Origin: an uncultured bacterium
GTDB lineage: Bacteria; Krumholzibacteriota; Krumholzibacteriia; LZORAL124-64-63
Direction: 5' to 3'
Assembly (NCBI GenBank): GCA_963732385.1
Contig: CAVSZB010000007.1
Span: 1-64,000, forward strand
DNA length: 64,000 nucleotides
Program-made: the position numbers and the translations under genes
The notes under the pieces: model-generated
The model's input: only the letters and a program-made list of their open reading frames with translations
What the model was told of the DNA's origin: nothing
The model's database searches: none
Part shown: positions 1-64,000 of the stretch, in pieces
How the letters are laid out: every line of letters starts with the position of its first letter
Numbering within the stretch: position 1 is the stretch's first letter

Positions 1-83
1 ACCGGAATCCGGAAATCACCATTCCGGAGGAGCTGCGGCGGCAGGCCGAACGGCCGATTCTCAGGATGCTCGCGTTGAGTTGA
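1..83 (+). CDS. nadA: 3' end of probable quinolinate synthase (partial)
   Basis: Frame from nt 3 reads RNPEITIPEELRRQAERPILRMLALS*, resembling the NadA C-terminus; followed by a cysteine desulfurase. Confidence 0.6.
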   Translation, partial: RNPEITIPEELRRQAERPILRMLALS

Positions 84-147
84 TCCGGTCCGCCCCGACC
101 GCGCGCGGCCGCGGGCCGGCGCGCCGCGGGGGAAGGGCGCCACGACC

Positions 148-1317
148 ATGCGGCTGCCGGTCTACCTCGACCACCACGCCTCCACCCCGCCCGATCCGCG
201 CGCGTGCTTGCGAAGATGCGCGAGGCGCTCGAGGTCCACTTCGGCAATCCCGCCAGCGCCACCCACGCCTACGGCTGGGCCGCGGCGAGTCTGGTCGAGG
301 CGGCGCGCGAGGAGGTGGCCCTGATGATCGGCGCCACCGCGCGCGGAATCGTCTTCACCTCCGGCGCGACCGAGGCGAACAACCTGGCCCTCAAGGGATT
401 CGCGGCCGCCCGGGCCGGTGCGCGGGTCGCGTTCACGAGCGGCTTCGAGCACGAAGCGGTGCGGGAGCCGCTGGCGGATAGGCGGCGCACGGCTGGCGTG
501 TCACGGTGGTGCCGGCCGGATCCGACGGGGTGATATCCTGCCGCCGTCGCCGCGTCGCTCGCCGCCGACACGGCGCTGGTGTCGATCATGGCGGCGCAGA
601 ACGACTCGGCACGTGCAGCTGGTGCGTGAGATCGGCGCGCTGTGCCGGTACCGCGGCGTCGTGTTCCACACGGATGCGGCGCAGGCGGTCGGCAAAGTGC
701 CGCTCGACGTGGATGCCGACAATATCGACCTGCTCTCTTTGTCGGGACACAAGCTGTACGCGCGGGAGTCGTGTACGTGCGTCGGCGGGCGCCCAGGATC
801 ACGCTCGCCCCCTCCTGACCGGGGGTGGTCAGGAGCGGGGCCTGCGTGCCGGCAGCCTGAACGTGCCGGGGATCGTGGCCCTGGGGGAGGCGTGCCGCCT
901 GGCGCGGGCCGAGGAATGGGGGCGGAGGGAGAGCGGTTGGGAGCTGGCGGCGCGGCTTTTGGCGTGGGTGCGTGAGCGGCTGCCGGGGGTGCGCCTCAAC
1001 GGCGATCCCGAGCGCCGGCTGCCCGGCAGCCTCGTCTGAGTTTCGAGGGGATACCGCCGCGCCGTCTGCTGGCCGCCGTGCCGACCCTGGCCGTGTCGTC
1101 CGGCGCGGCCTGCGCCAGCGGGGAAGGGGACGTGCGTCGCCGGTGTTGCTGGCGCTGGGCCTGCCGCGCGAACTCGCCCTGGCGACCGTGCGCATGGCGC
1201 TTGGCCGCGGCACTACCGCGCCGAGGTCGACTACGCGGCGCGGACCCTCGTGGATGCGGTCGCCCGGCTGCGCCAGGAGTGGGAGCAGGCCGTTCCGACC
1301 GGCTCTCCTGGGCATAG
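148..1317 (+). CDS. iscS: Cysteine desulfurase, IscS/NifS family (frameshifted in this assembly)
   Basis: Motifs spread over several frames: [66 protein letters not shown]. Confidence 0.85.
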
Positions 1318-1326
1318 ACCGGGCCG

Positions 1327-2488
1327 TCACGCTTCCGGTCCGTCCGCCTCGTCCCAGTCGTCGCCATCGCCCCGGCCTGCTTCGAAGAAGACGAGGAATT
1401 CGCTTGCGGGCGGCGGCATCGAACTCGAGAATCCGCACGGTGACCGCTTCGCCTTCGCGCACCACGTCGCGCGGGTGGCGGATGCGTTCGTGCGAAAGCT
1501 CCGACACGTGCACCATTCCCTGCACGCCCGGCAGCAGTTCGACAAATGCGCCGAAGTCCAGGCCAGCCGCCGGACGGTGCCGGTGACGTTGGTCCGGTTG
1601 CAGCGCGCGCGCCGCGTCCTGCCACCGCGTGCGCCCGGTGAGAGCCTTCATCGACAGGCTGATGCGCTCCGCCTTCCCCTCGCCGAAATTCTGGATGCCG
1701 ATCACCTGCACCTGAACGGTCTGGCCGGGGTCAGCACGGCCATGGGCGACTGGACATCTTCGTGGGAGATCTCGGAAACGTGGACCAGCCCTTCGACGCC
1801 GCCGATGTCGACGAAGGCGCCGAAGGTCGTGCGTCGGCAGACCGTGCCTTCGCGCACGTCGCCGGTCTTGAGGGTGCTGCGGGTTTCGGCGGCCCGGGCC
1901 GCGATCTCCTCGCTCAGGATGGCGCGCCGCGAAACGACGAGGGTGCGTCCGCCGGCGCCGAATTCGACGACCCGGAACTGCAGCGTCTGGCCGACGAAGA
2001 CCTGCGGATCCTCGACGAAGTGCGAGTCGATCTGGGAGATGGGACAGAATGCGCGGTGCCCACCGAGATCGATCCTGAAGCCGCCCTTGTTCGTCTCCCT
2101 GACGATTCCCGACAGCGGCATGCCGGAACGGTGGGCCTCCTCGATCGGCGCGGTGTCGCGCCCGCGCGCGTGACCGGAGATCGACAGGTACTGCTTCTCG
2201 CCGTCGAGCCGGACCCAGGCGGTGATGGTCGACCCCACGGCGAAGTTAAATTCGCCCTTGTTGTTCTGCAGCTCGCGCAGCGCGATCGGCAGCTCGGCGC
2301 ATCCGCCCGCAATCGACGAACGCCTCCGTGTCTCCGATCTGGACAATGGTCCCGGTGACCTTTTCGCCTGGTTGCGGGCTCCGGTTTCGCCGGTTCGCTG
2401 CGCTCGTTCGCCAGCAGCTGGGCGAAGTCCTCCGCGCGGTATCAGGCGTGTCGCCGGTGATGCCGTCGTCGTCGTCTTGCTCGAACAT
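1327..2488 (-). CDS. Multi-S1-domain RNA-binding protein (RpsA-like, about 4 S1 repeats), frameshifted
   Basis: S1 motifs in several frames: GTIVQIGDTEAFVD, AFCPISQID, FGAFVDIGGVEGLVHVSEIS, FGAFVELLPGVQGMVHVSELS. Confidence 0.8.
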
Positions 2489-2620
2489 CTCGTGTCCTTT
2501 TCCCTGGAACTTGCAGCAGGTCGCCACCCTGCGGCAGCCGGTTTTTCTGACTCATGAATATAGCACATAGCCCGGCCGGTGGCGATGGCGCGGTGGCGGA
2601 GCTGGACGCCGGCAAACGCA

Positions 2621-2646
2621 GGAGCCGGACCGCGGGGTCCGGCTCC
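2621..2646 (-). terminator. Hairpin, probable terminator of the cytochrome gene
   Basis: GGAGCCGGAC/GTCCGGCTCC 10-bp perfect stem; weak U tract. Confidence 0.45.
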
Positions 2647-2689
2647 CGGTGACACGGTACGTTGGCGTGCCGGGCTGGTCGACGACTTT

Positions 2690-4585
2690 CCAATGCCGCG
2701 TGACCTTTTCGGTAGCGCGATCAGGATGCTCTGCTGCAACAACTGAATGGCGTACTTGGCGTTATGCACGCCGTGGCTGGCGTCGAACTCCACGAAGGCC
2801 AGGTTGTAGGCGGCGTTGCGCTGGGCGATGTTGGAATGGTGATATCGCCGATGCTTGCCTCGTAGTCGTCCACGAGCGCCTGGCGCTGCTCCCGGAGATC
2901 GCTGCGGTCGAGGATCGTCTCGTGCAGGGTCTGGATCAGCCGGCAACCTTACCCGAATTGGATCCCCTCGACCTCGCCGTCGTCGTCGTAATCGGCGATC
3001 GCCGCGACGTCGCTGAAAGCGCTGATCGCGCCGTGGCACGTCTGGCACGCCTCGACCGTGGGCTGGAAGTCATGCCCGGTGTAGTTCGGCACGCCGGCAT
3101 CGACGTCGTTCGCTTTGGCGTGCGTGTGGCAGCTCACGCAGCCGTCCTGGATCTGGAGATGGGTGCTCGATCCCCAGGGGAAGCCGGGATTGATCGCCTC
3201 GTAGCAGCCGGCCAGCATGTCGCCCTGGCAACTGTCAGTCGGCACCGAGGTGGGCGGTGCCGTTGTTCAGCTGGTCGGTGATGTTCGTGAGAGTGCGGCG
3301 CCCGTTGTGGCACGCCATGCAGAGACGCCCCGCGCCGGCCTGCGGGATGACCGAGCCATACGGCAAAACGACGTCGGTGGCGGCGGCGTTGCGCAGGTCG
3401 GCCCGGTTCTCGGTGCCGTGCGACGAGTGGCAGGTCTGGCAGTTGATTTTGCCGGCCACGGTGGGGTTGGTCGCCGGGTTGACGAACCCGGCGTCGAGGT
3501 AGGTGGCGGCGTTGAGTCCGTTGTGGCACTTCGCGCAGGAGCGGTTGCGGGCCGGCGAGCCGCCGTCGAGCAGGTCGGAGTTGCCGTGGCCGGAGCCGGC
3601 CCACTCGTCGTAGAACGGTAGTCGCGCCGTTGTGGCAGTCGCCGCAGGTTTCAGGCCGCGAAACTGACCGGCAGTGTCGGCTGCGTGCCGCAGGGGTGGT
3701 TGCCGCCCGGTCCGTGGCAGTTCTTCGCGCTGCACGCCGCGCAGCGCTGCGATCGGAATCTCGTCGTAGCCCCCGTTGTCGAGGGCCGGATCCGCGTCCA
3801 GGCCGACGGAGCCGACGGTGTGGCAGCCGGCAGTAGGCGTTCTGGCCCATGCCGATCGCGGCCAGCGTTTCGTACGCCGTCTTGTGGGCAGTGGTTGACC
3901 AGTTCGCGTGCGTGCCGACGTGGCACAGCCCGCAGTAGGCGTCGCCGCGGTAGACCGGAGCGTCGGTCGGAAGATAGGCCGTGACCTGCAGTTCGACCGC
4001 TTCCGTGCGGGCGTTGCCCGAGCCGTCCGTCACCACGACCTGCACGCGCGGGTTCTGGGTCGGCACCGCTTCGGGCACGCGCCATAGCGCCCGGTGTCGG
4101 GCGTGACCTGGGTCAGCGTGCCGGCGGTGGTGGTCCACTGATAGGTCAGGTCGTCGCCGACGGCCAGCGCCGCGATGCGGGTCTGGTTGGCGATCCGGAC
4201 CGACGCGGTGGCCGCCGAGACCTGCAGCCCGATCTCGACGCCGATCGCCCGGCTCGAGGTCGTGGTGAGGTTGTCGTGGCGGCGGCGGTGACCGACACCG
4301 GGTAGACGCCGGGGGCGGCGGGGGCGGTCCAGAGGGTCGACGCGGTCGTCGGACTGTCGAAGGTGCCGCCGCTGGCGGTCCGAGAGCCAGGTCAGATCGG
4401 TGCCGGAGGCGCTGACCGTGAGCGTGACCTGGCCGCCGGCATCGACGGTCTGCCGCAGTGGCCGTGATCTGGGAAATGAGCGGCTGCGTTCCAGGACCTG
4501 TCGTGTCCTGATCGTCGTCGCACGACGAGAGGCCGATCATCAGGACGGTGCAGCCGAGCAGCACCAGCATCCAGCGTCTGAACAT
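2690..4585 (-). CDS. Multiheme c-type cytochrome lipoprotein (about 9 CXXCH) with N-terminal Ig/PKD-like region; frameshifted, 3' end approximate
   Basis: Lipobox MFRRWMLVLLGCTVLMIGLSS-C; CGLCH, CGDCH, CAKCH, CQTCH, CMACH, CVSCH, CQTCH plus two damaged motifs; C-terminal DASHGVHN..YA. Confidence 0.8.
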
Positions 4586-4947
4586 GGATCCGCCTCCTGC
4601 TGAGGTATCCGCCCGTCGTCGCGGCCGGCGGGATGGCGTGACCGCGACGGTGGGGTGAAATCCTATCAACCAAGTATGATCATCGGCGGACGACAGCCGG
4701 GTAAACTCAAAAGTGGAGCGAAAGCGGATGCCGGCATCCGACATCGTCGGCCTCGGGCGGACATTCCGCTTGACACCCTCAGCCCGGTTTTCAAGATGCC
4801 CATGTCCGCTAGGAATAGCGATTGCTGAGGATCAGCTCCGGAGCCTGCGCCAGGACGGCCGTGGCCGCGCGGGTCCAGGGTCGCCTTGCGGCGGCAGCGC
4901 CACCGGGAGCCCGCTGGCGACCGGGGACCCTCTTCCAGGGAGGGAAT

Positions 4948-6067
4948 CATGATCCGCCTCAGGTTCGCGCTCGGCTTGGTCGTGGCGCTCGGAATCCTGC
5001 ACTGGTGGTCGGGTGTGAGGACGTTGTCGAGCCGGTGCGCCTGCCGGGCGAGGTCACGCTCGAGCATGCCTGTGTCGGTCCGCAGGCCTCCGTTCCTGCC
5101 ACCAGTCCGAGTATGCGCTGTTCGCCAACAGCGGGCATGCCTTCGCGCTGAGCCGGGTGGTCGACGAGCGCGCGCCCCTGTTCCCGTACTCGGCCGTGCC
5201 CACCCCGCCTGCCGGCAGCGGCTGGAACGATATCCTCTATGTGATCGGCGGCCATGGGTCGACGCCGGGTTCGTCGACCGTGGCCGGGGTATCTCCTGAC
5301 CGGCGCCGCGGCGCAGTGGAACCTGGCGCATTCGTTTTCGGGCCGTTCGAGCCGGACGCGGCAAACGTTGCCTTCGCCTGTGCCCGTTGCCACGCCACCG
5401 GCGTCACCGGGGACGGGAACCAGGGCGGTTTGCCGGGGCTGGCCGGTGCCTGGCTGCAGGACCGGGCGTTGATCCAGCGCTACCACGGCGCGGGCGGTGC
5501 GCACGCGTTGTCGCGACTCGGCCAGCGACATCGCGCTGGACCGTGACGCCGGCCTGTGCGGCGAGTGCCACTCCCGCGGCGTTCCGCCCACCGGATCGAG
5601 GCGGCCGACGGCTTCATCCGCAACAACGCTCAGTACGACGAACTGCTCGGTGGCGCCCACAACACGCTGACCTGCGTCGCCTGTCACGATCCGCATTCGA
5701 CGACGCACCGGCGGTGGCGCAGGGGGTCGTTTTGCAGTGCGCAACTGCCACGGCGATATCGAGATCTACAACACGGTGATGGCGCGCACACCTGTGTCAA
5801 CTGCCACCTGCCCTACGCGACGAAGTCGGCCGTTGCCGGCTCGCCGTTCCGCGGTGACGTCCGCGCGCACCTTTCCGCATCAACCCCGCTGCCGACGCGG
5901 CGCAGTTCTATACGGCGGAGGGGCAGACCTTCGCCAACGGCTACCTGACCACGGACTTCGCCTGCCTCGCCTGCCACACCGGCGAGGACCGGGCCTGGGC
6001 CGCGCAGTACGCGGGGACGATCCACTCCACCGGCCGCAAGACCCTGGCCGCGGGGCGGTGCAGCGGG
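4948..6067 (+). CDS. Multiheme c-type cytochrome (at least 6 CXXCH), frameshifted
   Basis: Signal-like MIRLRFALGLVVAL with RBS GGAGGG; CARCH, CGECH, CVACH, CVNCH, CLACH and a damaged CxNCH in shifting frames. Confidence 0.7.
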
Positions 6068-7008
6068 ATGACTGCGCACAACCGCGCCGGGAGCCTGCGT
6101 GGCGGGATCCTGCCAGGGGCGCTGGCGGTGTCGGCCTTGGTTTTGGCCGTGGCCGTGGCCGTGGCCGGCGTCGCCGACCGCCCGGCGCCGCCGCCGGGAG
6201 CCTCTTCGTCGGTTCCGAGGCGTGCGCCGAGTGTCACGCCGAGGTGGCGGAGTACTATCGAGGCACTCCGCATGCGCTCGGGCGCCGGACCATGGTCCCC
6301 GGCAACGGCCCCGGCCTCTGCGAAGCATGCCATGGCCCCGGCAGCCTGCACGTGGAAGCGGGGGGCGCCGGACCGGTCCTCGGCGTTGCCGCCCTCGGTT
6401 CGCTGTCGCCCGATGTCCGCGCCGACCTTTGCCTCCAGTGCCACGCCGGCCTGAAGCGTTCCTGGGAGGAGAACCCGCACGCCGGCTCGACCGCCTCCTG
6501 CGCCGAGTGCCACGCGGACCAGGCGCACTTCGCCAGGGGGTATCGCCCCCAGGCGGCCTTCCGGATCGCCGGCGAGTTCTGCCTCCAGTGCCATCCGGGC
6601 CAGCTGGCCGACTTCCGCCTGCAGTACCACCATCCGGTGCTCGAGGGGGAGATCGGCTGCGTGGACTGCCACGCGCCGCACGGCGAGCAGAGCGGCGTGT
6701 CGGCGCTCAACGACGAGGCGCGTCCCTGCCTGCGCTGCCACGCGGAGGTGGCCGGACCGTTCGTCTTCGAGCACGAGGCGGTCGTCACCGAGCCGTGCAC
6801 GGTCTGTCACCGTCCGCACGGGTCGCCCAACGACCGGCTGCTCCTCACCGACAGCAATTCGCTCTGTCTGCGCTGCCACCACGAGCCGGGCTACCCGGTG
6901 ATCGGACAGACCGACCATGCCGCGTTCCTCGGGCGGCGGGCGCGCTGCTACGACTGCCACGTCGAGGTCCACGGCTCGAACGTTGATGAAACCTACCGGA
7001 AGCCCTAG
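6068..7008 (+). CDS. mtrA: Decaheme cytochrome c, MtrA/DmsE/PioA family (one frameshift near 6200)
   Basis: Exactly 10 CXXCH with MtrA-type spacing (GSEACAECH, HHPVLEG.IGCVDCHAPHG, GPFVFEH, CHRPHGS, CYDCHVEVHGSN); signal peptide in the 6068 frame. Confidence 0.88.
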
Positions 7009-7020
7009 GAGCGCCGCCCC

Positions 7021-9036
7021 ATGAGACACGGATGCCTGTCCAGAAGGAGGGGCTGCCTCGCCGCCGCGCCGGCCCGGTTGCGGGCGTCGGGGTTTGGCTG
7101 CCTGCTGCTGCTGCTGCCGGGAGCGGCCGCCGCCCAGTCGGCGGTCGAGTACGGCCGGATCTGGGGCGCGCCGGGCGACTCGTCCGGCGGCGCGCCGGAG
7201 CGGATCACCGTCGGCGCTTCGTGGCTCGACCGCGCCGGGAGCGCCGCCATGCTGGCGCAGGACGAGGGACTGGTCGACGACTGGCGCGGCTTCACGCTGT
7301 TCGACGCGCGGGGCACCGCCGGCGATGACCGCCGCTTCACGCTGCGGGGACGACTGTCGACCGACGACCGGATGCCGGGCAGCTTCGTCTTCGCCGCGGT
7401 GAACCCGGACGGCTGCCGCTATCGCATCTTCTACCACCGGCTGACGCACTACGACGATCCGACGGCGAACGACCCGTACCTGGCCGACCCCGAACTGCGT
7501 CGCTTCCGCGGCGATCCGCTCGTCCGCTGGGCCATGGCCGGCATCGACTGGTCGCGCCGGGTCGCCCCGGGGTGGCGCCTGCGCGCCGGCTTCGAGCACA
7601 TCGGCCAGGAGGGGACCCGCGCCTCGCTCGGACGCGGCCTGCTCGGCGAACCGTACCTCTTCGGCGCCCCTACGGCGCTCGATCGCAACATCCTGACCCG
7701 TCGCGTCTGGTTCGGCGGCACGCACGACGGCGCCCGGCTGGCGCTCGACTGGAACGCGGAGTTCCAGAGTGACGGCGGCGACCGCGCCGCCACGACCACC
7801 TGGCGGGCCGACCCGACGGTTTTCACCGACCGCCACGCCCGGGACGATGAGCGCCGTACCTGGACGGTGCGCGCCGGCGGCGCCTGGGAGGCGACGCCGC
7901 GCGTGACGCTGCTCGGCGGCTACGGCTACCTGGGGCGTTTCTCGCGCCCGCGCGAAAGCCTGACGGAGACGCCGCTCACGAGCGTGTCCGGCGATGCCGT
8001 CGCGGACGCCATCGCGGTCAGCGCCCGCGCGCACAGCGGCGCGGCGACGCTCGTCTGGCGGCCATGGGCCGGAGCGCGGCTGCGCCTGGGGGCGCGGCTG
8101 CAGCAGCTGGATCAGGAGGGGCTGACCACGCTCGTCCGCGACGCACAGTCGTTCACCGGCACGCGCAGCAGCTACGAGAAGCAGCGCACGCGGCAGGTGT
8201 ACAACCTCGGTTTCCAGCACGCCGGTCGGCACGGCACGGTGCTCAACGCCGACTGGCGCCACGAAATCACGGACGAAACTTCCAACACGATCTCCCTCGA
8301 CGAATTCGTCGGCGGCAACGTGCTGCTGCGGGCGCAGTCGGGCGAGCGCGAACGGGCACTCGACCTGCTCGCCCTCAAGTTGCGCCGACGCCTGTCCGGC
8401 CGGCTGAGCGCCGCCGGCCGGGTGGAGTACCGGCACGAGAATGTGGATGAACATCAGACCGCGCTCGTGGGCCAGTACGCGCAGGGAGACCGCTCCTGGG
8501 AGAAGCTGCGCGCCGAGGTGACCGCCCGGGCCCGCCTCGCCGGCAACCTCGATCTCGACGCCGGGGCCGAACTGATCGACGAGGACTTCACGCGCCTCGA
8601 TACCACCGGCGGCGGCAGCAGCTGGGACGCGCACCGCCTGTTCGGCACCGGCACCTGGACGCCGCTGCCTCGTCTGTCCCTGTTCGGTTCGTTCGCCTAC
8701 GGCGTGGAGGAGTACGGCCTCGCCGGTCCGCTGCCGCCCGCGGCCGTCGATCCCTACGTCACCAACCCGGCCACCTACAAGGGCACGACCTCCCGTCTCT
8801 CACCCGGCGCCGTGCTGCGCCCCCTCCACGGCTGGGAACTCGAGACCCATTACGAACGGGTCCGCAACCGCGACGACCTGGCCAACGATTCCGACCGCTG
8901 GTACTCCCGCCTCACCGGCGCCCTCACCCCGCGCCTGGCCCTCAGCGCCACCTGGCGCCGCACCGATTTCACCGCCGTCTCCGACGACGACTACACCGCC
9001 GACCTCTACGGCCTATCCTTCACCGGGCGGTTCTGA
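7021..9036 (+). CDS. Outer-membrane beta-barrel, MtrB/PioB-like porin
   Basis: 671 aa, signal peptide, amphipathic beta strands, C-terminal YGLSFTGRF, 12 nt after the decaheme gene. Confidence 0.75.
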   Translation: MRHGCLSRRRGCLAAAPARLRASGFGCLLLLLPGAAAAQSAVEYGRIWGAPGDSSGGAPERITVGASWLDRAGSAAMLAQDEGLVDDWRGFTLFDARGTAGDDRRFTLRGRLSTDDRMPGSFVFAAVNPDGCRYRIFYHRLTHYDDPTANDPYLADPELRRFRGDPLVRWAMAGIDWSRRVAPGWRLRAGFEHIGQEGTRASLGRGLLGEPYLFGAPTALDRNILTRRVWFGGTHDGARLALDWNAEFQSDGGDRAATTTWRADPTVFTDRHARDDERRTWTVRAGGAWEATPRVTLLGGYGYLGRFSRPRESLTETPLTSVSGDAVADAIAVSARAHSGAATLVWRPWAGARLRLGARLQQLDQEGLTTLVRDAQSFTGTRSSYEKQRTRQVYNLGFQHAGRHGTVLNADWRHEITDETSNTISLDEFVGGNVLLRAQSGERERALDLLALKLRRRLSGRLSAAGRVEYRHENVDEHQTALVGQYAQGDRSWEKLRAEVTARARLAGNLDLDAGAELIDEDFTRLDTTGGGSSWDAHRLFGTGTWTPLPRLSLFGSFAYGVEEYGLAGPLPPAAVDPYVTNPATYKGTTSRLSPGAVLRPLHGWELETHYERVRNRDDLANDSDRWYSRLTGALTPRLALSATWRRTDFTAVSDDDYTADLYGLSFTGRF

Positions 9037-9636
9037 ACCCCCTCGCCCGACCCGACAAAATGGGCGCCGGCCACGGCGACGGCGCCCTCTTTGTTGGAGA
9101 CGGCCGGTGCCGCTATGGCATCCCGCCACTTACCGCGCACCAGATCCGCCCCCCGGATACACGCCCAAAGTTGACAGCCCCACAGAGAGTGATTTCGCCC
9201 TGGCCGCAAAATTGGACTCTATGTGGGCGGAGGAGGGGGAGGGGCGGTAGGGCCGCAGAGAGTCCGCCCCGAGGAGCCCGCAATTCAAACAACGCAACGC
9301 ATTGCAAGTAAGTTAACGGACGCTCGGTTTGAGCTGGATCGGGCCGGTTGTATGTCACGTTGGGGCAGGGGCCACCGTACTCCCCCCGCCCCGAATCGAC
9401 CAACGCGGCAATTCGCTCTTTGGCGGCTTCCCTCCGCGCGGTCTGGTTGCCGGCCAGCTCGCGGATCAGCTTGCGGAAGGGGTGTCGCAGTTCTGGACCG
9501 GCCCGACAGGTGCCGCGCTTTTCGACCGGCGTTTACAGGTACAAGAGCACGGGGAGTGGGACGCGACGCGCTGCCGGCCGCGGGTTGGTGGCGCTTCGTG
9601 ACGCCCGCGGCGTCCAGCGCGCTCCGGTCGACCATG

Positions 9637-10542
9637 TCAGCTCTTCTCTGACCTGAGCGCATCGATGATCCCGGCGTCGACCCAGTAGATGTTGCCGTCG
9701 TCCCCACAGAAGAAGAGGTACCTGCCGTCCGGAGAGAGCGAGGGGAATCTCGCGGGGATGTCCGACACGCGCCTTGGGGAGGACCAGGTCCCGCCGGCGG
9801 ATCTGAAGCTCACGTGAATGTGCATGTCCTCCTTGTCTCCGACGAGCGGCCGGTTGGAGGAGAAGAGCAGGAAGGACTCATCCGGCGCAACGTAGGGCGT
9901 GTAGTCGATGGCGTTGGCGACGTTGATGATCGAATCCAGGGGCGCGGGGTCGGAAAAGCCGTCGGGAGTGAGCGCGGCCGAGAAGATCCCCGAGCTCCAC
10001 GTCTTCGTCTCCATCCGCGAGGAGAAGTACACCCTGCCCGACCGCGTGAAGGACGAGCTGCAGGCGAGGCGCGGGCCATCGCTCCGGGGATCGCCCCATC
10101 CGGACGACAGCCGATCCACCAACCGCGTCTCCCAGCCCTTCTCCGCGGCGACCATGAAGTAGAGGCTCTTCCCGTCGGGTGCGAACATCGGGGACTGCGT
10201 CGATCCCTCCCGGGCAAGAGCCGGCGGCCGCGGCTCCGTCCACCCCCCGCCGGCGACCTGAACGAAGAGGATCCTCGCTGTGAAGCTCGTCATGTCGACC
10301 GTATTCCAGTACATCTCCCGCCCGTCCGGCGAGATCGCCAGCCGGCTGTGGACGTTGCCGGTCGACACCACTCCAGGCGCGAAAACACGGGGGCTGCTGC
10401 CCGGCGGCCGCTCTCCCAGATACGGCGGCGCGTCGGCACCAAGGTTGACCACTCCGGACGGCGCCGCCCCCTGGGCGTGGCCGGTCGATGACGAGAGCAG
10501 CAGCAGCAGCGGCAGCAGCGACCCCATGATCCTTCGAATCAT
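9637..10542 (-). CDS. Secreted PD40/TolB-like beta-propeller protein
   Basis: Signal peptide; repeats ISPDG, PMFAPDGKSLYF, PYVAPDESFLLFSSNR, PSLSPDGRYLFF; RBS GAGGAG. Confidence 0.8.
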   Translation of the reverse strand: MIRRIMGSLLPLLLLLSSSTGHAQGAAPSGVVNLGADAPPYLGERPPGSSPRVFAPGVVSTGNVHSRLAISPDGREMYWNTVDMTSFTARILFVQVAGGGWTEPRPPALAREGSTQSPMFAPDGKSLYFMVAAEKGWETRLVDRLSSGWGDPRSDGPRLACSSSFTRSGRVYFSSRMETKTWSSGIFSAALTPDGFSDPAPLDSIINVANAIDYTPYVAPDESFLLFSSNRPLVGDKEDMHIHVSFRSAGGTWSSPRRVSDIPARFPSLSPDGRYLFFCGDDGNIYWVDAGIIDALRSEKS

Positions 10543-10600
10543 ATAGCACTCCTCGTACAAGAGTGGTGCCTGTCGATCCACCGACAACCGGCGGCGATGC

Positions 10601-10852
10601 TCAACTGCCGATCCCCGTCAGAGTTCCCACGGCGCTGTGAGTCGGGACTTCGCGCCGGGAGCCGGGTGCCGCATGGGACAGTGCCTCACGAATCGGCGCC
10701 TGCGCCTGGGCCCGCACCAGATAACCGTGACCGAGCCAGTCGTACTCGTTCGTACTCAGGCGCATCCTCTCGCTGCCCGAGAGGATGGCCTCGCCGATTT
10801 TGCGATCGCATCCGTGGAAGCCGAGGATGAAGGACGGGAGCGTCTGATACAC
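10601..10852 (-). pseudogene. Truncated putative ADP-ribosyltransferase-like toxin fragment
   Basis: N-terminus GFHGCD...STNEYDWLGHGY resembles a conserved hypothetical family, then degenerates; only 83 aa. Confidence 0.45.
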
Positions 10853-10862
10853 TGAACCACTA

Positions 10863-11009
10863 CTACTTATAGGGTTTGCGCGTATTGCCTTTGACCGTGA
10901 TGATGCCGGCCTTGACGAGCAATGCCCTCGCTCTTTCAGGCGATTTTGCGACTTCGCGCTGCTGGTTCTTCACAGCGGCCTCGGCCTGCTTGTACTCCGC
11001 CTTGGTCAT
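10863..11009 (-). CDS. 48-aa basic protein, putative antitoxin
   Basis: MTKAEYKQ...ARALLVKAGIITVKGNTRKPYK, RBS GGGAGG, 10 nt upstream of the toxin-like fragment. Confidence 0.55.
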   Translation of the reverse strand: MTKAEYKQAEAAVKNQQREVAKSPERARALLVKAGIITVKGNTRKPYK

Positions 11010-11211
11010 GGTGGCCTCCCTGCGCTGACTATAGGAGGCAGTGGCCTCCGGCTCAACCACAATCCTCTGCAGGAACTGTTCCATTCGCAAGGCGACCCCT
11101 GCATATCCGTGCCAAGGGCGCCAGATCCGCGGCTTTCCCCCTCCGGACCAGGCCATCGATCCAGCAGGCACGAGGGCCGTTTCGAGGGGCCAGCCCGGTC
11201 GAAATCGGGGC

Positions 11212-11240
11212 TTGACCGGTATTAGTACGTCGCGTACTAT
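11212..11240 (+). promoter_or_regulatory. Sigma70 promoter with overlapping palindromic operator
   Basis: TTGACC-17nt-TACTAT; inverted repeat TAGTACG-tcg-CGTACTA at 11223-11239. Confidence 0.65.
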
Positions 11241-11246
11241 TACTTC

Positions 11247-11801
11247 ATGACGCCCATGCTTCAGGCAACGACCCTCGAATATGCCCTGTTGGGGATTCTC
11301 CATCAGAAGCCGCATTCGGGATATGAGCTGCGCAGGGTCTTTGCGGAGACACCTTTGAAGTACTTCAGCGATTCGCCTGGCGCGATCTATCCAGCGCTTC
11401 GTCGCCTGGGTGCGCGGGGCTGGGTCATTGCCTCGGCGCCCGAGGGCGGACGGCGTCGCCGGGAGTTGCGCCTGAGCACTCCGGGGCGGAAGGCATTCAT
11501 CGGCTGGCTGCGTCGGCCGGTGACGCGGGGCGATGTCGATCCCGACACGGCGCTGCTGCTGCGTTTCGCCTTCATGGGGCAGGCGCTGTCGGCCGCGGAA
11601 ATCACGAAGTTCATGGCGGAGTACTCGCGGGAGATGCAGACGCAGTTGAAGGCTCTCCAGGGCTACTACGACGAGAACGCCGCGACCTGGCCGCTCACCG
11701 GGCGTCTTGCCTTCGAGCACGGTCTGGCGTTGCACGAGACGAAGCTCGCCTGGGCGCGGGAGGCGGCGCGGGCGCTGAAGAAGCCCGGGGCGCAAACCTG
11801 A
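11247..11801 (+). CDS. PadR-family transcriptional regulator
   Basis: LEYALLGILHQKPHSGYEL...SPGAIYPALRRL...GW winged-helix signature plus C-terminal helical domain. Confidence 0.9.
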   Translation: MTPMLQATTLEYALLGILHQKPHSGYELRRVFAETPLKYFSDSPGAIYPALRRLGARGWVIASAPEGGRRRRELRLSTPGRKAFIGWLRRPVTRGDVDPDTALLLRFAFMGQALSAAEITKFMAEYSREMQTQLKALQGYYDENAATWPLTGRLAFEHGLALHETKLAWAREAARALKKPGAQT

Positions 11802-11861
11802 CGCGATGGTGCGTGGCGGGCGCGCGGGCGGCAGCAACCCTGAAGGGTGGGAGGGCGACCA

Positions 11862-12877
11862 TGCGCGAACGGTACGATCGGCGATCCACACGACTCGACG
11901 CACGGATCCACGGGTTGAGCGTCGCGGTTCTCATGCTGCTGAGCGTCTTCGCCGCGGGGGGCGTGGTCGCCGCCGGCGGGTCCGGGGCGGACCTGCGCCT
12001 GACGGGCGTGCCGAACGCCGGCACGCATTACTATCGCCTGTCGACCGAGGTCGTCGCGATCGAGCCGGATGGCCGGCGCCATAGCCCCGATGTCTATGAC
12101 GTGTGGATCGAATACACCCTGCTGCCGGACGGAGACGTCACCGTGGCCTGCCGCCGGTTCGGGTTTCAGGCGGGCGATTCGGCCGCCGTGGCCATCCCGG
12201 CGCTGAAGGACTGGTCGTATCGCACGCGCATCACGCCGACCGGCCTCGACGAGCGCGGCTGGATCTTCGGCATCGACCAGGCGAAGTTCGCGGGACTGGC
12301 GGACCAGCGCGGCGTCGTTCTGTCGCAGGGCGCGGCCTATTGCGTGTTCAACGCGTTCGTGGACTTCCACAGCTTCAGCGAGGTATTCGTCCGGCGTACG
12401 GACGGTGGCGGCATCCAGGACCTGCGCAGCGTTGGCCAGAGGATCGTCCACGCCGCCTCTCACAGGGAGGCGCCCATCTCGCTGGGTGAATTCGCCGCGG
12501 AGGGATCGACCTTCAGGCTGGGAGAGGTGACTCTCGCGCTCAAGGGCACCAGCGTAGTGGACGGACGGCGCTGCGCGCTGATCGGCTACGACTCCGGCGC
12601 TGCCTCGCTCACCATGACCCTGAAGCCCGCTCCGCAGGTCCTGCTGGAAGTGCACGGGTCTTCGCACTTCTTCGGCGACCTCCACGTCGATCTCGCGACG
12701 CAGTCGCTGCGCGAGGCCACGCTGGCGGAATTCGTCGTCCAGGAAACCTCCGGCGCCGTACTGCCGCAGAAGATCCGGACGGTTGTCGAGCGGAAGCTCG
12801 TGCTCCGCGATCTGTCCCGGGAGGAATTCCGGCGCGGTTGCGAATCGGGCCTGCCAGGCCTCGGGAGCAGGCCGTAG
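11862..12877 (+). CDS. Hypothetical secreted protein
   Basis: Long ORF with signal-like hydrophobic segment, RBS GGAGGG, downstream of padR. Confidence 0.65.
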
Positions 12878-13223
12878 CGCGCGCGACGTTGCCAACCACG
12901 CGAGCTTCCCTCGTGCAGTTACCTGACCCCCGGAGCTGATCCGTCCTGAGAGTTAGACTTTCGGGCCGATCGAGGTGGTGTCGGGTTGTGCGGGGTGAAG
13001 CCATCGACGGTGCGGGAAATGTGCCCGGGCGGCTCTGGGCGAATGCGATGGCATCGGAGAGCCGCCCGGGCTGTGGAGGCGACGCGGGGGGGATGGTGGG
13101 GAGTGCATCGCCTCACAATTTTGCCGATGATGCGCCGCGCGACGGTGGGGTGGGACAGGGAGGTCCGGTGTCCCACCTCCGTTGCGCGGTCAGTTCCGTC
13201 CGGCAAGCGCGCCAAGGTTCCGC

Positions 13224-13339
13224 GAAAGAAAGGCCGGGGCCGGCGAGGAAGCCCAGCACCAGGGTGAAGGGCAGGATACTGGCCCCGGCCACGATGGCAG
13301 CAGGGCGAAAGGGAGGGGGACCCAGACACGCTGCTGCTA
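13224..13339 (-). ncRNA. Candidate small RNA
   Basis: Orphan AT-rich promoter region, two hairpins and a U-rich tail, between convergent genes. Confidence 0.35.
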
Positions 13340-13450
13340 GCACTAAGCGTAGCACAAACGGACCAGGCGCCCGCAAGAAATTGTATACAAAAAGGCCTAA
13401 AATTTTTAATCGACAGGGAAAATCAATTCGGGTCGCAAGGGTGCCAGCCG

Positions 13451-14377
13451 CTATCCCCGCGCAGCCGGATCCGGCTGCGCGATCGCCAGCAGGACTTCGG
13501 ATTCGCCGGAGCGGGTGGTCACCTCGTCGAGGACCGCCGGGATGTCCCGGGTGGACAGGCCCAGGTCGATCCAGGTGCTCTGGTGGAACTCCGGCGCCTT
13601 GCTGTTGCCGCCATTGCCGACCCGCTCCAGGTTGCAGATGTAGTCGGCCGCGTGCACGAGCATGACCAGTTCCCGGTTCTCGAGGCTCGCCTGGGCCGGA
13701 TTGTGGTGCCAGCGGACGACCTGCAGGACTTCGGGCGCCAGATTCCAGCGCATCCCCAGCCACGACCCGACCTCGGCGTGATCCGTGCCCAGCACGTCCC
13801 GCTCCGCCGCGTCCAGCGCGACCTTCCGTGCCCCGGCCTGGTCCACGGCGGCCATGAAATCGGCGCTGAAATGCTGCCCGAGCACGATTTTTCCGAGATC
13901 GTGCAGGAGCCCGACCAGGTGCAGGAGATCGACGGGATGTCGGGATTCCAGGCCCGGCCTGGCCCGCTCGTAGAGCACCTGTGTGGCGATGCCGGTCGAG
14001 ATGCTGTGGCGCCAGAAGCCGACACGGTCGAAGCCGTTCTGTTCCTGCCGGCCGAACATCGTGAACACTGAAGTCGAGATGGCGATGTTGACGATCGTCG
14101 TGAAGCCGAGCCGCGTGACCGCCAGTTCGAGTGAGGACACCGGAGCCAGGCCGGCATAGAGCGGCGAGTTCACCACCTGCAGGATGCGCATCATCATCGC
14201 CGGATCGTCCTCAACTATCGCGCAGACCCGGCGGGCTCCGCACTCCGGATCCCGAATGGCCTCCTGGAGCCTGCCGATGACCGGGGGCAAAGTGGGCAGA
14301 TGAATGAGCGATTCGAGCTTCGCGTAGATGGACCTGGCTTGGTTCACGGCTTGGATGGCCTCCACGTCAGATGTCAT
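13451..14377 (-). CDS. HDOD-domain signal transduction protein
   Basis: LPTLP, DPAM...ILQVVNSPLY, FWRHS, GLLHDLGK, DHAEVG...WNL, WHH. Confidence 0.92.
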   Translation of the reverse strand: MTSDVEAIQAVNQARSIYAKLESLIHLPTLPPVIGRLQEAIRDPECGARRVCAIVEDDPAMMMRILQVVNSPLYAGLAPVSSLELAVTRLGFTTIVNIAISTSVFTMFGRQEQNGFDRVGFWRHSISTGIATQVLYERARPGLESRHPVDLLHLVGLLHDLGKIVLGQHFSADFMAAVDQAGARKVALDAAERDVLGTDHAEVGSWLGMRWNLAPEVLQVVRWHHNPAQASLENRELVMLVHAADYICNLERVGNGGNSKAPEFHQSTWIDLGLSTRDIPAVLDEVTTRSGESEVLLAIAQPDPAARG

Positions 14378-14624
14378 GAGATGTTACGGCGGGCGCGCCG
14401 TCGAGCAATCGGCGCGCACAGGCTGAGTATGCTACGCCAGCATGAAAGTGATTTGAAAGTGGTTTCGGTTATTATTTTCCGGGAGTGAAAAGCACAGTAA
14501 TATCGTAGATGATCGCGCAGCGTTGGCGGAGGCGGGAAAGGAATACCAGGCAGGTGACAGGGCTGGCGCAAGGCAGTCGTTGCGATTCGGCGCTGAAGAT
14601 GTGGAGTCTGGGGCCCGACGGCCC

Positions 14625-14864
14625 CTAGCGCGGTCCCCCCGACTGCCTGCGCGAGATCCAGGTGATGAGGGCCGCCAGGCCGCCGACCAGCACGATCGCG
14701 CGCAGGACACGCAGCAGGCTGATCACCCAGGCGATGCCGATGCCGAGCGCCGCCCAGTGGAACCAGGTGGCGCCAGCCGGGGTCATGCGGCTGATGACGA
14801 AGAGCAGCAGCAGCACCAGCGGGCCGGTGAACAGGAAGGTGAACGAGCGCAGTGTCCGGATCAC
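14625..14864 (-). CDS. Small membrane protein
   Basis: 79 aa, 2-3 hydrophobic helices, WFHWAALGIGIAW, RBS GGAGG. Confidence 0.6.
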   Translation of the reverse strand: MIRTLRSFTFLFTGPLVLLLLFVISRMTPAGATWFHWAALGIGIAWVISLLRVLRAIVLVGGLAALITWISRRQSGGPR

Positions 14865-14969
14865 GGTGACCTCCGTTGGCGAGGGATCGATGGCTACTGT
14901 ACCGGCACGGAGCCGGAATTATTCAGGGCGATCGGAGTCGTGCGCGGCCGGCCGCCCTGGCGCTGTCCC

Positions 14970-15965
14970 TCAGCCGCGGAAGTCGTGCGGCGGCCGGGGG
15001 CGGTTCTCGAGGATCGCTTCGATCCGTTCCAGCACCTCCGGCGTCAGCAGGGGGAGCACGGCGAGCGCGCGCATGTTTTCGGCCACCTGTTCGGGGCGCG
15101 AGGCGCCGGTGATGACGCTGCTGACCGTCGGCAGGCGCAGGCACCAGGCGAGGGCGAGCTGGGCGAGGCTGCAGCCGAGCTCCCGCGCGAGCGGCTCGAG
15201 CAGGCGGGCTTTCGCGAGCTTTGCCTGGGCGGCCGGGCCGGTCACCGACTCGCGCAGCCACTCGTAGCCCGGCACGTCGATCCGCGTCCCCGGCGGGACG
15301 CCGTTGTTGTACTTGCCGGTGAGGATGCCGCCGGCCAGCGGGCTCCAGATCGTCGTGCCGAGGCCGAGCGAGGCGTAGAGCGGCGCCAGTTCCGTTTCGA
15401 TGCGGTCGCGGTGGAACATGTTGTACTGCGGCTGTTCCATCTGCGGCGGGACGAGCCGCTCCCGGCGGGCGATGGCGTGCGCGGCCACGATCTGCTGCGC
15501 CTCCCACTCGCTCGTGCCCCAGTAGAGGGCGAGACCCTGGTCGACGAGCCAGCTCATGGCCCGCACTGTCTCCTCGAGCGGGGTGTGCAGGTCGGGGCGG
15601 TGGCAGTAGAGCAGATCGACGTAGTCGAGCTGCAGCCGCGCCAGCGCGGCGCGTGTCCCCTCGATGACGTGCTTGCGCGACAGGCCGCGTCGGTTGGGGC
15701 CCTGGCCGCCCCAGAAGATCTTCGTGGAGATGACGAAGTCGCTGCGGGGCCAGCCGGCCCGCCGGATGATGTCGCCCATGACCGTTTCGGCGCGGCCGTC
15801 GGCGTAGACCTCGGCGTTGTCGAAGAAGTTGACGCCGGCGTCCCAGGCGGCGTGCAGGCACGCCTCGGCCGTGCCGTCGTCCACCTGCGCGCCGAAGGTC
15901 ACCCAGGCGCCGAACGAGAGGGCCGACACCTGCAGGCCGGAGGCTCCGAGCTGGCGGTATTCCAT
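14970..15965 (-). CDS. Aldo/keto reductase (Kv-beta-like)
   Basis: YRQLGASGLQVSALSFGAW, FFDNAEVY, ISTKIFWG, YWGTSEW, WSPLAGGILTGKY. Confidence 0.93.
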   Translation of the reverse strand: MEYRQLGASGLQVSALSFGAWVTFGAQVDDGTAEACLHAAWDAGVNFFDNAEVYADGRAETVMGDIIRRAGWPRSDFVISTKIFWGGQGPNRRGLSRKHVIEGTRAALARLQLDYVDLLYCHRPDLHTPLEETVRAMSWLVDQGLALYWGTSEWEAQQIVAAHAIARRERLVPPQMEQPQYNMFHRDRIETELAPLYASLGLGTTIWSPLAGGILTGKYNNGVPPGTRIDVPGYEWLRESVTGPAAQAKLAKARLLEPLARELGCSLAQLALAWCLRLPTVSSVITGASRPEQVAENMRALAVLPLLTPEVLERIEAILENRPRPPHDFRG

Positions 15966-15987
15966 CGTGACGACTCCTTGTCCGGGG

Positions 15988-16752
15988 TCAGGGCCGCACC
16001 CAGCGGTCGGCCCAGGCGGCGATGATTTCCCCGGCGTGGCGGGCGTCCCGCTCCGCGAGCAGCAGGTGGTCCGCGCCGGCCAGGGCGACGAAGCTTTTGG
16101 GATGGCGCGCGGCCCGGAAGAGGGCTGCGGCGTGGCGCACGTCGACGATCGGATCGCCGGGTGCGTGCAAAATCAGGAGCGGGCGGTCGAGGGCGCGCAC
16201 GGCGTCGAGCAGGCGCGTGGATTCGAGGTCGGCGAAGAAGGCGGGGCGCAGGCGGTAAGGGCGGCCGGCGAGGTTCAGTTCCGCCTCGCCATGCGCCAGC
16301 GTCTCGGCGCGCTTGGCGGCCAACACGCCGCCGAGGTGGGAGGGTTCGCTCGGGGTGGCCAGCACCGCGATGGCCGCGACCGTCGGCAGGGCCGGCGCCG
16401 CCAACAGCGCCGCGGCGCCGCCGAGCGAATGTCCGATCAGGAGGCGCGGCGCCTGGTGACGGTCCGCCAGCCAGGCGGCGGCCGTCAGGAGGTCGTCGCG
16501 GTTGGTGGCGAGGGTGGTCTGCGCGAAGTCGCCCCCGCTGTCGCCGACGCCGGTGAAGTCGAAACGCAGTACGGCCAGGCCGCGGGCGGTGAGTGCCCGC
16601 GCGATGTGCACGGCCGACTTGAGCTTGCGGCCGCAGGTGAAGCAGTGGGCGTAGAGGGCGAAGGCGCCGGGCGATTCCGTATCGGGCAGGTCGAGCGTGG
16701 CGGCCAGCGGCTCACCCGCGCGATTGGGAAAGCTGACGCGGCGGGAGCGCAT
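15988..16752 (-). CDS. Alpha/beta hydrolase (OsmC-associated type)
   Basis: YAHCFTCG, VLRFDFTGVGDSGG, GHSLGG nucleophile elbow, HPKSFVAL.GADHLL. Confidence 0.88.
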   Translation of the reverse strand: MRSRRVSFPNRAGEPLAATLDLPDTESPGAFALYAHCFTCGRKLKSAVHIARALTARGLAVLRFDFTGVGDSGGDFAQTTLATNRDDLLTAAAWLADRHQAPRLLIGHSLGGAAALLAAPALPTVAAIAVLATPSEPSHLGGVLAAKRAETLAHGEAELNLAGRPYRLRPAFFADLESTRLLDAVRALDRPLLILHAPGDPIVDVRHAAALFRAARHPKSFVALAGADHLLLAERDARHAGEIIAAWADRWVRP

Positions 16753-17000
16753 CCTGATCCCTTCCTCCGACTCCGGGCGGTTCGTCGCGAACGGTCCCGC
16801 CGGCAGCCGGCAGCCGGCGCATTGTAGAGGCCTCGGCGTCGGCCCGCAAGCCGGGGGCTGGACGAAAGCGCCGCGTATTGCTATCCTGCGCGCAACCCGC
16901 TCCCCCCTGCAGTCGCCGCGGCCGCGGATGCCCTTCGCGCCCCGCAGTTCGCGGTGTACGACCGCCGGAGCAGGCAATCGCCTGACACAGGAGGTCAACG

Positions 17001-17207
17001 ATGGCTGAGAAGCCCACCCCCGCAGCGCGTCCCCGCAAGACCGCATCCCGTGCGCCGGCCGCCCATCTGGGTGCCCGGCCTGATCAGGAATCGATCCGTC
17101 TGCGGGCCTACCAGATCTGGCACGAAAACGGCTGCCTGCCAGGTCGGGAAGTGGAGAACTGGATGCAGGCCGAGCGCGAGTTGAGCATCGTCGGTCGCGG
17201 GCACTGA
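17001..17207 (+). CDS. DUF2934-domain small protein
   Basis: IRLRAYQIWHENG...ENWMQAEREL; RBS GGAGG. Confidence 0.8.
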   Translation: MAEKPTPAARPRKTASRAPAAHLGARPDQESIRLRAYQIWHENGCLPGREVENWMQAERELSIVGRGH

Positions 17208-17283
17208 ACCTGTTGCCGACGCTGCCCGCTCCCGGTGCCGCGGTTGTCGTACACGACCGGTCCGGCGCCGGACGTTGCCTCGT

Positions 17284-18405
17284 TCAGGGGGCGGTGGGTG
17301 ATGGACTGACGCCGCCGCCCGGCACTTCGCGGTGGCACTTGTGGCAGAGGGTGCCCTCGGTGGGGACGAACGTGTAGCTGTAGTCCTTGCGCGCGACATC
17401 ACTGGCGGTGGCGCCGGCGTCGCCCGAGGCGGGATGCGAATCGGCCATCAACGCCGCGTCGAAATCCCACCGTCCCGCCACGCGGAACGGGCTGGCGTGG
17501 GCCCGGTGGCACGAGAGGCACATGACCCGGTCGCTCGAGCCGGGGCCGGTGGTGGCGGCGGCGGGGTCCACGCTCTCCAGATCGACGGCGACCGCCTCGA
17601 ATGGCACCTGACCCCAGTACGAGGTCGCGATGGTGCCCCCCATGGGATCGTCGGCGCTGACGTACCGGTTGTACTGGTTGGCCCGACCCGCCTCCATACT
17701 CTCCCCGGACGGGTGGCTGAACCCGTGCGGCCCCACGTCGTGATAGAGGCCGTGGCAGTTCCCGCACCAGGCGCTGAAACCCGACTTGTAGACGGTGTGC
17801 CGGCTGTTCGTTTCGTCGCCGGCCCCAGGGGCCTCGGCGAGCGTGACCACGCTGTTGCCCCGGGCGAGGGGAGCGGGGGCGCTGAAGAGGAAGCGGGCGC
17901 CGTCCACGATCGGGCCTTCGCCCGCGCCGTAGAGCAGCCGGAATCCGGGCCGGCCATGGGGATCGTGACAACTGGTGCAGCCGAGCTGCGCGCTCGGAAA
18001 GGTGCCGCCGGGCGCGACGGAACGGACGCCGTCAGGGTCGAGTCCGCAGGCGGGGGCCACCACGTTGTGACCGTGCGTTTCGCCGCGGCTGCTGACCGGC
18101 ACGCCCCCCGCCAGCCAGGTCCAGGTGCGGGTCAGCCAGTAGAAATCGCCGCCGGGGCCGAAGCCGAGGCCGTTGGCGAACTGCCCATAATCGGCGTGGC
18201 AGCGCAGGCAGGTGTCGCTGGCCGTGCCTCCCACGAGCAGCGTCCGGCCGGTCTGGCCGACCACCGGCACGGTCTGCCCGTCCTGACTGCCGTGCATGAC
18301 GTGGCACGACGCGCAGGCCGCCGCCCCCCCGTCGTGGAAGGCGCGCGCGGCAGCGGGCACCAGCACGAGCGCTGCGAGCAGCCACCCGTATCGACAGACC
18401 GTCAT
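17284..18405 (-). CDS. OmcS/OmcT-family hexaheme cytochrome (second paralog)
   Basis: Signal peptide then FHDGGAAACASCHVMH; 6 CXXCH; PGGDFYW, GHNVV, APGG, PFE, CLSCHRAHAS; clearly paralogous to 18570-19673. Confidence 0.87.
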   Translation of the reverse strand: MTVCRYGWLLAALVLVPAAARAFHDGGAAACASCHVMHGSQDGQTVPVVGQTGRTLLVGGTASDTCLRCHADYGQFANGLGFGPGGDFYWLTRTWTWLAGGVPVSSRGETHGHNVVAPACGLDPDGVRSVAPGGTFPSAQLGCTSCHDPHGRPGFRLLYGAGEGPIVDGARFLFSAPAPLARGNSVVTLAEAPGAGDETNSRHTVYKSGFSAWCGNCHGLYHDVGPHGFSHPSGESMEAGRANQYNRYVSADDPMGGTIATSYWGQVPFEAVAVDLESVDPAAATTGPGSSDRVMCLSCHRAHASPFRVAGRWDFDAALMADSHPASGDAGATASDVARKDYSYTFVPTEGTLCHKCHREVPGGGVSPSPTAP

Positions 18406-18513
18406 CAAGCAGCTCCTCGTCTGGTGCCGCCGCAGCCGAAAACGAATTCGACGGCGCAAGGCAAGCATAGCGGCTGGCGTCCGGCCGCGCGATGAAAAAC
18501 CGGGAATCGAGAA

Positions 18514-18543
18514 GGGCCCCGCGGGGAGTTCCCCACGGGGCCC
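18514..18543 (-). terminator. GC-rich hairpin after the first omcS-like gene
   Basis: GGGCCCCGTGGGGA-ac-TCCCCGCGGGGCCC on minus strand, followed by TTCTC...TTTTT. Confidence 0.6.
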
Positions 18544-18569
18544 TGCGCAGCCGGGCGAGATGCTACGCG

Positions 18570-19673
18570 TCAGGGTCGCGCTTCGTCTCCGGCGTCCTTC
18601 GCGTGGCACTTGTTGCACAGCGAACGCTGGTTGTTGACGAAGGTGTAGTTGTAGTACTTGCGCGCCACGTCGTCCGCGGTCGCGCCGCCGTCGGTGGCCA
18701 GCGGGTGGGAGTCGGCGATGAAGGTCGCCGCGAAATCCCAGCGCCCGATGTCCTTGAACGGCGAGGCGTGCGAGCGGTGGCAGCTCAGGCACATGACCCG
18801 GTCCTGGGGATCCGGACCGGTGGTGTAATCCAGGGTGTTGACCGTCGTCAGATCGGCATTGACGGCTTCGAACGGCACCAGACCCCAGTAGGAGGTGGCC
18901 TGCGTGCCGGTGAGCTGGTCGTCCCCACTGACGTACGCGTTGTAGGTGGCGGCGACTTCGGAGCCCATCGCCACGCCGGTCGGATGCACGAAGTTGGTCG
19001 TGTTGGGCGAGTGCAGGGCGGTGTGGCAGTTGGCGCACCACTCGCTCATGCCCGACTTGTAGACCGTGTGCTCGTTGTTGTTCTCGAAGCCGTCGCTGTT
19101 TATCGTGCGGCGGCTGTTGCCCATGGCCAGGGGGGCCGGGCTGGTGAAGTCGTAGCGCGTGCCGTCGTAGACCGGGTTCTCGCCGCCGCCGTAGAGCAGG
19201 CGGAAGCTCTCGTTGCCGTGCGGATCATGGCAGCTCGTGCAGCTGAGGTACTGGCTGAGGAAGTCGCCACCCGGAGCCCGGGTGAGCTGCGCGTCCTGGA
19301 CCAGACCGTTGGCCGGCGAGATGATGTTGTGGCCGTGCGTGTTCCCGGCGGTCGACGACGTGCTGCCGTGCGAGCTCCAGGTGAACGTCTTGGTCAGCCA
19401 GTAGAAATCGCCGCCCGGCCCGAAGCCGGTGCCGGAGGCGAACTGCCCGTAGGCGGCGTGGCAGCGCAGACAGGTGTCGCTGGGGTTGCCGTACGCGAGC
19501 AGGTAGGCGTTGCCGGTCGGATGCGCCGCATCGACCGGAGCGCCGTTCTGGCTGTTGTGCATGGTGTGGCAGCCGGCGCAATACGCAACGCCGCCGTCAT
19601 GGAAGGCGAAGGCGCTGCCGCTTGCCAACACCAGAGCGGCCGCGGTCAGAATCAAAACTCGAAGCGCTTTCAT
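18570..19673 (-). CDS. omcS: OmcS-family hexaheme nanowire cytochrome
   Basis: 23-aa signal then FHDGGVAYCAGCHTMHNS; PGGDFYWLTKTFTW, CTSCHDPHG, GMSEWCANCH, CLSCHRSHAS, QRSLCNKCHAKD match Geobacter OmcS blocks as recalled; RBS GAGGAG. Confidence 0.9.
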   Translation of the reverse strand: MKALRVLILTAAALVLASGSAFAFHDGGVAYCAGCHTMHNSQNGAPVDAAHPTGNAYLLAYGNPSDTCLRCHAAYGQFASGTGFGPGGDFYWLTKTFTWSSHGSTSSTAGNTHGHNIISPANGLVQDAQLTRAPGGDFLSQYLSCTSCHDPHGNESFRLLYGGGENPVYDGTRYDFTSPAPLAMGNSRRTINSDGFENNNEHTVYKSGMSEWCANCHTALHSPNTTNFVHPTGVAMGSEVAATYNAYVSGDDQLTGTQATSYWGLVPFEAVNADLTTVNTLDYTTGPDPQDRVMCLSCHRSHASPFKDIGRWDFAATFIADSHPLATDGGATADDVARKYYNYTFVNNQRSLCNKCHAKDAGDEARP

Positions 19674-19772
19674 CTCCACTCTCCTCTCAGGATGCTAGGT
19701 CACTAGTGCTTGGCCGTTGAATGCGGGCCGCTCCGTCGTGGCGGACCGCCGAAACGCTGCGGCTGGCGAGGA

Positions 19773-20885
19773 CTACATGGACGCAGCTCCTTTCACGACG
19801 GGAGAGCCGGCGGACGCCGCAGCGTCCGCTCCCGTACCGGGTCCGCCCGCAGGGGCGTTCGAGGTATCGAGACTCAGAAGACGAAACACCTGGACCCGTC
19901 CCTCGAAGCCCTGCGTCACGTAGGCCAGACCGGCCTCGGGCGCGGTGGCGAGGGCCAGCGGGTGGTAGAAATCGCCGGGGCCGGCGCCCATCGCGCCGAA
20001 CTCCGCCCGGAAGGTGAAGTCACGGTCGAACAGCAGCAGCTTGTGGCGCATCCGGTCCAGCACGGCGAGGGTGCCGCCGGGCCCCAACGCCACACCCACC
20101 GGATAGATGAGGCCGCCGAGCGTCGAGCCGAGTTCACCGAACGCGGTGATCGGCTCCCCCTCGGGCGAGAGCACCAGGACGCAGTGCAGTTCGCCGCCCG
20201 GCACGTAGAGGCGCCGGTCGCGGCCTTCGCAGGGGCGGCCGAGACCCAGCTCGCCGGCCCGCTCGCCGCCCAGTTCGCGCTGCCACAGCAGCGCACCGGT
20301 GCGGGCGTCGTGCTTGGCGAGCAGCCCGGTGCCCGGATCGAGCGTGACGAAATTGCCGTCGCTGGTGATGGTCAGATGCAGGGGAGACCAGCCGGCGCGC
20401 GGCGGCTCGGCGCGCCACGCCAGCGGTTCGCCGCGCAGATCGAGGCGGCAAATGGTGCGGGTGGCCTGACTGTCGGTGTCGGTGCAGACGAAATTGCCGT
20501 CGCCGTCGAGACAACCGGAGGCGGGAGTCGACAGACCGGCCAGCAGGCCGGTACGGAAGAGCAGGGCGCCGCGACCGTTGAAGATCTGCAGCGCGGCGCT
20601 GACCGCATCGGTCACGCAGACTTCGCCGGTGACCGGATCGATGGCGATCGCCTCGGGGCGCGCGTCCGACGCTTCGCCGCGCTCGAGCAGGAGCGTGCGC
20701 GAATAGTCGAAGACGTAGATGATCGTGGCGCGGGCCGCAGTCCACGGCGCGAATGCGGCGAGGCCAAGGCCGAGGCAGAGCCCGAGCCGGGCGCACCGCA
20801 GGTGAGGGGCCGATGTTGCGCGGTACCGATTCACGATAACGATTATCCTTGGCGAGGTTCGTCGTGCCTGGCTCTGTGCTGTCAT
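19773..20885 (-). CDS. Secreted NHL-repeat beta-propeller protein (start uncertain)
   Basis: PEAIAID, FGELGSTLGGLIYPVGVA, FGAMGAGPGDFYHPLALA, GRVQVF. Confidence 0.85.
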   Translation of the reverse strand: MTAQSQARRTSPRIIVIVNRYRATSAPHLRCARLGLCLGLGLAAFAPWTAARATIIYVFDYSRTLLLERGEASDARPEAIAIDPVTGEVCVTDAVSAALQIFNGRGALLFRTGLLAGLSTPASGCLDGDGNFVCTDTDSQATRTICRLDLRGEPLAWRAEPPRAGWSPLHLTITSDGNFVTLDPGTGLLAKHDARTGALLWQRELGGERAGELGLGRPCEGRDRRLYVPGGELHCVLVLSPEGEPITAFGELGSTLGGLIYPVGVALGPGGTLAVLDRMRHKLLLFDRDFTFRAEFGAMGAGPGDFYHPLALATAPEAGLAYVTQGFEGRVQVFRLLSLDTSNAPAGGPGTGADAAASAGSPVVKGAASM

Positions 20886-20907
20886 TCACAAGGAAGTGAA
20901 TGCATAT

Positions 20908-20937
20908 ATTCTAGCGTTTCGCTAGGTGTTAAGTCAA
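20908..20937 (-). promoter_or_regulatory. Internal sigma70 promoter for NHL-omcS-paralog genes
   Basis: TTGACT-18nt-TAGAAT in an AT-rich patch; inverted repeat CTAGCG-aaa-CGCTAG overlapping -10. Confidence 0.6.
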
Positions 20938-21184
20938 TCTCATTGTGCAGGATAGGGCATTAATTTCTGAAAGGGAAACTCAAAATTGACCATATCGAAA
21001 CAGCGGAATCCCGTTTTTGCGGAGCTGCCCGAAGCCCATGTCTGCGGCGGGGATGGATCGTCCTGGAAGAGCTGATTCCGGCACGGCAGATCCCGAGGAG
21101 CCGTTCAGGTGGGGGGGCGGACCGGCGCCGCCCCACCCTTGTTCCCCGCGGGTCTGTCTGACGCCGGTCGTGCCGGCGCTCCTT

Positions 21185-24100
21185 TCACGACCGTTTGGGC
21201 CGCACCTTTTCCGTGTGGCACGGGACACAGAGGCGGCCGCCCGGATCATCGCGCAGCATCTTTTCGAACGCGGAGCCGTGCGGATCGTGGCAACTCACGC
21301 AGGTGAGCGGCTGCTGCGTGCGCGGGTCGATCACCTTCTCGCCCATGGGGTGATTCGCGTGCTCCTTGAAACTGTGGCAGCCGACGCAGGTGGCCTGCAG
21401 GCGGATCGCCAACTGGCCTGCGGGCGGGCTCACGTGGGGATCGTGGCAGGTGGTGCATCCCTTGCCCCCCTGCTCGGGGTGGCGGTGGGCGGCGTCGTTG
21501 GCGGTGGTCGCCTGCTCTGCGTGGCAGCGGCCGCACACCTGTGCCTGCCGGGCCGGCAAAAGCGGCGACGTGGGGGCGGTGTGCGGATTGTGACATGGCG
21601 TGCAGGACTTCTCGCCGGCCAGCGGACCGTGTGGCCGGTCGGTCTTGAGGTCCTGAGCCAGACCGGGGTGACAGGAGAGGCAGAGGGTCGATTCCGTGCC
21701 GCGCAGCGCGGCGCTGCCGGCCGGGTGGCAGGCGGCGCAGTTCCCCTGCGCGTACGGCTGGTGGACGTTGGCGAACGCCAGACCGGCCGTGGCCGAGGCG
21801 TGGGGCGCGTGGCACGACCGGCAGTCGGCGTCGGCCAGCGCAAAGCCGCGGTGTTTGGCGGTCAGCGCGGGGGAGCCGAGCTGGTGGCATTTGCCGCACA
21901 GCTCGCGCGGCGGGGCGACCAGCCCGCCGGTCTGGGTCGTGCCATGGGCGTCGTGGCATTCGCTGCAGCGCCCCTGCGCGAACGGGGCGTGCACGTGGAG
22001 ACGCCGCTGTTCGGCCTGCAGGTCGACGTGGCAGGTGAAGCAGAGCTTGCCTGGAGGCTGGCGCAGGAGCGCCGGCTGGGGCGATCCGTGGGGATCGTGG
22101 CAGGCATCGCACTTCCCCTCCCGCACCGGGGTGTGGGCGGTGCGGGTGTCGGGATAGAGGGAGGCGAGGTCGTGACAGGTGGCGCAGACGTCCGCGACAG
22201 GTCCCGCCGGGAGCAGCGCCTTGCCGGTCGCGGCGTGCGGATTGTGGCAGCCGAGACAGTCGCCGCCGGCGAACGGCGCGTGCTGCCGGGCGGCCGGCAG
22301 ATCGGCCGGGACGAGGCTGTCGTGGCACTGCAGGCAGAGTTCCTTCGGCGTGGTGATCGTGCCGGGTCCCTGGTGGCAGGTATCGCAGGCGCGCTCGGCG
22401 AAGCCGGGATGCGCGTTGGCGCGCAGCAGCGACGGCTGGGTGGCGTGGTGCGGTTCGTGGCAGGTCGTGCAGTTCACGCTGGTCCCGTCCCGGCCGAGGT
22501 GTTTGGCCTGGAAGCCGGCGCTCTTCTCGTCGTGGCACTGCAGGCAGAGGGCAGGCGCGGGGGTGCGCAGCATGCCGGCCCCTTCGCCGCCGTGCGGTAG
22601 ATGGCAGGTGAGACAGCCGTCCTGCGCGGGAGAATGCACGGATTTCGCAGCGGACGTGTCGACGATCTCCTGATGACAGACCGTGCAGACCAGCGGATCG
22701 CTCGCAGCCAGCAGGTGTGGCTGGTCGGAGCGATGGGCGTCGTGGCAGGCGGCGCAGTTGCTGTCACGGACCGGCGCGTGCGCCCGCCAGGCGACCGCCC
22801 CGGACGGGGTGGCCGCGACATCGTCGTGGCAGGTGGCGCAGATCGCCTTCGGATCCTCCTTCAGCAGTCCGGTTCGTTCCCCGCCGTGCGGCAGATGGCA
22901 GTCGAGGCATTGGCCGTCCGCCGTGGGGGCGTGCACGCTGCCCCCCTTGGGCGCCTGGGTGATGTCAGCGTGGCAACCGGAGCAGAGGGGGCCCGTCGCG
23001 CTTTTCAGCAGCGCCGGCTGTCCCGCAACGTGCGGCGCGTGGCAGGCGAGACATTCGCCGCGCTGCGCCGGCGCGTGGCTCGACGCCTTGACGATTTCGA
23101 GACGCACGGAGGCGTGGCACCCGAGGCAGAGGGAACCGGCGCCCTGCTTGAGCAGGCTGGCGTCGTTGCCGCCGTGCGGATCGTGGCAGACCGTGCACGC
23201 CTGCTTGACGAACGGCGCATGCCTGGTCGTGGCGGCGGCGCTCTGCTGCGCCAGCGGCTGGTGGCAGGAGAGACAGAGCTCGGCGGTGGCCTGTTTCAGC
23301 AGCGCCGGCTGCCCCGCCGCGTGCGGATCGTGGCAGCTGGAGCAGTGGCCCTCCCGCGCCGGCTTGTGCACCACCTGGCGGTTGAAGGGGCCGTTGTCAT
23401 GGCAGGTGGTGCAGACCGCCTGCTCGCTCCCTTTCAACAGGCCGGCGCGCGCGCTGCCGTGCGGATCGTGGCAATCGAGACAGGCGCCCTCGGCCGCCGG
23501 CGGGTGCTTGACCGCTCCTGCGGCGCCGACCTCGGCGTGACAGCCGGCGCACAGGCCGGCGGTGTCGGACACCGGCGCGATTTTGCCGGCGGCGTCGACG
23601 GTGTGGCAGCCGCTGCAGTCCATCGCGGCGACGGGGCCATGCAGCGACGCCAGCAGCAGGGACGGCTGATCGGAACTGTGGGGATCGTGGCAGGAGGAAC
23701 AGTTGGCGGTGGCGACGTCGAGCCCCTTGTGCTGCTTCGCCAGCGCGGCGCCCCCCTTGTGACAGGAGAGGCAGAGCGCGGTCGGCTCCTGCTTCAGCAG
23801 GGCCGGCTGCGTGGACCCGTGCGGGTCGTGGCAGGCCTTGCAGCCGCCGTCTTTGAGCGGCTTGTGCACCTTCGCGCGGGTGAAGGCTGCGCGGTCGTGG
23901 CAGGTGAAGCAGGAGGCGTCGCCAGCGGCGTTGAGCAGCGCGGACTGGCCGGAGCCGTGAGGGGCGTGGCAGGCGGTGCAGCCGCCGGTGCGCAGTGGCT
24001 GGTGCAGCTTCGTGCCTTCGGGGAAGGTCGCCAACGCCTTGTGGCAGCCGGTGCAGAGGGCCGGGCCCTGCGCCTGCAGCACGAGGCTGCCCACGATGCC

Positions 24101-24310
24101 GTGGGGCTTGTGGCACCCTTCGCACTGGCCGGAGCGCAACGGTTCGTGGGCGTGGGGCGCCTTCATGGCCCGTTTCATCTCCGCGTGGCACTCCACGCAA
24201 CTCTTCGACTTGAACGGACCGGCGGCGCGAGCCGGTGCCGGCGCGACCGTCAAAAGGGTCAGGCCCAGGGCGGCGAAGCAGATGACGAGGGGCTGGCTCC
24301 ACCGTGTCAT
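21185..24310 (-). CDS. Giant multiheme cytochrome c, 42 CXXCH, doubled-CXXCH repeat family
   Basis: 1041 aa, signal peptide, repeat HxP-x5-CxxCHxPH-x11-CxxCH; manual count of 42 motifs. Confidence 0.93.
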   Translation of the reverse strand: MTRWSQPLVICFAALGLTLLTVAPAPARAAGPFKSKSCVECHAEMKRAMKAPHAHEPLRSGQCEGCHKPHGIVGSLVLQAQGPALCTGCHKALATFPEGTKLHQPLRTGGCTACHAPHGSGQSALLNAAGDASCFTCHDRAAFTRAKVHKPLKDGGCKACHDPHGSTQPALLKQEPTALCLSCHKGGAALAKQHKGLDVATANCSSCHDPHSSDQPSLLLASLHGPVAAMDCSGCHTVDAAGKIAPVSDTAGLCAGCHAEVGAAGAVKHPPAAEGACLDCHDPHGSARAGLLKGSEQAVCTTCHDNGPFNRQVVHKPAREGHCSSCHDPHAAGQPALLKQATAELCLSCHQPLAQQSAAATTRHAPFVKQACTVCHDPHGGNDASLLKQGAGSLCLGCHASVRLEIVKASSHAPAQRGECLACHAPHVAGQPALLKSATGPLCSGCHADITQAPKGGSVHAPTADGQCLDCHLPHGGERTGLLKEDPKAICATCHDDVAATPSGAVAWRAHAPVRDSNCAACHDAHRSDQPHLLAASDPLVCTVCHQEIVDTSAAKSVHSPAQDGCLTCHLPHGGEGAGMLRTPAPALCLQCHDEKSAGFQAKHLGRDGTSVNCTTCHEPHHATQPSLLRANAHPGFAERACDTCHQGPGTITTPKELCLQCHDSLVPADLPAARQHAPFAGGDCLGCHNPHAATGKALLPAGPVADVCATCHDLASLYPDTRTAHTPVREGKCDACHDPHGSPQPALLRQPPGKLCFTCHVDLQAEQRRLHVHAPFAQGRCSECHDAHGTTQTGGLVAPPRELCGKCHQLGSPALTAKHRGFALADADCRSCHAPHASATAGLAFANVHQPYAQGNCAACHPAGSAALRGTESTLCLSCHPGLAQDLKTDRPHGPLAGEKSCTPCHNPHTAPTSPLLPARQAQVCGRCHAEQATTANDAAHRHPEQGGKGCTTCHDPHVSPPAGQLAIRLQATCVGCHSFKEHANHPMGEKVIDPRTQQPLTCVSCHDPHGSAFEKMLRDDPGGRLCVPCHTEKVRPKRS

Positions 24311-25632
24311 GGCTTCTCCCCTTTCGGGGTGAGTTGGGCGAGTTCGCCCGCGACCAGCGCCCGGGCATCGGGCAAAATGCGCAGCGGTGTGGCCGCCTCG
24401 AGGCGCCGCAGCGCCTCGGCCAGCACTTCGCGCGTGCGCTGCGACTTCATCATGCCGAGCACGCGGTCGCGACTCGCCGCCAGCGGCGCCGGCTCCGCCG
24501 ACTCCATTTCGCTGACGACGGCCACCGCCCAGCCGCCCGGCACTTCAAACGGATCGAGCACCTGGCCCGCGGCCACCTCGCCCGGCTTGAGGCCGAGCGC
24601 CTGCGGCTCGATCCACTCCGCCGGGAACGGGCGGATGTCCGGCAGTACTTCGGCCGTGCGTCCGACCAGCCAGCGGAACTTGGCGCCCTGGCGCAGCCGG
24701 TCGTGGAAACCGCGGGCCGCGGCCTCGTCCTTCAGGAGCGCGCTGTCGACCTTGATGCGCGGCGCAGGCCTGAACTGCTCGAGGTGGTCGCGGTAGAACG
24801 CCTCGATCTCCTTCGGTTGCGGCTTGAAGGAGAAACCGAGCAGATTGTTGAGCGTCTCCTCGCGCACGAGATCGCGCTCGAGCAGACGCGCCAGCCGGAG
24901 CGCTTCGGGGCGCGCGGCAAGGCCCTGCAGACGCGCCTGGCGGGCGAGCACCCGTTCCACCACCCATTCATCGCACAGCTTGTCGCGTGACTCCGCGGTT
25001 TCGGGTCGTCCCTGCAGGCCATGGAAGTAGGTGAAACGGATCTGCCTGGTGAGTCCCTTGACCGTCAGTTGGCCGTCGGGGACCACGGCGATCACATCCT
25101 CACGTTCGCGCAGGCTCTGCTGTACGAGCGAATCGGCAGAGCCGTAGTCGAGCGAGGCGAGGAGCTTCGCGTCGACCTTCACGCCGAAGCGCTGCTTCAG
25201 CCGCTCGATGTATTCGCGCACTGCCGCCTGCCGGGCCTCGAGCACCTCCGGCATCTGCCCGGGCACGGACCGGGCGACCGAATCGAGCAGCGCGGTCATG
25301 CCCTGCCGCCCCACGGCGTCGGCGATCTGCCGCCGGACGGTTTCGCCTTCGTCGAGGCCGAGGCGCCGGCCCTCCTGCTCCAGCAGCGTATTCTGGATCA
25401 GCCGCCTCAGGACATCCTCCGCGGGGGGCAGCACCAGCGGGGCATCTCCCTTGCGCTGCGCCTGCATCCGGTCCAGCTCGATCCGGAGATCGGAAACCCG
25501 GATCGTGTCGTTGTCGACGATGGCCAGCTCCCGGTCCAGCAGCGGCAGCGCGGCCGGCAGCGACGTGGGGAAAGCCAGCGCGAGCAGCAGCAGCAGACCG
25601 GCGCGCGGGCGAGGCGATTGGCGGGGTGTCAT
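24307..25632 (-). CDS. SurA/PpiC-like periplasmic chaperone
   Basis: LAIVDNDTI...L, VLRRLIQNTLLEQEGRRLGLD, EIEAFY..H.EQF, degenerate rotamase domain; stop overlaps next start. Confidence 0.75.
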   Translation of the reverse strand: MTPRQSPRPRAGLLLLLALAFPTSLPAALPLLDRELAIVDNDTIRVSDLRIELDRMQAQRKGDAPLVLPPAEDVLRRLIQNTLLEQEGRRLGLDEGETVRRQIADAVGRQGMTALLDSVARSVPGQMPEVLEARQAAVREYIERLKQRFGVKVDAKLLASLDYGSADSLVQQSLREREDVIAVVPDGQLTVKGLTRQIRFTYFHGLQGRPETAESRDKLCDEWVVERVLARQARLQGLAARPEALRLARLLERDLVREETLNNLLGFSFKPQPKEIEAFYRDHLEQFRPAPRIKVDSALLKDEAAARGFHDRLRQGAKFRWLVGRTAEVLPDIRPFPAEWIEPQALGLKPGEVAAGQVLDPFEVPGGWAVAVVSEMESAEPAPLAASRDRVLGMMKSQRTREVLAEALRRLEAATPLRILPDARALVAGELAQLTPKGEKP

Positions 25633-25633
25633 G

Positions 25634-26716
25634 TCACGAAGCCTCCGGGCGTGGGGACGAGGGGGATGGCAGACGCTCAACCGCCTGCCGATAGCGTTCC
25701 AGGAACGAGACGGAGCGGATGGCGCCGAACCAGCCGGTGCCGGTGGCGGCTTCGGCGTAGATCTCGGCGCGCTCCAGCAGGCGCACCAGCCCGGTATCGA
25801 CCAGTCGCCAGGTGAGGGCGAACGGAGGGAGGGCCGGGCGCAGGACAGGACCCGAATCCGCGGCAGAGGCGGAGCCGGTGGCTCTCCCGGGATCCCAGCC
25901 GATGACTTCCGTCACCGCAACCGGGGCGACGCCAAAGGCGACGCGCAGCGCCTGGCAGCCGGCGCTGTCGAGGGCGGCCGCTCCACGGCCGCGATCATGC
26001 AGTACGCCGAGCACGAGCGCCGGATCGGGCAGACGCCAGTGACCGCTCTGCAACAGCCGCTGCAGCAGGCAGATGGTGACGACTTCGCCGGCGAGCGGAT
26101 CGAGATCCACCACGCGCGTCGGCAGCAGCAGCAGGGGCTCCCCGGCCGGTTCCGACGCGGGGACGCGCCGCGCGGACAGTTCGTGGCCGGCGCGTTGCAG
26201 GGCCGCCAGCCAGGCCGCTTCGTCCGGATCGCGGCCGACCTTCGCTTCCGCGACGTCGGCCCACAGGACCTGACCGTCGCCGGTGTCGATGCCGCGGAGC
26301 GTGGCGACCAGGCGCCCGGGATGGAGGGAAACCTGGGCGATGACAACCTGCGTGGCGCCGAGTTCGGTGGCCGCCGCGTCGAGCAGGCGGCGGTCGAAAC
26401 CGAGGGGGGAGCGCAGACGCAGGCGTTGTTGCAGCGGGGCCCACGCGGCCGGGGCCACCGGTTCGAGCCCCTCGCGGGCGCACAGCGCGGCGAACAGCCA
26501 CGCGCCCTCCTGGCGCAGGGCCGTCAGGGGTATCGGTCCGGCTATCCCGGCGGCGCTGGAGAAGAACAGGGCGATGGCCGCGCGCCCTTCGGCCGCCGGG
26601 TCGGTGCGACTGTCGGCAGGGACCGCCGCGGCAGCGCCGGCCGGCGTTGTCAGCAGCGCCGCCAGCGCCAGCAGGAACCACCGGACGGGGCCGGCGCGTC
26701 GGGGCCGGCGCGTCAA
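25634..26716 (-). CDS. Secreted protein, possibly tandem CsgG/TolB-N-like folds
   Basis: Signal peptide; twice-repeated pattern LRGIDTGDGQVLW / WRLVDTG... Confidence 0.6.
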   Translation of the reverse strand: MTRRPRRAGPVRWFLLALAALLTTPAGAAAAVPADSRTDPAAEGRAAIALFFSSAAGIAGPIPLTALRQEGAWLFAALCAREGLEPVAPAAWAPLQQRLRLRSPLGFDRRLLDAAATELGATQVVIAQVSLHPGRLVATLRGIDTGDGQVLWADVAEAKVGRDPDEAAWLAALQRAGHELSARRVPASEPAGEPLLLLPTRVVDLDPLAGEVVTICLLQRLLQSGHWRLPDPALVLGVLHDRGRGAAALDSAGCQALRVAFGVAPVAVTEVIGWDPGRATGSASAADSGPVLRPALPPFALTWRLVDTGLVRLLERAEIYAEAATGTGWFGAIRSVSFLERYRQAVERLPSPSSPRPEAS

Positions 26717-27282
26717 AAGAGCGACCCCAGGGCTTTACGGACCACATCGTGGCTCACGGCGTGGAGGCTGGCCGAATCGCCCCCGAACAGCTTGCGCCAG
26801 ACGGACGAGCCGCTGCCGTGCACCTCGGATTTCCACACCACCGCGCCGGTTTCGGTTTCGAGCAGGCCGAATTCCGCGGTGACCACGTAGACCCGGTTGC
26901 GGCCGAGGGCTTCGGGCCCGCAGTCCATGACCGTGCCGGTGAAGATCCCCTCGACGCCGAGCCGCTTGCCCAGCTCCAGGATCTGCGCGGGCGAGAGGGG
27001 GGCAGCCGGATCGAGGCGGAGTTCGCGCAGCGCGGCGAGCGTTTCGCCCGGTTCGACGAGCACGAGTCCCTTGCCGGTGCGCAGAAGCTCGGTCAGGAAA
27101 AGCGATTCCACGCGCGTGCCGGCGCTGCGGTCGGTGCTGAGGTTCTGGAACGGCAGGATCGCGCAGCGCCGGATGCGGCTGAAATCGACGTCGGGGTGCA
27201 CGAAAGTGGTGGCGCGGGGCGAGCAGCCGCCCAGGGCAAGGATCAAAGCCAGGAGCGCCGGCAGGGAAAATCTGCGTGCCAT
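26713..27282 (-). CDS. CsgG/GNA1162-like lipoprotein
   Basis: Lipobox LGG-C; AILPFQNLS, LGKRLGVEGIFTGTV, LLETETGAVVW. Confidence 0.78.
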   Translation of the reverse strand: MARRFSLPALLALILALGGCSPRATTFVHPDVDFSRIRRCAILPFQNLSTDRSAGTRVESLFLTELLRTGKGLVLVEPGETLAALRELRLDPAAPLSPAQILELGKRLGVEGIFTGTVMDCGPEALGRNRVYVVTAEFGLLETETGAVVWKSEVHGSGSSVWRKLFGGDSASLHAVSHDVVRKALGSLF

Positions 27283-27338
27283 CCGTCCACTCTCCCTTTC
27301 CGGGGGCGGGGCGGTCCCGCCAAAGGTAGGATCCCGGG

Positions 27339-29516
27339 TCAGAAAGTCCAGTTTACCCTGGCGTTGCTGCTCAACGGCCAGCTCAGCTCGCCACGCTGCT
27401 CGAAACGGGTCTTCTCGAGGCCCGCCTCGATGGTCAGCCGGGCCCGTGGCCGCCACATCGCCGTAAAGCCGGCGCCGCGCTGGGCGAGGTCGGCCCGCGT
27501 ATCGCGGAAATCGTTCAGGCTGAACTGGAACTCCACGCTGCCTCCGCCGAGCGGCGTCCAGGAGGCGGAGTGGCGGAACAGCCAGTCGTCGCTTTCACGC
27601 ACCTGGTAGCGCACCTGGCTGCTGAACGACAGCAGCGGCCACGGCGACCAGCGCACCAGGCTTTCGGATTCGTTGAATGGGGTGAAGCCGGCGCCGGCCG
27701 CTGCGTCGACCCAGCGACGGCTGTGCCGCAGGTCGATCCCGAGGTTCACCCGCGGCGCGGCCCGCACGAGTCCGGTTACGACCCAGGCGCGCGAGTCGCC
27801 GCCGTAGGCTTCATCCCGGACCCGACCGTACGTGATGCGTTCGCTGACCGTAAGGGCCGGCAGGATCTCGTGGTTCACCTTCAGGGCATACGTGTCCGAA
27901 ACCCGTGGCTGCACGCGACTGCGGTCATCCTGCCGGATCCACGACAGGCCGGTGGCCAGGCGGGTGTTGTTGCCGCGCGATACGTTCAGGCCCCAGAGGC
28001 GCGTGTCGGTGTCGGCGCGCGAGGCGCTGCGCAGGCGCTGGGTCTCCCAGGAGGCGCCGGCGCTCCAGAGTTGACGGGTCCAGCGCAACTGGCTGGCCTG
28101 CCCGGTGCTGCTGAGATTGTTGGCGTCGTTGTCGAAGCGACGTTCGTCAAGATGGAGAGCGTAGCGGAACTGCCAGTCGCGTGCGACCTGGTAGACGAGG
28201 TCGGTATCGAGCCGGTGGCGCACGGTCCGTTCGTGTGTCTCGGCGCGCGTGGCCTCCTGTCGGTCGTACAGCTCCAGCTCGGTCACGTAAAGATCCGGCA
28301 GGGTGGGGCCGTCCTTCTCGTTGACCAGCTTGAAGAAGCGCGCCCGGACCGGTTGTCCGCCCGGAGGCACGGGGAAGGCGATCTCCCAGCCGCGCAGCGA
28401 GGCGTCCCATTCCCGCCAGGTGATCGTGGACGCGCTGTCGGGCAGTTCGCTCCAGAGCCGGCCCTCGGGGTCGTCGCTCACGAAGAGTCGCCAGCGGATG
28501 AGACGGTTGAACACCACGAGGCGGTCGACGTAGAGCAGCGCGAGGCCCAACTCCTCGGTGGCGCCGAAATCGTAGCGCAGATTGCGGGCGTCTCCGCCGA
28601 ACTCGTGCCCGACCGTGGCGGCGTCGCCGAGGTTGACCGTGGTCGGCGTCGCCCGGTCATTGTCGTAGAGCGCGCTCACCTGGATGGTCGATGGTTCGAG
28701 CGGGTCCTCGATCAGGGGGGTGTCGTCGATCCGGAACCCACCGGTCAGGGGGATGAGCAGATTGCGTCCTCCGGTGAGCGGGCCGGTCAGGGTCTGCGTG
28801 AAGAGGCGCGTCTGGGCGTCCAACGACAGCCGGACGCGGGCGCCCAGGGCGAAGGAGCCACGGTAGTCGAGGGCATGCGTGCGGAAGAGATTCCGGTTGT
28901 CGAGCGTGCGGTCGCGGTGGTCGTTCTCGGTATAGGTGTAGGCCAGATCGCTTCCCGCCGGGAGAGCCAGCCGCGCCCCGGCGCTGCCGGTGCGTTCGCG
29001 GGTGCGCGAGGCGTCCACGCCGGAGTCGTCGCGACGATCGAGTTCGGCGCCGAACCAGCGCAGGCGCAGCCGCAGCCGGCCTATCTCGTACTGCGACCAT
29101 CCGCCATATTCGAACCGTTCGTCACGCCGCCCCGCCAGCCCCCCGCCGAAATAGTCGCGCCGGTAGCTCTCGCCGCTCAGGCCGAGGCGGAGGGTGCCGC
29201 GGCGCAGCGTCAGATTCACGTTCGGCTGCTGGGTGATCGTCTCGTAGTCCGACAGCTCCCCGGCGAAATCGCTCCAGTTCGCCTCCCGCAGCGCGCCGTA
29301 GCGGATCTGCAGATAGAGAGCGCGCGAGAGGTCGATGCGCTGGTCGAGCCGGCCCTCGGACTGGACGCTGCGGGTGGTGTAGGCGCTCGTCCCCGCCCGC
29401 CCCTCCTGCCGGAAGCCGCGCAGGTCGGCCCAGCCGTCGAGCGCGCGGACCGGGGCGGACGCCAGCAGCACGATGATGAGCGTCCAGAGCAGAGGCAGCG
29501 GCCCGGGTCGAGCCAC
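27339..29516 (-). CDS. Large outer-membrane beta-barrel with inserted soluble domain (GTG 29516 preferred over ATG 29651)
   Basis: Signal peptide LLWTLIIVLLASAPVRA, amphipathic strands, C-terminal NARVNWTF. Confidence 0.75.
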   Translation of the reverse strand: MARPGPLPLLWTLIIVLLASAPVRALDGWADLRGFRQEGRAGTSAYTTRSVQSEGRLDQRIDLSRALYLQIRYGALREANWSDFAGELSDYETITQQPNVNLTLRRGTLRLGLSGESYRRDYFGGGLAGRRDERFEYGGWSQYEIGRLRLRLRWFGAELDRRDDSGVDASRTRERTGSAGARLALPAGSDLAYTYTENDHRDRTLDNRNLFRTHALDYRGSFALGARVRLSLDAQTRLFTQTLTGPLTGGRNLLIPLTGGFRIDDTPLIEDPLEPSTIQVSALYDNDRATPTTVNLGDAATVGHEFGGDARNLRYDFGATEELGLALLYVDRLVVFNRLIRWRLFVSDDPEGRLWSELPDSASTITWREWDASLRGWEIAFPVPPGGQPVRARFFKLVNEKDGPTLPDLYVTELELYDRQEATRAETHERTVRHRLDTDLVYQVARDWQFRYALHLDERRFDNDANNLSSTGQASQLRWTRQLWSAGASWETQRLRSASRADTDTRLWGLNVSRGNNTRLATGLSWIRQDDRSRVQPRVSDTYALKVNHEILPALTVSERITYGRVRDEAYGGDSRAWVVTGLVRAAPRVNLGIDLRHSRRWVDAAAGAGFTPFNESESLVRWSPWPLLSFSSQVRYQVRESDDWLFRHSASWTPLGGGSVEFQFSLNDFRDTRADLAQRGAGFTAMWRPRARLTIEAGLEKTRFEQRGELSWPLSSNARVNWTF

Positions 29517-29528
29517 TCCGGGGGATAC

Positions 29529-29688
29529 AAAAAAACACCCCGCGAGGCGTGGGGTCTGTCTCGGGTGGGAAGCGACGCAGCCCGGCGAGGGAAGCAGGCC
29601 TCCCGGCCAGACCCGATCTGCGGCGCGCATGGCCCGCGAAATCACCTGCATGGCGCTGTGATATTAACAAATCAAGGCTTTGCAAGCA
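29529..29688 (-). promoter_or_regulatory. Promoter and 5' leader with terminator/antiterminator pairing
   Basis: TTGCTT-17nt-TAATAT with extended TG; hairpin ACCCCACG-cct-CGCGGGGT followed by GTTTTTTT just before the first gene. Confidence 0.5.
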
Positions 29689-29736
29689 ATTGAAAAACCA
29701 GGGAAACGGCTCGCGGTTTCAATTGCGGGAGGAAAC

Positions 29737-29812
29737 TGGCATCCCCAACGGGATTCGAACCCGTGTTGCCGCCGTGAAAGGGCAGTGTCCTAGGCCTCTA
29801 GACGATGGGGAC
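29737..29812 (-). tRNA. tRNA-Glu (TTC)
   Basis: GTCCCCATCGTCTAGAGGCCTAGGAC...CTTTCAC...GGTTCGAATCC...GCCA. Confidence 0.96.
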
Positions 29813-30166
29813 GCCGAAGAGGCCCCCAAGCTAACCTCCGGTCGCCTCTTCTGTCAACGCGCGCGGTCACGAAGTTCGCGCGGCCGCTTCCCGGAGGAGC
29901 ACGACCGTCTGCGCGCCAGGGTGCCGGAGTTGAAGCGGCTGGTGTCGCTGACGACCACCGCATCGCTGGCCAGCTTCGCCGCATGTACAGGCCGGCAATG
30001 TAGAAAGCTGGACTTGACGGCGGCGGCTGTCGAGTTGATTGTGACGCCCGCGGTCCGCCCGCGCGGAGCGGGGCGGGGAGAAAGCCGTTGACAGCGTTTG
30101 GCCGTTCCGGGACGATAACGCGTCTGGTGGCCGGAACAGAACCTTAGCTCATGCAGGGGAGGATCC

Positions 30167-30337
30167 ATGGCCGACATGATCATCAGCAAGACCAAGACGA
30201 AGGAACTTGTAACCAAGTGCAATGTGTCCGGCGAGTTTTACGAGGGGTTGGACAAGAAGGTGCGTGAGTTGATCGCCGCCGCCGAGCAGCGCGCGATTGA
30301 CAACGGTCGCAAGACTGTTCGCCCGTACGACCTGTAG
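30167..30337 (+). CDS. Bacterial histone-fold protein, 56 aa
   Basis: MADMIISKTKTKELVTKCNVSGEFYEGLDKKVRELIAAAEQRAIDNGRKTVRPYDL; RBS GGGGAGG; RKTVxxxD histone-fold motif. Confidence 0.88.
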   Translation: MADMIISKTKTKELVTKCNVSGEFYEGLDKKVRELIAAAEQRAIDNGRKTVRPYDL

Positions 30338-30388
30338 GCGAGTTCGCGTCGGACCAGGGGTCCGCTGCGTTGCTGGCGCCACGAATCC

Positions 30389-30420
30389 GGGAGGCCCCCT
30401 TGGGGGCCTCCCTTGTTTTT
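30389..30420 (+). terminator. Rho-independent terminator
   Basis: GGGAGGCCCC-cttg-GGGGCCTCCC-TTGTTTTT. Confidence 0.85.
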
Positions 30421-30597
30421 GTGGCGGGGCGGTGACGGTTGTGTCTGAGCGCGTCAGCCGGGGGCGACGGCCGCGGGGCGCGCAGGTCGGCGGCGTGGGG
30501 CGCCGGCGGTTCGTGCGCGCGTCAACGGCGGGCGGCGCGGCGCTTGCTGACCTCGTCCCGCCCGTCAACGGGCGGAAGGGGCGGGGAGGCTGGAGTG

Positions 30598-32196
30598 GTG
30601 ACGCGCATTCGCAGCGGCGCGGTCGAAGGCATCGACGGCTACGGCGTCACGGTCGAAGTGGATGCCGGGCGGGGCCTGCCGGCCTTCCACATCGTCGGTC
30701 TGCCCAATGCGGCGGTTCGCGAGAGTCGCGAGCGGGTGTTGGCGGCGCTGCGCAACAGCGGCCTGCCGCTGCCTCCCGGGCGCGTCACCGTCAATCTGGC
30801 CCCCGCTGATGTGCGGAAGGAGGGGGCCGCCTTCGATCTGGCGATCGCGGTCGGCGTCACCGAAGCGTGCGAGGATCGCGGCGCCCACGCCGGCGCTCAC
30901 GGTGACGCGGTGCTGTTGGGGGAACTGTCCCTCGACGGCGCGTTACGACCCGTGCGTGGCCTGCTGGCGATCGTGCTGGCCGCGGCCGCGCGTGGCGATC
31001 GCCGTTTCGTGGTGCCGGCGACGCAGGCGTGGGAGGCGCGCCTGGTGAACGGGGTGGAAGTTCTTGGTGCGACGACGCTGGCGGAGGTGCTGAACTGGCG
31101 ACGGCGCGGCACTGTGCCGGCCGGGGTCGCGGCGCGACCGCCCGCCGTGGTGGGCTCCGGGGGAGGGGATGAGGCGGCGTTCTGGCTCGGCCTTGCCGGT
31201 CAGCCCGAGGCGCAGCGGGCGGCGTTGATCGCCGCAGCCGGCCGGCACAATCTCCTGCTGGTGGGGCCGCCCGGAACCGGCAAGACCCGACTCGCCCGCG
31301 CCATTCGGGGGTTGTTGCCGCCGTTGGCGACCGCGGAGGCGCTCGAGGTCGCCCGCATCCACGGTGCGGCCGGCACGTTGCGCGGTGCCGCCCTTTCGCG
31401 GCGACGCCCGCTGCGTGCGCCGCACCACACCATCACGCGCGCGGGTCTGCTCGGCGGCGGATCCCCGCTGCGCCCCGGCGAGGCGACGCTCGCCCACCGG
31501 GGGATGCTGTTCCTCGACGAACTGTCGGAGTTCGCGCCGGCGGTGCTCGACGCCCTGCGCGAACCGCTCGAAGAGGGGCGCGTGGCGGTGGCACGGGGCA
31601 GTGGTGCGCGCAGTTTCCCGGCCGCGTTTCTCCTGGTCGCCGCGATGAACCCGTGTCGCTGCGGCTACCTGGGCAGTCTTCGGCGTCCCTGCCGGTGCGC
31701 GCCGTCGGCCGTGGCGCGCCATCGCGCGCGCATCTCGGGGCCGTTGCTGGATCGCGTGGACCTGTTCGTGGAAATGACCGAACCGCCGGCGGGACTGTTG
31801 TCCGGCTCGCCCGGGACGGTGGCGGAGGAGGGCGCGGCGACCGACGCGAACCTGGCGCGCTGGCGGGCGCTGCGAGGGCAGGTGCGGGAAGCCTGGTCGC
31901 GGCTGGGCGCGCAGTTGCCGCCTGGCTGTGAGCGGCGTCTGGATCCGCGGGGATTCGCCGTGGCGGCCGGCCTCGACCGCGAGGCGCGCGATTGTCTGGA
32001 GGAGGCGCGTCTGAACCTGTCGCTCTCCGTGCGTGGCGCCCTGCGCTGCGCACGGGTGGCGCGGACGATCGCGGTCCTGCGCGGCGCCACGAGCACCGGA
32101 CGGGAGGAGGTGGCGGAAGCCCTGGGCTACCGTCTGGAGTCGCTCGCCGGCTGGGCGCCAGGCGAAGAAGCGGATGCGGGAATTGCCCTGGGGTAG
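30598..32196 (+). CDS. comM: YifB/ComM Mg-chelatase-like AAA+ ATPase
   Basis: IVGLPNAAVRESRERV, VNLAPADVRKEG, GPPGTGKT, RAPHH, LFLDE, AAMNPCRCG, ISGPLLDR. Confidence 0.92.
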   Translation: MTRIRSGAVEGIDGYGVTVEVDAGRGLPAFHIVGLPNAAVRESRERVLAALRNSGLPLPPGRVTVNLAPADVRKEGAAFDLAIAVGVTEACEDRGAHAGAHGDAVLLGELSLDGALRPVRGLLAIVLAAAARGDRRFVVPATQAWEARLVNGVEVLGATTLAEVLNWRRRGTVPAGVAARPPAVVGSGGGDEAAFWLGLAGQPEAQRAALIAAAGRHNLLLVGPPGTGKTRLARAIRGLLPPLATAEALEVARIHGAAGTLRGAALSRRRPLRAPHHTITRAGLLGGGSPLRPGEATLAHRGMLFLDELSEFAPAVLDALREPLEEGRVAVARGSGARSFPAAFLLVAAMNPCRCGYLGSLRRPCRCAPSAVARHRARISGPLLDRVDLFVEMTEPPAGLLSGSPGTVAEEGAATDANLARWRALRGQVREAWSRLGAQLPPGCERRLDPRGFAVAAGLDREARDCLEEARLNLSLSVRGALRCARVARTIAVLRGATSTGREEVAEALGYRLESLAGWAPGEEADAGIALG

Positions 32197-32198
32197 CG

Positions 32199-33110
32199 CT
32201 AGAAGGTGGCGGTGAAGCCGATGCCCCAGCTCAACACGCCGATATCATGCGCTTCGAACTCCGTCACCGTGCTCATGTCTCCACTGACAGGCAACTGTAA
32301 GATCGGGATGAGGGTCGTGCCCTCGTCCTGTTCCATCCAGGTTTCGGCCGGATCGAAACGAATCCGTGAGTGGTTGTAAAGCGCCTCGACCCGGATGCTG
32401 ATCAGGTCGTCGGCGACAAACCGGAACCCGGCGCCTCCCGCGAGCGTCCAGGCGGAGGTGGATCCCTGCGTATAGTTCGAGTTGAGGCTGTAATAGGAGC
32501 GCCCGATCCCGCCGATCAGGAAGGGATGCAGGCGTCCGCTGGCGTCGCCCGTGATGTCGAACGGGTAGATGATGCCGTTTAGCCCCGAGTTCATCGTGAT
32601 GCAGGAGCGCTGCTCGGCGTCGAATTCGCCGAGCGCGACCCCATAGATCCGCTCGTTGTTCGCCGGGTCCGTGGAGATGGAGACGGTGTTGACGATGTTC
32701 GCCTTGTACTCCGAGACGGAAATTCCCCAGACCCCTTCGATAGTGAGCCATTTCCTGAAGCCATAGCCGAGGCGCAGAACCGGGTTGAAGGCGGAATCGC
32801 CCTGCAGGACAATGTCGCCGAAGTATAGATTTTCGGTCGAGATGCGATAGATGATGGGGTTGGTAGACGAAAGCAAAGGGGTGCCCAGGTTGAGGTAGCC
32901 GATGCTGAAGGTCGCTTCGAGCCTGCCCTGCCGGAGGCCCGGCGTCCAGGATGGCTTTGCGGCCTCCCGGGCCTTCGCCCGCGCGGTCGTGTCTGCCGCG
33001 GAGGTATGCTTCAGGTTGAAGGTCTTTTCGGGCGCTGGTGTCTGGGCAATGGCAACGCCACAGGTCAACACCAGCACCGTAAGCGCGGCAAGCAAGCTTC
33101 GCTGCGACAT
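32199..33110 (-). CDS. Outer-membrane beta-barrel protein (OmpA/OmpW-like membrane domain)
   Basis: Signal peptide, HPFLIGGIG, GGAGFRF, IRVE, C-terminal WGIGFTATF. Confidence 0.75.
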   Translation of the reverse strand: MSQRSLLAALTVLVLTCGVAIAQTPAPEKTFNLKHTSAADTTARAKAREAAKPSWTPGLRQGRLEATFSIGYLNLGTPLLSSTNPIIYRISTENLYFGDIVLQGDSAFNPVLRLGYGFRKWLTIEGVWGISVSEYKANIVNTVSISTDPANNERIYGVALGEFDAEQRSCITMNSGLNGIIYPFDITGDASGRLHPFLIGGIGRSYYSLNSNYTQGSTSAWTLAGGAGFRFVADDLISIRVEALYNHSRIRFDPAETWMEQDEGTTLIPILQLPVSGDMSTVTEFEAHDIGVLSWGIGFTATF

Positions 33111-33363
33111 TGATCGGCTCCCGTCAGGCTCTGTCGCGTTCCCCGGCTTGGCCCCGCAAAGCGCTCGGGCGCGCCCGTCGGCGCGGCGCAGGAACAGTGG
33201 GGATGAACGAAACACGGCCCTCCCGTGGGGAATAGGCGGGCCAACTCTGTACAATGTCAGGTGCTGGCGTGCCGGTGTCAACTGCAAAGCTGATCGGTTG
33301 CCCCACCGTGTGCATCGGCCGTATATTCGCTCGAGTCGCATCCCTGACACGGAAAGGCCGCTC

Positions 33364-36187
33364 ATGAGCATCGACCCGCCCGCGTCGCGCGCACGCCGCT
33401 TCCACCGCCACGGCAGGAATAGTGAAAATTGCGGTGGCTGGCGCGGTGGCGCCTGGCTTCTGCCGCTGCTGTTGGGTGTGATGGCCCCGGCGGCCGGCGG
33501 TGCGATTCCCCTCAACTTCCCTGGCCAGGTCACCGTGCCGGTTTCGGCGCCCACCTCTACGGTGGTGGTGCTGGACATCAACGGCGATGGAATCCTCGAT
33601 CTGATCGTCGGTCTGGAGGATGGTCGCATCTCCGTGCTGCGCGGCTTGGGTTCGGGGCACTTCGTGGAGTCGTGGGGCTATGCGAGTCTTGGGGGCGGCC
33701 GCGTAGTCGATCTGCTGCTTGCCGCGCTGCACCCCGGGGACCCGCTCTCTCTGGTCGCCACCACGGTCAATCCCGACCAGCTCGCCATCTACGACTTCGT
33801 CGACGGAACGGTGTCTTTGAGCCTGCGGGTGTTGCTGCCGCTGCCGGAGGATCCCGCGGGGCTCGCGTCGGGTCTCGTGGCGCCGGACGGTTCGCTCCGT
33901 CTGGTGGTGACGTTGCCGGGCGTGGACCGCTGGCTGATCGCGGGCGAACAGGAGGGGGCCTGGCAGGTGCTGCAGGAGATCGACACCGGGGACCGTCCGG
34001 TCGACGCGGTGGTCATCGATCTGGAGGGCGACGGCCAGCCGGAAGTCGTCACGGCCGACAACGGCGTGCTCTCGCGCGGTCTTTCCATTCATCGCGCCGG
34101 CCTCGACGGTCGTTACAGTGTGGCCGCGCAGCTGGCCACGCCGGGCGCTCCGTCGGCCCTGTTCGCGTTCGACGCGCAGGGCGATGCGCGGCCCGAGCTT
34201 TTCGTGACCTATGCCGATTCTGCGCGGGTGACCTGCTATGCGGCGGAGGGGGCCGTGTTGGTGCCGGTAGTGAATCTGCCGGCGCCGTTGCCGGCGAGCG
34301 GTCTTCACGTGGCGCGATTCGACGGTGGAGAACTGGGCCTGTGGACCTGGAGCGGCACGCGGGGGGTCGCCAACTACTTCCGCAACGCCGGTACGGGGTG
34401 GGTCTTCGCGGAAACCTATTTTGCCGGCGGGCAGGCGGTCGACGGCCGGCTTACCGACCTGAACGGGGATTCCTACCCCGATCTCCTGATCGCCAACGGC
34501 TCGTCCGGGAACCTGGGGCTGCTTTTCGGCAACAACGTGCACCGTTTCCGCGCCTATCTCGCCACGCCGCTCCCGTCGCGACCGGCCGACGGTCGTCTGT
34601 ACGACGAAGATGGCGACGGACGTCTGGACTACGCGGTGACCTGCCAGGGGAGCCGTTCGGTGGAGGTCCTGCACGGTGACGGGCGGGGCCATCTGCTCCG
34701 CGATGTTCCCCCCGTAACGCTCGGTCAGGCTCCCGCGGGGCTGGCCGTGCTGCACGCCGACGCGGATCTTCGGCCTGACCTCGCGGTCACCTTGTTCGCC
34801 ATCGACCAGGCGGTGGTGTTGCGACGCCTGCCCGATGGCGGCTACCTCGAGACCGCGCGCTTCGCGACCGGAGATTTCCCGTTCCGGGTCGTGGCCGGCG
34901 ACCTCGACGGTGACGGCGCGGACGACCTGGTCGTCGCCAACCTGCTGTCGTGGAACTTCACTGTCGCCTGGGGAGCGGGCGACGGCACTTTTCCCGCCAC
35001 GGGCACCCTGTCGCCCCTGAGCATGATCGAGGATGTGGCGCTGGCCGATCTGAACGGGGACGGACTGCCTGATATCGTCGCCGTCAATGGTCAGTCGGCG
35101 CTTTTCACCATGCTCAATATTGGTGGGCGCGCTTTCGACCCCGCCACGGTTCTATTCGCTGCCGGACCAGCCAGCCACGCTCGCCACCGGCGATCTTGAC
35201 GGTGACGGTGATGCGGACGTGGTCGTCGGGCTGCGGACAGGGGCGGCGGTCACGATCCTCGAGAACCACGGCAACGGCTTTCTCTCCACACGCGTGGCCG
35301 CGTGGCCGCTCGGCGGACGGCCGGGTGCTCTGGCGGTGGCCGACCTGGACCTCGACGGACTGCGGGACATCGTGGTAGCGCTGCCGGGACTGCAGGAAAT
35401 CGGGCTGCTGGTCAATAAGGGTGGCTGGGTCTGGTTCGAGCCCCTCAAGTGGGTCTCGGCGCTGACGCCGGCGGCGTTTGGCGTCGGTGATCTGAACGAC
35501 GATGGCATCCCGGACATCGTGCAGCTGGATCTCACGCTGGAATTGGCCGTCATCATGCTGAACGTCGAGCCCAATCCGGTGCCGGTGACCCCGGTTCCGC
35601 TGACGATCGCCTGCGCCGGAGAGCTCCTGGAGATCCGTGCCTGTCCCCCCGGGGGGGAGGGGTGGACAGTCGAGGCGGTCGGCGTTACCGGTCCGGTCGA
35701 TCTGGCGGTGGACGGCGTGGCCCGTTACGGAGAACTCATGCGCCTGGGCGACGGGTGGCTGCTCCGCCTGACCGCGGCGGACTGGGCCGCGGCCGGCCTG
35801 GCGGCCGGCTCGCCGGTGGAAGTGCGCCTGAGGGATCGCGGTCCGGGCGCCGCCGTGATCGCGGTTACCGTGCCCGCCGGCTGTCCGGCCGCCGCCGGGA
35901 CGGGGGAGGTGGCGGATCTGGTCCTTCTGGAGGCCCGCCCCAATCCGTTCAATCCGAGTGTGGAAGCGCGTTTCCGTCTGCCGCGCGCGGGGCTGGTCCG
36001 GGGGACGATCCACGACGCGGCCGGGCGACTGGTGGCGGATCTCGGGGAACGCTGGCTGGTGGCGGGAGAGCATACGTTGCGCTGGGATGGTCGGGGCGCG
36101 GACGGCCCGGCGGGGGCCGGTCTCTACCTGCTCACGGTTGCCGCCGAGGGTCGCGCCGTCAGCCGGAAGATGACATTGCTCAAGTGA
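33364..36187 (+). CDS. Secreted FG-GAP/VCBS repeat protein with C-terminal FlgD-Ig/T9SS-CTD-like domain; one frameshift near 35140
   Basis: Many DxNGDGxxDL repeats in two consecutive ORFs; tail PNPFNP...IHDAAGRLV...WDG...GLYLL...KMTLLK. Confidence 0.85.
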
Positions 36188-36199
36188 GCGCCCGCCCGC

Positions 36200-37237
36200 T
36201 CAGCAGCCGGAAGCGGGTGGGCCGGGCGCGACCACGTCCGGATCGTCCGGCGTCGGGGCGACGAATCCGTTGGCGCCGAGAGTGCGGACCTCCTCCGCCA
36301 GCGTCACACCGAAACGCGCCCGCACCGCCTCGCGCATCCGTTCCACGAGGGTCCGCACCTGCGCGGCGGTGGCGTCGCCCCGGTTGATGATGATGTTGGC
36401 GTGTCCCGGGAAGACCACCGCGTCCCCCTCGTGCATTGTCTTTGCCCCGACCGCGTCGAGCAGTTCGCCGGCGGCCCGTCGGTGGCCGCCCGGTGTGGCC
36501 GGCGGCAGGTTCTTGAACCAGCTGCCGGCGCACGGTTCGCCGGTGGGGTGCTTGCGGTGGCGCTGCGCCAGCCGTTCAAGGCGTTCGCGTCCGGCGGCCG
36601 CCGGGTCGCCGCGGTCGAGGCGCAGCCGTACGGTCAGCACGACGCCGCCGTCGCCCTGCAGGGCCGATTGCCGGTAACCGAAGGCGAAGCGCTCCGGGCC
36701 GACCGTTTCCAGTCGGCCGTCCGCGTTGAGCACGGAGGCCTCGACGAGGAATTCGCCGATCTCGTGGCCGAAGCAGCCGGCGTTGCCGACGATTGCTCCG
36801 CCGACCGTGCCGGGAATGCCCGACGCGAATTCCAGTCCGGTGAGGCCGGCGTCCAGGGCGCGCGCCACGAGCGTGTCGAAAGGGAGCCCGGCGCCGACCG
36901 TCACGGTGTCGCCGCTTGCCGTGAAGTCGCCGGCATCGAGGCGCAGCACGCAGCCGCGGAAGCCGTCATCGATGGCCAGCACGTTGCTGCCGCAGCCGAG
37001 CGCGATGGTTGGCAAATCGTGTCCGGCGGCGAATTCCAGGAACCGGCGCGCGTCGTCGGGTGTTCGGACGCGGCACACGGCGGCGGCCGGGCCGCCGATG
37101 CGCAGGGTGGTCAGATCGCGCAGCAGCATCCCCGTGACGACATCCGCGGGGTGCGCGGCGACGAGCCGGCGCAGAGCCAGGTCTGCCGGGTCACGGGGCG
37201 CCGGCGGCGGGGTTGGAAAGGTTGGGAAGGGCGGCAT
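36200..37237 (-). CDS. murB: UDP-N-acetylenolpyruvoylglucosamine reductase
   Basis: TTLRIGGPA, GCGSNVL, GLEFASGIPGTVGGA..GNAG, AGSWFKN, HANIIIN, LAEEV. Confidence 0.93.
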   Translation of the reverse strand: MPPFPTFPTPPPAPRDPADLALRRLVAAHPADVVTGMLLRDLTTLRIGGPAAAVCRVRTPDDARRFLEFAAGHDLPTIALGCGSNVLAIDDGFRGCVLRLDAGDFTASGDTVTVGAGLPFDTLVARALDAGLTGLEFASGIPGTVGGAIVGNAGCFGHEIGEFLVEASVLNADGRLETVGPERFAFGYRQSALQGDGGVVLTVRLRLDRGDPAAAGRERLERLAQRHRKHPTGEPCAGSWFKNLPPATPGGHRRAAGELLDAVGAKTMHEGDAVVFPGHANIIINRGDATAAQVRTLVERMREAVRARFGVTLAEEVRTLGANGFVAPTPDDPDVVAPGPPASGC

Positions 37238-37369
37238 GCGTCCAGCATCGTGCCGCGGCGGCGCTCCGTCAAGGGACCGCGCATTGCCGCCGGTCCGGCT
37301 CCGGGCTAGATTCCCGGGGGAGGCGCGGCGGCGGGGCGCGCCGGCGCGAGGTGGTGGCCGGGACGGCCC

Positions 37370-38593
37370 ATGACGGGAGCGATCGTGGATCGACGCGCGA
37401 GCACGGATCTGAGGGCGCTGGGGCTCTCCCTTCTCGCGCATGGGCTGTTCCTGCTGCTCACCTGGCGGGTCGATTTCTTCCCGCCGCCGCGCGACGCGCG
37501 CGCCGCCGAAGCGGAGACGAGTGTCGAGCTGATTCTGGAGCCGGCGGTGCCGCCCGCGGCGGAGATCGTGGCGTTGCCGGTCGCGGCGGCGGAGCGTCCC
37601 CGGGCCTACCTCGATGTGCCGGAGCGTCTGCGCTCGCCCGAACCGCCGTCGCGCGCCGACTTTCTCGCGCTGGTCAACAGTCGCGCCGCCGACGAGGTCG
37701 CCGATGGGCGACCGGAGGGGGAGCCGAGCGCTCCCGTCGAGACCGAGGCGCCGCAGGTGGCGATCAAGCGCGCCGATCCGGAGGCAGGCGCTCCCGGGAG
37801 CGTGGTGATGCCGCCGGCGCGGCCGGCACAGGAGGAGCTCGAGGCGAGATCCGCCGCCGCGCGCGAGCGGAAAATTCCGCCGCGGGGCGCCGAGACGCTG
37901 GCGGGCGGCGGCTGGCCGTTGCCGGCCGGCCGGCCGGAATCGCGCGCGGGCGTGGGGCAGGGGGGGGAGGAGCAGTCGCCGCGCGCCGGCGGCGTCGCGG
38001 GCGAGCCGGAGGGGCTGCTCGAACAGGCGAAGCAGGAGAAGACATGGCAGTGGGACCTCGGCGCGGTGGACCCGCTCGATTTCCTGTCGCGGTCCGAGAG
38101 CGCGCCGTCGGCGGCGCGGCCGGGACGCGATGCGGGCGACCGTCTGTTCGAGTTCGACCAGTTCGCCACCGGCAGCCGCGAGGGGAACGCGCTGCTGTTC
38201 GGACCGTACCGTCTCAACACCTACGAATGGAATTTCGCGCCGTGGATGCAGCGTTTCGGGCAGGATCTGCGCCGCAACTGGATCGCGCCGTACGCGTACC
38301 GGCTCGGCGTTATCAGCGGCGCGACGGAGATGCGCGTGGTGGTCGAGCGCGACGGTCGCCTCGGCCCGCTCGAGATGCGGCAGCGCGAAGGGCACGAATC
38401 CCTGCACTTTTCCAGCGAGGCCGCAGTGCGCGGCGCGGCGCCGTATGCCGCCCTGCCGCCCGACTTCCCGGAACCTCGCCTTGAGATCATCCTGACCCTC
38501 GTCTATCCTGACTGGCACGCTCTGCTGCGCGAGCGGCAGACGCCGGAACGGCCGCGGGAGCAGGAACCGTCCCCGCGTCGCGGCCGCCGCTAG
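37370..38593 (+). CDS. TonB/TolA C-terminal domain protein
   Basis: N-terminal TM SLLAH, Pro/Ala-rich linker, C-terminal RNW.P...VVERDG...AVRGAAPY..LPPDFP. Confidence 0.8.
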   Translation: MTGAIVDRRASTDLRALGLSLLAHGLFLLLTWRVDFFPPPRDARAAEAETSVELILEPAVPPAAEIVALPVAAAERPRAYLDVPERLRSPEPPSRADFLALVNSRAADEVADGRPEGEPSAPVETEAPQVAIKRADPEAGAPGSVVMPPARPAQEELEARSAAARERKIPPRGAETLAGGGWPLPAGRPESRAGVGQGGEEQSPRAGGVAGEPEGLLEQAKQEKTWQWDLGAVDPLDFLSRSESAPSAARPGRDAGDRLFEFDQFATGSREGNALLFGPYRLNTYEWNFAPWMQRFGQDLRRNWIAPYAYRLGVISGATEMRVVVERDGRLGPLEMRQREGHESLHFSSEAAVRGAAPYAALPPDFPEPRLEIILTLVYPDWHALLRERQTPERPREQEPSPRRGRR

Positions 38594-38622
38594 GGCGGAC
38601 GCGGCGGTCACCCGAACGCGAG

Positions 38623-39288
38623 GTGGTCCTGAAGATCATGTGGGAACTCATCCGCTCCGGCGGCCCGGTGATGATCCCGATCGGCATCAGTTCCCTTGTG
38701 GGGCTGGCTGTCCTGGTGGAACGCTTCGCGGCGCTGCGCCGCCGGCGCATCGTGCTGCCTGAAATCATCGAAGCCGTCGAGACCCTGGGCGCGGGGTCGG
38801 ACTTCACGGTGGCGCAGGCCATCCTCGACCGGAATCCGGGACCTTTCGCCAACGTGGTGCGCGCCGGTCTGGAGCACGGGGGGGCGGAGTGGCCGATCAT
38901 CCGCGACGCCATGCAGGAGGCGGGACGACAGGAGGCCGTGAAACTGTCGCGCAACCTGAACGTGCTCGAAACCGTGGCGGCCGTGGCGCCCCTGCTCGGC
39001 CTGCTCGGCACGGTGACCGGCATGATCCGCCTGTTCAACACCATTGGCACGCGGGGGATCGGGCAGGCGCAGTACCTGTCGGGCGGAATTTCCGAGGCGA
39101 TGATCACCACGGCGGCCGGCCTGATCATCGGCATCCCGGCGCTGGTTGCGCACAACTGGCTGCGTGGCCGGGCGGAGGGGATCATTTTCGATCTCGAGGT
39201 GTACGCGGCGAAGGTTCTCGACACCCTGCGCGCCCGCGGCCTGGCGCATTCGGCACCGGCGTCCGAGCGGATCGTGCGGACGGGGTAG
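38623..39288 (+). CDS. exbB: MotA/TolQ/ExbB proton channel
   Basis: GGPVMIP, APLLGLLGTVTGMI, GISEAMITTAAGL..GIPA. Confidence 0.9.
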   Translation: MVLKIMWELIRSGGPVMIPIGISSLVGLAVLVERFAALRRRRIVLPEIIEAVETLGAGSDFTVAQAILDRNPGPFANVVRAGLEHGGAEWPIIRDAMQEAGRQEAVKLSRNLNVLETVAAVAPLLGLLGTVTGMIRLFNTIGTRGIGQAQYLSGGISEAMITTAAGLIIGIPALVAHNWLRGRAEGIIFDLEVYAAKVLDTLRARGLAHSAPASERIVRTG

Positions 39289-39291
39289 GGC

Positions 39292-39714
39292 ATGCAATTC
39301 CAGACGCGGCGGGGAAGCAGTCAGGCGCTGATCAATATCACATCGCTGATCGATGTGATGTTCCTGCTTCTGATCTTTCTCGTGGTCAGTTCGACTTTCA
39401 AGGACCAGACGGCCGTCAACCTGACGTTGCCCCGCTCGGCGTCGTCCGACGCGGCGCCGGAAGGGCCGGCGGTCGTCGTGCTGACGGCCGCCGGGGAAAC
39501 CTGGCTGAACGACCGGCGGCTCCCGGAGACGGAGCTGCGGCAGGCGCTGCGCCAGTTGCAGGCCGCCACGGGGGAGGACCGGCTGGTCCTGCGGGCCGAC
39601 ACGCACAGCCAGCATGGCGACGTGGTGCGGTTGATAGACATGGTGCGTGAGAGCGGTTTCACCAAGGTCAGCCTCTCGGCGCGGCGCGGCGAGGGGACGG
39701 AGGAGCGCCCGTGA
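39292..39714 (+). CDS. exbD: ExbD/TolR protein
   Basis: INITSLIDVMFLLLIF, LRAD...HGDVV..ID. Confidence 0.9.
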   Translation: MQFQTRRGSSQALINITSLIDVMFLLLIFLVVSSTFKDQTAVNLTLPRSASSDAAPEGPAVVVLTAAGETWLNDRRLPETELRQALRQLQAATGEDRLVLRADTHSQHGDVVRLIDMVRESGFTKVSLSARRGEGTEERP

Positions 39715-41102
39715 GCACGTGTCCGGCCCGAAAGGCTTCCTTATCAGTGGCTACGAATGGCGATCGGCCGACCGGCTTTGGCCGCGTAGCCGCGCTCCTG
39801 CTCGCCGCCGGACTGGCGCTCGGCCTTGCGGGTGGCTGCACCGGCGATACCGCGGGTCCGCTGGGGTCCGATCTGCCGCAGGGGCCCGGTTTCGACACCC
39901 TGCTCGTGCCGCTGGCGATCGACAGTCTGGAGACCTGCCGCCATTTCGCCGTCGTCGATACGGTCCACCCCTTCCCCCGCCAGCAGGTGCTGTATGTCGG
40001 GAAGCAGGGGACCGAGCGGTCGTCGATTCTCGTGCGTTATGATTTTTCCGTGTTCCAGGGGGCCGGATGGGACACGGTCGACTTCACCCTCGACAACATC
40101 CGGAGCGTCAAGCTGCGCCTGCAGGGGCTGAAATACTACGTCTCCCTGCCGCTCCCCGACGGCGAGGTCGGAGCGCTGATGAAGCGGCTGGTCGTCAACG
40201 AGCTGGTCGATCCGCTCGATCCGTCGCTCTACCCGGGGCCCGAGCCGGCGGTCGGGGCGCAGCTCTGTTCCGTCGAGGAAGGGAGTGGTCAGGAGATCAT
40301 CCTGCCCCTGCCGCGGGCCACCTTCCTGGCCTGGGTCATGGCCGGCAGTCACACCGGACTCAGGATCTCCGAAGGGGATTCGGTCGGGTCGCAGGCGGGG
40401 ATCGTGGGCTATGCCAGCAAGGAACTGACGCTGCCGGCAACTCTGCTCGCGCCGCTCGATTCAGGTACGCTCGTCGGACCGAATCTCCTGATCGAGTTCT
40501 GGGAGCCGGCGCAGATCGCCAGGCTGAGCCCGATCGTCGACGTTTCGACATTTTCGGCCGTCGATCCCCTGCCCGACTCGTCCGTCGACGGTATGGTCGT
40601 GCGCAGCCACCTGCGCAGCAATCCGTTGCTCGGGTTCTCGCTCGACGGTCTGCCCGAGGGGGCGGTGGTCAACCGGGCGGTGCTCACGGTGACGCTCGAT
40701 TCCACCCGCAGCTACGGACCGGCGGAGGCGATCGTCTGCTGTGAGGCGCCTGTTTCGTCCTTCCCCCCCGACAGCGCATCGTATCTGCTGGATGATCTGC
40801 CGTCTTTGCTGAAGGCCGCGGCCGGCGTGGTGGGGATCGAGACCAGCCAGAAACGACGGGTCCGGTTCGACCTGACGTCGACCGTCCAGCGCTGGGCCAA
40901 CGGGGTCTACGGTGAACCGTTGTTGTTCGCGCTGCTGCCGGCGGAAAATTTCCTCTCTGCTTACAATTCGAACAGTTGGGCTCCCGACGTCTTCTGGCAG
41001 CGCTTCTGGTTCTATGGCACCGTCGCGGCTGATCCGACCGACCAGCCCCGGCTGCTGATCCACTACACGCCGCGGCCCGGCACGGCGGGGAGGCAACTGT
41101 GA
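39711..41102 (+). CDS. Hypothetical lipoprotein
   Basis: Lipobox LAGG-C, overlapping operon context. Confidence 0.65.
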   Translation: MSTCPARKASLSVATNGDRPTGFGRVAALLLAAGLALGLAGGCTGDTAGPLGSDLPQGPGFDTLLVPLAIDSLETCRHFAVVDTVHPFPRQQVLYVGKQGTERSSILVRYDFSVFQGAGWDTVDFTLDNIRSVKLRLQGLKYYVSLPLPDGEVGALMKRLVVNELVDPLDPSLYPGPEPAVGAQLCSVEEGSGQEIILPLPRATFLAWVMAGSHTGLRISEGDSVGSQAGIVGYASKELTLPATLLAPLDSGTLVGPNLLIEFWEPAQIARLSPIVDVSTFSAVDPLPDSSVDGMVVRSHLRSNPLLGFSLDGLPEGAVVNRAVLTVTLDSTRSYGPAEAIVCCEAPVSSFPPDSASYLLDDLPSLLKAAAGVVGIETSQKRRVRFDLTSTVQRWANGVYGEPLLFALLPAENFLSAYNSNSWAPDVFWQRFWFYGTVAADPTDQPRLLIHYTPRPGTAGRQL

Positions 41103-42328
41103 TGCGGTGGCCGACAGCGTGGGGGCGCGCGGCGGCGTGCCTGGTTCTGCTCGCGGCGGGAAGCGCCGTTCCCGCTCGGGCGCAGAGCCCGTTCAGTCTG
41201 GTGCATCTCGGTGCCCCGACGACCGGCGGCGATGCCCGCGTGTGCGGGCGGGGCGGGTGGGGGCTGGCCGAGAGTGACACTCTGGCGCCGTCGTTCCTGA
41301 ATCCGGCCGGTCTGCCGGGGCTGCGGCAGGTGGTCATTTCCCTGTCGGGCTACGGGGAGAGGATCCGCAGCGAGGGGGAGGCAGGCAGTAGCGACAATGC
41401 CCGCGTCATGCTGCCCGACGTCGCGGTGGCGATGCCGCTGGGGGATGGTCGCGCGGTGCTTGCCACCGGCCTCCACGCCCGTCGTTCGACACAGTACACG
41501 ACGAGTCTGTCGCGGGAGTGGTACGTCGGGGCCGAACTGCTCGCCGCCGGCGAGGAGGTCTTCTCGCGCGAGGGGACGCAGTTCGCGGTGCCCCTGACGC
41601 TGGCCGCCCGCGCCACAGGCGAGCTTTCGCTCTCCGCCTCGCTCAACCTCGAGCGCGGGGCGATCCGCGAACGGGTTGACAATTTCTTCCTCGATCCGGT
41701 GGACAGCCTCGGCTACCGCCGCTCCTCCCTGGTACGCGAGGACGATTTCAGCGGCACGTCGGCCAGTTTCGGTCTGCAGTGGCGTCCCACCGGCGCGCTG
41801 TCGCTCGGCGCTGTGTTCACGACCCCCTGGGATTACTCCGTGACGCGCCGGCAGGAGGTTTACAATGTCTCCGGCGCGGTCGATTCGGCGTACACCGTGC
41901 GCATGCCGGCGGACTGGGGCGTGGGCGCGAGCGCGCGTCTGGCCGCGCGCTGGCGCGTCGGGGCAGACTACGAATGGCGCGGTCTCTCGGATCTGCGGGG
42001 TCGACCCGACTGGGAGCTTGCCGCGGCGGATGAGTGGCGGATCGGATTCGGGTGCGAGCGCGCCGGGGCGCGCGTGCGTCGGGGGGGCTGGAGCAACCTG
42101 CCGCTGCGGTTCGGCGTTTCGCGGGGACAGTGGGGCTATCGGGTGGGCGACGAACCGGTCCGCGAGTGGCGGATTGCCGCCGGCACCGGCTTCGTCCTCA
42201 GCGCAGGCAATGGACGGGTCGACGTGGGCCTCTCCTATGGCCGGGTCGGCGATCGTGACCGCAACGGCTATGTGGATGACGTGTGGCGGCTGGCGCTGTC
42301 GGTAGTCGGTCTGGAACGTTGGTGGTAA
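41102..42328 (+). CDS. Outer-membrane beta-barrel, FadL/OmpP1-like
   Basis: Signal peptide, QSPFS..LG, NPAGL hatch motif, LRFG, C-terminal ERWW. Confidence 0.7.
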   Translation: MRWPTAWGRAAACLVLLAAGSAVPARAQSPFSLVHLGAPTTGGDARVCGRGGWGLAESDTLAPSFLNPAGLPGLRQVVISLSGYGERIRSEGEAGSSDNARVMLPDVAVAMPLGDGRAVLATGLHARRSTQYTTSLSREWYVGAELLAAGEEVFSREGTQFAVPLTLAARATGELSLSASLNLERGAIRERVDNFFLDPVDSLGYRRSSLVREDDFSGTSASFGLQWRPTGALSLGAVFTTPWDYSVTRRQEVYNVSGAVDSAYTVRMPADWGVGASARLAARWRVGADYEWRGLSDLRGRPDWELAAADEWRIGFGCERAGARVRRGGWSNLPLRFGVSRGQWGYRVGDEPVREWRIAAGTGFVLSAGNGRVDVGLSYGRVGDRDRNGYVDDVWRLALSVVGLERWW

Positions 42329-42363
42329 GGGCCGGCGGCGTGGATTCCGGCGAGGGAGGACTC

Positions 42364-43143
42364 ATGCGAGGCGAGCGATTCGGTGGTCGGCACGCGGCGG
42401 CGCTCTGGGCGTTGCTGGCGGTGTCGGTGATCCTGCCGGGTTGTCAGAAGCAGGGCGAACAGTCGCAACTGGACCAGTTCCTGGCGCGGGCGCAGAAGCT
42501 GCCCGCGCCGCAACGGGAGGCGCTGTTGCGCCAGACCATCGGTAGCGGCGGCCGGCCGGCGGTCTTTGCCCACTTTGCCCTGGGCAATCAGTTCTATGAT
42601 GCGGCCAAAGACAGCAGCGCCGCCGGTGCTACCGCCGGCGCCGCCGCCCTGCTCGATTCGGCCCGCTGGTATTTCGAACAGGCCGCGCTCGACACGGCCT
42701 TAGTCGAGGCGCAGGTCAATCTCGGCTCGGTGTGGGACGACATGGCCGACCTGGGGGGGGCCCAGGCGGAACGTCAGACGCGACTGGAAAAGGCCGAAGC
42801 GGCCTACCGGCAGGCGCTCGCGCTGCGGCCGACGGATGAGAAGGCGCGCTGCAACCTCGGCGCGTTGTATGTCAAGAAACGCCAGTTCCCGGAGGCCGTC
42901 GCCCAGTTCCGCCAGGCGCTGGTCGATCACCCGCGCAGCGCCCTGGCCCACTACAACCTGGCCATCCTGTTCGCGGAGACGAAGATCTACCGCGAGGCCA
43001 GGGCGGAGTGGGCGGCGGCGGCGCAGGCCGATCCGCAGGGAGACATCGGCCGGCGTTCGCTCGCCAACGTCAGGATCGTCGAACAGATGATGTCCGCGAA
43101 GGATCCGGGCGCGCCGGGCCAGCCGCCGCCGACCCGTCCCTGA
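42364..43143 (+). CDS. TPR-repeat lipoprotein
   Basis: Lipobox LPG-C; TPR units AQVNLG, ARCNLGALY, AHYNLA. Confidence 0.85.
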   Translation: MRGERFGGRHAAALWALLAVSVILPGCQKQGEQSQLDQFLARAQKLPAPQREALLRQTIGSGGRPAVFAHFALGNQFYDAAKDSSAAGATAGAAALLDSARWYFEQAALDTALVEAQVNLGSVWDDMADLGGAQAERQTRLEKAEAAYRQALALRPTDEKARCNLGALYVKKRQFPEAVAQFRQALVDHPRSALAHYNLAILFAETKIYREARAEWAAAAQADPQGDIGRRSLANVRIVEQMMSAKDPGAPGQPPPTRP

Positions 43144-43176
43144 GGCGTCCTGGCCGGCGGTCGTTCGCGAGGAAGC

Positions 43177-44316
43177 ATGGATTTCCCGCTGCCCATCCCG
43201 CCGGCCTTGCGCCTGGCTGTTCCGACCGGGACCCGCGTCCTGCTCGCCCTCAGTGGCGGGGTGGACAGCGCCGTCGCCCTGGCGGTGTTGTGCCACCTCG
43301 GCTGTGAAGTCACCGCGGTGACCTTCAAGAATTTCTGTCTTGGCGAGGCCGGACCTGAAGGGGCCGACGGCGAGCGATCGTGCTGCTCCCTGGAGGCGGC
43401 GGAGGATGCGCGGCGGGTGGCCGCGATTCTCGGTGCGCGGCACTGGGTCCACGACGTGGCGCCGCTCTTCCGGGACGAGGTGATCGCGCCTTTCGTGGCG
43501 GAATACGCCGCCGGACGCACCCCGAACCCCTGTCTCGCCTGCAACGCGCGGGTCCGATTCCCGGAGCTGATCCGACTCGCCGACCAGCTCGGCCTCGCGC
43601 TCGTGGCGACCGGACACTTCGCCCGGCGCGAGGGCGGGAGCGGGGAGGCCCGCCTGCGGTGCGGTTTGGATCGCGACAAGGACCAGTCCTATTTCCTCTA
43701 CCGGCTGGAGCAGCCGCTGCTGGCGCGCGCGCTTTTCCCGCTCGGCTGGGCCACGAAGGCCCAGGTGCGCGACGCGGCGCGGGCGCTCGGCCTGCCGGTG
43801 GCGACGAAGGCCGAAAGCCAGGAAATCTGTTTCGTGCCGGGCGATGATCGTGCCTTCCTGTTCGCGGGCGGCGTCGCGGCTGCCGCGGGCGAGATCGTCG
43901 ATCGCGAGGGGCGGGTGGTCGGCGTACATCGCGGACTGGCGCACTACACGGTGGGGCAGCGGCGCGGACTGGGGGTGGCGGCCGCGCAGCCGCTTTACGT
44001 GCTGGCGATCGACGCCCCGCGCAACCGGGTGGTCATCGGTCCGGAGGAGGCGCTGGTCGTCCGCGAGGTGGTCTGCGACGATGTCGTGGAGACCTCGGGA
44101 CCGTTGCCGGCGGCGGGTCCGCCGGCGGGCCGTGCGTGCGTGGCGCGGATCCGCCACCGGCACGCCGGCGTGCGGGTCGCGGGCTGGCGCCGTGGCGAGG
44201 GACGGCTGGATGTGACGCTGGCGGAGCCGGCCCGGGGCGTGGCGCCGGGGCAGGCGCTGGTCCTGTACGAGGATGATCTGGTGCTGGGCGGCGGCCGCAT
44301 CGTCGGCACTGCCTGA
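43177..44316 (+). CDS. mnmA: tRNA 2-thiouridylase
   Basis: ALSGGVDS, GRTPNPC..CN, ATGHF, KDQSYFL, ESQEICF, YTVGQRRGL, VAPGQ. Confidence 0.96.
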   Translation: MDFPLPIPPALRLAVPTGTRVLLALSGGVDSAVALAVLCHLGCEVTAVTFKNFCLGEAGPEGADGERSCCSLEAAEDARRVAAILGARHWVHDVAPLFRDEVIAPFVAEYAAGRTPNPCLACNARVRFPELIRLADQLGLALVATGHFARREGGSGEARLRCGLDRDKDQSYFLYRLEQPLLARALFPLGWATKAQVRDAARALGLPVATKAESQEICFVPGDDRAFLFAGGVAAAAGEIVDREGRVVGVHRGLAHYTVGQRRGLGVAAAQPLYVLAIDAPRNRVVIGPEEALVVREVVCDDVVETSGPLPAAGPPAGRACVARIRHRHAGVRVAGWRRGEGRLDVTLAEPARGVAPGQALVLYEDDLVLGGGRIVGTA

Positions 44317-44372
44317 GCTTGAGGAACCGCGACAGCGCCGCGAGGCGGTCGCGAGTCAGGGGAGGTCGAGTC

Positions 44373-47072
44373 ATGCCAGGACGGATCGGACGGCGGGGCG
44401 CGCGGATCGCGATCGTGGTCGTGGCGGTGCTGGTCCTGCTGGTCGCGCTCGCGCCGCGGCTGGTGCCGGCGGGGAAGGTGCGCGACCTGATCGTCGCGCG
44501 CGCGCGCGCGGCGACCGGGGCGGACGTGGCGTTCGGGACCGCCTCGGTGCGACTCTTCCCCCGGTTGAGCGTGGCGGTGGCCGACGGCCGGATTTCCGGC
44601 ACCGGCGAGGCGCTGCGCACCGCCACCGGCCAGCCCAGTCCGCTGATCAGCTATCAGGCGAGTGTCGACCGGGTCGAAGTTTCGCTCGCGCTCGGACCGC
44701 TGCTGCGCCGGCGCGTGGAGATCGGGCGGGTGCGGCTCGTGCGGCCGCAGGTGGAGATCGTCACCGCGCCGCCGGCGCCGGCCAGCGGGGACGCGGTCGC
44801 ATCGTCTGGTTCACCGGGGGCGGCGCCTCTGGCGCTGGCCGTCGCGGCGCTCGAGGTGCGTGACGGCTCGCTGAAGTGGCGCGAGGCACAGACGGATCGC
44901 GCTGTCCTGATCGAGGGGTGGGAGCAGACCCTCACCGTGGGCGACCTGACCGCGCTCGCCGCGCGCCTGCGGGCGCTCGCCGCGCCGGGCGGTGGCGCGG
45001 CGGCGGGCGGCGGCGCGGCGCGGCTGGGGCTGACGGCCCGCGTCGGCTCGCTCACACTGGAGCGGTTCGGCCCGGTGTCGCCGCTGCGGCTGAACGATCT
45101 GACGCTCGAGGCGGAGGCTGCGCTGCCGCCGGCGGGCGACGCGCTGCAGTTGAAGGTCACGCGCGCGGCGTGGGGCCGGGTCGAACTCGCGGCAGAGGCG
45201 ACGATCGCCGCCGGAGCGGACGGCGGGCGCCGGCTGACCGGCTCGTGGCGTCTGCGGGAGGCGGAATTGCCGCCGCTGCTGGCGCAACTGCTGCCGCTTG
45301 CGCCGCCGGTTGCCGGTCCGGCCGGCGACTGGCTAGCCAGCGGTCCGGTCACCTCCGGCCGCCTGACCGCGTCGGGCGGTTTCACGCTGCCGTGGCCCCT
45401 GCCGCAGCCGGCCGCGCCGGAGCTGTTGGTGCGCGGGTTGTCGGCGGCAGGAACCCTGCGCGACGCGCGGATGAAACTGCCGGCCGGCGGCGTTGAGGTG
45501 GCGCTGGCCGCGGACTTCGCGCTCCAGGACGCAGGGCTGATATTGAGTGGCCTCCAGGTGGCTGATGCCGGCGGTGTTCTGCGGCTTGGCGGCGAGGCGA
45601 GTCTGCCGTTGCCGCCGTTGGGCGGACGCGTGGGGGCCGACCTGCGGGGGGCGCTCGACCTGACTGCGGCGGCGCCACTCTTTGCGCTGGTGCCGGTCCC
45701 GCGGCCCGCGCCGGGGCAGCCGGCGGCGGCCGGTTCATGGCAGGACTTCCGGTACGTCGGCAAGGTGGAATTCACGGCGCAGGCCGACCTGCCCGACGCC
45801 CCGCCGTTGAACCAGGCCGCGGCGTGGCGCGCGCGCCTGCAGGGCGCCGCCCCGACCGGCGTGAAGGTCGCCGGTAAGGTGGCGGGATTCACGGTGGAGG
45901 GGCCGCGTCTGAGCCCGGCGCTGGCGGTCCGCTCACTCGGTTTCGCCAGCGATCTGCGCACGCTGACCATCAGTATCGAGGGGGCGGAGCACCCGGTGCT
46001 GGCCGGCGGCGGTGAAGTGAGAATGACGCGGCTCCTGCCGGCCCCTCACGCCGAAGTCGATCTCCGGCTGACCCGTTTCGACGCCGACAAGCTGACCGAA
46101 ATGATGACCGGCGCGGGGGCGGGGAGCACTGCCGCGGCCGCGGTCGCAGGCGCGGACCCGTGGTCGCCCCTGCTGGGCTGGGCGGTCGGCGTGGCGCTGG
46201 CGGCGGCGCCGGCCGCTTCCGCCGTGCTGCCACCCGGCGAGGCGCTGCCCCTGCAACTTTCGGCGAGCTATCGGGCCGTCTCCGACGCGATGACCCTCGG
46301 CAAGCTCGCCTACACGCAGGTGGCGCTCGACGGGACGCTCGCCGACCGCGTTTTCGCGGTGCCGCGGGCGTCGGCCCGCCTCGGGGGGGGGAGTATCGAC
46401 GGCAGCGGTCGCGTGGACTATGCCGCGGATCCCTGGGGACGACTCGAATTCGCCGCGAAAGTGGCGGGGGTGTCGGCCGGTGCGCTCCTGACACCGTACA
46501 CGAAGGGGGCGGCGGCGATCTGGGAAGGCAAGGTGGGGGGGGACATCGGCGGCAGCTGCGGCCTGCGGGACCAGCGCGCCGTGCTGGCGTCGCTCAGCCT
46601 CGATGGACTGGCCGTTTCCAATGACGGGGTGATCCACGGCAGCCAGTACCTGCAGGAGATCGACCGCTATCTTGGAGTGCGCAAGGATCTCAAGGAGATC
46701 CGCTTCCGTGATTTCACCCACCATCTGAAGGTGCAGGACGGTCGCTACACCATCAGCGATCTGGCGTTGCGAGGTTACGACACTGACTGGTGGGGGGACG
46801 GCTGGATCGGTTTCGACGGTGGCATCGACCTGCGTCTCACCGTGAAACTGCCGGCCGGCTTCCGGCCGGAGATCGGCGACTTCGCGCCGCTGCTCGACAC
46901 CCTGCGCGGCGACGACGGCCGCCTCGCGCTGACCATGCAGCTGACCGGTCGCGCGATCCGGCCCGCGGTCGCGCTCGATCTTTCCGGCGCGAAGGCGAAA
47001 ACGCAGGCAAAAGTGCAGGAAGACGTCAAACGCGGGGTGGACCGCCTGCTTGACAAACTGAAGCGAAAATAG
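44373..47072 (+). CDS. AsmA-family protein
   Basis: N-terminal anchor, LFPRL.V, SLALGPLLRRRVEI..V.L..P, C-terminal G.IGFDG.IDL...G...P. Confidence 0.8.
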   Translation: MPGRIGRRGARIAIVVVAVLVLLVALAPRLVPAGKVRDLIVARARAATGADVAFGTASVRLFPRLSVAVADGRISGTGEALRTATGQPSPLISYQASVDRVEVSLALGPLLRRRVEIGRVRLVRPQVEIVTAPPAPASGDAVASSGSPGAAPLALAVAALEVRDGSLKWREAQTDRAVLIEGWEQTLTVGDLTALAARLRALAAPGGGAAAGGGAARLGLTARVGSLTLERFGPVSPLRLNDLTLEAEAALPPAGDALQLKVTRAAWGRVELAAEATIAAGADGGRRLTGSWRLREAELPPLLAQLLPLAPPVAGPAGDWLASGPVTSGRLTASGGFTLPWPLPQPAAPELLVRGLSAAGTLRDARMKLPAGGVEVALAADFALQDAGLILSGLQVADAGGVLRLGGEASLPLPPLGGRVGADLRGALDLTAAAPLFALVPVPRPAPGQPAAAGSWQDFRYVGKVEFTAQADLPDAPPLNQAAAWRARLQGAAPTGVKVAGKVAGFTVEGPRLSPALAVRSLGFASDLRTLTISIEGAEHPVLAGGGEVRMTRLLPAPHAEVDLRLTRFDADKLTEMMTGAGAGSTAAAAVAGADPWSPLLGWAVGVALAAAPAASAVLPPGEALPLQLSASYRAVSDAMTLGKLAYTQVALDGTLADRVFAVPRASARLGGGSIDGSGRVDYAADPWGRLEFAAKVAGVSAGALLTPYTKGAAAIWEGKVGGDIGGSCGLRDQRAVLASLSLDGLAVSNDGVIHGSQYLQEIDRYLGVRKDLKEIRFRDFTHHLKVQDGRYTISDLALRGYDTDWWGDGWIGFDGGIDLRLTVKLPAGFRPEIGDFAPLLDTLRGDDGRLALTMQLTGRAIRPAVALDLSGAKAKTQAKVQEDVKRGVDRLLDKLKRK

Positions 47073-47162
47073 TACCGTGCGGCATCTCCCTGCGCTCCGG
47101 CCGGTCGTCGGCGCGTGGGTGGAGAGGGCGGGAAGCCGGTCCAGGCAGGGTCTTGCATTGGT

Positions 47163-47253
47163 GGAGGGCTAGACCTAACTGGCAAGGCAGCGGTCTTGAA
47201 AACCGCCGGGGGGGAGACCTCCCATGAGGGTTCGAATCCCTCGCCCTCCGCCA
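47163..47253 (+). tRNA. tRNA-Ser (TGA)
   Basis: GCGGT-CTTGAAA-ACCGC anticodon arm, long variable arm, GGTTCGAATCC, CCA. Confidence 0.92.
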
Positions 47254-47265
47254 GGAAACCGATCG

Positions 47266-47358
<93 letters not shown>

Positions 47359-47372
47359 CCGCACGACACGGG

Positions 47373-47449
47373 GCGCCCATAGCTCAACTGGATAGAGCAT
47401 CTGGCTACGGACCAGAAGGTTGGGGGTTCGAATCCCTCTGGGCGTACCA
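47373..47449 (+). tRNA. tRNA-Arg (ACG)
   Basis: TCTGG-CTACGGA-CCAGA arm, GGTTCGAATCC, CCA. Confidence 0.95.
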
Positions 47450-47455
47450 AGTCGG

Positions 47456-47486
47456 AACGAGGGGCTGCCTGAGCAGCCCCTCGTTT
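47456..47486 (+). terminator. Terminator of the tRNA operon
   Basis: AACGAGGGGCTGC-ctga-GCAGCCCCTCGTT-T. Confidence 0.8.
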
Positions 47487-47626
47487 CTGTGCCGTCCCTT
47501 GTGCGCGCCTCATGCGTCGGCAATCAAGTTGCGGCAGCGGGCGTGGCGCGCTGTTGCGCTCGCAGCGACGCGCCGGTAATGTTCCGTCGTTCGTGCTCCC
47601 GATTTCCTCCCGTACGAAAGGGCGCC

Positions 47627-49564
47627 ATGGTGTCCATATTCCGCGCTCACCCGCTGCGTCGGGTGGGCAGGCCGGTGCCGCGTCTGCTGCTGGCCCTGGC
47701 CGCCGTCGGCGCCGGGTTCGGCGGGAGGGCCGCGGGCGCTGCGGTCCCCACGATTCCGCTCGACGACATCCACGAGGGGATGACCGGCTACGGTCTGACC
47801 GTCTTTCACGGCACGCGCATCGACACCTTCGGCGTGCGCGTCCTCGGTGTGCAGCGGCACGCCCGCGTCGCTGGCAACGTGATCCTCGTGGAGGTGAGCG
47901 GGCCCGGTCTGGCAGAGTCCGCCATTGCGCAGGGCATGAGCGGCAGTCCGGTCTATTTGGACGGTCGGTTCGCCGGCGCGGTGGCCTTCAGCTGGGAAGG
48001 CGCGCTCCGTCCGATCGGTGGTCTCACACCGGCGGCGGAGATGCTCGCGCTGCCCGCCGAGCCGCTCGCCGCGTCGCCCGAACAGCTCGGCGCCGGTTGT
48101 GATCTGCCGGCGCTGCTCGATCCGCTCGGCCGTGGCCGCGATCTCGCGGCGTGTCTGGCGGGCCGCGGCGACCGTGCGGCCGTGCCCGGGGCGGAGCCCG
48201 GGTGGTCGGGCGGGACGGCCTGGCCTTCGCCCGCCCTGCTCGCCGCGCGTCTGCTGCCGGGACTGACGGAGACGGGCGGGACCGGCGTTCCGGGGCTCGC
48301 CGCGCTCCTGCCGGGCTGGCACTGTCGGGCCCTCGGCTCGTCGCCGGCGGGGGGGGGCGCCGCACCGATCGCACCGCAGGACAGCGCCGGCGCATCTCCC
48401 GGATTCCTGCCGGGCGGGGCCTGCGCCGTCGCGCTGGTGCTCGGCGACGCCGAACTGGGCGCCATCGGCACGGTGTCGTGGCGCGATGGCGATCGTGTGG
48501 GGCTGTTCGGCCACCCGCTCCTGCAGGCGGGTCCGGTGGCGCTGCCGCTGGTCGCCGCGGAGGTCGTGGGCATCTTCCCGAGCCGTCAGATGTCCTTCAA
48601 GATGGGCGGCATGGGGTCGGTCGTGGGCGCCGTGCACCACGATCTGCGCTCCGGACTGGCGGGCCGGCTCGGTGCCGTGGCGCCCCTGGTGCCGGTCGCT
48701 GTGACCGTGTCGAGGCCGGGCGGCGAGGAACGGTACGCTTTCCAGGTCGCGCGCGATGCCCGCCTCACGCCGCAACTCGTCTACTGGTGCCTCTACAACA
48801 CGCTGCTGGCCCGGGGTGACGACCTCAGCCGGCAGACGATCCGTTACCGCATCGACGCCGACTGGCGCGCGCCAGACGGCGGCAGGGAGGGATGCGCGAG
48901 CAGCGGTGTGATCGCCGGTCCGGGCAGTGCCGCCGCGATGGCTCCCGACTGGAGCGGCCCGCTCCAGGCGATCTTCGAGAACCGCAATGCGCCGCTGACC
49001 CTCACGGGGGTGACCGCCGTCCTGCAGGTGACGCCCGGTATCGAGGCCGCCGCGATCACGGGGGCCGAGGCCGCGCCGGTCGCGCGGGCCGGAGAGATCT
49101 GGACGGTCACGGCCCACCTGCAGCCTTGGCGTGGCGACGCGCGCCAGGTCAGGCGGGAGCTGGCTCTGCCGGCGCGGCTGGCGCCGGGTCGCTACCATCT
49201 GCTGGTGGCGAGCGCCCGCGATGTCTTCGCGCTCGAAACGCAGCGCGTAGCCGAGCGGTTCGCCGACCATAGTCTCGCGGTGACGCTCGAACTGTTGCGT
49301 GCGCCGCGTTCGGCCGGGGATCTCGAGTTCGTGCTGTACGCGCCCGGTCGCGGCGTGACCGTGGACGGGCGCGAGTTCGCCGATCTGCCCGGCAGCGTGG
49401 CGGAGGCGTTCGCCGGCGGAACCGACGGACGCGTGGCGCCGACGCTGGCCGACATCGTACTGCGTGTGAGCGTACCGGACGGACCGGCGCTCGAGGGGGC
49501 GGCCATTCTGGCCCTGACCGTGCTGCCGGCCGCGCCGGCGCCCACCCCGGAGGGACGTCCATGA
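47627..49564 (+). CDS. SpoIVB/peptidase S55 domain secreted protein
   Basis: GMTGYGLTVF.G, AQGMSGSPVYLDG...GAVA, GTV, FGHP. Confidence 0.88.
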   Translation: MVSIFRAHPLRRVGRPVPRLLLALAAVGAGFGGRAAGAAVPTIPLDDIHEGMTGYGLTVFHGTRIDTFGVRVLGVQRHARVAGNVILVEVSGPGLAESAIAQGMSGSPVYLDGRFAGAVAFSWEGALRPIGGLTPAAEMLALPAEPLAASPEQLGAGCDLPALLDPLGRGRDLAACLAGRGDRAAVPGAEPGWSGGTAWPSPALLAARLLPGLTETGGTGVPGLAALLPGWHCRALGSSPAGGGAAPIAPQDSAGASPGFLPGGACAVALVLGDAELGAIGTVSWRDGDRVGLFGHPLLQAGPVALPLVAAEVVGIFPSRQMSFKMGGMGSVVGAVHHDLRSGLAGRLGAVAPLVPVAVTVSRPGGEERYAFQVARDARLTPQLVYWCLYNTLLARGDDLSRQTIRYRIDADWRAPDGGREGCASSGVIAGPGSAAAMAPDWSGPLQAIFENRNAPLTLTGVTAVLQVTPGIEAAAITGAEAAPVARAGEIWTVTAHLQPWRGDARQVRRELALPARLAPGRYHLLVASARDVFALETQRVAERFADHSLAVTLELLRAPRSAGDLEFVLYAPGRGVTVDGREFADLPGSVAEAFAGGTDGRVAPTLADIVLRVSVPDGPALEGAAILALTVLPAAPAPTPEGRP

Positions 49565-51867
49565 CCCCGATCCGTCATTGTGCCGCTACGGCCGGTCTGC
49601 TCGTGTGCGTGGCCTGTCTCGCCCTCGTGGCCGTTCTGCCCGGCCCGGTCGCGGGCGCCGGCCCGGTCTTCTGGGATTATCCGGTGACCGTGCCGTTCGA
49701 GCGCTGCGAACTGGCGGGGGCCGGCCTGGATGCCTACGGGCGGCTGGCGCCCGGCCTGCGTGCCGAGGCGATCCCGCTGGAGGGACCGGAAGTGGTCTGG
49801 TGCCTGGTCCCCGACGGCGAGGGGGGGGCCTGGGGCGGTTCCGGTCATGACGGGGAACTGTGGCGTTTCCCGCGCGACGGGGCGCCGCGGCGTCTCGCGC
49901 GCCTGCCGGAGCCCGAGCTGTTCGCTCTGGCGCGGGTGGGCGGGGCGCTGTTCGCGGGCGGTGGTCCTGACGGTCTAATCTTCCGGGTGACGTCCGACGG
50001 GACGGTGGAGGCTTGGGCCGATCTTCCGGAGCAGTTCGTCTGGGCCCTGGCGGTGACGCCCGACGGGCATCTCTACGCGGCGGTCGGCTCCCCCGCGGCC
50101 GTTTACCGGATCGACGGCCGGTTCGACGTGACGAAGCTGACGGAGCTTCCCGCCGCCAACGCGATGGACCTCGCCTTCACGGCCGAGGGGCGGTTGCTGG
50201 TGGCGACGCAGGGCCCGGGGCTGATCTGGGAGATCGATCCGGCCCGTCCGGCCGGGGCGCGCGTGCTCCAGGAGACCCCGCAGGACGAGGTGCGTCAACT
50301 GGTCGCCGGCCCTGACGGGGCCTGGTATGCGCTGGCGATGACCCGGGGCGGTGGTGGCGCCGAAGGCGAGGCCGCCTTCACTCCCACACCGGGCGGACTG
50401 TTGCCGGCGGAGCCCGATACCGGCGGGGCGAATGTCGAGACCGCGGTCCGGGGCCGCACGCCCCGCGTCGGGCGCGTCAGCCGTGCCCGCGGTCGCTCGG
50501 CCACCGACTTCGGCGGGGCGCCGTCGCCCGGGCCGGACCGCACGGCGATCTACCGGATCGGCCGGGACGGCGTTGTCGCGAGCGTCTGGGGGGGCAACGT
50601 CCCGATCGTGGCGATCGCCCACACCGGGCGCTGGGGCTGGGTCGGGGCCGGCGTGCGCGATCAGGCGCGCGCACAGTTCGCCCTCTTCGCGCTCGGCGTC
50701 CCTGGCAGCGCGCGTCCGCTGGCGACGTGGGAGGGGGGCGATCCGATCGACCTGCTCGCTGTCTCTGCCGGCGACGGCGCGCCGCGGCTCTGGGTGGCGC
50801 AGGCCCGCCCCGGGCGGATCATCCGGTTGAGCGATCAGCCGGCCGAGGCGGCCGCCGCCGTGGCGCCGCCGATCGATGGCAGGGTTTCGATCCGCTGGGG
50901 CCGGCTGCGCTGGGAGGGAGAGTCCCGGGACGGGGCGCGGGTGCGTTTGGCGGTGCGCGGCGGACCGCGCGCCGTGCCGGACGCGACCTGGAGTGAATGG
51001 AGCGAGGCGTGGAGCGACAACGATCACGCCATTGCGCTGCCTCCCTCCCGCTTCCTCCAATGGCGGGCGGAGTTCACCGGGGGTGACGCCAGCGCGAATC
51101 TCGAGGCCGTCACGGTGAGCGGTTACGAACCGAATGTGGCGCCGCGCATCCTGCGGTTCGACCTGCAGTTGCCCGGGGAGTTGACGGTGGGCGGACCGCT
51201 CGAGGATGGCGGCGGCGTGACCGAGTCGTTCCCGTCCGGGCTGCGCGTCGAGTACAACATCGAAAGTCGTCGTGACCGGCGCGCCGAGCCGCTCGCGGCG
51301 GCGCGCGTGCGGCCTTTGCGGCTGTTCACCTGGCAGGCCTGGGACGCCAATGACGATCGTCTCGTGTACACCCTGGCCTACCAGCGCGTGGGAGAGGAGG
51401 CCTGGCAGCCTCTCGGCACGGAGACTTTCGAGACGTTGAAGACGTGGGATTCGGCGGGAGTGCCCGACGGTCTCTACGTCGTACGCCTGACCGCAGGCGA
51501 TCGGCCCGACAATCCGCCGCGCGAGGCGCTTACAGTGGAGCAGCTCAGCGCGCCGCTGCTGGTCGACAACACGCCGCCGACGGTTTCCGGCTTCCAGGTC
51601 GCGCGCACGGCGGGGGGCCTGAAGGTGTCGGCGCGGGTGGTCGATGCCGCGAGTCCGCTTGCGGAGGCGTGGCTAGAACTGCCTGACGGCCGGACGATTC
51701 GGTTCGATCCCGCGGATGGGATTTGTGACAGCCGGGCCGAGGACTTCGCCGCCGAGTTCGTTTTTCCCGAGCCGGGGGGAGTGGCGACCGCCGGTCCCTG
51801 GCGGGTACGGGCCGGTTTCGTGGACCGATCCGGCAACGTCGGTCGCGCCGAGGGCGAGACCCGGTGA
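49561..51867 (+). CDS. Secreted beta-propeller plus Ig/FN3-like protein
   Basis: Repeats VW.L..DG.G, WG.LRW, WSEWS, RFLQWR, DANDD.L.Y, PDGLY.VRL, VDNTPP. Confidence 0.75.
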   Translation: MTPIRHCAATAGLLVCVACLALVAVLPGPVAGAGPVFWDYPVTVPFERCELAGAGLDAYGRLAPGLRAEAIPLEGPEVVWCLVPDGEGGAWGGSGHDGELWRFPRDGAPRRLARLPEPELFALARVGGALFAGGGPDGLIFRVTSDGTVEAWADLPEQFVWALAVTPDGHLYAAVGSPAAVYRIDGRFDVTKLTELPAANAMDLAFTAEGRLLVATQGPGLIWEIDPARPAGARVLQETPQDEVRQLVAGPDGAWYALAMTRGGGGAEGEAAFTPTPGGLLPAEPDTGGANVETAVRGRTPRVGRVSRARGRSATDFGGAPSPGPDRTAIYRIGRDGVVASVWGGNVPIVAIAHTGRWGWVGAGVRDQARAQFALFALGVPGSARPLATWEGGDPIDLLAVSAGDGAPRLWVAQARPGRIIRLSDQPAEAAAAVAPPIDGRVSIRWGRLRWEGESRDGARVRLAVRGGPRAVPDATWSEWSEAWSDNDHAIALPPSRFLQWRAEFTGGDASANLEAVTVSGYEPNVAPRILRFDLQLPGELTVGGPLEDGGGVTESFPSGLRVEYNIESRRDRRAEPLAAARVRPLRLFTWQAWDANDDRLVYTLAYQRVGEEAWQPLGTETFETLKTWDSAGVPDGLYVVRLTAGDRPDNPPREALTVEQLSAPLLVDNTPPTVSGFQVARTAGGLKVSARVVDAASPLAEAWLELPDGRTIRFDPADGICDSRAEDFAAEFVFPEPGGVATAGPWRVRAGFVDRSGNVGRAEGETR

Positions 51868-52364
51868 CCGGAGGCGGCGCTCCGCTGGCTGACTTCGCCC
51901 CGCATGAGCGGTGGCTGGGCGAGGCGCTGCGCGAGGCGGCGGCCGCCGCCGCTGAGGGGGAGGTGCCGGTCGGCGCCGTGGTCGTGCGCGACGGGTCGAT
52001 CCTCGGCCGTGGCCGCAACCAGGTCGAGACCCTGCGCGATCCGACCGCGCACGCCGAAATCCTCGCGCTCGGAGCGGCCGCCGGAACGCTCGGCGACTGG
52101 CGCCTGGACGGTTGCACCCTTTACGTCACGCTCGAACCGTGCACGATGTGCTGCGGCGCGCTGCTGCTGGCCCGGATCGGCCGGCTGGTGTACGGGGCCA
52201 GCGATCCGCGGGCCGGAGCGGTCTTTTCGACGGCGCGGCTGTTGGTGGGTAATCCGTACCACCTCAATGTGGAGGTGCTCGGCGGGGTGGCGGCAGCGGA
52301 GGCCGCCGAGCAGTTGCGGGACTTCTTCCGTCGTCGGCGGGAGCCGCCTGACGGGCGGTGTTGA
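51864..52364 (+). CDS. tadA: tRNA adenosine(34) deaminase
   Basis: GEVPVGAV, DPTAHAE, LYVTLEPCTMCCGA, FF. Confidence 0.95.
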   Translation: MTGGGAPLADFAPHERWLGEALREAAAAAAEGEVPVGAVVVRDGSILGRGRNQVETLRDPTAHAEILALGAAAGTLGDWRLDGCTLYVTLEPCTMCCGALLLARIGRLVYGASDPRAGAVFSTARLLVGNPYHLNVEVLGGVAAAEAAEQLRDFFRRRREPPDGRC

Positions 52365-52414
52365 TTTTCAGGGGGTGCTTTGCTATATTGCCGCCCCGAA
52401 CAGGCCGATCAGGT

Positions 52415-52502
<88 letters not shown>

Positions 52503-52519
52503 CCTCTTGGAAAAACCGT

Positions 52520-52609
52520 GGAGAGGTGCCGGAGCGGTTGAACGGGGCGGTCTCGAAAACCGTTGAGCACGCAAGTGCTCCCAGGGTTCGAATCCCTGCC
52601 TCTCCGCCA
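52520..52609 (+). tRNA. tRNA-Ser (CGA)
   Basis: GCGGT-CTCGAAA-ACCGT arm, long variable arm, CCA. Confidence 0.94.
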
Positions 52610-52673
52610 GTTTTTCCGGCCCGGCCGGCGGGCCGCCGCAAGGCGCAAGACCGGCGCGACTCGATGTCAGGGT

Positions 52674-52750
52674 GGGGATGTAGCTCAGCTTGGGAGAGCG
52701 CCTCGTTCGCAACGAGGAGGTCGTCGGTTCGAGCCCGATCATCTCCACCA
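52674..52750 (+). tRNA. tRNA-Ala (CGC)
   Basis: GGGGATG acceptor with G3:U70, CCTCG-TTCGCAA-CGAGG arm, ACCA. Confidence 0.94.
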
Positions 52751-52786
52751 CCCCGAATCTCGGAGGGAATACCCCCCGCGCGGTGA

Positions 52787-52886
52787 TGGGCCAGGCCCGG
52801 CGCGACGCCGGAGCGCCAACTCCGTCAGGACTGGAAAGTAGCAGCGGTACGCCAACTCTGACGTGTGCGTCGATCAGCCTGGCCCG
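52787..52886 (+). ncRNA. ffs: SRP RNA (4.5S)
   Basis: Helix-8 motif TCAGG-ACT-GGAA-AGT-AGCAGC; terminal stem GGGCCAGGC/GCCTGGCCC; upstream of dnaX. Confidence 0.85.
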
Positions 52887-52963
52887 CCCTTTATCCCGCG
52901 GTCCCGTGACCGCGAGGCGTCTCCAAGGCCCCGCAGCCGGGCGGACGACCAGGCGGTAAGGCG

Positions 52964-54718
52964 ATGTCCTACAACGCGCTGGCCCGCAAGTACCGCCCCT
53001 CCACTTTTGCCGACGTGGTGGGCCAGGGGCATGTGGTGGGGACGCTGCGCGCGGCTCTGCGCAAAGACAAGCTCTCGCACGCCTATCTCTTCTCGGGCCC
53101 GCGCGGCTGCGGCAAGACCACACTTGCCCGTCTGCTGGCCAAGGCGCTCAACTGCACCTCCGGCGCCAAGGACGATCCGTGCGGTGTCTGCGAGACCTGT
53201 CAGGCCATCGCGGCCGGCAGCTACCTCGATGTCCTCGAAATCGATGCGGCCTCGAACACCGGCGTGGACAATATCCGCGACCTGCGCGACATGGCGCAGT
53301 ACACGCCGGTGCGCGGCGGCTACCGTGTGTTCATTATCGACGAAGTGCACATGCTGTCGAAGGGTGCGTTCAACGCCCTCCTCAAGATCCTCGAGGAGCC
53401 GCCGGCGCGGGTGTTCTTCTTCTTCGCCACAACGGAACCGAACAAGATTCCGCGCACGATCCTGTCCCGCTGCCAGCGCTTCGATTTCCGACTGTTGACT
53501 CGAGTCGAGTTGTCGGCCCGAATCGAAAGCGTCGCCGCCGCCGAGGGGGCGCGGATCGAACCGGCGGCGCTGGCCCAGATCGTCTCCCTCGCGGAAGGGA
53601 GCATGCGCGACGCCCTGAGCGTGCTCGATCAACTCGTGGCGGCGTGCGATGGCGCCATCGACGAGAAGCTGGTGATCGATCTCTTCGGACTGGTGCAGGC
53701 CTCCGCCTACACCGAGCTGAACGAAGCGATTCTGGCGCACGATCCGGCGCGGGCGCTCCGGCTGGCCGACCACCTGCTCCGCGAAGGGCAGAGCCTCGAC
53801 GCCTTCGCGCACGGGATCGCCGCCAACTTCCGCAACCTGCTGTTGCTCAGGGTCGATCCGGGGCTGGGTGACGGGCTCGACCTGGCGCCCGAGCAGCGGG
53901 CCACACTGACGCGGCAGGCGGAGTTGTTCAGTGCGCCCGACCTGCTGGCGCTGCTCGATCGCGCGGGCATGCATTACGAACGGATCCATCGCAGCACGCA
54001 GCCGCGTGTCCTGCTTGAGGCGGCGCTGGTGGAGTACGCGCTATTCGAGTCACGGGTGCTGCTGGCCGACCTTGCGCGTCGGCTGGAAGCGCTGGTCGGC
54101 GGGAAGGTTCCGCCCGGCCTGACCGGCATGCCCGCTGGCGGTTCGCGGAGCGGACGCGCCCCGACCCGCCCGGCCGGCGGTTCCGGCGGGCGGCACGCCG
54201 CCGCTCCGGAAGGGACCGCCGCGGACGCTGCGCCGACGCCCCGTACCGGCGCTGCGGAGACGGTGACCGGGTGGTCGGCCTTCGTCGAAACGCTGCTGCG
54301 GACCGAGCCGCGGCTGGGCGCCTGCCTCATGGAGGCGTTGCCGTCGCTCGATGAAGCGCGGGGCCGGCTGGTGCTGGCCTTTCCCGCCGAGAAGGAGTTC
54401 CAGATCGAGCAGGTGCGCCAGGAGTTGCCGGTGCTGCGCGAGCGCGTGGCCGCCTTCTTCGGTCGACCGCTCATTCCCGAACTGCTCGCCGGCGATTCCC
54501 GTCCCGACGGCGGGCTGCGGGAAGCGGTGCGGCGGCGGGTGGCGCCGACCGAGCGCGAGGCGCTCGAGGCGGCCTGCCGCACTGACACCTCCCTGGCCGG
54601 ACTCGTCAACCTGCTTGACGCTGATCCGATTGCCGAAGCCGAACGCGCGGCCTGGACGCGTCGGCCCGCCGCTGCCGAACCGCTCGCCGGCCCGGACGAC
54701 GGCGTCACGGAAGCCTGA
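52964..54718 (+). CDS. dnaX: DNA polymerase III gamma/tau
   Basis: LARKYRP, GPRGCGKTT, EIDAASN, IIDEVHML, TILSRCQ. Confidence 0.97.
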   Translation: MSYNALARKYRPSTFADVVGQGHVVGTLRAALRKDKLSHAYLFSGPRGCGKTTLARLLAKALNCTSGAKDDPCGVCETCQAIAAGSYLDVLEIDAASNTGVDNIRDLRDMAQYTPVRGGYRVFIIDEVHMLSKGAFNALLKILEEPPARVFFFFATTEPNKIPRTILSRCQRFDFRLLTRVELSARIESVAAAEGARIEPAALAQIVSLAEGSMRDALSVLDQLVAACDGAIDEKLVIDLFGLVQASAYTELNEAILAHDPARALRLADHLLREGQSLDAFAHGIAANFRNLLLLRVDPGLGDGLDLAPEQRATLTRQAELFSAPDLLALLDRAGMHYERIHRSTQPRVLLEAALVEYALFESRVLLADLARRLEALVGGKVPPGLTGMPAGGSRSGRAPTRPAGGSGGRHAAAPEGTAADAAPTPRTGAAETVTGWSAFVETLLRTEPRLGACLMEALPSLDEARGRLVLAFPAEKEFQIEQVRQELPVLRERVAAFFGRPLIPELLAGDSRPDGGLREAVRRRVAPTEREALEAACRTDTSLAGLVNLLDADPIAEAERAAWTRRPAAAEPLAGPDDGVTEA

Positions 54719-54751
54719 GTCCCCCGAGTCTTTCCAGCCCCGGAGATTGCC

Positions 54752-55078
54752 ATGGACATGCGTCAGATCATGAAGCAGGCGCAGCAGATGCAACAGCGAA
54801 TGGCCACGTTGCAGGCAGAGCTCGCCGGCCGCGAGGTTACCGCCACGGTGGCTGGCGGGCAGGTCACCGTCGTCATGAATGGCCGTCACGAAGTGACGCG
54901 GATCGCCATCGAAGCGTCGGCTGTCGATCCCCAGGACGTCGAGTTCCTGCAGGATCTGATCGCGTCGGCGGTCAACGAGGCGGTCCGGCAGGTCGATGCG
55001 ATGTCCGAGAAGGAGATGGGCGCTCTCACCGGCGGCCTGGAAATTCCCGGCTTTCCGCCTTCCGGACCGGGGAGGTAG
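54752..55078 (+). CDS. ybaB: YbaB/EbfC nucleoid-associated protein
   Basis: MKQAQQMQ, GGQVTV..NG, DVEFLQDLI.SAVNEA. Confidence 0.95.
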   Translation: MDMRQIMKQAQQMQQRMATLQAELAGREVTATVAGGQVTVVMNGRHEVTRIAIEASAVDPQDVEFLQDLIASAVNEAVRQVDAMSEKEMGALTGGLEIPGFPPSGPGR

Positions 55079-55081
55079 GAG

Positions 55082-55729
55082 GTGCACGGAGGCGCGGGGG
55101 GGCCGGCCGGACAGGGACCGCCGTCGGGCGGCGAGTTCCAGTCGCCGGCGTTGGAGCGTCTGGTGCGCCTGCTGAGCCGGTTGCCGGGGCTGGGTCGCAA
55201 GTCGGCCACCCGCATCGCGCTGCATCTGATCTGCGGCGCCCCGGCGGTGGCGGAGGAACTGTCCGTCGCCATCGCCGACGCGCTGCGCCAGGTGTGCCGC
55301 TGTGGGCGCTGCGGTTCCCTCACCGAAGACGATCCGTGCCCCATCTGCCGCTCTGAGCATCGCGATCCGGCGGTGCTGTGCGTGATTTCGACTCCGGTCG
55401 ACATTTTGTCGTTCGAGAAGGCGGGCTTCTATCGCGGTCGCTATTTTGTCCTGGGCGGGCTGCTCTCCCCGCTCGACGGTGTCCGGGCGGAGGATCTGCC
55501 GTTCGAGCGTCTGATGGCCCTCGTGGTCGAGGACGGGGTCCGGGAGGCGATCCTGGCCTTCGATGCGAGCGTGGAGGGTGAGGCGACCGCGCTCTACATC
55601 CAGCGGCTGCTCGAGGGACGGGAAATCCGGCTGACCCGCCTGGCGACCGGGATTCCGGTCGGCGGGGCCCTTGCCTTCACTGACGAGATCACCCTGCAGC
55701 GCGCCTTCCAGTTCCGGCGCGCCTTCTGA
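55082..55729 (+). CDS. recR: Recombination protein RecR
   Basis: LPGLGRKSA.R, C4 zinc finger, GLLSPLDG, VEGEATA, LATGIPVG. Confidence 0.95.
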   Translation: MHGGAGGPAGQGPPSGGEFQSPALERLVRLLSRLPGLGRKSATRIALHLICGAPAVAEELSVAIADALRQVCRCGRCGSLTEDDPCPICRSEHRDPAVLCVISTPVDILSFEKAGFYRGRYFVLGGLLSPLDGVRAEDLPFERLMALVVEDGVREAILAFDASVEGEATALYIQRLLEGREIRLTRLATGIPVGGALAFTDEITLQRAFQFRRAF

Positions 55730-55856
55730 CCCTCCCGTTCGCCGCCGGACCGCGCCCCGAATCGGCGCTCAAGCGGGGCCTGCCGCCGTCGATACCTCTT
55801 CTGGCGGGGTGGGCGCGCCGCGGAAACGCCGCGGACGGCCGCCAGGGAGGCATGTC

Positions 55857-56354
55857 ATGGTCAGAGCGGAGTGGGCGATCTTCGAGGAGGACTACTGGGC
55901 GATGAACAACGCCCTGAAAGACCTCCTGCGCAGTTCCAACTCCACGAGCGCCCTCCTCATCGACCGCACCGGCCAGTTGATCGCGCACTCCGGGGACGAA
56001 CTGCAGTTCGATGTTGTCAGCTTCGCGTCCCTGTGCGCCGCCGATTTCGAGGCGAACTACCAGCTTGCCAAGCTGATCGGCGAGAAGGATTTCAGCACGC
56101 TCTATCACCAGGGATCCAACGAGAGCATGTACCTGAGCAAGATTGCCCGGGACGTGGTGCTCGTGGTGCTGTTCGACAAGCGCACCACGCTCGGCCTGGT
56201 GCGGCTGCGGGTGAAGCGCACGGTGGACGAGTTGTGCACGATCATCAACCAGCTGTTCGAGAAGTTGCAGTACCGGAACGAGGAGTACGACACCTTCGAC
56301 GAGACCTTCGCGCAGGATGTCGAGAGCGAGATCGACAGCCTGTTTGTGGACTGA
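55857..56354 (+). CDS. mglB: Roadblock/LC7 protein MglB
   Basis: LIDRTGQLI, LAKLIGEKDF..L.HQG, FDKRTTLGLVRLRVK. Confidence 0.92.
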   Translation: MVRAEWAIFEEDYWAMNNALKDLLRSSNSTSALLIDRTGQLIAHSGDELQFDVVSFASLCAADFEANYQLAKLIGEKDFSTLYHQGSNESMYLSKIARDVVLVVLFDKRTTLGLVRLRVKRTVDELCTIINQLFEKLQYRNEEYDTFDETFAQDVESEIDSLFVD

Positions 56355-56390
56355 CGGCCCCCGGCGGGGCTGCGGCGGGGAGAGCGCGAC

Positions 56391-57008
56391 GTGTCCCTGA
56401 TCAACTACGCGTCCCGGGAAATCAATTGCAAGATCGTCTACTACGGGCCGGGGCTCGGCGGTAAGACGACCAATATCCAGTATGTGTACGACAAGGTGGC
56501 GCCCGAAACGAAGGGCAAGCTGGTCACGCTCGCCACCGAGATGGACCGTACGCTCTTCTTCGACTTCCTGCCGCTCGAACTGGGGACTGTCAAGGGGTTC
56601 AAGACCCGCTTCCACCTCTACACCGTGCCGGGCCAGGTATATTACAACGCCAGCCGCAAGCTGATCCTGCGCGGGGTGGACGGTATCGTGTTCGTGGCCG
56701 ATTCCCAGGAGACCCGCTTCGACGCGAACATCGAGGCGCTCTACAACCTGCACGAGAACCTGACTGAGCACCGGCTCGACCTGGCCAAAATTCCGTTCAT
56801 CATGCAGTACAACAAGCGCGACCTGCCCGACGCAGTGCCGTTGGCCGAACTGGAGGAGGAGCTCAACCCGGAGCACTTCCCCTTCTTCGAAGCGGTCGCC
56901 TTCCAGGGGGTCGGTGTCTTCGACACCCTGAAGTCCGTGGCCAAGCAGGTTCTGCGCAATCTGCAGTCGACCGGCGCCGGTGCTCCGACGGCCGGCGCGC
57001 CGCTCTGA
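56391..57008 (+). CDS. mglA: Small Ras-like GTPase MglA
   Basis: [46 protein letters not shown]. Confidence 0.96.
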
Positions 57009-57114
57009 GTCTGAGTTTCGCGCCCCACGCCTGTGCCCGGCGGTCGTGCGCCGCGTTGACCCCGTCCCGCTCCTGACCTATCCTGCCCCCGCCGTTTCGA
57101 CGAAAGGAACCCGC

Positions 57115-57606
57115 GTGGGACGTTTTCTGCTTTACCTCTTTGGCACCTTCGGCGGCACCGGCTATGCGCCGATCGCTCCGGCGACAGTCGCCAGCCTCGC
57201 CGTGGCGCTGCTCTGGTGGCTGGCCGGACCGTTGACTCTGCCGGTGCAACTGCTTCTGCTGCTCGTGGTTGTCGTACTAGGCGTGCCGGTCGCGACATGG
57301 CTCGAGACGCGCCATGGGCACGACCCGAAGCTTGTCGTCTGCGACGAGGTGGCCGGCATGCTGGTCACCTATCTCGGCGTGTCGCTGTTCTCCGGTCCGG
57401 TCACGCTGTTGGGCGTCACGACAACGGGACTGCCGGCGTGTCTCGCCGGCTTCCTCTGGTTCCGCGTCTTCGACATCCTCAAGCCGTTCCCGGCGCGCCG
57501 ATTCGAGTCGTTTCCGCGTGGCTGGGGCATCATGGCGGATGATCTGATGGCCGGCATCTACGCGCAGATCGCGCTGCGGCTGACGTTGCTCGGGTTGGGG
57601 TGGTGA
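57115..57606 (+). CDS. pgpA: Phosphatidylglycerophosphatase A
   Basis: G.GY.P.APAT.AS, DPK.VV.DEVAG, FRVFDILKP, GIMADD. Confidence 0.92.
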   Translation: MGRFLLYLFGTFGGTGYAPIAPATVASLAVALLWWLAGPLTLPVQLLLLLVVVVLGVPVATWLETRHGHDPKLVVCDEVAGMLVTYLGVSLFSGPVTLLGVTTTGLPACLAGFLWFRVFDILKPFPARRFESFPRGWGIMADDLMAGIYAQIALRLTLLGLGW

Positions 57607-57610
57607 GCGT

Positions 57611-58921
57611 GTGAGCGGGACGGCTCCCGGCACCCTGCGCGAGGCTTATCTGGTCGCCGTGGGGGACGAGCTGCTGCTTGGGCGCACCGCCGACACGAAC
57701 TCCCAGGAGATTGCCCGCGCCCTGACGGCGCGGGGGCTGAGCGTGCGCGGCACGCTGGTCGTGCCGGACGATGCGACGGCGATCGCGCGCGCACTCGACG
57801 CAACGCCGCCCGGGGCGCTCGTCAGCGTGACCGGCGGGCTCGGCCCGACCCCCGACGATCTCACACGCGAGGCGCTGGCCGCCTGGGGCGGCGCGGCGCT
57901 GGTGGAGGAACCTGCGCTCGCGGCGCGCCTGCGCGAGCGGTGCGCGTCGCACGGCCTGCCGTATCACGAGGGGACGGCGCGTCAGGCGCGCGTGCCGGCC
58001 GGGCTCGGCTGGCTCCCCAACCCGGTCGGTTCCGCGCCCGGCCTGCTGGGGGAACTCCGCGGTCGCACGTTGCTGGTGATCCCCGGCGTGCCGACCGAGA
58101 TGCGCGCCCTGCTCACCGACGCGCTCGCGCATTGGGAGGCGGCCGGACGTCTTCCCGCGCCGCGCCCCGCCGTGTTGTTGCGCACCGCGCAGGTGGGGGA
58201 GGGGACGCTCGCGCGACTCTGCCGCCCGCTGATGGCGGCCCACCCCGGCCTGGTCTGGTCGTGGTGGCTGGTGCGCTGGGGGGTGGACGTGCGGGTGTCT
58301 CTGCCGCCTGGCTGCGACGACACTCGCGCGCTGGCCGCCGCCGGTGACGCGTTGCGTCGGCTCCTGGGCGAGACCCTCTACGACGAAGGGACCCGCGACC
58401 TGCCCGATGTCGTGCGCGAGGCGCTGGCGTCGCGTGGCGCCACGCTGGCCGTCGCCGAGTCGTGCACCGGCGGCGGCCTGGGCGCCGCGCTCACCTCCGT
58501 GGCGGGAGCGTCGGCCGTCTTCCGCGGTGGCGTGATCGCCTACGCCGACGCGGTCAAGACCGCGGAGCTCGGCGTGTCGACCGCCACGCTCGCCGCGCAT
58601 GGCGCCGTCAGCGCCGAAACCGCTCTCGCGATGGCGGCCGGCTGTCGCGCCCGCTTCGCCACCGACTACGCCCTCGCCGTCACCGGTATTGCCGGTCCCG
58701 ACGGCGGCACGCCCGACAAACCGGTCGGCACCGTCTGGATCGCCCTCGACGCCCGCGGCCGGCGCCACGCCCGCCACTACCGGTTCCCCGCCGACCGCCG
58801 CCGCAACCGCCAGCTCGCCGTGAGCGCGGCGCTCGATGCGCTGCGGCGGATCCTCGCTGCCGGGGACGATGCGCGTGAGCCGTGGCACGCGCTCGACAGC
58901 TGGGGCGTCAAGGACCGCTGA
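57611..58921 (+). CDS. cinA: CinA / NMN deamidase (PncC) fusion protein
   Basis: VGDELL.G...DTNS, TGGLGPTPDD.T, AESCTGG, TGIAGPDGG..KPVG. Confidence 0.92.
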   Translation: MSGTAPGTLREAYLVAVGDELLLGRTADTNSQEIARALTARGLSVRGTLVVPDDATAIARALDATPPGALVSVTGGLGPTPDDLTREALAAWGGAALVEEPALAARLRERCASHGLPYHEGTARQARVPAGLGWLPNPVGSAPGLLGELRGRTLLVIPGVPTEMRALLTDALAHWEAAGRLPAPRPAVLLRTAQVGEGTLARLCRPLMAAHPGLVWSWWLVRWGVDVRVSLPPGCDDTRALAAAGDALRRLLGETLYDEGTRDLPDVVREALASRGATLAVAESCTGGGLGAALTSVAGASAVFRGGVIAYADAVKTAELGVSTATLAAHGAVSAETALAMAAGCRARFATDYALAVTGIAGPDGGTPDKPVGTVWIALDARGRRHARHYRFPADRRRNRQLAVSAALDALRRILAAGDDAREPWHALDSWGVKDR

Positions 58922-58974
58922 CGGATCGCGATCTTACCGTGAGGGTTGGCGGCCGGCGTGGCGGCGGGCTCCGG

Positions 58975-60444
58975 CTATGGCCGGTTGATCTGGTAGATGA
59001 TCGTGTTCTGCTTCGGATCGTCGGGGTAGGTGAGCACGTTCACGACGGTCAGGGCGTTCGCCAGGGGAGCGGGTGGAGGTATCACCAGCAGGGGTTTGAG
59101 CGCCGGCACGTGGTGGCGCACCTCGGCCACGTTCACGATGAGGAAATCGGCTCCCGCAGCGCGGGCCGCCGCCACGATCGCCTCCGCCGTGTCCCCCGCC
59201 GGGCAGGGCAGATGGCGGCAGTCGGCCCAGAACGGCAGGAACGGCTTGTAGTCGGCCACCAACGCTTCGCGTCCCACGCGCTCGCGCAGCCAGATGCCGC
59301 CGTCGCGCAGTCCGAAGTACGTTTCGGTGCAGGGCACGATCCAGCGTGCGTCATCGCGCGCGGCCAGGCCGAGGCCGGCCAGCGCCAGCGCGGCCAGCAG
59401 CGGTGCGGCCACGCGGGCGGCCGTGGCGCGGCCGGCGCGCCGGAGAAGATCGCGCGCGAGCCGCAGCAGACGGCGCGCGCCGTGAGCGGCGCCCCACAGG
59501 ACGAAGGGGATGAACGGGACCCAGAAGCGGGGCACCATTGCGAAATCGAAGAGGGGCAGCAGCACGAGCGGCGTCAGACAGAGCAGCCACGCGCGCGGCC
59601 CCGTGACGGCTCCCGCGACGGCCAGCAGGCAGATCGGCAGCCCGACGAGTCCGGCGAGCATCGCCAAAAAAATGACGGTGTTGTGAACGTAGAGACCGGC
59701 CATGCCCCAGCCCGCGTGCATCGCCCAGGCCCGTTCGAGGAAGACGCTCTTGCCGCTCAGGCCCCATTGCCCCGTCTGCGCGTGGATGAACAGAACGTAG
59801 GGCGCCGCGAGCAGGACGAGGCCGGCCCAGAAGGTCCACGGCGGGCGTCGCTCGCGCCGGAGCAGGGCGGCCGAGAACGCGGCGGCCATGACCAGCGCCT
59901 CCGGCCGGATCAGATAGGCAAAGCCGAGCACGAGGCCGGCTGCGAGGCGCCGTCGCGCCGTGAGCAGCAGGCACGCGCCGAGCAAAGCGCACCCGTAGCT
60001 CATCTCGGACATATCGCTCTTGGCGAGGATGAGATTCAGAGGGAGGAAGGTCAGGATCGCGGCGATCGCCAGGCTCCAGCCCCGGCCCAGGTCGCGCCGG
60101 ACGAGCCGGTACGCCAGCCATGGCAGCAGCGTGCCTAACAAGACGTTCGCCGCGAGCGCAGCCCAAATCGGCGCGAAGGGGTCGTCGAGTCCGAGGAGGG
60201 CGAGCGGCGCCGCGATGAGCAGCGGCCAGCCGGGGGGAAAACTGCTGTAGGGCAGGTGCCCGGACCGCACCAGCTCCCGCGCCTGCAGCAGGTAATAGGT
60301 TCCGTCCACGCTCGGCCAGGGGTTCCAGAGCGCCAGTCGCGCCCGGCAGGCCAGCCCGACGATCACCAGCACCAGGATCACCAGCCACAACGGCACGGGG
60401 TTGCGTCCCTCGCTGCGGTCGCCCGTCCTGTGTGTCGTTCCCAT
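58975..60444 (-). CDS. Polytopic membrane protein, probable GT-C (ArnT/PMT-like) glycosyltransferase
   Basis: DG..Y...A, PPGWP, MSE, L.RPE motifs and about 10 TM helices. Confidence 0.7.
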   Translation of the reverse strand: MGTTHRTGDRSEGRNPVPLWLVILVLVIVGLACRARLALWNPWPSVDGTYYLLQARELVRSGHLPYSSFPPGWPLLIAAPLALLGLDDPFAPIWAALAANVLLGTLLPWLAYRLVRRDLGRGWSLAIAAILTFLPLNLILAKSDMSEMSYGCALLGACLLLTARRRLAAGLVLGFAYLIRPEALVMAAAFSAALLRRERRPPWTFWAGLVLLAAPYVLFIHAQTGQWGLSGKSVFLERAWAMHAGWGMAGLYVHNTVIFLAMLAGLVGLPICLLAVAGAVTGPRAWLLCLTPLVLLPLFDFAMVPRFWVPFIPFVLWGAAHGARRLLRLARDLLRRAGRATAARVAAPLLAALALAGLGLAARDDARWIVPCTETYFGLRDGGIWLRERVGREALVADYKPFLPFWADCRHLPCPAGDTAEAIVAAARAAGADFLIVNVAEVRHHVPALKPLLVIPPPAPLANALTVVNVLTYPDDPKQNTIIYQINRP

Positions 60445-60575
60445 GCTCCCCCTTCGCCCGGGGCGATTGTAGACCGGGCGCCGCGAAGAGTCGTATTGAA
60501 ATCCACGGGCGGCGGGGCGATCGTGCAGGTCAGTCGGCCCGCCTGCCGGCCGTGAATTCAACTCCGGAGGTCGCC

Positions 60576-61094
60576 ATGCGAAGAATCGAACCGGCGGACC
60601 TGGACCTGAGGCCGTTCCACCTCCTCGATCGGGAGTGGGCGCTGCTGGTGGGCGGTGGTGCGCGGCCCAACCCGATGACCGTGTCCTGGGGCGGGCTGGG
60701 CACGCTGTGGCGGAAGCCGGTGGCGACGGTGTACGTGCGCCCGACGCGCCACACCTGGGAGCTATTGAACGGGCACCCGGAGTTCACGCTCAACTTCCTG
60801 CCGCCGGAGATGAAGCCGGCGCTGGACCTGTGCGGATCACGCTCGGGTCGCGACCTCGACAAGTGGCTCGCCGCGGGGCTGAGTCCCGAACCGTCGGCGG
60901 CGGTGTCGGTGCCGCGGGTCGCGGGGTCGATTCTCAGCCTGGAGTGCCGGGTGCTGGCGACGCTCGACTTCGATCCGGCGCGTTTCCTCGACCCAGGGAT
61001 CGCGGGGCTGTACCCCGCGCAGGACTACCACCGGCTGTTCTTCGGCGAAGTGCTGGCGGCGTGGCGCGCCGGCGCAGCGGTCCAGCCGACCTGA
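60576..61094 (+). CDS. Flavin reductase-like / flavoredoxin protein
   Basis: NPMTVSWGGLG..W, YVRPTRHT, CGSRSGRD.DK, YH..F.GE. Confidence 0.88.
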   Translation: MRRIEPADLDLRPFHLLDREWALLVGGGARPNPMTVSWGGLGTLWRKPVATVYVRPTRHTWELLNGHPEFTLNFLPPEMKPALDLCGSRSGRDLDKWLAAGLSPEPSAAVSVPRVAGSILSLECRVLATLDFDPARFLDPGIAGLYPAQDYHRLFFGEVLAAWRAGAAVQPT

Positions 61095-61120
61095 TCCTCT
61101 GCTCGTCCTGACGGAGCGAC

Positions 61121-62899
61121 ATGGCCCTGATCAGCGTCCATGATGTTGCGCTCGCCTTCGGCGGATCCCCGCTGCTCGACGGCGTCACCTTCCACGTGGA
61201 GAAGGGCGATCGGATCGGCCTGGTCGGCCGCAACGGCGCCGGCAAGTCGACTCTGCTCGCCCTGCTCGCGGACGCGGTGTCGCCGGACTCTGGCGGGGTC
61301 GTCCGGCGGCCCGCTCTGCGCGTCGCGCTGCTGCCCCAGGAGGTGCCGCAGGGGCTGACCGGCGTCGTGAGCGCGGTCGTGGCGGCGGGGATTGCCCCGC
61401 ACGCCGGCGAGGAGGCCTGGACCGGGGAGCAGCGGATCGAACAGATGCTGGCCCGGCTCGGTCTGCCGGCCGACGCTCCGGTCGCGGGGCTCTCCGGGGG
61501 CATGCTGCGGCGCGTGCTGCTGGCCCGCGCGCTGGCGGCCGTTCCCGATGTTCTGCTCCTGGACGAGCCGACCAACCATCTGGACATCGATACCATCGCC
61601 TGGCTGGAGGATTTTCTGACCTGCGAGGCGCCGACCCTGGTCATGGTCACGCATGATCGCGCGCTGCTGCGGTCGCTCGCGACCCGCATCATCGAGCTGG
61701 ACCGCGGCCGGTTGCTCGACGTCGATGGCGGTTACGACGAGTACCTGCGCCGCCGCGACGCGGCGTTGCAGGCCGAAACGGCGGCGTGGCAGCGCCAGGA
61801 CCGCCGGCTGGCGGAGGAGGAGATCTGGATCCGCCAGGGCATCAAGGCGCGCCGCACGCGCAACGAGGGGCGGGTGCGCGCGCTCGAGCGATTGCGCGAG
61901 CAACGGCGCGGGCGGCGCGCGCAGCCGGGCGCGGCGCGTCTGGAGGTGGCCGAGGCGGAACGCAGCGGCCGTCTGGTCGTCAAGGCCGACGGCGTCGATT
62001 TCGCCTACGGGGACCGTCCGGTCGTGCGCGACTTCAGCGCCACCATCATGCGCGGCGACCGCGTCGGCATCATCGGCCCCAACGGGGCGGGCAAGACCAC
62101 CCTGCTGCGGATCCTGATCGGCGAACTGGCGCCCCGGACCGGCAGCGTGCGGCAGGGCGCCGGCGTGCAGGTTGTCTACTTCGACCAGTTGCGCGAACAA
62201 CTCGATCCCGCGAAATCGGTGCGCGACAATCTCGGCCTCGACAGCGACACCATCACGATCGGCGGCCGTTCGCGCCACGTGATGAGCTACCTGCAGGACT
62301 TCCTGTTCAGCCCCGAGCGGGCGCGGACGCCCGTCGGCGCGCTTTCCGGCGGCGAGCGCAACCGGCTGCTGCTCGCGCGGCTGTTCACCCGCGAGGCGAA
62401 CCTGCTGATCCTCGACGAACCGACGAACGATCTCGACCTCGAAACGCTCGACCTGCTCGAAGAGCTGCTCGCTGATTTCTCCGGCACGCTGTTGCTGGTG
62501 AGCCACGACCGCACCCTGCTTGACCGCGTCGTGACCAGCACCCTGGCGGTGGGCGGCGACGGCACGGTCCTGGAGACGGTAGGCGGCTACGCGGACTGGC
62601 TGCGTCAGCGGCCGCCGGTCACGCTGACCGCGCCGGTGAAGAAGCCGACTCCGGAACGGCCGGTGTCGGACCGGCCGCGCCGACTCACCTTCAAGGAACG
62701 TCGCGAGCTCGACGAACTTCCCGCGGCCATCGCCTGCCTCGAGGCGGAGCAGGCCGCGGTTCACGAGCGTCTCGCCGATCCGGAGCTCTACCGCTCCGCC
62801 GCGGGGCTGGTGGCGGAGCTCCGGGAGCGGCTGGCCGCCGTAGAGGCCGGGCTCGTTGTCGCCTACGCCCGCTGGGAGGAGCTGGAAGCGCTGGGGTGA
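61121..62899 (+). CDS. uup: ABC-F ATPase Uup
   Basis: Two ABC cassettes, WIRQGIKARRTRNEGRVRAL linker, C-terminal Y.RWEELE. Confidence 0.93.
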   Translation: MALISVHDVALAFGGSPLLDGVTFHVEKGDRIGLVGRNGAGKSTLLALLADAVSPDSGGVVRRPALRVALLPQEVPQGLTGVVSAVVAAGIAPHAGEEAWTGEQRIEQMLARLGLPADAPVAGLSGGMLRRVLLARALAAVPDVLLLDEPTNHLDIDTIAWLEDFLTCEAPTLVMVTHDRALLRSLATRIIELDRGRLLDVDGGYDEYLRRRDAALQAETAAWQRQDRRLAEEEIWIRQGIKARRTRNEGRVRALERLREQRRGRRAQPGAARLEVAEAERSGRLVVKADGVDFAYGDRPVVRDFSATIMRGDRVGIIGPNGAGKTTLLRILIGELAPRTGSVRQGAGVQVVYFDQLREQLDPAKSVRDNLGLDSDTITIGGRSRHVMSYLQDFLFSPERARTPVGALSGGERNRLLLARLFTREANLLILDEPTNDLDLETLDLLEELLADFSGTLLLVSHDRTLLDRVVTSTLAVGGDGTVLETVGGYADWLRQRPPVTLTAPVKKPTPERPVSDRPRRLTFKERRELDELPAAIACLEAEQAAVHERLADPELYRSAAGLVAELRERLAAVEAGLVVAYARWEELEALG

Positions 62900-64000
62900 G
62901 GCACGGCGGAGGCCGTTTTCAACGACAGCGAAATCCGCCGCCGCGCCAGGTCCACCTCGATCACCCGCGCCATCACCTGCTGCTGCACCCTGACGACTTC
63001 GCTCGGGTGGCGGATGAAGCGGTCGGCAAGCTGGCTGACGTGGGCCAGCCCGTCCTGGTGGACGCCGATGTCGATGAAGGCTCCGAAATCGGTCACGTTG
63101 GTCACGATGCCGGGCAGGCGCATGCCGACCGCGAGGTCCTCGAGCGTGTTGACGCCGTCGGCGAAGCGGAAGGCGCTGAACTCCGCGCGCGGATCGCGGC
63201 CGGGGCGGGCCAGCTCGGCGAGGATATCCTGCAGGGTGGGCAGGCCGACGGTGTCGGTCACGTAGCGCGCCGGGTCGAGCGGGGCGCGGCGCGCGGAGTC
63301 GTGCAGCAGGTCGGCCACGGCGCAGCCGCAGTCGCGCGCCATGCGGGCGACCAGGCCGTAGCGCTCGGGATGGACGGCGCTGGCGTCGAGCGGGTCGTCG
63401 CCGTCGTGCACGCGCAGGAAGCCGGCGGCCTGTTCGAACGCCCGGGGACCGAGGCGCGGCACGTCGCGCAGCGCGCGGCGGCTCGGAAACGGGCCGTGGG
63501 CGGCGCGGTGGGCCACCACGTTCGCGGCGAGGGTCGGGCCGAGACCCGCCACGTAGGCCAGCAACGCGGCGCTCGCGCTGTTCACATCCACGCCGACGGC
63601 GTTCACGCAGCTCGTGACCACGTCGTCGAGGCCGCGCCGGAGGGCCGGCTGGTCGACGTCGTGCTGGTACTGGCCGACGCCGATCGACTTGGGGTCGAGC
63701 TTCACTAGCTCGGCCAGCGGGTCCTGCAGGCGGCGGCCGATGCTCACCGAACCGCGAACCGTCAGGTCGTGGTCGGGAAATTCGCGGCGGGCGAGTTCGC
63801 CGGCGGAGTAGATCGAGGCGCCCGATTCGTTGACCATCACGATTGGCAGCGTGGTCGGCAGGTCGAGACCGGTGAGCCAGGTCTCGGTTTCGCGGCCGGC
63901 GGTGCCGTTGCCGACGGCGATCGCCTCGATCGCGTGGCGATCGGCCAGCTCGCGTACCCGGCGCGCCGCGGCCGCGGCCTGGCCGGCGCCGCTGTGGGGA
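62863..64000 (-). CDS. tex: Tex-family S1-domain transcription accessory protein (5' end outside window)
   Basis: VNESGASIYS, SIGRRLQDPLAELVK.DPKSIGVGQYQHDV, C-terminal S1. Confidence 0.95.
   Translation of the reverse strand, partial: PHSGAGQAAAAARRVRELADRHAIEAIAVGNGTAGRETETWLTGLDLPTTLPIVMVNESGASIYSAGELARREFPDHDLTVRGSVSIGRRLQDPLAELVKLDPKSIGVGQYQHDVDQPALRRGLDDVVTSCVNAVGVDVNSASAALLAYVAGLGPTLAANVVAHRAAHGPFPSRRALRDVPRLGPRAFEQAAGFLRVHDGDDPLDASAVHPERYGLVARMARDCGCAVADLLHDSARRAPLDPARYVTDTVGLPTLQDILAELARPGRDPRAEFSAFRFADGVNTLEDLAVGMRLPGIVTNVTDFGAFIDIGVHQDGLAHVSQLADRFIRHPSEVVRVQQQVMARVIEVDLARRRISLSLKTASAVPHPSASSSSQRA

Follow-up and report, generated by a model that had tools for sequence, protein, structure and literature searches.

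The window is a 64,000-nucleotide stretch of DNA from an uncultured bacterium, and it contains a cluster of eight co-oriented genes on the minus strand (17284-29651). Their products are a large barrel of the outer membrane, two proteins of the ring-lipoprotein type, a chaperone of the SurA/parvulin type, a cytochrome with 42 hemes, an NHL propeller and two hexahemes. All eight genes listed in an earlier note on this DNA are present in the orientation it described, and its tight junctions 26716/26713, 25634/25632 and 24310/24307 are confirmed as given; the barrel reading frame starts at 29651, not at 29688. Tight coupling holds for these middle junctions but not for all eight genes, because a 299-nt gap with a sigma-70-like site lies between the 42-heme and NHL genes. 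The site in this gap (20908..20937, minus strand, TTGACT-18-TAGAAT), upstream of the NHL gene, agrees with the promoter consensus at 10 of 12 positions; it is a consensus match only, and two such sites occur in the region against 0.6 expected. The companion genes agree in family and in order with the companion block of Geomonas silvestris (Geobacteraceae), which bears out the previously proposed osc companion set of similar gene classes. Geomonas silvestris (locus L036), rather than G. sulfurreducens PCA, served as the Geobacteraceae reference, and the letters OscE-F-G-H-I-J are assigned by gene order and domain type from the cited papers.

The OscE-position gene (27339..29651, minus strand) encodes an outer-membrane beta-barrel of 770 aa with a galactose-binding/discoidin-like insert at residues ~295-466. 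The protein has no Pfam or NCBIfam match of its own. Starting from this protein, an HMM search repeated on the ORFs of 75 related loci expanded from 3 to 6 to 33 hits, and its last round returned 34 ORFs, the cluster's own gene included; one of them is the 762-aa gene that occupies the corresponding place in Geomonas silvestris (L036:14134-16422). Some family members do match Pfam models: OMP_b-brl (4/22), F5_F8_type_C_2 (4/22) and Porin_4 (3/22). The AlphaFold2 model (alignment A3; mean pLDDT 80.2, pTM 0.62) is all-beta with ~29 long strands, much larger than the barrel of PelB, and resembles large outer-membrane barrels, in keeping with the barrel first proposed. VIA-align places it near Cir (Z 17.6), BtuB (Z 16.4), LptD (Z 14.0) and PelB (9h80_M, Z 13.4), and matches the insert to 7nit_A (Z 12.4, rmsd 3.1). 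The alignment to MtrB (6r2q_B; Z 16.1, 386 residues) has the lowest rmsd of all (5.0) and is second in length to LptD (401-413 residues), and MtrB also has the top TM among the Foldseek rows of the barrel (0.34/0.39).

The geometry of MtrB agrees with a different reading of the cluster, as a trans-outer-membrane porin-cytochrome conduit in which the barrel would sheathe the 42-heme protein or a hexaheme, like MtrB around MtrA. The hexahemes would then work as reductases at the surface, as monomers or small oligomers, and the role of the PelC-like proteins and chaperone would be limited to aiding insertion of the complex. We regard this arrangement as unlikely. The Z-scores of the barrel are nearly tied with those of 22-strand TonB-dependent receptors, which makes the MtrB match a generic one, and a separate gene of the DmsE/MtrA family is already available in the window.

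The gene at the OscF position (26713..27282, minus strand) encodes a PelC-like outer-membrane lipoprotein of 189 aa, counted from the ATG at 27282. Its frame is open as far as 27456, but the gene most likely starts at 27282, from which the product (MARRF...) has a signal peptide and the lipobox LGGC. Its counterpart is a Geomonas 199-aa gene (phmmer E 3.7e-24), and the family profile A2 matches the PelC chains 9h80_C (9.6e-10) and 5t11_A (2e-9). The AlphaFold2 model (pLDDT 91.4) retrieves PelC in all of the top ten Foldseek rows (5t0z_C, E 1.4e-10, TMt 0.74; TMt up to 0.81). The OscG-position protein (25634..26716, minus strand; 360 aa) has a C-terminal PelC-like domain and a signal peptide with no lipobox cysteine, so that the lipoprotein signal feature belongs to the 189-aa protein and not to this one. 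Starting from the 388-aa Geomonas gene, a profile search recovers it at E 9.8e-51 (direct phmmer 2.3e-5). Its family, A4, aligns with A2 over residues 190-352 in hhalign (probability 99.6%, E 9.7e-24) and with PelC 9h80_C in two stretches (4.9e-15). Its N-terminal half may be another PelC-like copy in degenerate form; in the cluster's protein taken alone, this half reaches a probability of 8% against A2 and is not clearly PelC-like.

Both proteins had earlier been described as CsgG-like, and we reject this identity. Neither has a Pfam match at E 0.01, to CsgG or to any other family, or an NCBIfam match, and CsgG is a remote fold match of the lipoprotein, at Foldseek rank 28 (4uv2_P, E 4.5e-6, TMq 0.46), outranked by PelC, GNA1162, CT253, FlgT and LpoB; profiles and folds alike identify the pair as PelC-like.

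The closest solved relatives of the lipoprotein being PelC of the Pel exopolysaccharide exporter, and the barrel bearing a galactose-binding-like insert, the barrel and PelC-like genes might serve the export of a polysaccharide or of some other polymer that is not a cytochrome, and simply be neighbours of the cytochrome genes. This is very improbable. Barrel, PelC-like and chaperone genes co-occur with OmcS-like and 26/16-heme genes in loci of many phyla, no pel biosynthesis genes were seen between the cluster-type genes in the loci compared, and the flanks of the present cluster are a hydrolase gene and a ComM-type gene.

The next gene (24307..25632, minus strand; ~441 aa from the ATG at 25632) occupies the OscH position and encodes a periplasmic SurA/parvulin-type chaperone, as proposed. 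It matches Pfam Rotamase_2 above the cut-off (E 5e-7, 31 bits against 27), with the SurA_N models just under their cut-offs, and its family profile A5 finds HP0175 (2e-19), SurA (9.8e-18) and PrsA (8.4e-17). Similarity to the Geomonas 600-aa gene is detected directly (phmmer 1.2e-13), and the family profile reaches the chaperone gene at 2.3e-112. Iterated profiles unite the E, G and H families with the Geomonas genes.

The largest product of the cluster is a periplasmic cytochrome (21185..24310, minus strand) with a Sec signal peptide and 42 CxxCH motifs in a 1041-aa ORF, the heme count originally given. In related loci a 26-heme gene and a 16-heme gene lie side by side, with complete pairs in 10 loci, and single 42-heme ORFs are found among them only in the window, L004 and L067. 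In 4/4 loci, the best BLASTP segments of the 26-heme protein fall on residues 4-648 of the 42-heme protein and those of the 16-heme protein on residues 647-1034, and an odd 17-residue motif spacing marks the seam between hemes 26 and 27. By these alignments the 26-heme (OscI-position) and 16-heme (OscJ-position) cytochromes are fused in this protein. Its OscI-position part matches Geomonas silvestris at phmmer 1.2e-135, and GSU2495 is described as carrying 26 hemes in the accessible text of bioRxiv 10.1101/2025.11.06.686851.

Of the 208 genomes of the phylum, 41 have a stop-free frame whose alignment spans 95% or more of the 42-heme protein, and 12 have the 26-heme part only. Read from coordinates, the 42-heme gene is followed by one or more same-strand hexaheme genes in 35 phylum genomes. 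Full-length relatives also occur in two phylum families in which a search at E 1e-20 detected no OmcS-like gene, a distribution that speaks for the conduit. The host genome contains 23 frames with at least three CxxCH motifs, and its three Cytochrom_C_asm matches identify predicted cytochrome c maturation genes. A DmsE/MtrA-family decaheme gene lies apart from the cluster at 5737-7008.

Downstream of the 299-nt gap lies the gene for the NHL-repeat beta-propeller (19773..20885, minus strand; 370 aa), whose claimed identity is upheld by Pfam NHL (32.2 bits, cut-off 20). It is of the type that precedes omcS-like genes: it matches the Geomonas NHL gene upstream of omcS-like genes (phmmer 4.2e-15), and a FastTree phylogeny of 28 NHL proteins, given with no branch support, places it in the pre-omcS type, apart from the type that follows OscJ. 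On this tree no NHL gene within the cluster is of the OscK type (after OscJ). Among the ORFs of the window, no OscD-type propeller is found. Profile A6 finds no OscD-position propeller in the 95.8%-complete host genome at E 0.01, and recovers the OscD type in two control genomes at 7e-192 and 1.6e-152. The cluster therefore cannot be called complete, as it had been, since the genome yielded no OscD-type propeller and the sole NHL protein groups with the pre-omcS type.

The last two genes encode hexahemes A (18570..19679, minus strand; 369 aa) and B (17284..18405, minus strand; 373 aa from the start codon at 18405), which share 59% identity and have six CxxCH motifs each, as counted before. Both are true members of the OmcS family, as had been suggested of them. 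Hexaheme A matches OmcS (6ef8_A) at E 2.7e-55 from mature residue 1 to the C-terminus, B matches it at 3e-40 over nearly the full length, and 6ef8_A is the sole PDB sequence matched by either at E up to 1. The mature N-terminus FHDGG of A is kept in B, and the motifs CHTMH (A) and CHVMH (B) align with CHTMH of OmcS. We take the CHxMH histidine to be His16 of mature OmcS, which ligates the heme of the neighbouring subunit. In A the surrounding CHTMHNS is identical to OmcS, so that the His16 equivalent is retained, and the corresponding H41 is invariant in 11/11 aligned family members. The tandem pair is retained in relatives, and in the tree the cluster hexahemes fall in a clade separate from the Geobacteraceae ones.

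An inter-subunit histidine bond in OmcS is described, with no residue number, in the accessible part of PMC12307469, and the invariance of this histidine argues against monomeric reductases in a conduit. On the other side, wire formation is known only for OmcS according to the available text of bioRxiv 10.1101/2025.11.06.686851, which lists the paralogues OmcT, OscC and OmcJ as of unknown function and holds that sequence cannot separate wire-formers among them; that OmcS paralogues are not known as wire-formers favours the conduit. Polymerisation of hexahemes A and B into extracellular conductive filaments is likely.

The host and a record labelled Candidatus Krumholzibacteriia belong to one GTDB family; the host is therefore not a member of Desulfuromonadia, and the non-Geobacter origin suggested earlier stands. 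Its proposed FCB affiliation is less secure: we take the phylum, Krumholzibacteria, to belong to the FCB group, but the NCBI taxonomy does not show this membership. The novelty implied for the system does not hold, as a 2021 publication already reports OmcS genes from Krumholzibacteria (PMC7914226, as far as its accessible text goes), and Shen et al. (2025, Cell Chem Biol 32:239, as presented in PMC13194489 and bioRxiv 10.1101/2025.11.06.686851) describe a widespread occurrence of the osc machinery. The 2021 genome came from an iron- and methane-fed bioreactor and carried markers for both OmcS and the iron oxidase Cyc2, with the direction of electron flow left open in the portion available. 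The same machinery could run in reverse in the present host, drawing electrons from Fe(II), from a cathode or from a syntrophic partner instead of serving outward respiration. We consider uptake improbable; nothing within the window supports it. Multiheme chains are reversible, so that their direction is undecidable from sequence.

The eight proteins were compared by tblastn with 75 loci from many phyla. In 31 of these loci an F-type lipoprotein gene has an omcS-like gene nearby, and L004 matches the full set of eight in the same order. For the Geobacter genes, the available text of bioRxiv 10.1101/2025.11.06.686851 states that the eight-gene block GSU2500-2493 always occurs with a GSU2501-type hexaheme, and that of PMC13194489, citing Shen et al. 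2025, assigns OscH to folding, OscE/F/G to secretion and OscD to morphology. Homologous genes in G. sulfurreducens are thus reported to act on the OmcS nanowire, which counts against the conduit. We conclude that the cluster is probably the Krumholzibacteriia version of osc, predicted to fold, export and electrically feed hexahemes that likely polymerise into conductive filaments. The hexahemes would leave the cytoplasm through Sec and receive their hemes in the periplasm, where the OscH-position chaperone may hold or fold them. By analogy with PelC, which docks beneath PelB as a twelve-fold ring, the PelC-like proteins would assemble into a ring below the barrel and provide the outer-membrane exit, and the 42-heme protein could carry electrons across the periplasm to the filament base. 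A promoter of its own ahead of the NHL gene may allow separate expression of the filament module. Polymerisation, secretion, 'charging', conductivity and long-range respiration are what we infer.

Among known systems, MtrCAB (PDB 6R2Q) likewise has a large barrel of similar geometry encoded with multiheme cytochromes. There is, however, no detected sequence similarity, the cluster has no MtrC-type decaheme, and Mtr has no PelC-like or chaperone genes. The curli channel CsgG (PDB 4UV2) remotely resembles the alpha/beta core of the lipoprotein, but CsgG makes its own barrel, whereas the cluster encodes a separate one next door. The PelBC exporter (PelC 5T0Z/5T10/5T11; PelBC 9H80) is comparable in that the OscF-position protein and the C-terminal domain at the OscG position are PelC-like by sequence profile and fold, and their genes adjoin an outer-membrane barrel gene. 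It differs in that the cluster has no pel genes, a far larger barrel with an inserted domain and two different PelC-like proteins in place of one, and the cargo would be a heme protein. OmcS itself (PDB 6EF8 / 6NEF) shares with the hexahemes the six CxxCH motifs, the near full-length alignment, the FHxGG mature N-terminus and CHxMH with the His16 equivalent; the cluster proteins are ~60 residues shorter (~344-350 mature residues against 407), several loops being reduced.

The osc cluster of Geobacter sulfurreducens (GSU2493-GSU2505) combines OmcS-family hexahemes and an NHL propeller with the OscE/F/G, OscH and OscI/J positions in the same internal order, as tested on Geomonas silvestris and ~30 other loci. 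In the Krumholzibacteriia host, by contrast, the NHL-plus-hexaheme module comes after the helper module and not before it, a single 42-heme protein combines OscI and OscJ as a fusion, no OscD-type propeller was found in the genome and, by the NHL tree, no OscK-type one in the cluster, and two hexahemes from a separate, shorter clade take the place of three. Systems of this kind have been reported before as widespread; the present one is a rearranged member, and is ordinary for its kind.

The eight genes of the cluster are all open reading frames on the minus strand of a window with 70% G+C, and their third-position G+C is high. Read in the direction of transcription, and with Osc letters assigned by gene order through Geomonas silvestris, they encode a 770-aa barrel at the OscE position (27339-29651), a lipoprotein of 189 aa from an internal ATG at the OscF position (26713-27282; the frame is open to 27456), a 360-aa protein at the OscG position (25634-26716), a chaperone of about 441 aa at the OscH position (24307-25632), a 1041-aa cytochrome with 42 hemes (21185-24310), a 370-aa NHL protein (19773-20885) and two hexaheme cytochromes, hexaheme A (369 aa, 18570-19679) and hexaheme B (373 aa, 17284-18405, start located). 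The junctions between the middle genes overlap or adjoin, bearing out the tight coupling noted earlier. A gap of 299 nt separates the 1041-aa gene from the NHL gene and holds a sigma-70-like match to the consensus, TTGACT-18-TAGAAT. The flanking genes, an alpha/beta hydrolase (15988-17046, minus strand) and a ComM/Mg-chelatase-type gene (30436-32196, plus strand), are both unrelated to the cluster, and the unit therefore comprises eight genes.

The last two proteins of the cluster contain six CxxCH motifs each, and the only PDB sequence that either of them matches is OmcS of Geobacter sulfurreducens (6ef8_A/6nef; E 2.7e-55 and 3e-40). The alignments span the protein from mature residue 1 (FHSGG versus FHDGG) through the C-terminal CNKCH motif, and retain a CHTMH stretch whose histidine is invariant across 11 aligned family members. 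We take this histidine to be OmcS His16, the ligand given to a heme of the next subunit. The inter-subunit bond between histidine and heme in OmcS is described in PMC12307469. Hexahemes A and B are the only OmcS-like genes in the window's genome. In a quick IQ-TREE phylogeny of 59 hexahemes, rooted at the midpoint, they fall within a nine-member clade (SH-aLRT 95), nested in a 34-member clade of Krumholzibacteriota, Ignavibacteriota, Acidobacteriota and others (support 99), separate from a 15-member clade of Geobacteraceae and Nitrospirota (support 100).

Comparison with the osc genes, the omcS companions of G. sulfurreducens (GSU2493-GSU2505) defined by Shen et al. 2025, places the locus among clusters already described. 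PMC13194489 assigns omcS, omcT and oscC to one osc operon, names GSU2495 as oscI and GSU2494 as oscJ, and proposes roles in folding for OscH, in secretion for OscE, OscF and OscG, and in morphology for OscD. bioRxiv 10.1101/2025.11.06.686851 counts 26 hemes in GSU2495 and reports that an eight-gene block, GSU2500-GSU2493, is always found with a hexaheme of the GSU2501 type. An OmcS-family alignment, used to scan one genome per species, yielded 75 related loci from many phyla, including two cultured Geomonas species; the scan patterns (G[PA]GGDFYW and CTSCHDPH) missed the G. sulfurreducens PCA locus, and Geomonas served as the Geobacteraceae reference instead. The Geomonas silvestris cluster (L036/L069) opens with an NHL gene, two hexahemes and, at the OscD position, a lipoprotein of 467 aa; there follow E (762 aa), the lipoproteins F (199 aa) and G (388 aa), H (600 aa), the 26-heme cytochrome I and a further multiheme gene, J. 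The window shares the internal order E-F-G-H-I. Its 189-aa protein matches F in phmmer at 3.7e-24, its 360-aa protein matches G at 2.3e-5 directly and at 9.8e-51 by family profile, the chaperone matches H at 1.2e-13 (family profile 2.3e-112), the 42-heme cytochrome matches I at 1.2e-135, and the NHL protein matches the NHL gene upstream of the Geomonas hexahemes at 4.2e-15. The 770-aa protein gave no direct match to Geomonas E; the HMM built from it gained matches over the rounds (3, then 6, then 33), the Geomonas 762-aa gene among them, and reaches the gene in the same position in about 30 loci.

The 189-aa and 360-aa proteins matched no Pfam or NCBIfam model. The earlier note had called both CsgG-like, a description that gives way to a PelC-like one: the ten best Foldseek matches of the 189-aa model (pLDDT 91.4) are all PelC (E about 1e-10, TMt 0.70-0.81), and CsgG appears at rank 28 (E 4.5e-6). 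The F-family profile matches PelC chains at E of about 1e-9. In its C-terminal half the 360-aa protein carries a PelC-like domain of the F family (hhalign 99.6%); the G-family profile aligns with PelC over two stretches, and the N-terminal half of the window copy gave no clear match. Among titles and abstract openings, we found no paper linking osc proteins with PelC; Shen et al. 2025 may state such a link.

The AlphaFold2 model of the 770-aa protein is all-beta (pLDDT 80.2, pTM 0.62) and has about 29 long strands. An insert at approximately residues 295-466 is similar to a domain of the galactose-binding type (7nit_A, Z 12.4, rmsd 3.1). Foldseek and VIA-align return only large outer-membrane barrels for this model, nearly tied, with VIA-align Z scores of 17.6 for Cir, 16.4 for BtuB, 16.1 for MtrB, 14.0 for LptD and 13.4 for PelB. 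Among the 22 members of the barrel family, OMP_b-brl is matched in four and F5/8-type-C Pfam models in four, and against PDB sequences the family profile gives only marginal matches (CBM32 0.018, OmpK36 0.053). The structural matches and the Pfam matches of relatives thus confirm the beta-barrel proposed earlier, and nothing more specific. The main rival to a filament system, a porin-cytochrome conduit with non-filamentous hexahemes, meets the data at this protein: MtrB has the lowest rmsd of the barrel matches (5.0 over 386 residues) within the near tie, and on the side of filaments stands the invariant CHTMH histidine of the hexahemes. In the ESM Atlas, the nearest clusters to the barrel are labelled 'hypothetical protein' and are commonest in Thermodesulfobacteriota, which serves as a lead only.

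The 42 CxxCH motifs of the 1041-aa protein are regularly spaced at 23-25 residues. Ten related loci carry complete neighbouring genes for a 26-heme and a 16-heme cytochrome, and single 42-heme frames occur only in the window and in two of these loci, L004 and L067 (titled Eisenbacteria). For each of four loci from different lineages, the 26-heme protein aligns best to residues 4-648 of the 42-heme protein and the 16-heme protein to residues 647-1034. By these alignments, the 42-heme protein is a fusion of the two cytochromes. Within the host's phylum, 61 of 208 genomes match it at E 1e-100. A stop-free frame aligns to at least 95% of the protein in 41 of the 61, and two more hold such a frame with one in-frame stop; the match is cut by contig ends in five genomes, split in two in one, and limited to the 26-heme part in twelve. 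The single stops lie in G096:C8:24235-27357 (TGA) and G111:C8:41306-44359 (TAG), and a hexaheme orthologue likewise carries a single in-frame TGA (G124:C3:637962-638639); sequencing errors, pseudogenes or recoding could account for all three. At a close relative's locus (L023:5512-8635), the 42-heme counterpart falls into three frames that overlap (18, 8 and 6 CxxCH motifs), probably through assembly frameshifts or decay of the gene. Seven genomes of families f8 and f9 hold stop-free frames whose alignments cover the 42-heme protein from end to end (36-38% identity), and no OmcS-like gene was found in these seven at E 1e-20; cytochromes of the 42-heme type may therefore also work without OmcS-type partners.

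The cluster had been described as complete, which does not hold: the curated OscD-position family profile finds no match in the window's genome (95.8% complete), and the cluster's only NHL protein does not group with the type that follows OscJ. The same profile recovers positive controls at 7e-192 and 1.6e-152 in two genomes, and gives only marginal matches (about 1e-3) in two genomes that share the window's gene order. An iterated OscD-seeded profile drifted to NHL and OmcS-like frames after two rounds and was dropped in favour of plain phmmer and the curated alignment. In a FastTree phylogeny given without support values, the NHL protein clusters with the type preceding omcS-like genes. The order of the modules is permuted as well: the NHL/hexaheme module follows the helper module, rather than preceding it, in the window and in loci L004, L023, L034, L042 and L061. 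Read from coordinates, a 42-heme gene followed by one or more hexaheme genes on the same strand occurs in 35 of 208 genomes of the phylum.

The host is not a member of Desulfuromonadia: its GTDB family also contains genome G121, which is 100% identical over 2 kb to locus L003, titled Candidatus Krumholzibacteriia, and its best named protein matches are labelled Krumholzibacteria or Eisenbacteria, in agreement with the non-Geobacter lineage claimed in the earlier note. Its phylum is counted with the FCB group, a grouping absent from the NCBI lineage. Among 208 species-level genomes in the phylum, 57 carry an OmcS-like gene. All belong to a single class, with 47 among the 90 genomes of the host's family, 5 among 12 and 4 among 10 in two further families, and none among the remaining 95. 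Across 20 sequencing runs, mostly sediment or freshwater metagenomes, at most 23% of sampled words were found, and two RNA runs gave 12%. In 2021, PMC7914226 presented its OmcS and Cyc2 genes from Krumholzibacteria as the first reported there, PMC10954620 describes OmcS homologues in diverse bacteria, and PMC11495043 describes Krumholzibacteriota MAGs rich in multiheme proteins; Shen et al. 2025, by its title, presents the assembly machinery as ancient and widespread. On cytochromes and nanowires in Krumholzibacteriota, the literature searched yielded one study in two versions, which states only that these MAGs hold many multiheme proteins.

Several other features of the window were recorded. 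A decaheme cytochrome of the DmsE/MtrA family (5737-7008, plus strand; TIGR03508, 194.6 bits at a cut-off of 192.2) is followed by a gene (7021-9036, plus strand) whose 671-aa product matches no Pfam family and the GSU2204 family only weakly. This pair, about 10 kb from the osc-type cluster, may be a second electron conduit of the porin-cytochrome type. A 536-aa frame (3134-4744, minus strand) contains a stop-to-stop frame with three CxxCH motifs (3238-4029) and weakly matches the UshA-like (seleno)protein model NF041198 (E 5.7e-6, far under the cut-off). Matches to ribosomal protein S1 are divided over two overlapping minus-strand frames (269-1711 and 1702-3048), with the N-terminal domains in the upstream frame and later domains in the downstream one, and could reflect a frameshift, an assembly error or a truly split rpsA. 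Two FG-GAP repeat proteins lie at 32902-36187 (plus strand), the second ending in a FlgD Ig-like domain.

In the working that we consider most likely for the cluster, the hexahemes would be exported by Sec and receive their hemes in the periplasm; the window's genome has three Cytochrom_C_asm genes. The SurA/parvulin chaperone would hold or fold them, and by analogy with PelBC (9H80) they would leave through the large barrel above a ring of PelC-like domains. The 42-heme chain would deliver electrons across the periplasm, and one or both hexahemes would polymerise outside the cell via the conserved histidine. Electrons may flow in either direction, a point raised in PMC7914226. The genome holds 23 frames with at least three CxxCH motifs, which fits a lifestyle of cytochrome-based electron export; no PpcA-like small triheme frame was seen among them, the sole three-motif frame being 264 aa. 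A filament, its export route, its charging and long-range respiration are reasonable proposals on these comparisons. A bolder version, which we consider unlikely, sees the eight genes as a minimal, self-contained nanowire kit that does without propellers of the OscD and OscK types: the single 42-heme protein would form a continuous periplasm-spanning wire plugged into an exit pore. In design this pore would follow a polysaccharide exporter, with a sugar-binding-like lid on a very large barrel and a PelC-type ring beneath, and it would pass folded, heme-loaded OmcS-type subunits that polymerise outside. If true, a PelBC-like architecture would have been recruited for the secretion of protein filaments, and the compact FCB-type version would be the simplest set for reconstitution in a foreign host.

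The OmcS/osc machinery recurs regularly in an uncultured, sediment-type phylum, and its spread supports the view that electron export by cytochrome filaments is not a Geobacter speciality. The variant is compact, apparently with two propeller genes fewer, two periplasmic cytochromes merged into one 42-heme chain, and separate helper and filament modules; these traits help to define the dispensable parts of the osc system and make the locus a candidate for heterologous reconstitution. As a real and well-conserved OmcS cluster of the osc type, found in Krumholzibacteriia, the locus belongs to a known kind in rearranged and slightly reduced form, and it leaves the known picture of the osc system unchanged.

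Follow-up and report, generated by a model that had tools for sequence, protein, structure and literature searches.

The 64,000-nucleotide stretch of DNA analysed here (the window), from an uncultured bacterium of the Krumholzibacteriota, carries a 56-codon gene whose product, P0001, is a genuine, lineage-conserved bacterial face-to-face (FtF) histone; FtF histones as a class are already known. Our preferred reading, which we regard as likely, is that P0001 is a tailless FtF alpha3 histone forming a ring of two homodimers that would wrap about 50–60 bp of DNA and pack the chromosome beside HU/IHF. The wrapping, abundance and essentiality of the protein we infer, wrapping by analogy with solved relatives. 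The gene and its surroundings comprise the following features:

29737–29812, minus strand: tRNA-Glu(TTC), a conserved neighbour
29823–30000, minus strand: remnant of an M20 peptidase gene (3' end plus a 73-bp internal piece)
30005–30033, minus strand: divergent promoter-like site for the M20 peptidase (-35 at 30033–30028, 17-nt spacer, -10 at 30010–30005)
30014–30042, plus strand: predicted promoter-like element P1 (TTGACG, 17 nt, GATTGT)
30088–30116, plus strand: predicted promoter-like element P2 (TTGACA, 17 nt, GACGAT)
30158–30162, plus strand: Shine-Dalgarno sequence GGAGG, 4 nt 5' of the ATG
30167–30337, plus strand: histone gene P0001 (ATG start, 56 codons, tailless FtF (alpha3) histone)
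30389–30422, plus strand: intrinsic terminator (10-bp stem at 30389–30412, 4-nt loop, T-rich tail)
30592–32196, plus strand: gene for a ComM/YifB-type Mg-chelatase-like ATPase, a conserved downstream neighbour behind the terminator

P0001 has a mass of 6.3 kDa and a pI of 8.85, and both an NVSGEF loop and a C-terminal RxTxxxxD motif are present. Translation most likely starts at M1; some relatives begin at the residue equivalent to M4 (position 30176). With 56 amino acids the product falls under a 60-amino-acid cut-off, and spurious minus-strand ORFs overlap the gene. A word-index search with an E limit of 0.001 returned 138 homologues, almost all of them 53–56 amino acids long, and 447 stretches in a species-level genome collection encode a relative, the best 80 of which were examined. 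Compared with these 80 loci, P0001 shows a median pN/pS of 0.26 and a maximum of 0.50 (80/80; median pN 0.14 and pS 0.57, uncorrected). Given the homologues and the purifying selection across all 80 fetched loci, P0001 is a real gene. The stop position is the same in 78 of the best 80 relatives (one is cut by a contig end, one reads through), and relatives from the same set have a similarly purine-rich Shine-Dalgarno sequence. A stand-alone gene with a histone-fold layout and a strong Shine-Dalgarno sequence, as claimed in a preliminary description of this DNA, is upheld by the ORF, its homologues, selection and the fold match described below. We consider it highly improbable that the ORF is spurious or encodes a histone-fold protein without a DNA role. 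The length of the overlapping minus-strand ORFs, a Pfam score below the cut-off and the lack of an NCBIfam match for P0001 could be taken that way, but the low pN/pS ratio, the conservation of Shine-Dalgarno sequence, stop position and terminator across the best 80 of 447 loci, and the conserved basic DNA-contact residues all speak against it.

The single-chain model of P0001 (pLDDT 84, pTM 0.59) contains predicted helices at residues 8–14 and 22–45 and a single turn at 53–55, the chain ending with L56. The shortening of alpha3 to a single turn is what membership in the alpha3 histone superfamily requires (3–4 residues). Helix 22–45 aligns without gaps with alpha2 of HLp, HTkC and HBb; alpha2 of HLp is described as one turn shorter than that of HMfB (PMC12701072). 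Searched as a single query, P0001 matched the sequences of the solved structures HTkC (E 7.6e-5), HLp (7.2e-3) and HBb/Bd0055 (0.067). A profile built from P0001 and 86 hand-picked members of the 120 listed homologues (87 sequences) gave 2.8e-13, 6e-7 and 2.5e-4 for the same targets, and HMfA/B reached only E 0.55–0.7. A Foldseek comparison with Bd0055, proposed in the preliminary description, was run, and the alpha3 histones HTkC, HLp and HBb fill its top nine rows (TM 0.83–0.89, rmsd 1.0–1.3 Å, E 0.006–0.12), with TM 0.86–0.89 and rmsd 1.0–1.2 Å for the folds of HTkC and HLp. A wide fold search yielded Z 7.6–7.8 for these three alpha3 histones (rmsd 1.1–1.2, 53–54 residues aligned) and 5.6 or less for every other histone fold. 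That the Foldseek E-values exceed 0.001 and the Z-scores stay under 8 is due to the shortness of P0001.

Fold scores fail to distinguish alpha3 subfamilies (FtF versus HBb), whereas individual residues do. In PMC11390915, a predicted ring tetramer together with six residues of D4GZE0 from H. volcanii (K11, R41, N45, R47, T49 and D54) defines FtF histones, and loss of the FtF Arg and Asn defines the bacterial dimer histones. The equivalent residues of P0001 are K12, R42, N46, R48, T50 and D55; the last five are invariant in 87/87 aligned sequences, and K12 is conserved in at least 90% of them. K12 aligns with K11 of HTkC and K17 of HLp, and R42 with R45 of HTkC; R42, N46, R48 and D55 correspond to R49, N53, R55 and D62 of HLp. 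By contrast, HBb/Bd0055 carries Ser and Asp at the positions of R42 and N46. Because it combines R42 and N46 with a single histone fold, P0001 is an FtF histone and neither a Bd0055-type dimer nor a DUF1931 pseudodimer. Accordingly, among the likenesses put forward in the preliminary description, that to FtF histones held, whereas those to the Bd0055 type (Ser and Asp at the R42 and N46 sites) and to DUF1931 did not. PF09123 (DUF1931) matches P0001 with 19 bits at a cut-off of 21.8 and covers 34 of 138 positions, and the pseudodimer was ruled out on this ground and on that of the single 56-residue fold. True DUF1931 histones are reported to be double folds without DNA-binding residues (PMC12701072), even though NCBI applies this label to homologues of P0001. 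A nucleosomal HMfB-type histone was likewise rejected, given that P0001 is without a full alpha3 of about 10 residues, has the above profile E-value of 0.55–0.7 and no match to NF043032. In NCBIfam, three of four proteins searched, P0001 among them, had no match, and one weak archaeal-histone match lay below the cut-off.

Modelling of the tetramer, also suggested in the preliminary description, gave a score of 0.86 for four copies of P0001, compared with 0.00 for the best of three controls. Among proteins solved as pairs, 20 of 30 attained this mark, as did 1 of 23 solved as single chains; both counts apply only roughly to four copies and an author-made alignment. Contact agreement among the four-copy runs was 100% and partner pLDDT was 91. 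The model places contacts with a third copy at residues 41–42, 45–46, 48 and 54–55 (expected error under 8 Å), that is, at FtF residues between the dimers; contacts were listed for one copy only, and a closed ring is no more than implied. Since similar complexes (HTkC and HLp) are already solved, the score is to be read as likeness to them and not as binding, and the dimer interface may dominate it. C18, at the start of loop L1, is conserved in at least 90% of the 87 aligned sequences and is predicted in the four-copy model to pack against partner residues 43–44 and 50–51.

In the solved archaeal tetramer of HTkC, an Arg-to-C-terminus salt bridge holds the dimers together, and the R45A variant drops to a dimer (bioRxiv 10.64898/2025.12.06.692711). 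The chain of P0001 stops one residue past D55, matching the requirement of this bridge. We judge it quite unlikely that P0001 acts as a Bd0055/HBb-like dimer with an HU-like mode of bending or coating DNA and forms no stable ring. Such a dimer would be in line with the HBb fold match, which equals the FtF matches (TM 0.83–0.89, Z 7.8), with the RKT motif that P0001 shares with bacterial dimers, and with the absence of a minor-groove arginine. However, R42 and N46 are invariant here, whereas dimers are defined by losing their equivalents (PMC11390915) and HBb indeed has S and D in their place; the model predicts inter-dimer contacts at these two residues, and profile E-values favour HTkC by nine orders. 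The Bd0055-type dimer class was rejected on the presence of the FtF Arg and Asn and on the predicted third-copy contacts. The RKT form, which P0001 has by virtue of K49, is linked in PMC11390915 to nucleosomal and dimer histones; HTkC shares it.

On the preferred model of a ring tetramer, the alpha2 helices of two chains would cross to give a homodimer, and two dimers would meet via R42, N46, R48 and the C-terminal residues 54–56. By analogy with HTkC and HLp, R42 may pair with the partner's carboxyl group at the C-terminus, closing the ring and blocking growth into a hypernucleosome, and K8, K10, K12, R48, K49, T50 and R52 may hold the DNA backbone round the rim. About 50–60 bp would be wrapped in this way without sequence preference, and P0001 would pack the chromosome as one protein alongside HU/IHF. 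HTkC wraps DNA (bioRxiv 10.64898/2025.12.06.692711) and HLp wraps about 60 bp (PMC12701072). Ten DNA-contact residues are named for HTkC (bioRxiv 10.64898/2025.12.06.692711), seven of which are identical in P0001; the remaining three are changed (S8 to Thr, Y55 to Arg, and the minor-groove R22 to Asn, N19). The net charge of P0001 is +2 (11 K/R, 9 D/E), and that of its relatives over residues 4–56 ranges from +1 to +7, being positive in 80/80 of the best 80 of 447.

A tetramer could also serve mainly to bridge two duplexes, or act as a minor, condition-specific modulator while HU/IHF do the bulk of packing. In HLp crystals, one tetramer bridges two 30-bp duplexes (PMC12701072); P0001 has a low net charge, HU/IHF genes were found in 201/201 genomes of the phylum, and the -10 elements of both promoter-like sites begin with G, as in a minority of this genome's TTGACA sites with nAnnnT at 17 nt (16 of 81). 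Against this, simulations of HLp move from bridging to wrapping (PMC12701072), HTkC wraps (bioRxiv 10.64898/2025.12.06.692711), the gene is kept in 79 of 86 genomes of its family, its strong Shine-Dalgarno sequence and own terminator fit a constitutive gene, and its codon use leans, weakly, toward that of ribosomal-protein genes. On balance a mainly bridging or minor role appears rather unlikely to us, and we favour the wrapping ring. With four HU/IHF-family genes in its own genome, P0001 need not be the main packer.

HTkC of Thermococcus kodakarensis (PDB 9F2C) is the best solved sequence match. Like P0001 it is tailless, has R45 in place of R42 and ends one residue beyond the Asp, and its fold superimposes with TM 0.88 and rmsd 1.0 Å. 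At 35–37% identity, the two differ in the alpha1-L1 region, which is about three residues shorter in P0001, and in R22 and Glu of HTkC where P0001 has N19 and N46; moreover, the host of P0001 is a bacterium with HU/IHF in whose genome a nucleosomal histone was not found. HLp of Leptospira perolatii (PDB 9QT0–9QT2) is, like P0001, a bacterial single-fold FtF histone (TM 0.88–0.89), but is 36–37% identical, bears an N-terminal tail and lies in another gene neighbourhood. Leptospira is without HU (PMC12701072), unlike the genomes of the P0001 lineage. Bd0055/HBb of Bdellovibrio bacteriovorus shares the alpha3 fold (TM 0.83–0.89) and the RKTV motif, yet is 28–31% identical, is without equivalents of R42 and N46 and binds as a dimer. 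As judged by sequence, P0001 is closer to haloarchaeal FtF histones of the HVO_0196/D4GZE0 type, with 41–54% full-length identity to plasmid paralogues (compared in place of D4GZE0), than to HLp or HTkC. Haloarchaeal FtF histones have the same size and the NV...FY.LD pattern in common with P0001 but are acidic, whereas P0001 is basic, as are its relatives (pI 8.1–10.1). Uncharacterised singlets of Planctomycetes and 'Proteobacteria TMED72' in Table S1 of PMC10627809 belong to the same subfamily (IISK..TK, CNV.G.FY.ALD); they come from other phyla and several have Lys-rich tails. Over its residues 3–56, P0001 shares 63% identity with library protein P0128, which by eye differs at two positions from the row for Planctomycetes UBA1135.

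Transcription of the histone gene is likely to be monocistronic, given the divergent gene upstream and the hairpin downstream. The mRNA would start at one or two sigma70-type promoters and end at the hairpin. The preliminary description had assigned the gene a promoter with TTGACA at 30088. This element, P2, is present and is plausible as a promoter from the spacing of such sites in this genome; its -10 is weak (3/6 consensus), which is why a consensus promoter scan of 29000–31500 returned 0 sites, and it recurs in 25 of the best 80 of 447 relatives (including 5 of 8 without P1) as against 71 of 80 for P1. Of the 432 TTGACA sites in the genome of origin, 81 are followed by nAnnnT at a spacing of exactly 17 nt; the count is 11–38 at spacings of 15, 16, 18, 19 and 20, and the expectation from composition is about 2.4%. 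Of the 71 relatives with P1, 51 are without P2 by pattern. P1 occurs at 71/71 loci with the divergent peptidase and at 0/8 without it, one locus being too short, so the peptidase may account for part of its conservation. At the first base of the peptidase-facing -10, the plus strand reads G in the window and A in 70 of 72 loci, while the elements facing the histone remain intact. This single case of decay on one side and retention on the other suggests that P1 works for the histone gene. The compact pair of predicted, overlapping and divergent sigma70-type promoters at 30005–30042 is nearly invariant across 72 loci, and the base that follows the -10 on the histone side is G throughout. A transcription-factor palindrome at P1 was considered and set aside in favour of back-to-back promoters, given the 17-nt spacing on both strands; a factor site there is possible. 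The 5' leader gave no folding signal (z -0.67 and 0.29), and no RNA element is claimed for this reason.

The perfect terminator noted in the preliminary description is borne out by a stem of 10 perfect pairs, followed by a T-rich tail broken by two G. The hairpin has a free energy of -24.5 kcal/mol, a stability equalled by none of 200 shuffles (z -3.45). A similar one, counted without a shuffle control, occurs at 66 of the 77 loci, the window included, whose downstream DNA is long enough. Behind it, a ComM/YifB match was counted by eye in 72 of the best 80 of 447 relatives, and seven of the eight misses have under 250 nt of downstream sequence. Upstream, the M20 peptidase sits between tRNA-Glu and the histone gene in 71 of these 80. 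Compared with loci L036 and L037, it has been reduced in the window by two deletions of about 750 and 565 bp (about 1.3 kb in total), which reflect either real loss or an assembly error. A search of the same genome found other M20 genes and no close copy of the deleted one.

The codon score of P0001 (0.095) was reached by 0.1% of 1774 background segments pre-filtered for high GC3. Ribosomal-protein genes barely separate from this background (median 0.009 versus -0.022, sd 0.03), the HU/IHF genes lie close to it, and the L037 orthologue reaches 0.006; the score was not taken to demonstrate high expression. None of the 21 sequencing runs listed contained half of the words of the stretch; the best share was 0.23, RNA runs had 0.04–0.14, and such small shares count neither for expression nor for habitat.

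Within the phylum, 132 of 201 genomes have a match to P0001 (85 of 125 in the high-quality subset), a non-match not being equivalent to absence. Matches are frequent in the family of the host (f1, 79/86) and in families f3 (6/7), f5 (19/23), f6 (8/9) and f8 (11/12), and rare in f2 (1/12), f4 (7/42), f7 (0/8) and f9 (0/1). As f2, f4 and f7 are mostly without a match, the histone is dispensable at the class level. The genome of origin has one match to P0001 and, among its HU/IHF-family genes, two canonical ones besides a near-identical divergent pair 15 kb apart (G000:C5:227325-227609 and C5:242486-242770, minus strand). Named homologues and loci belong mostly to Ca. Krumholzibacteriia/Krumholzibacteriota and in part to Eisenbacteria, many having vague or other submitter labels; these relatives place the host in Ca. 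Krumholzibacteriota.

Tails vary within the group. The best 80 of 447 loci are all tailless, whereas all ten loci of f3, f5 and f8 sampled among 20 fetched regions (nine rows and a second f8 copy) have short Lys-rich N-tails; in the same regions, f4, f2 and one second copy from f1 are divergent forms. Second paralogues in f6 (L119, L125 and L126) have a long Lys/Ala/Arg-rich N-tail and form a separate tree branch. FtF histones are described as commonly tailed in bacteria and rarely so in archaea (PMC11390915), and most bacterial singlets as being without long tails (PMC10627809).

In a quick-search, unrooted tree of 189 rows and 54 columns (7 of 186 branches with support of 95 or more), which left out HTkC, HLp, HBb and the sequences of published tables, the bacterial subfamily comprises 72 rows (support 93) and the group in which three haloarchaeal proteins are labelled comprises 32 (support 91). 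The two share a branch of support 81, which is weak and gives no direction, and no claim on a donor or on the direction of transfer was drawn from it. Family labels on nine of the tree loci are our own assignment. Among plasmid records, 81 match P0001, and every row among the matches listed is haloarchaeal. The 189 pattern matches in viral contigs include no relative of P0001, and the phage records searched gave no match.

Bacterial FtF histones have been named for Spirochaetota, Planctomycetota, Bdellovibrionota and Myxococcota (PMC11390915, PMC12701072), a histone fold is reported for 1.86% of 18,343 bacterial genomes (PMC10627809), and HLp and HTkC are given as the only characterised bacterial and archaeal FtF histones, respectively (bioRxiv 10.64898/2025.12.06.692711). 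Searches of the open full-text literature returned nothing for Krumholzibacteri(ota) with histone, and two unrelated records for Latescibacter with histone, bacteria and nucleoid. Among the rows shown in the supplement of PMC10627809, Krumholzibacteriota occur only as screened genomes; searches of the supplements of two papers found no mention of the phylum, and the main supplement of PMC11390915, which holds the distribution figures, may list it. In NCBI and JGI, homologues already bear the label DUF1931 or histone H3/H4. Our analysis adds an FtF lineage with strong, chromosomal and syntenic retention that is unnamed in the histone papers searched. As HU/IHF are kept here, unlike in Leptospira, the lineage is relevant to the question whether FtF histones of bacteria take over from classical nucleoid proteins or add to them. 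P0001 lends itself to comparison, since tails vary within one class and it is close to the FtF histones of haloarchaea. It offers no new mechanism, and its host is apparently known from metagenome assemblies only.

It is tempting to speculate, albeit with considerable doubt, that in much of a bacterial class a tailless, haloarchaeal-type FtF histone forms bead-like chromatin alongside a full set of HU/IHF. If so, the tailless form, the short Lys tail and the long-tailed second paralogue would be a natural series for testing the roles of bacterial tails. P0001 would also provide a basic substitute, usable at low salt, for the acidic FtF histone of haloarchaea, the proposed maker of the unexplained 50–60 bp particles of Halobacteria, and might perhaps cause HTkC-like hypercompaction, which is absent in HLp.

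Some further observations concern other proteins and the remainder of the window. A profile search of the full library for longer fused forms yielded tandem double FtF-like histones of about 120 amino acids with two folds, each mostly carrying the R..N.R.T....D signature (P0126, P0130, P0138, P0140, P0151, P0154, P0164, P0165, P0168, P0175, P0179, P0185, P0190 and P0195). Positions 21185–24310 (minus strand) encode a 1041-amino-acid multiheme cytochrome with 22 paired CXXCH repeats, whose neighbours up to 29651 are a SurA/PPIase-like gene, a probable lipoprotein gene and a 770-amino-acid ORF without a Pfam match; this region is possibly a porin-cytochrome electron-transfer cluster. An FG-GAP repeat protein at 32902–36187 (plus strand) is spread over two overlapping ORFs (32902–35199 and 35087–36187), probably as a result of a frameshift; locus L036 also has frameshift-like breaks in neighbouring genes. 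Two tRNA clusters lie on the plus strand, one at 47163–47449 with Ser(TGA), Ser(GCT) and Arg(ACG), the other at 52415–52750 with Ser(GGA), Ser(CGA) and Ala(CGC).
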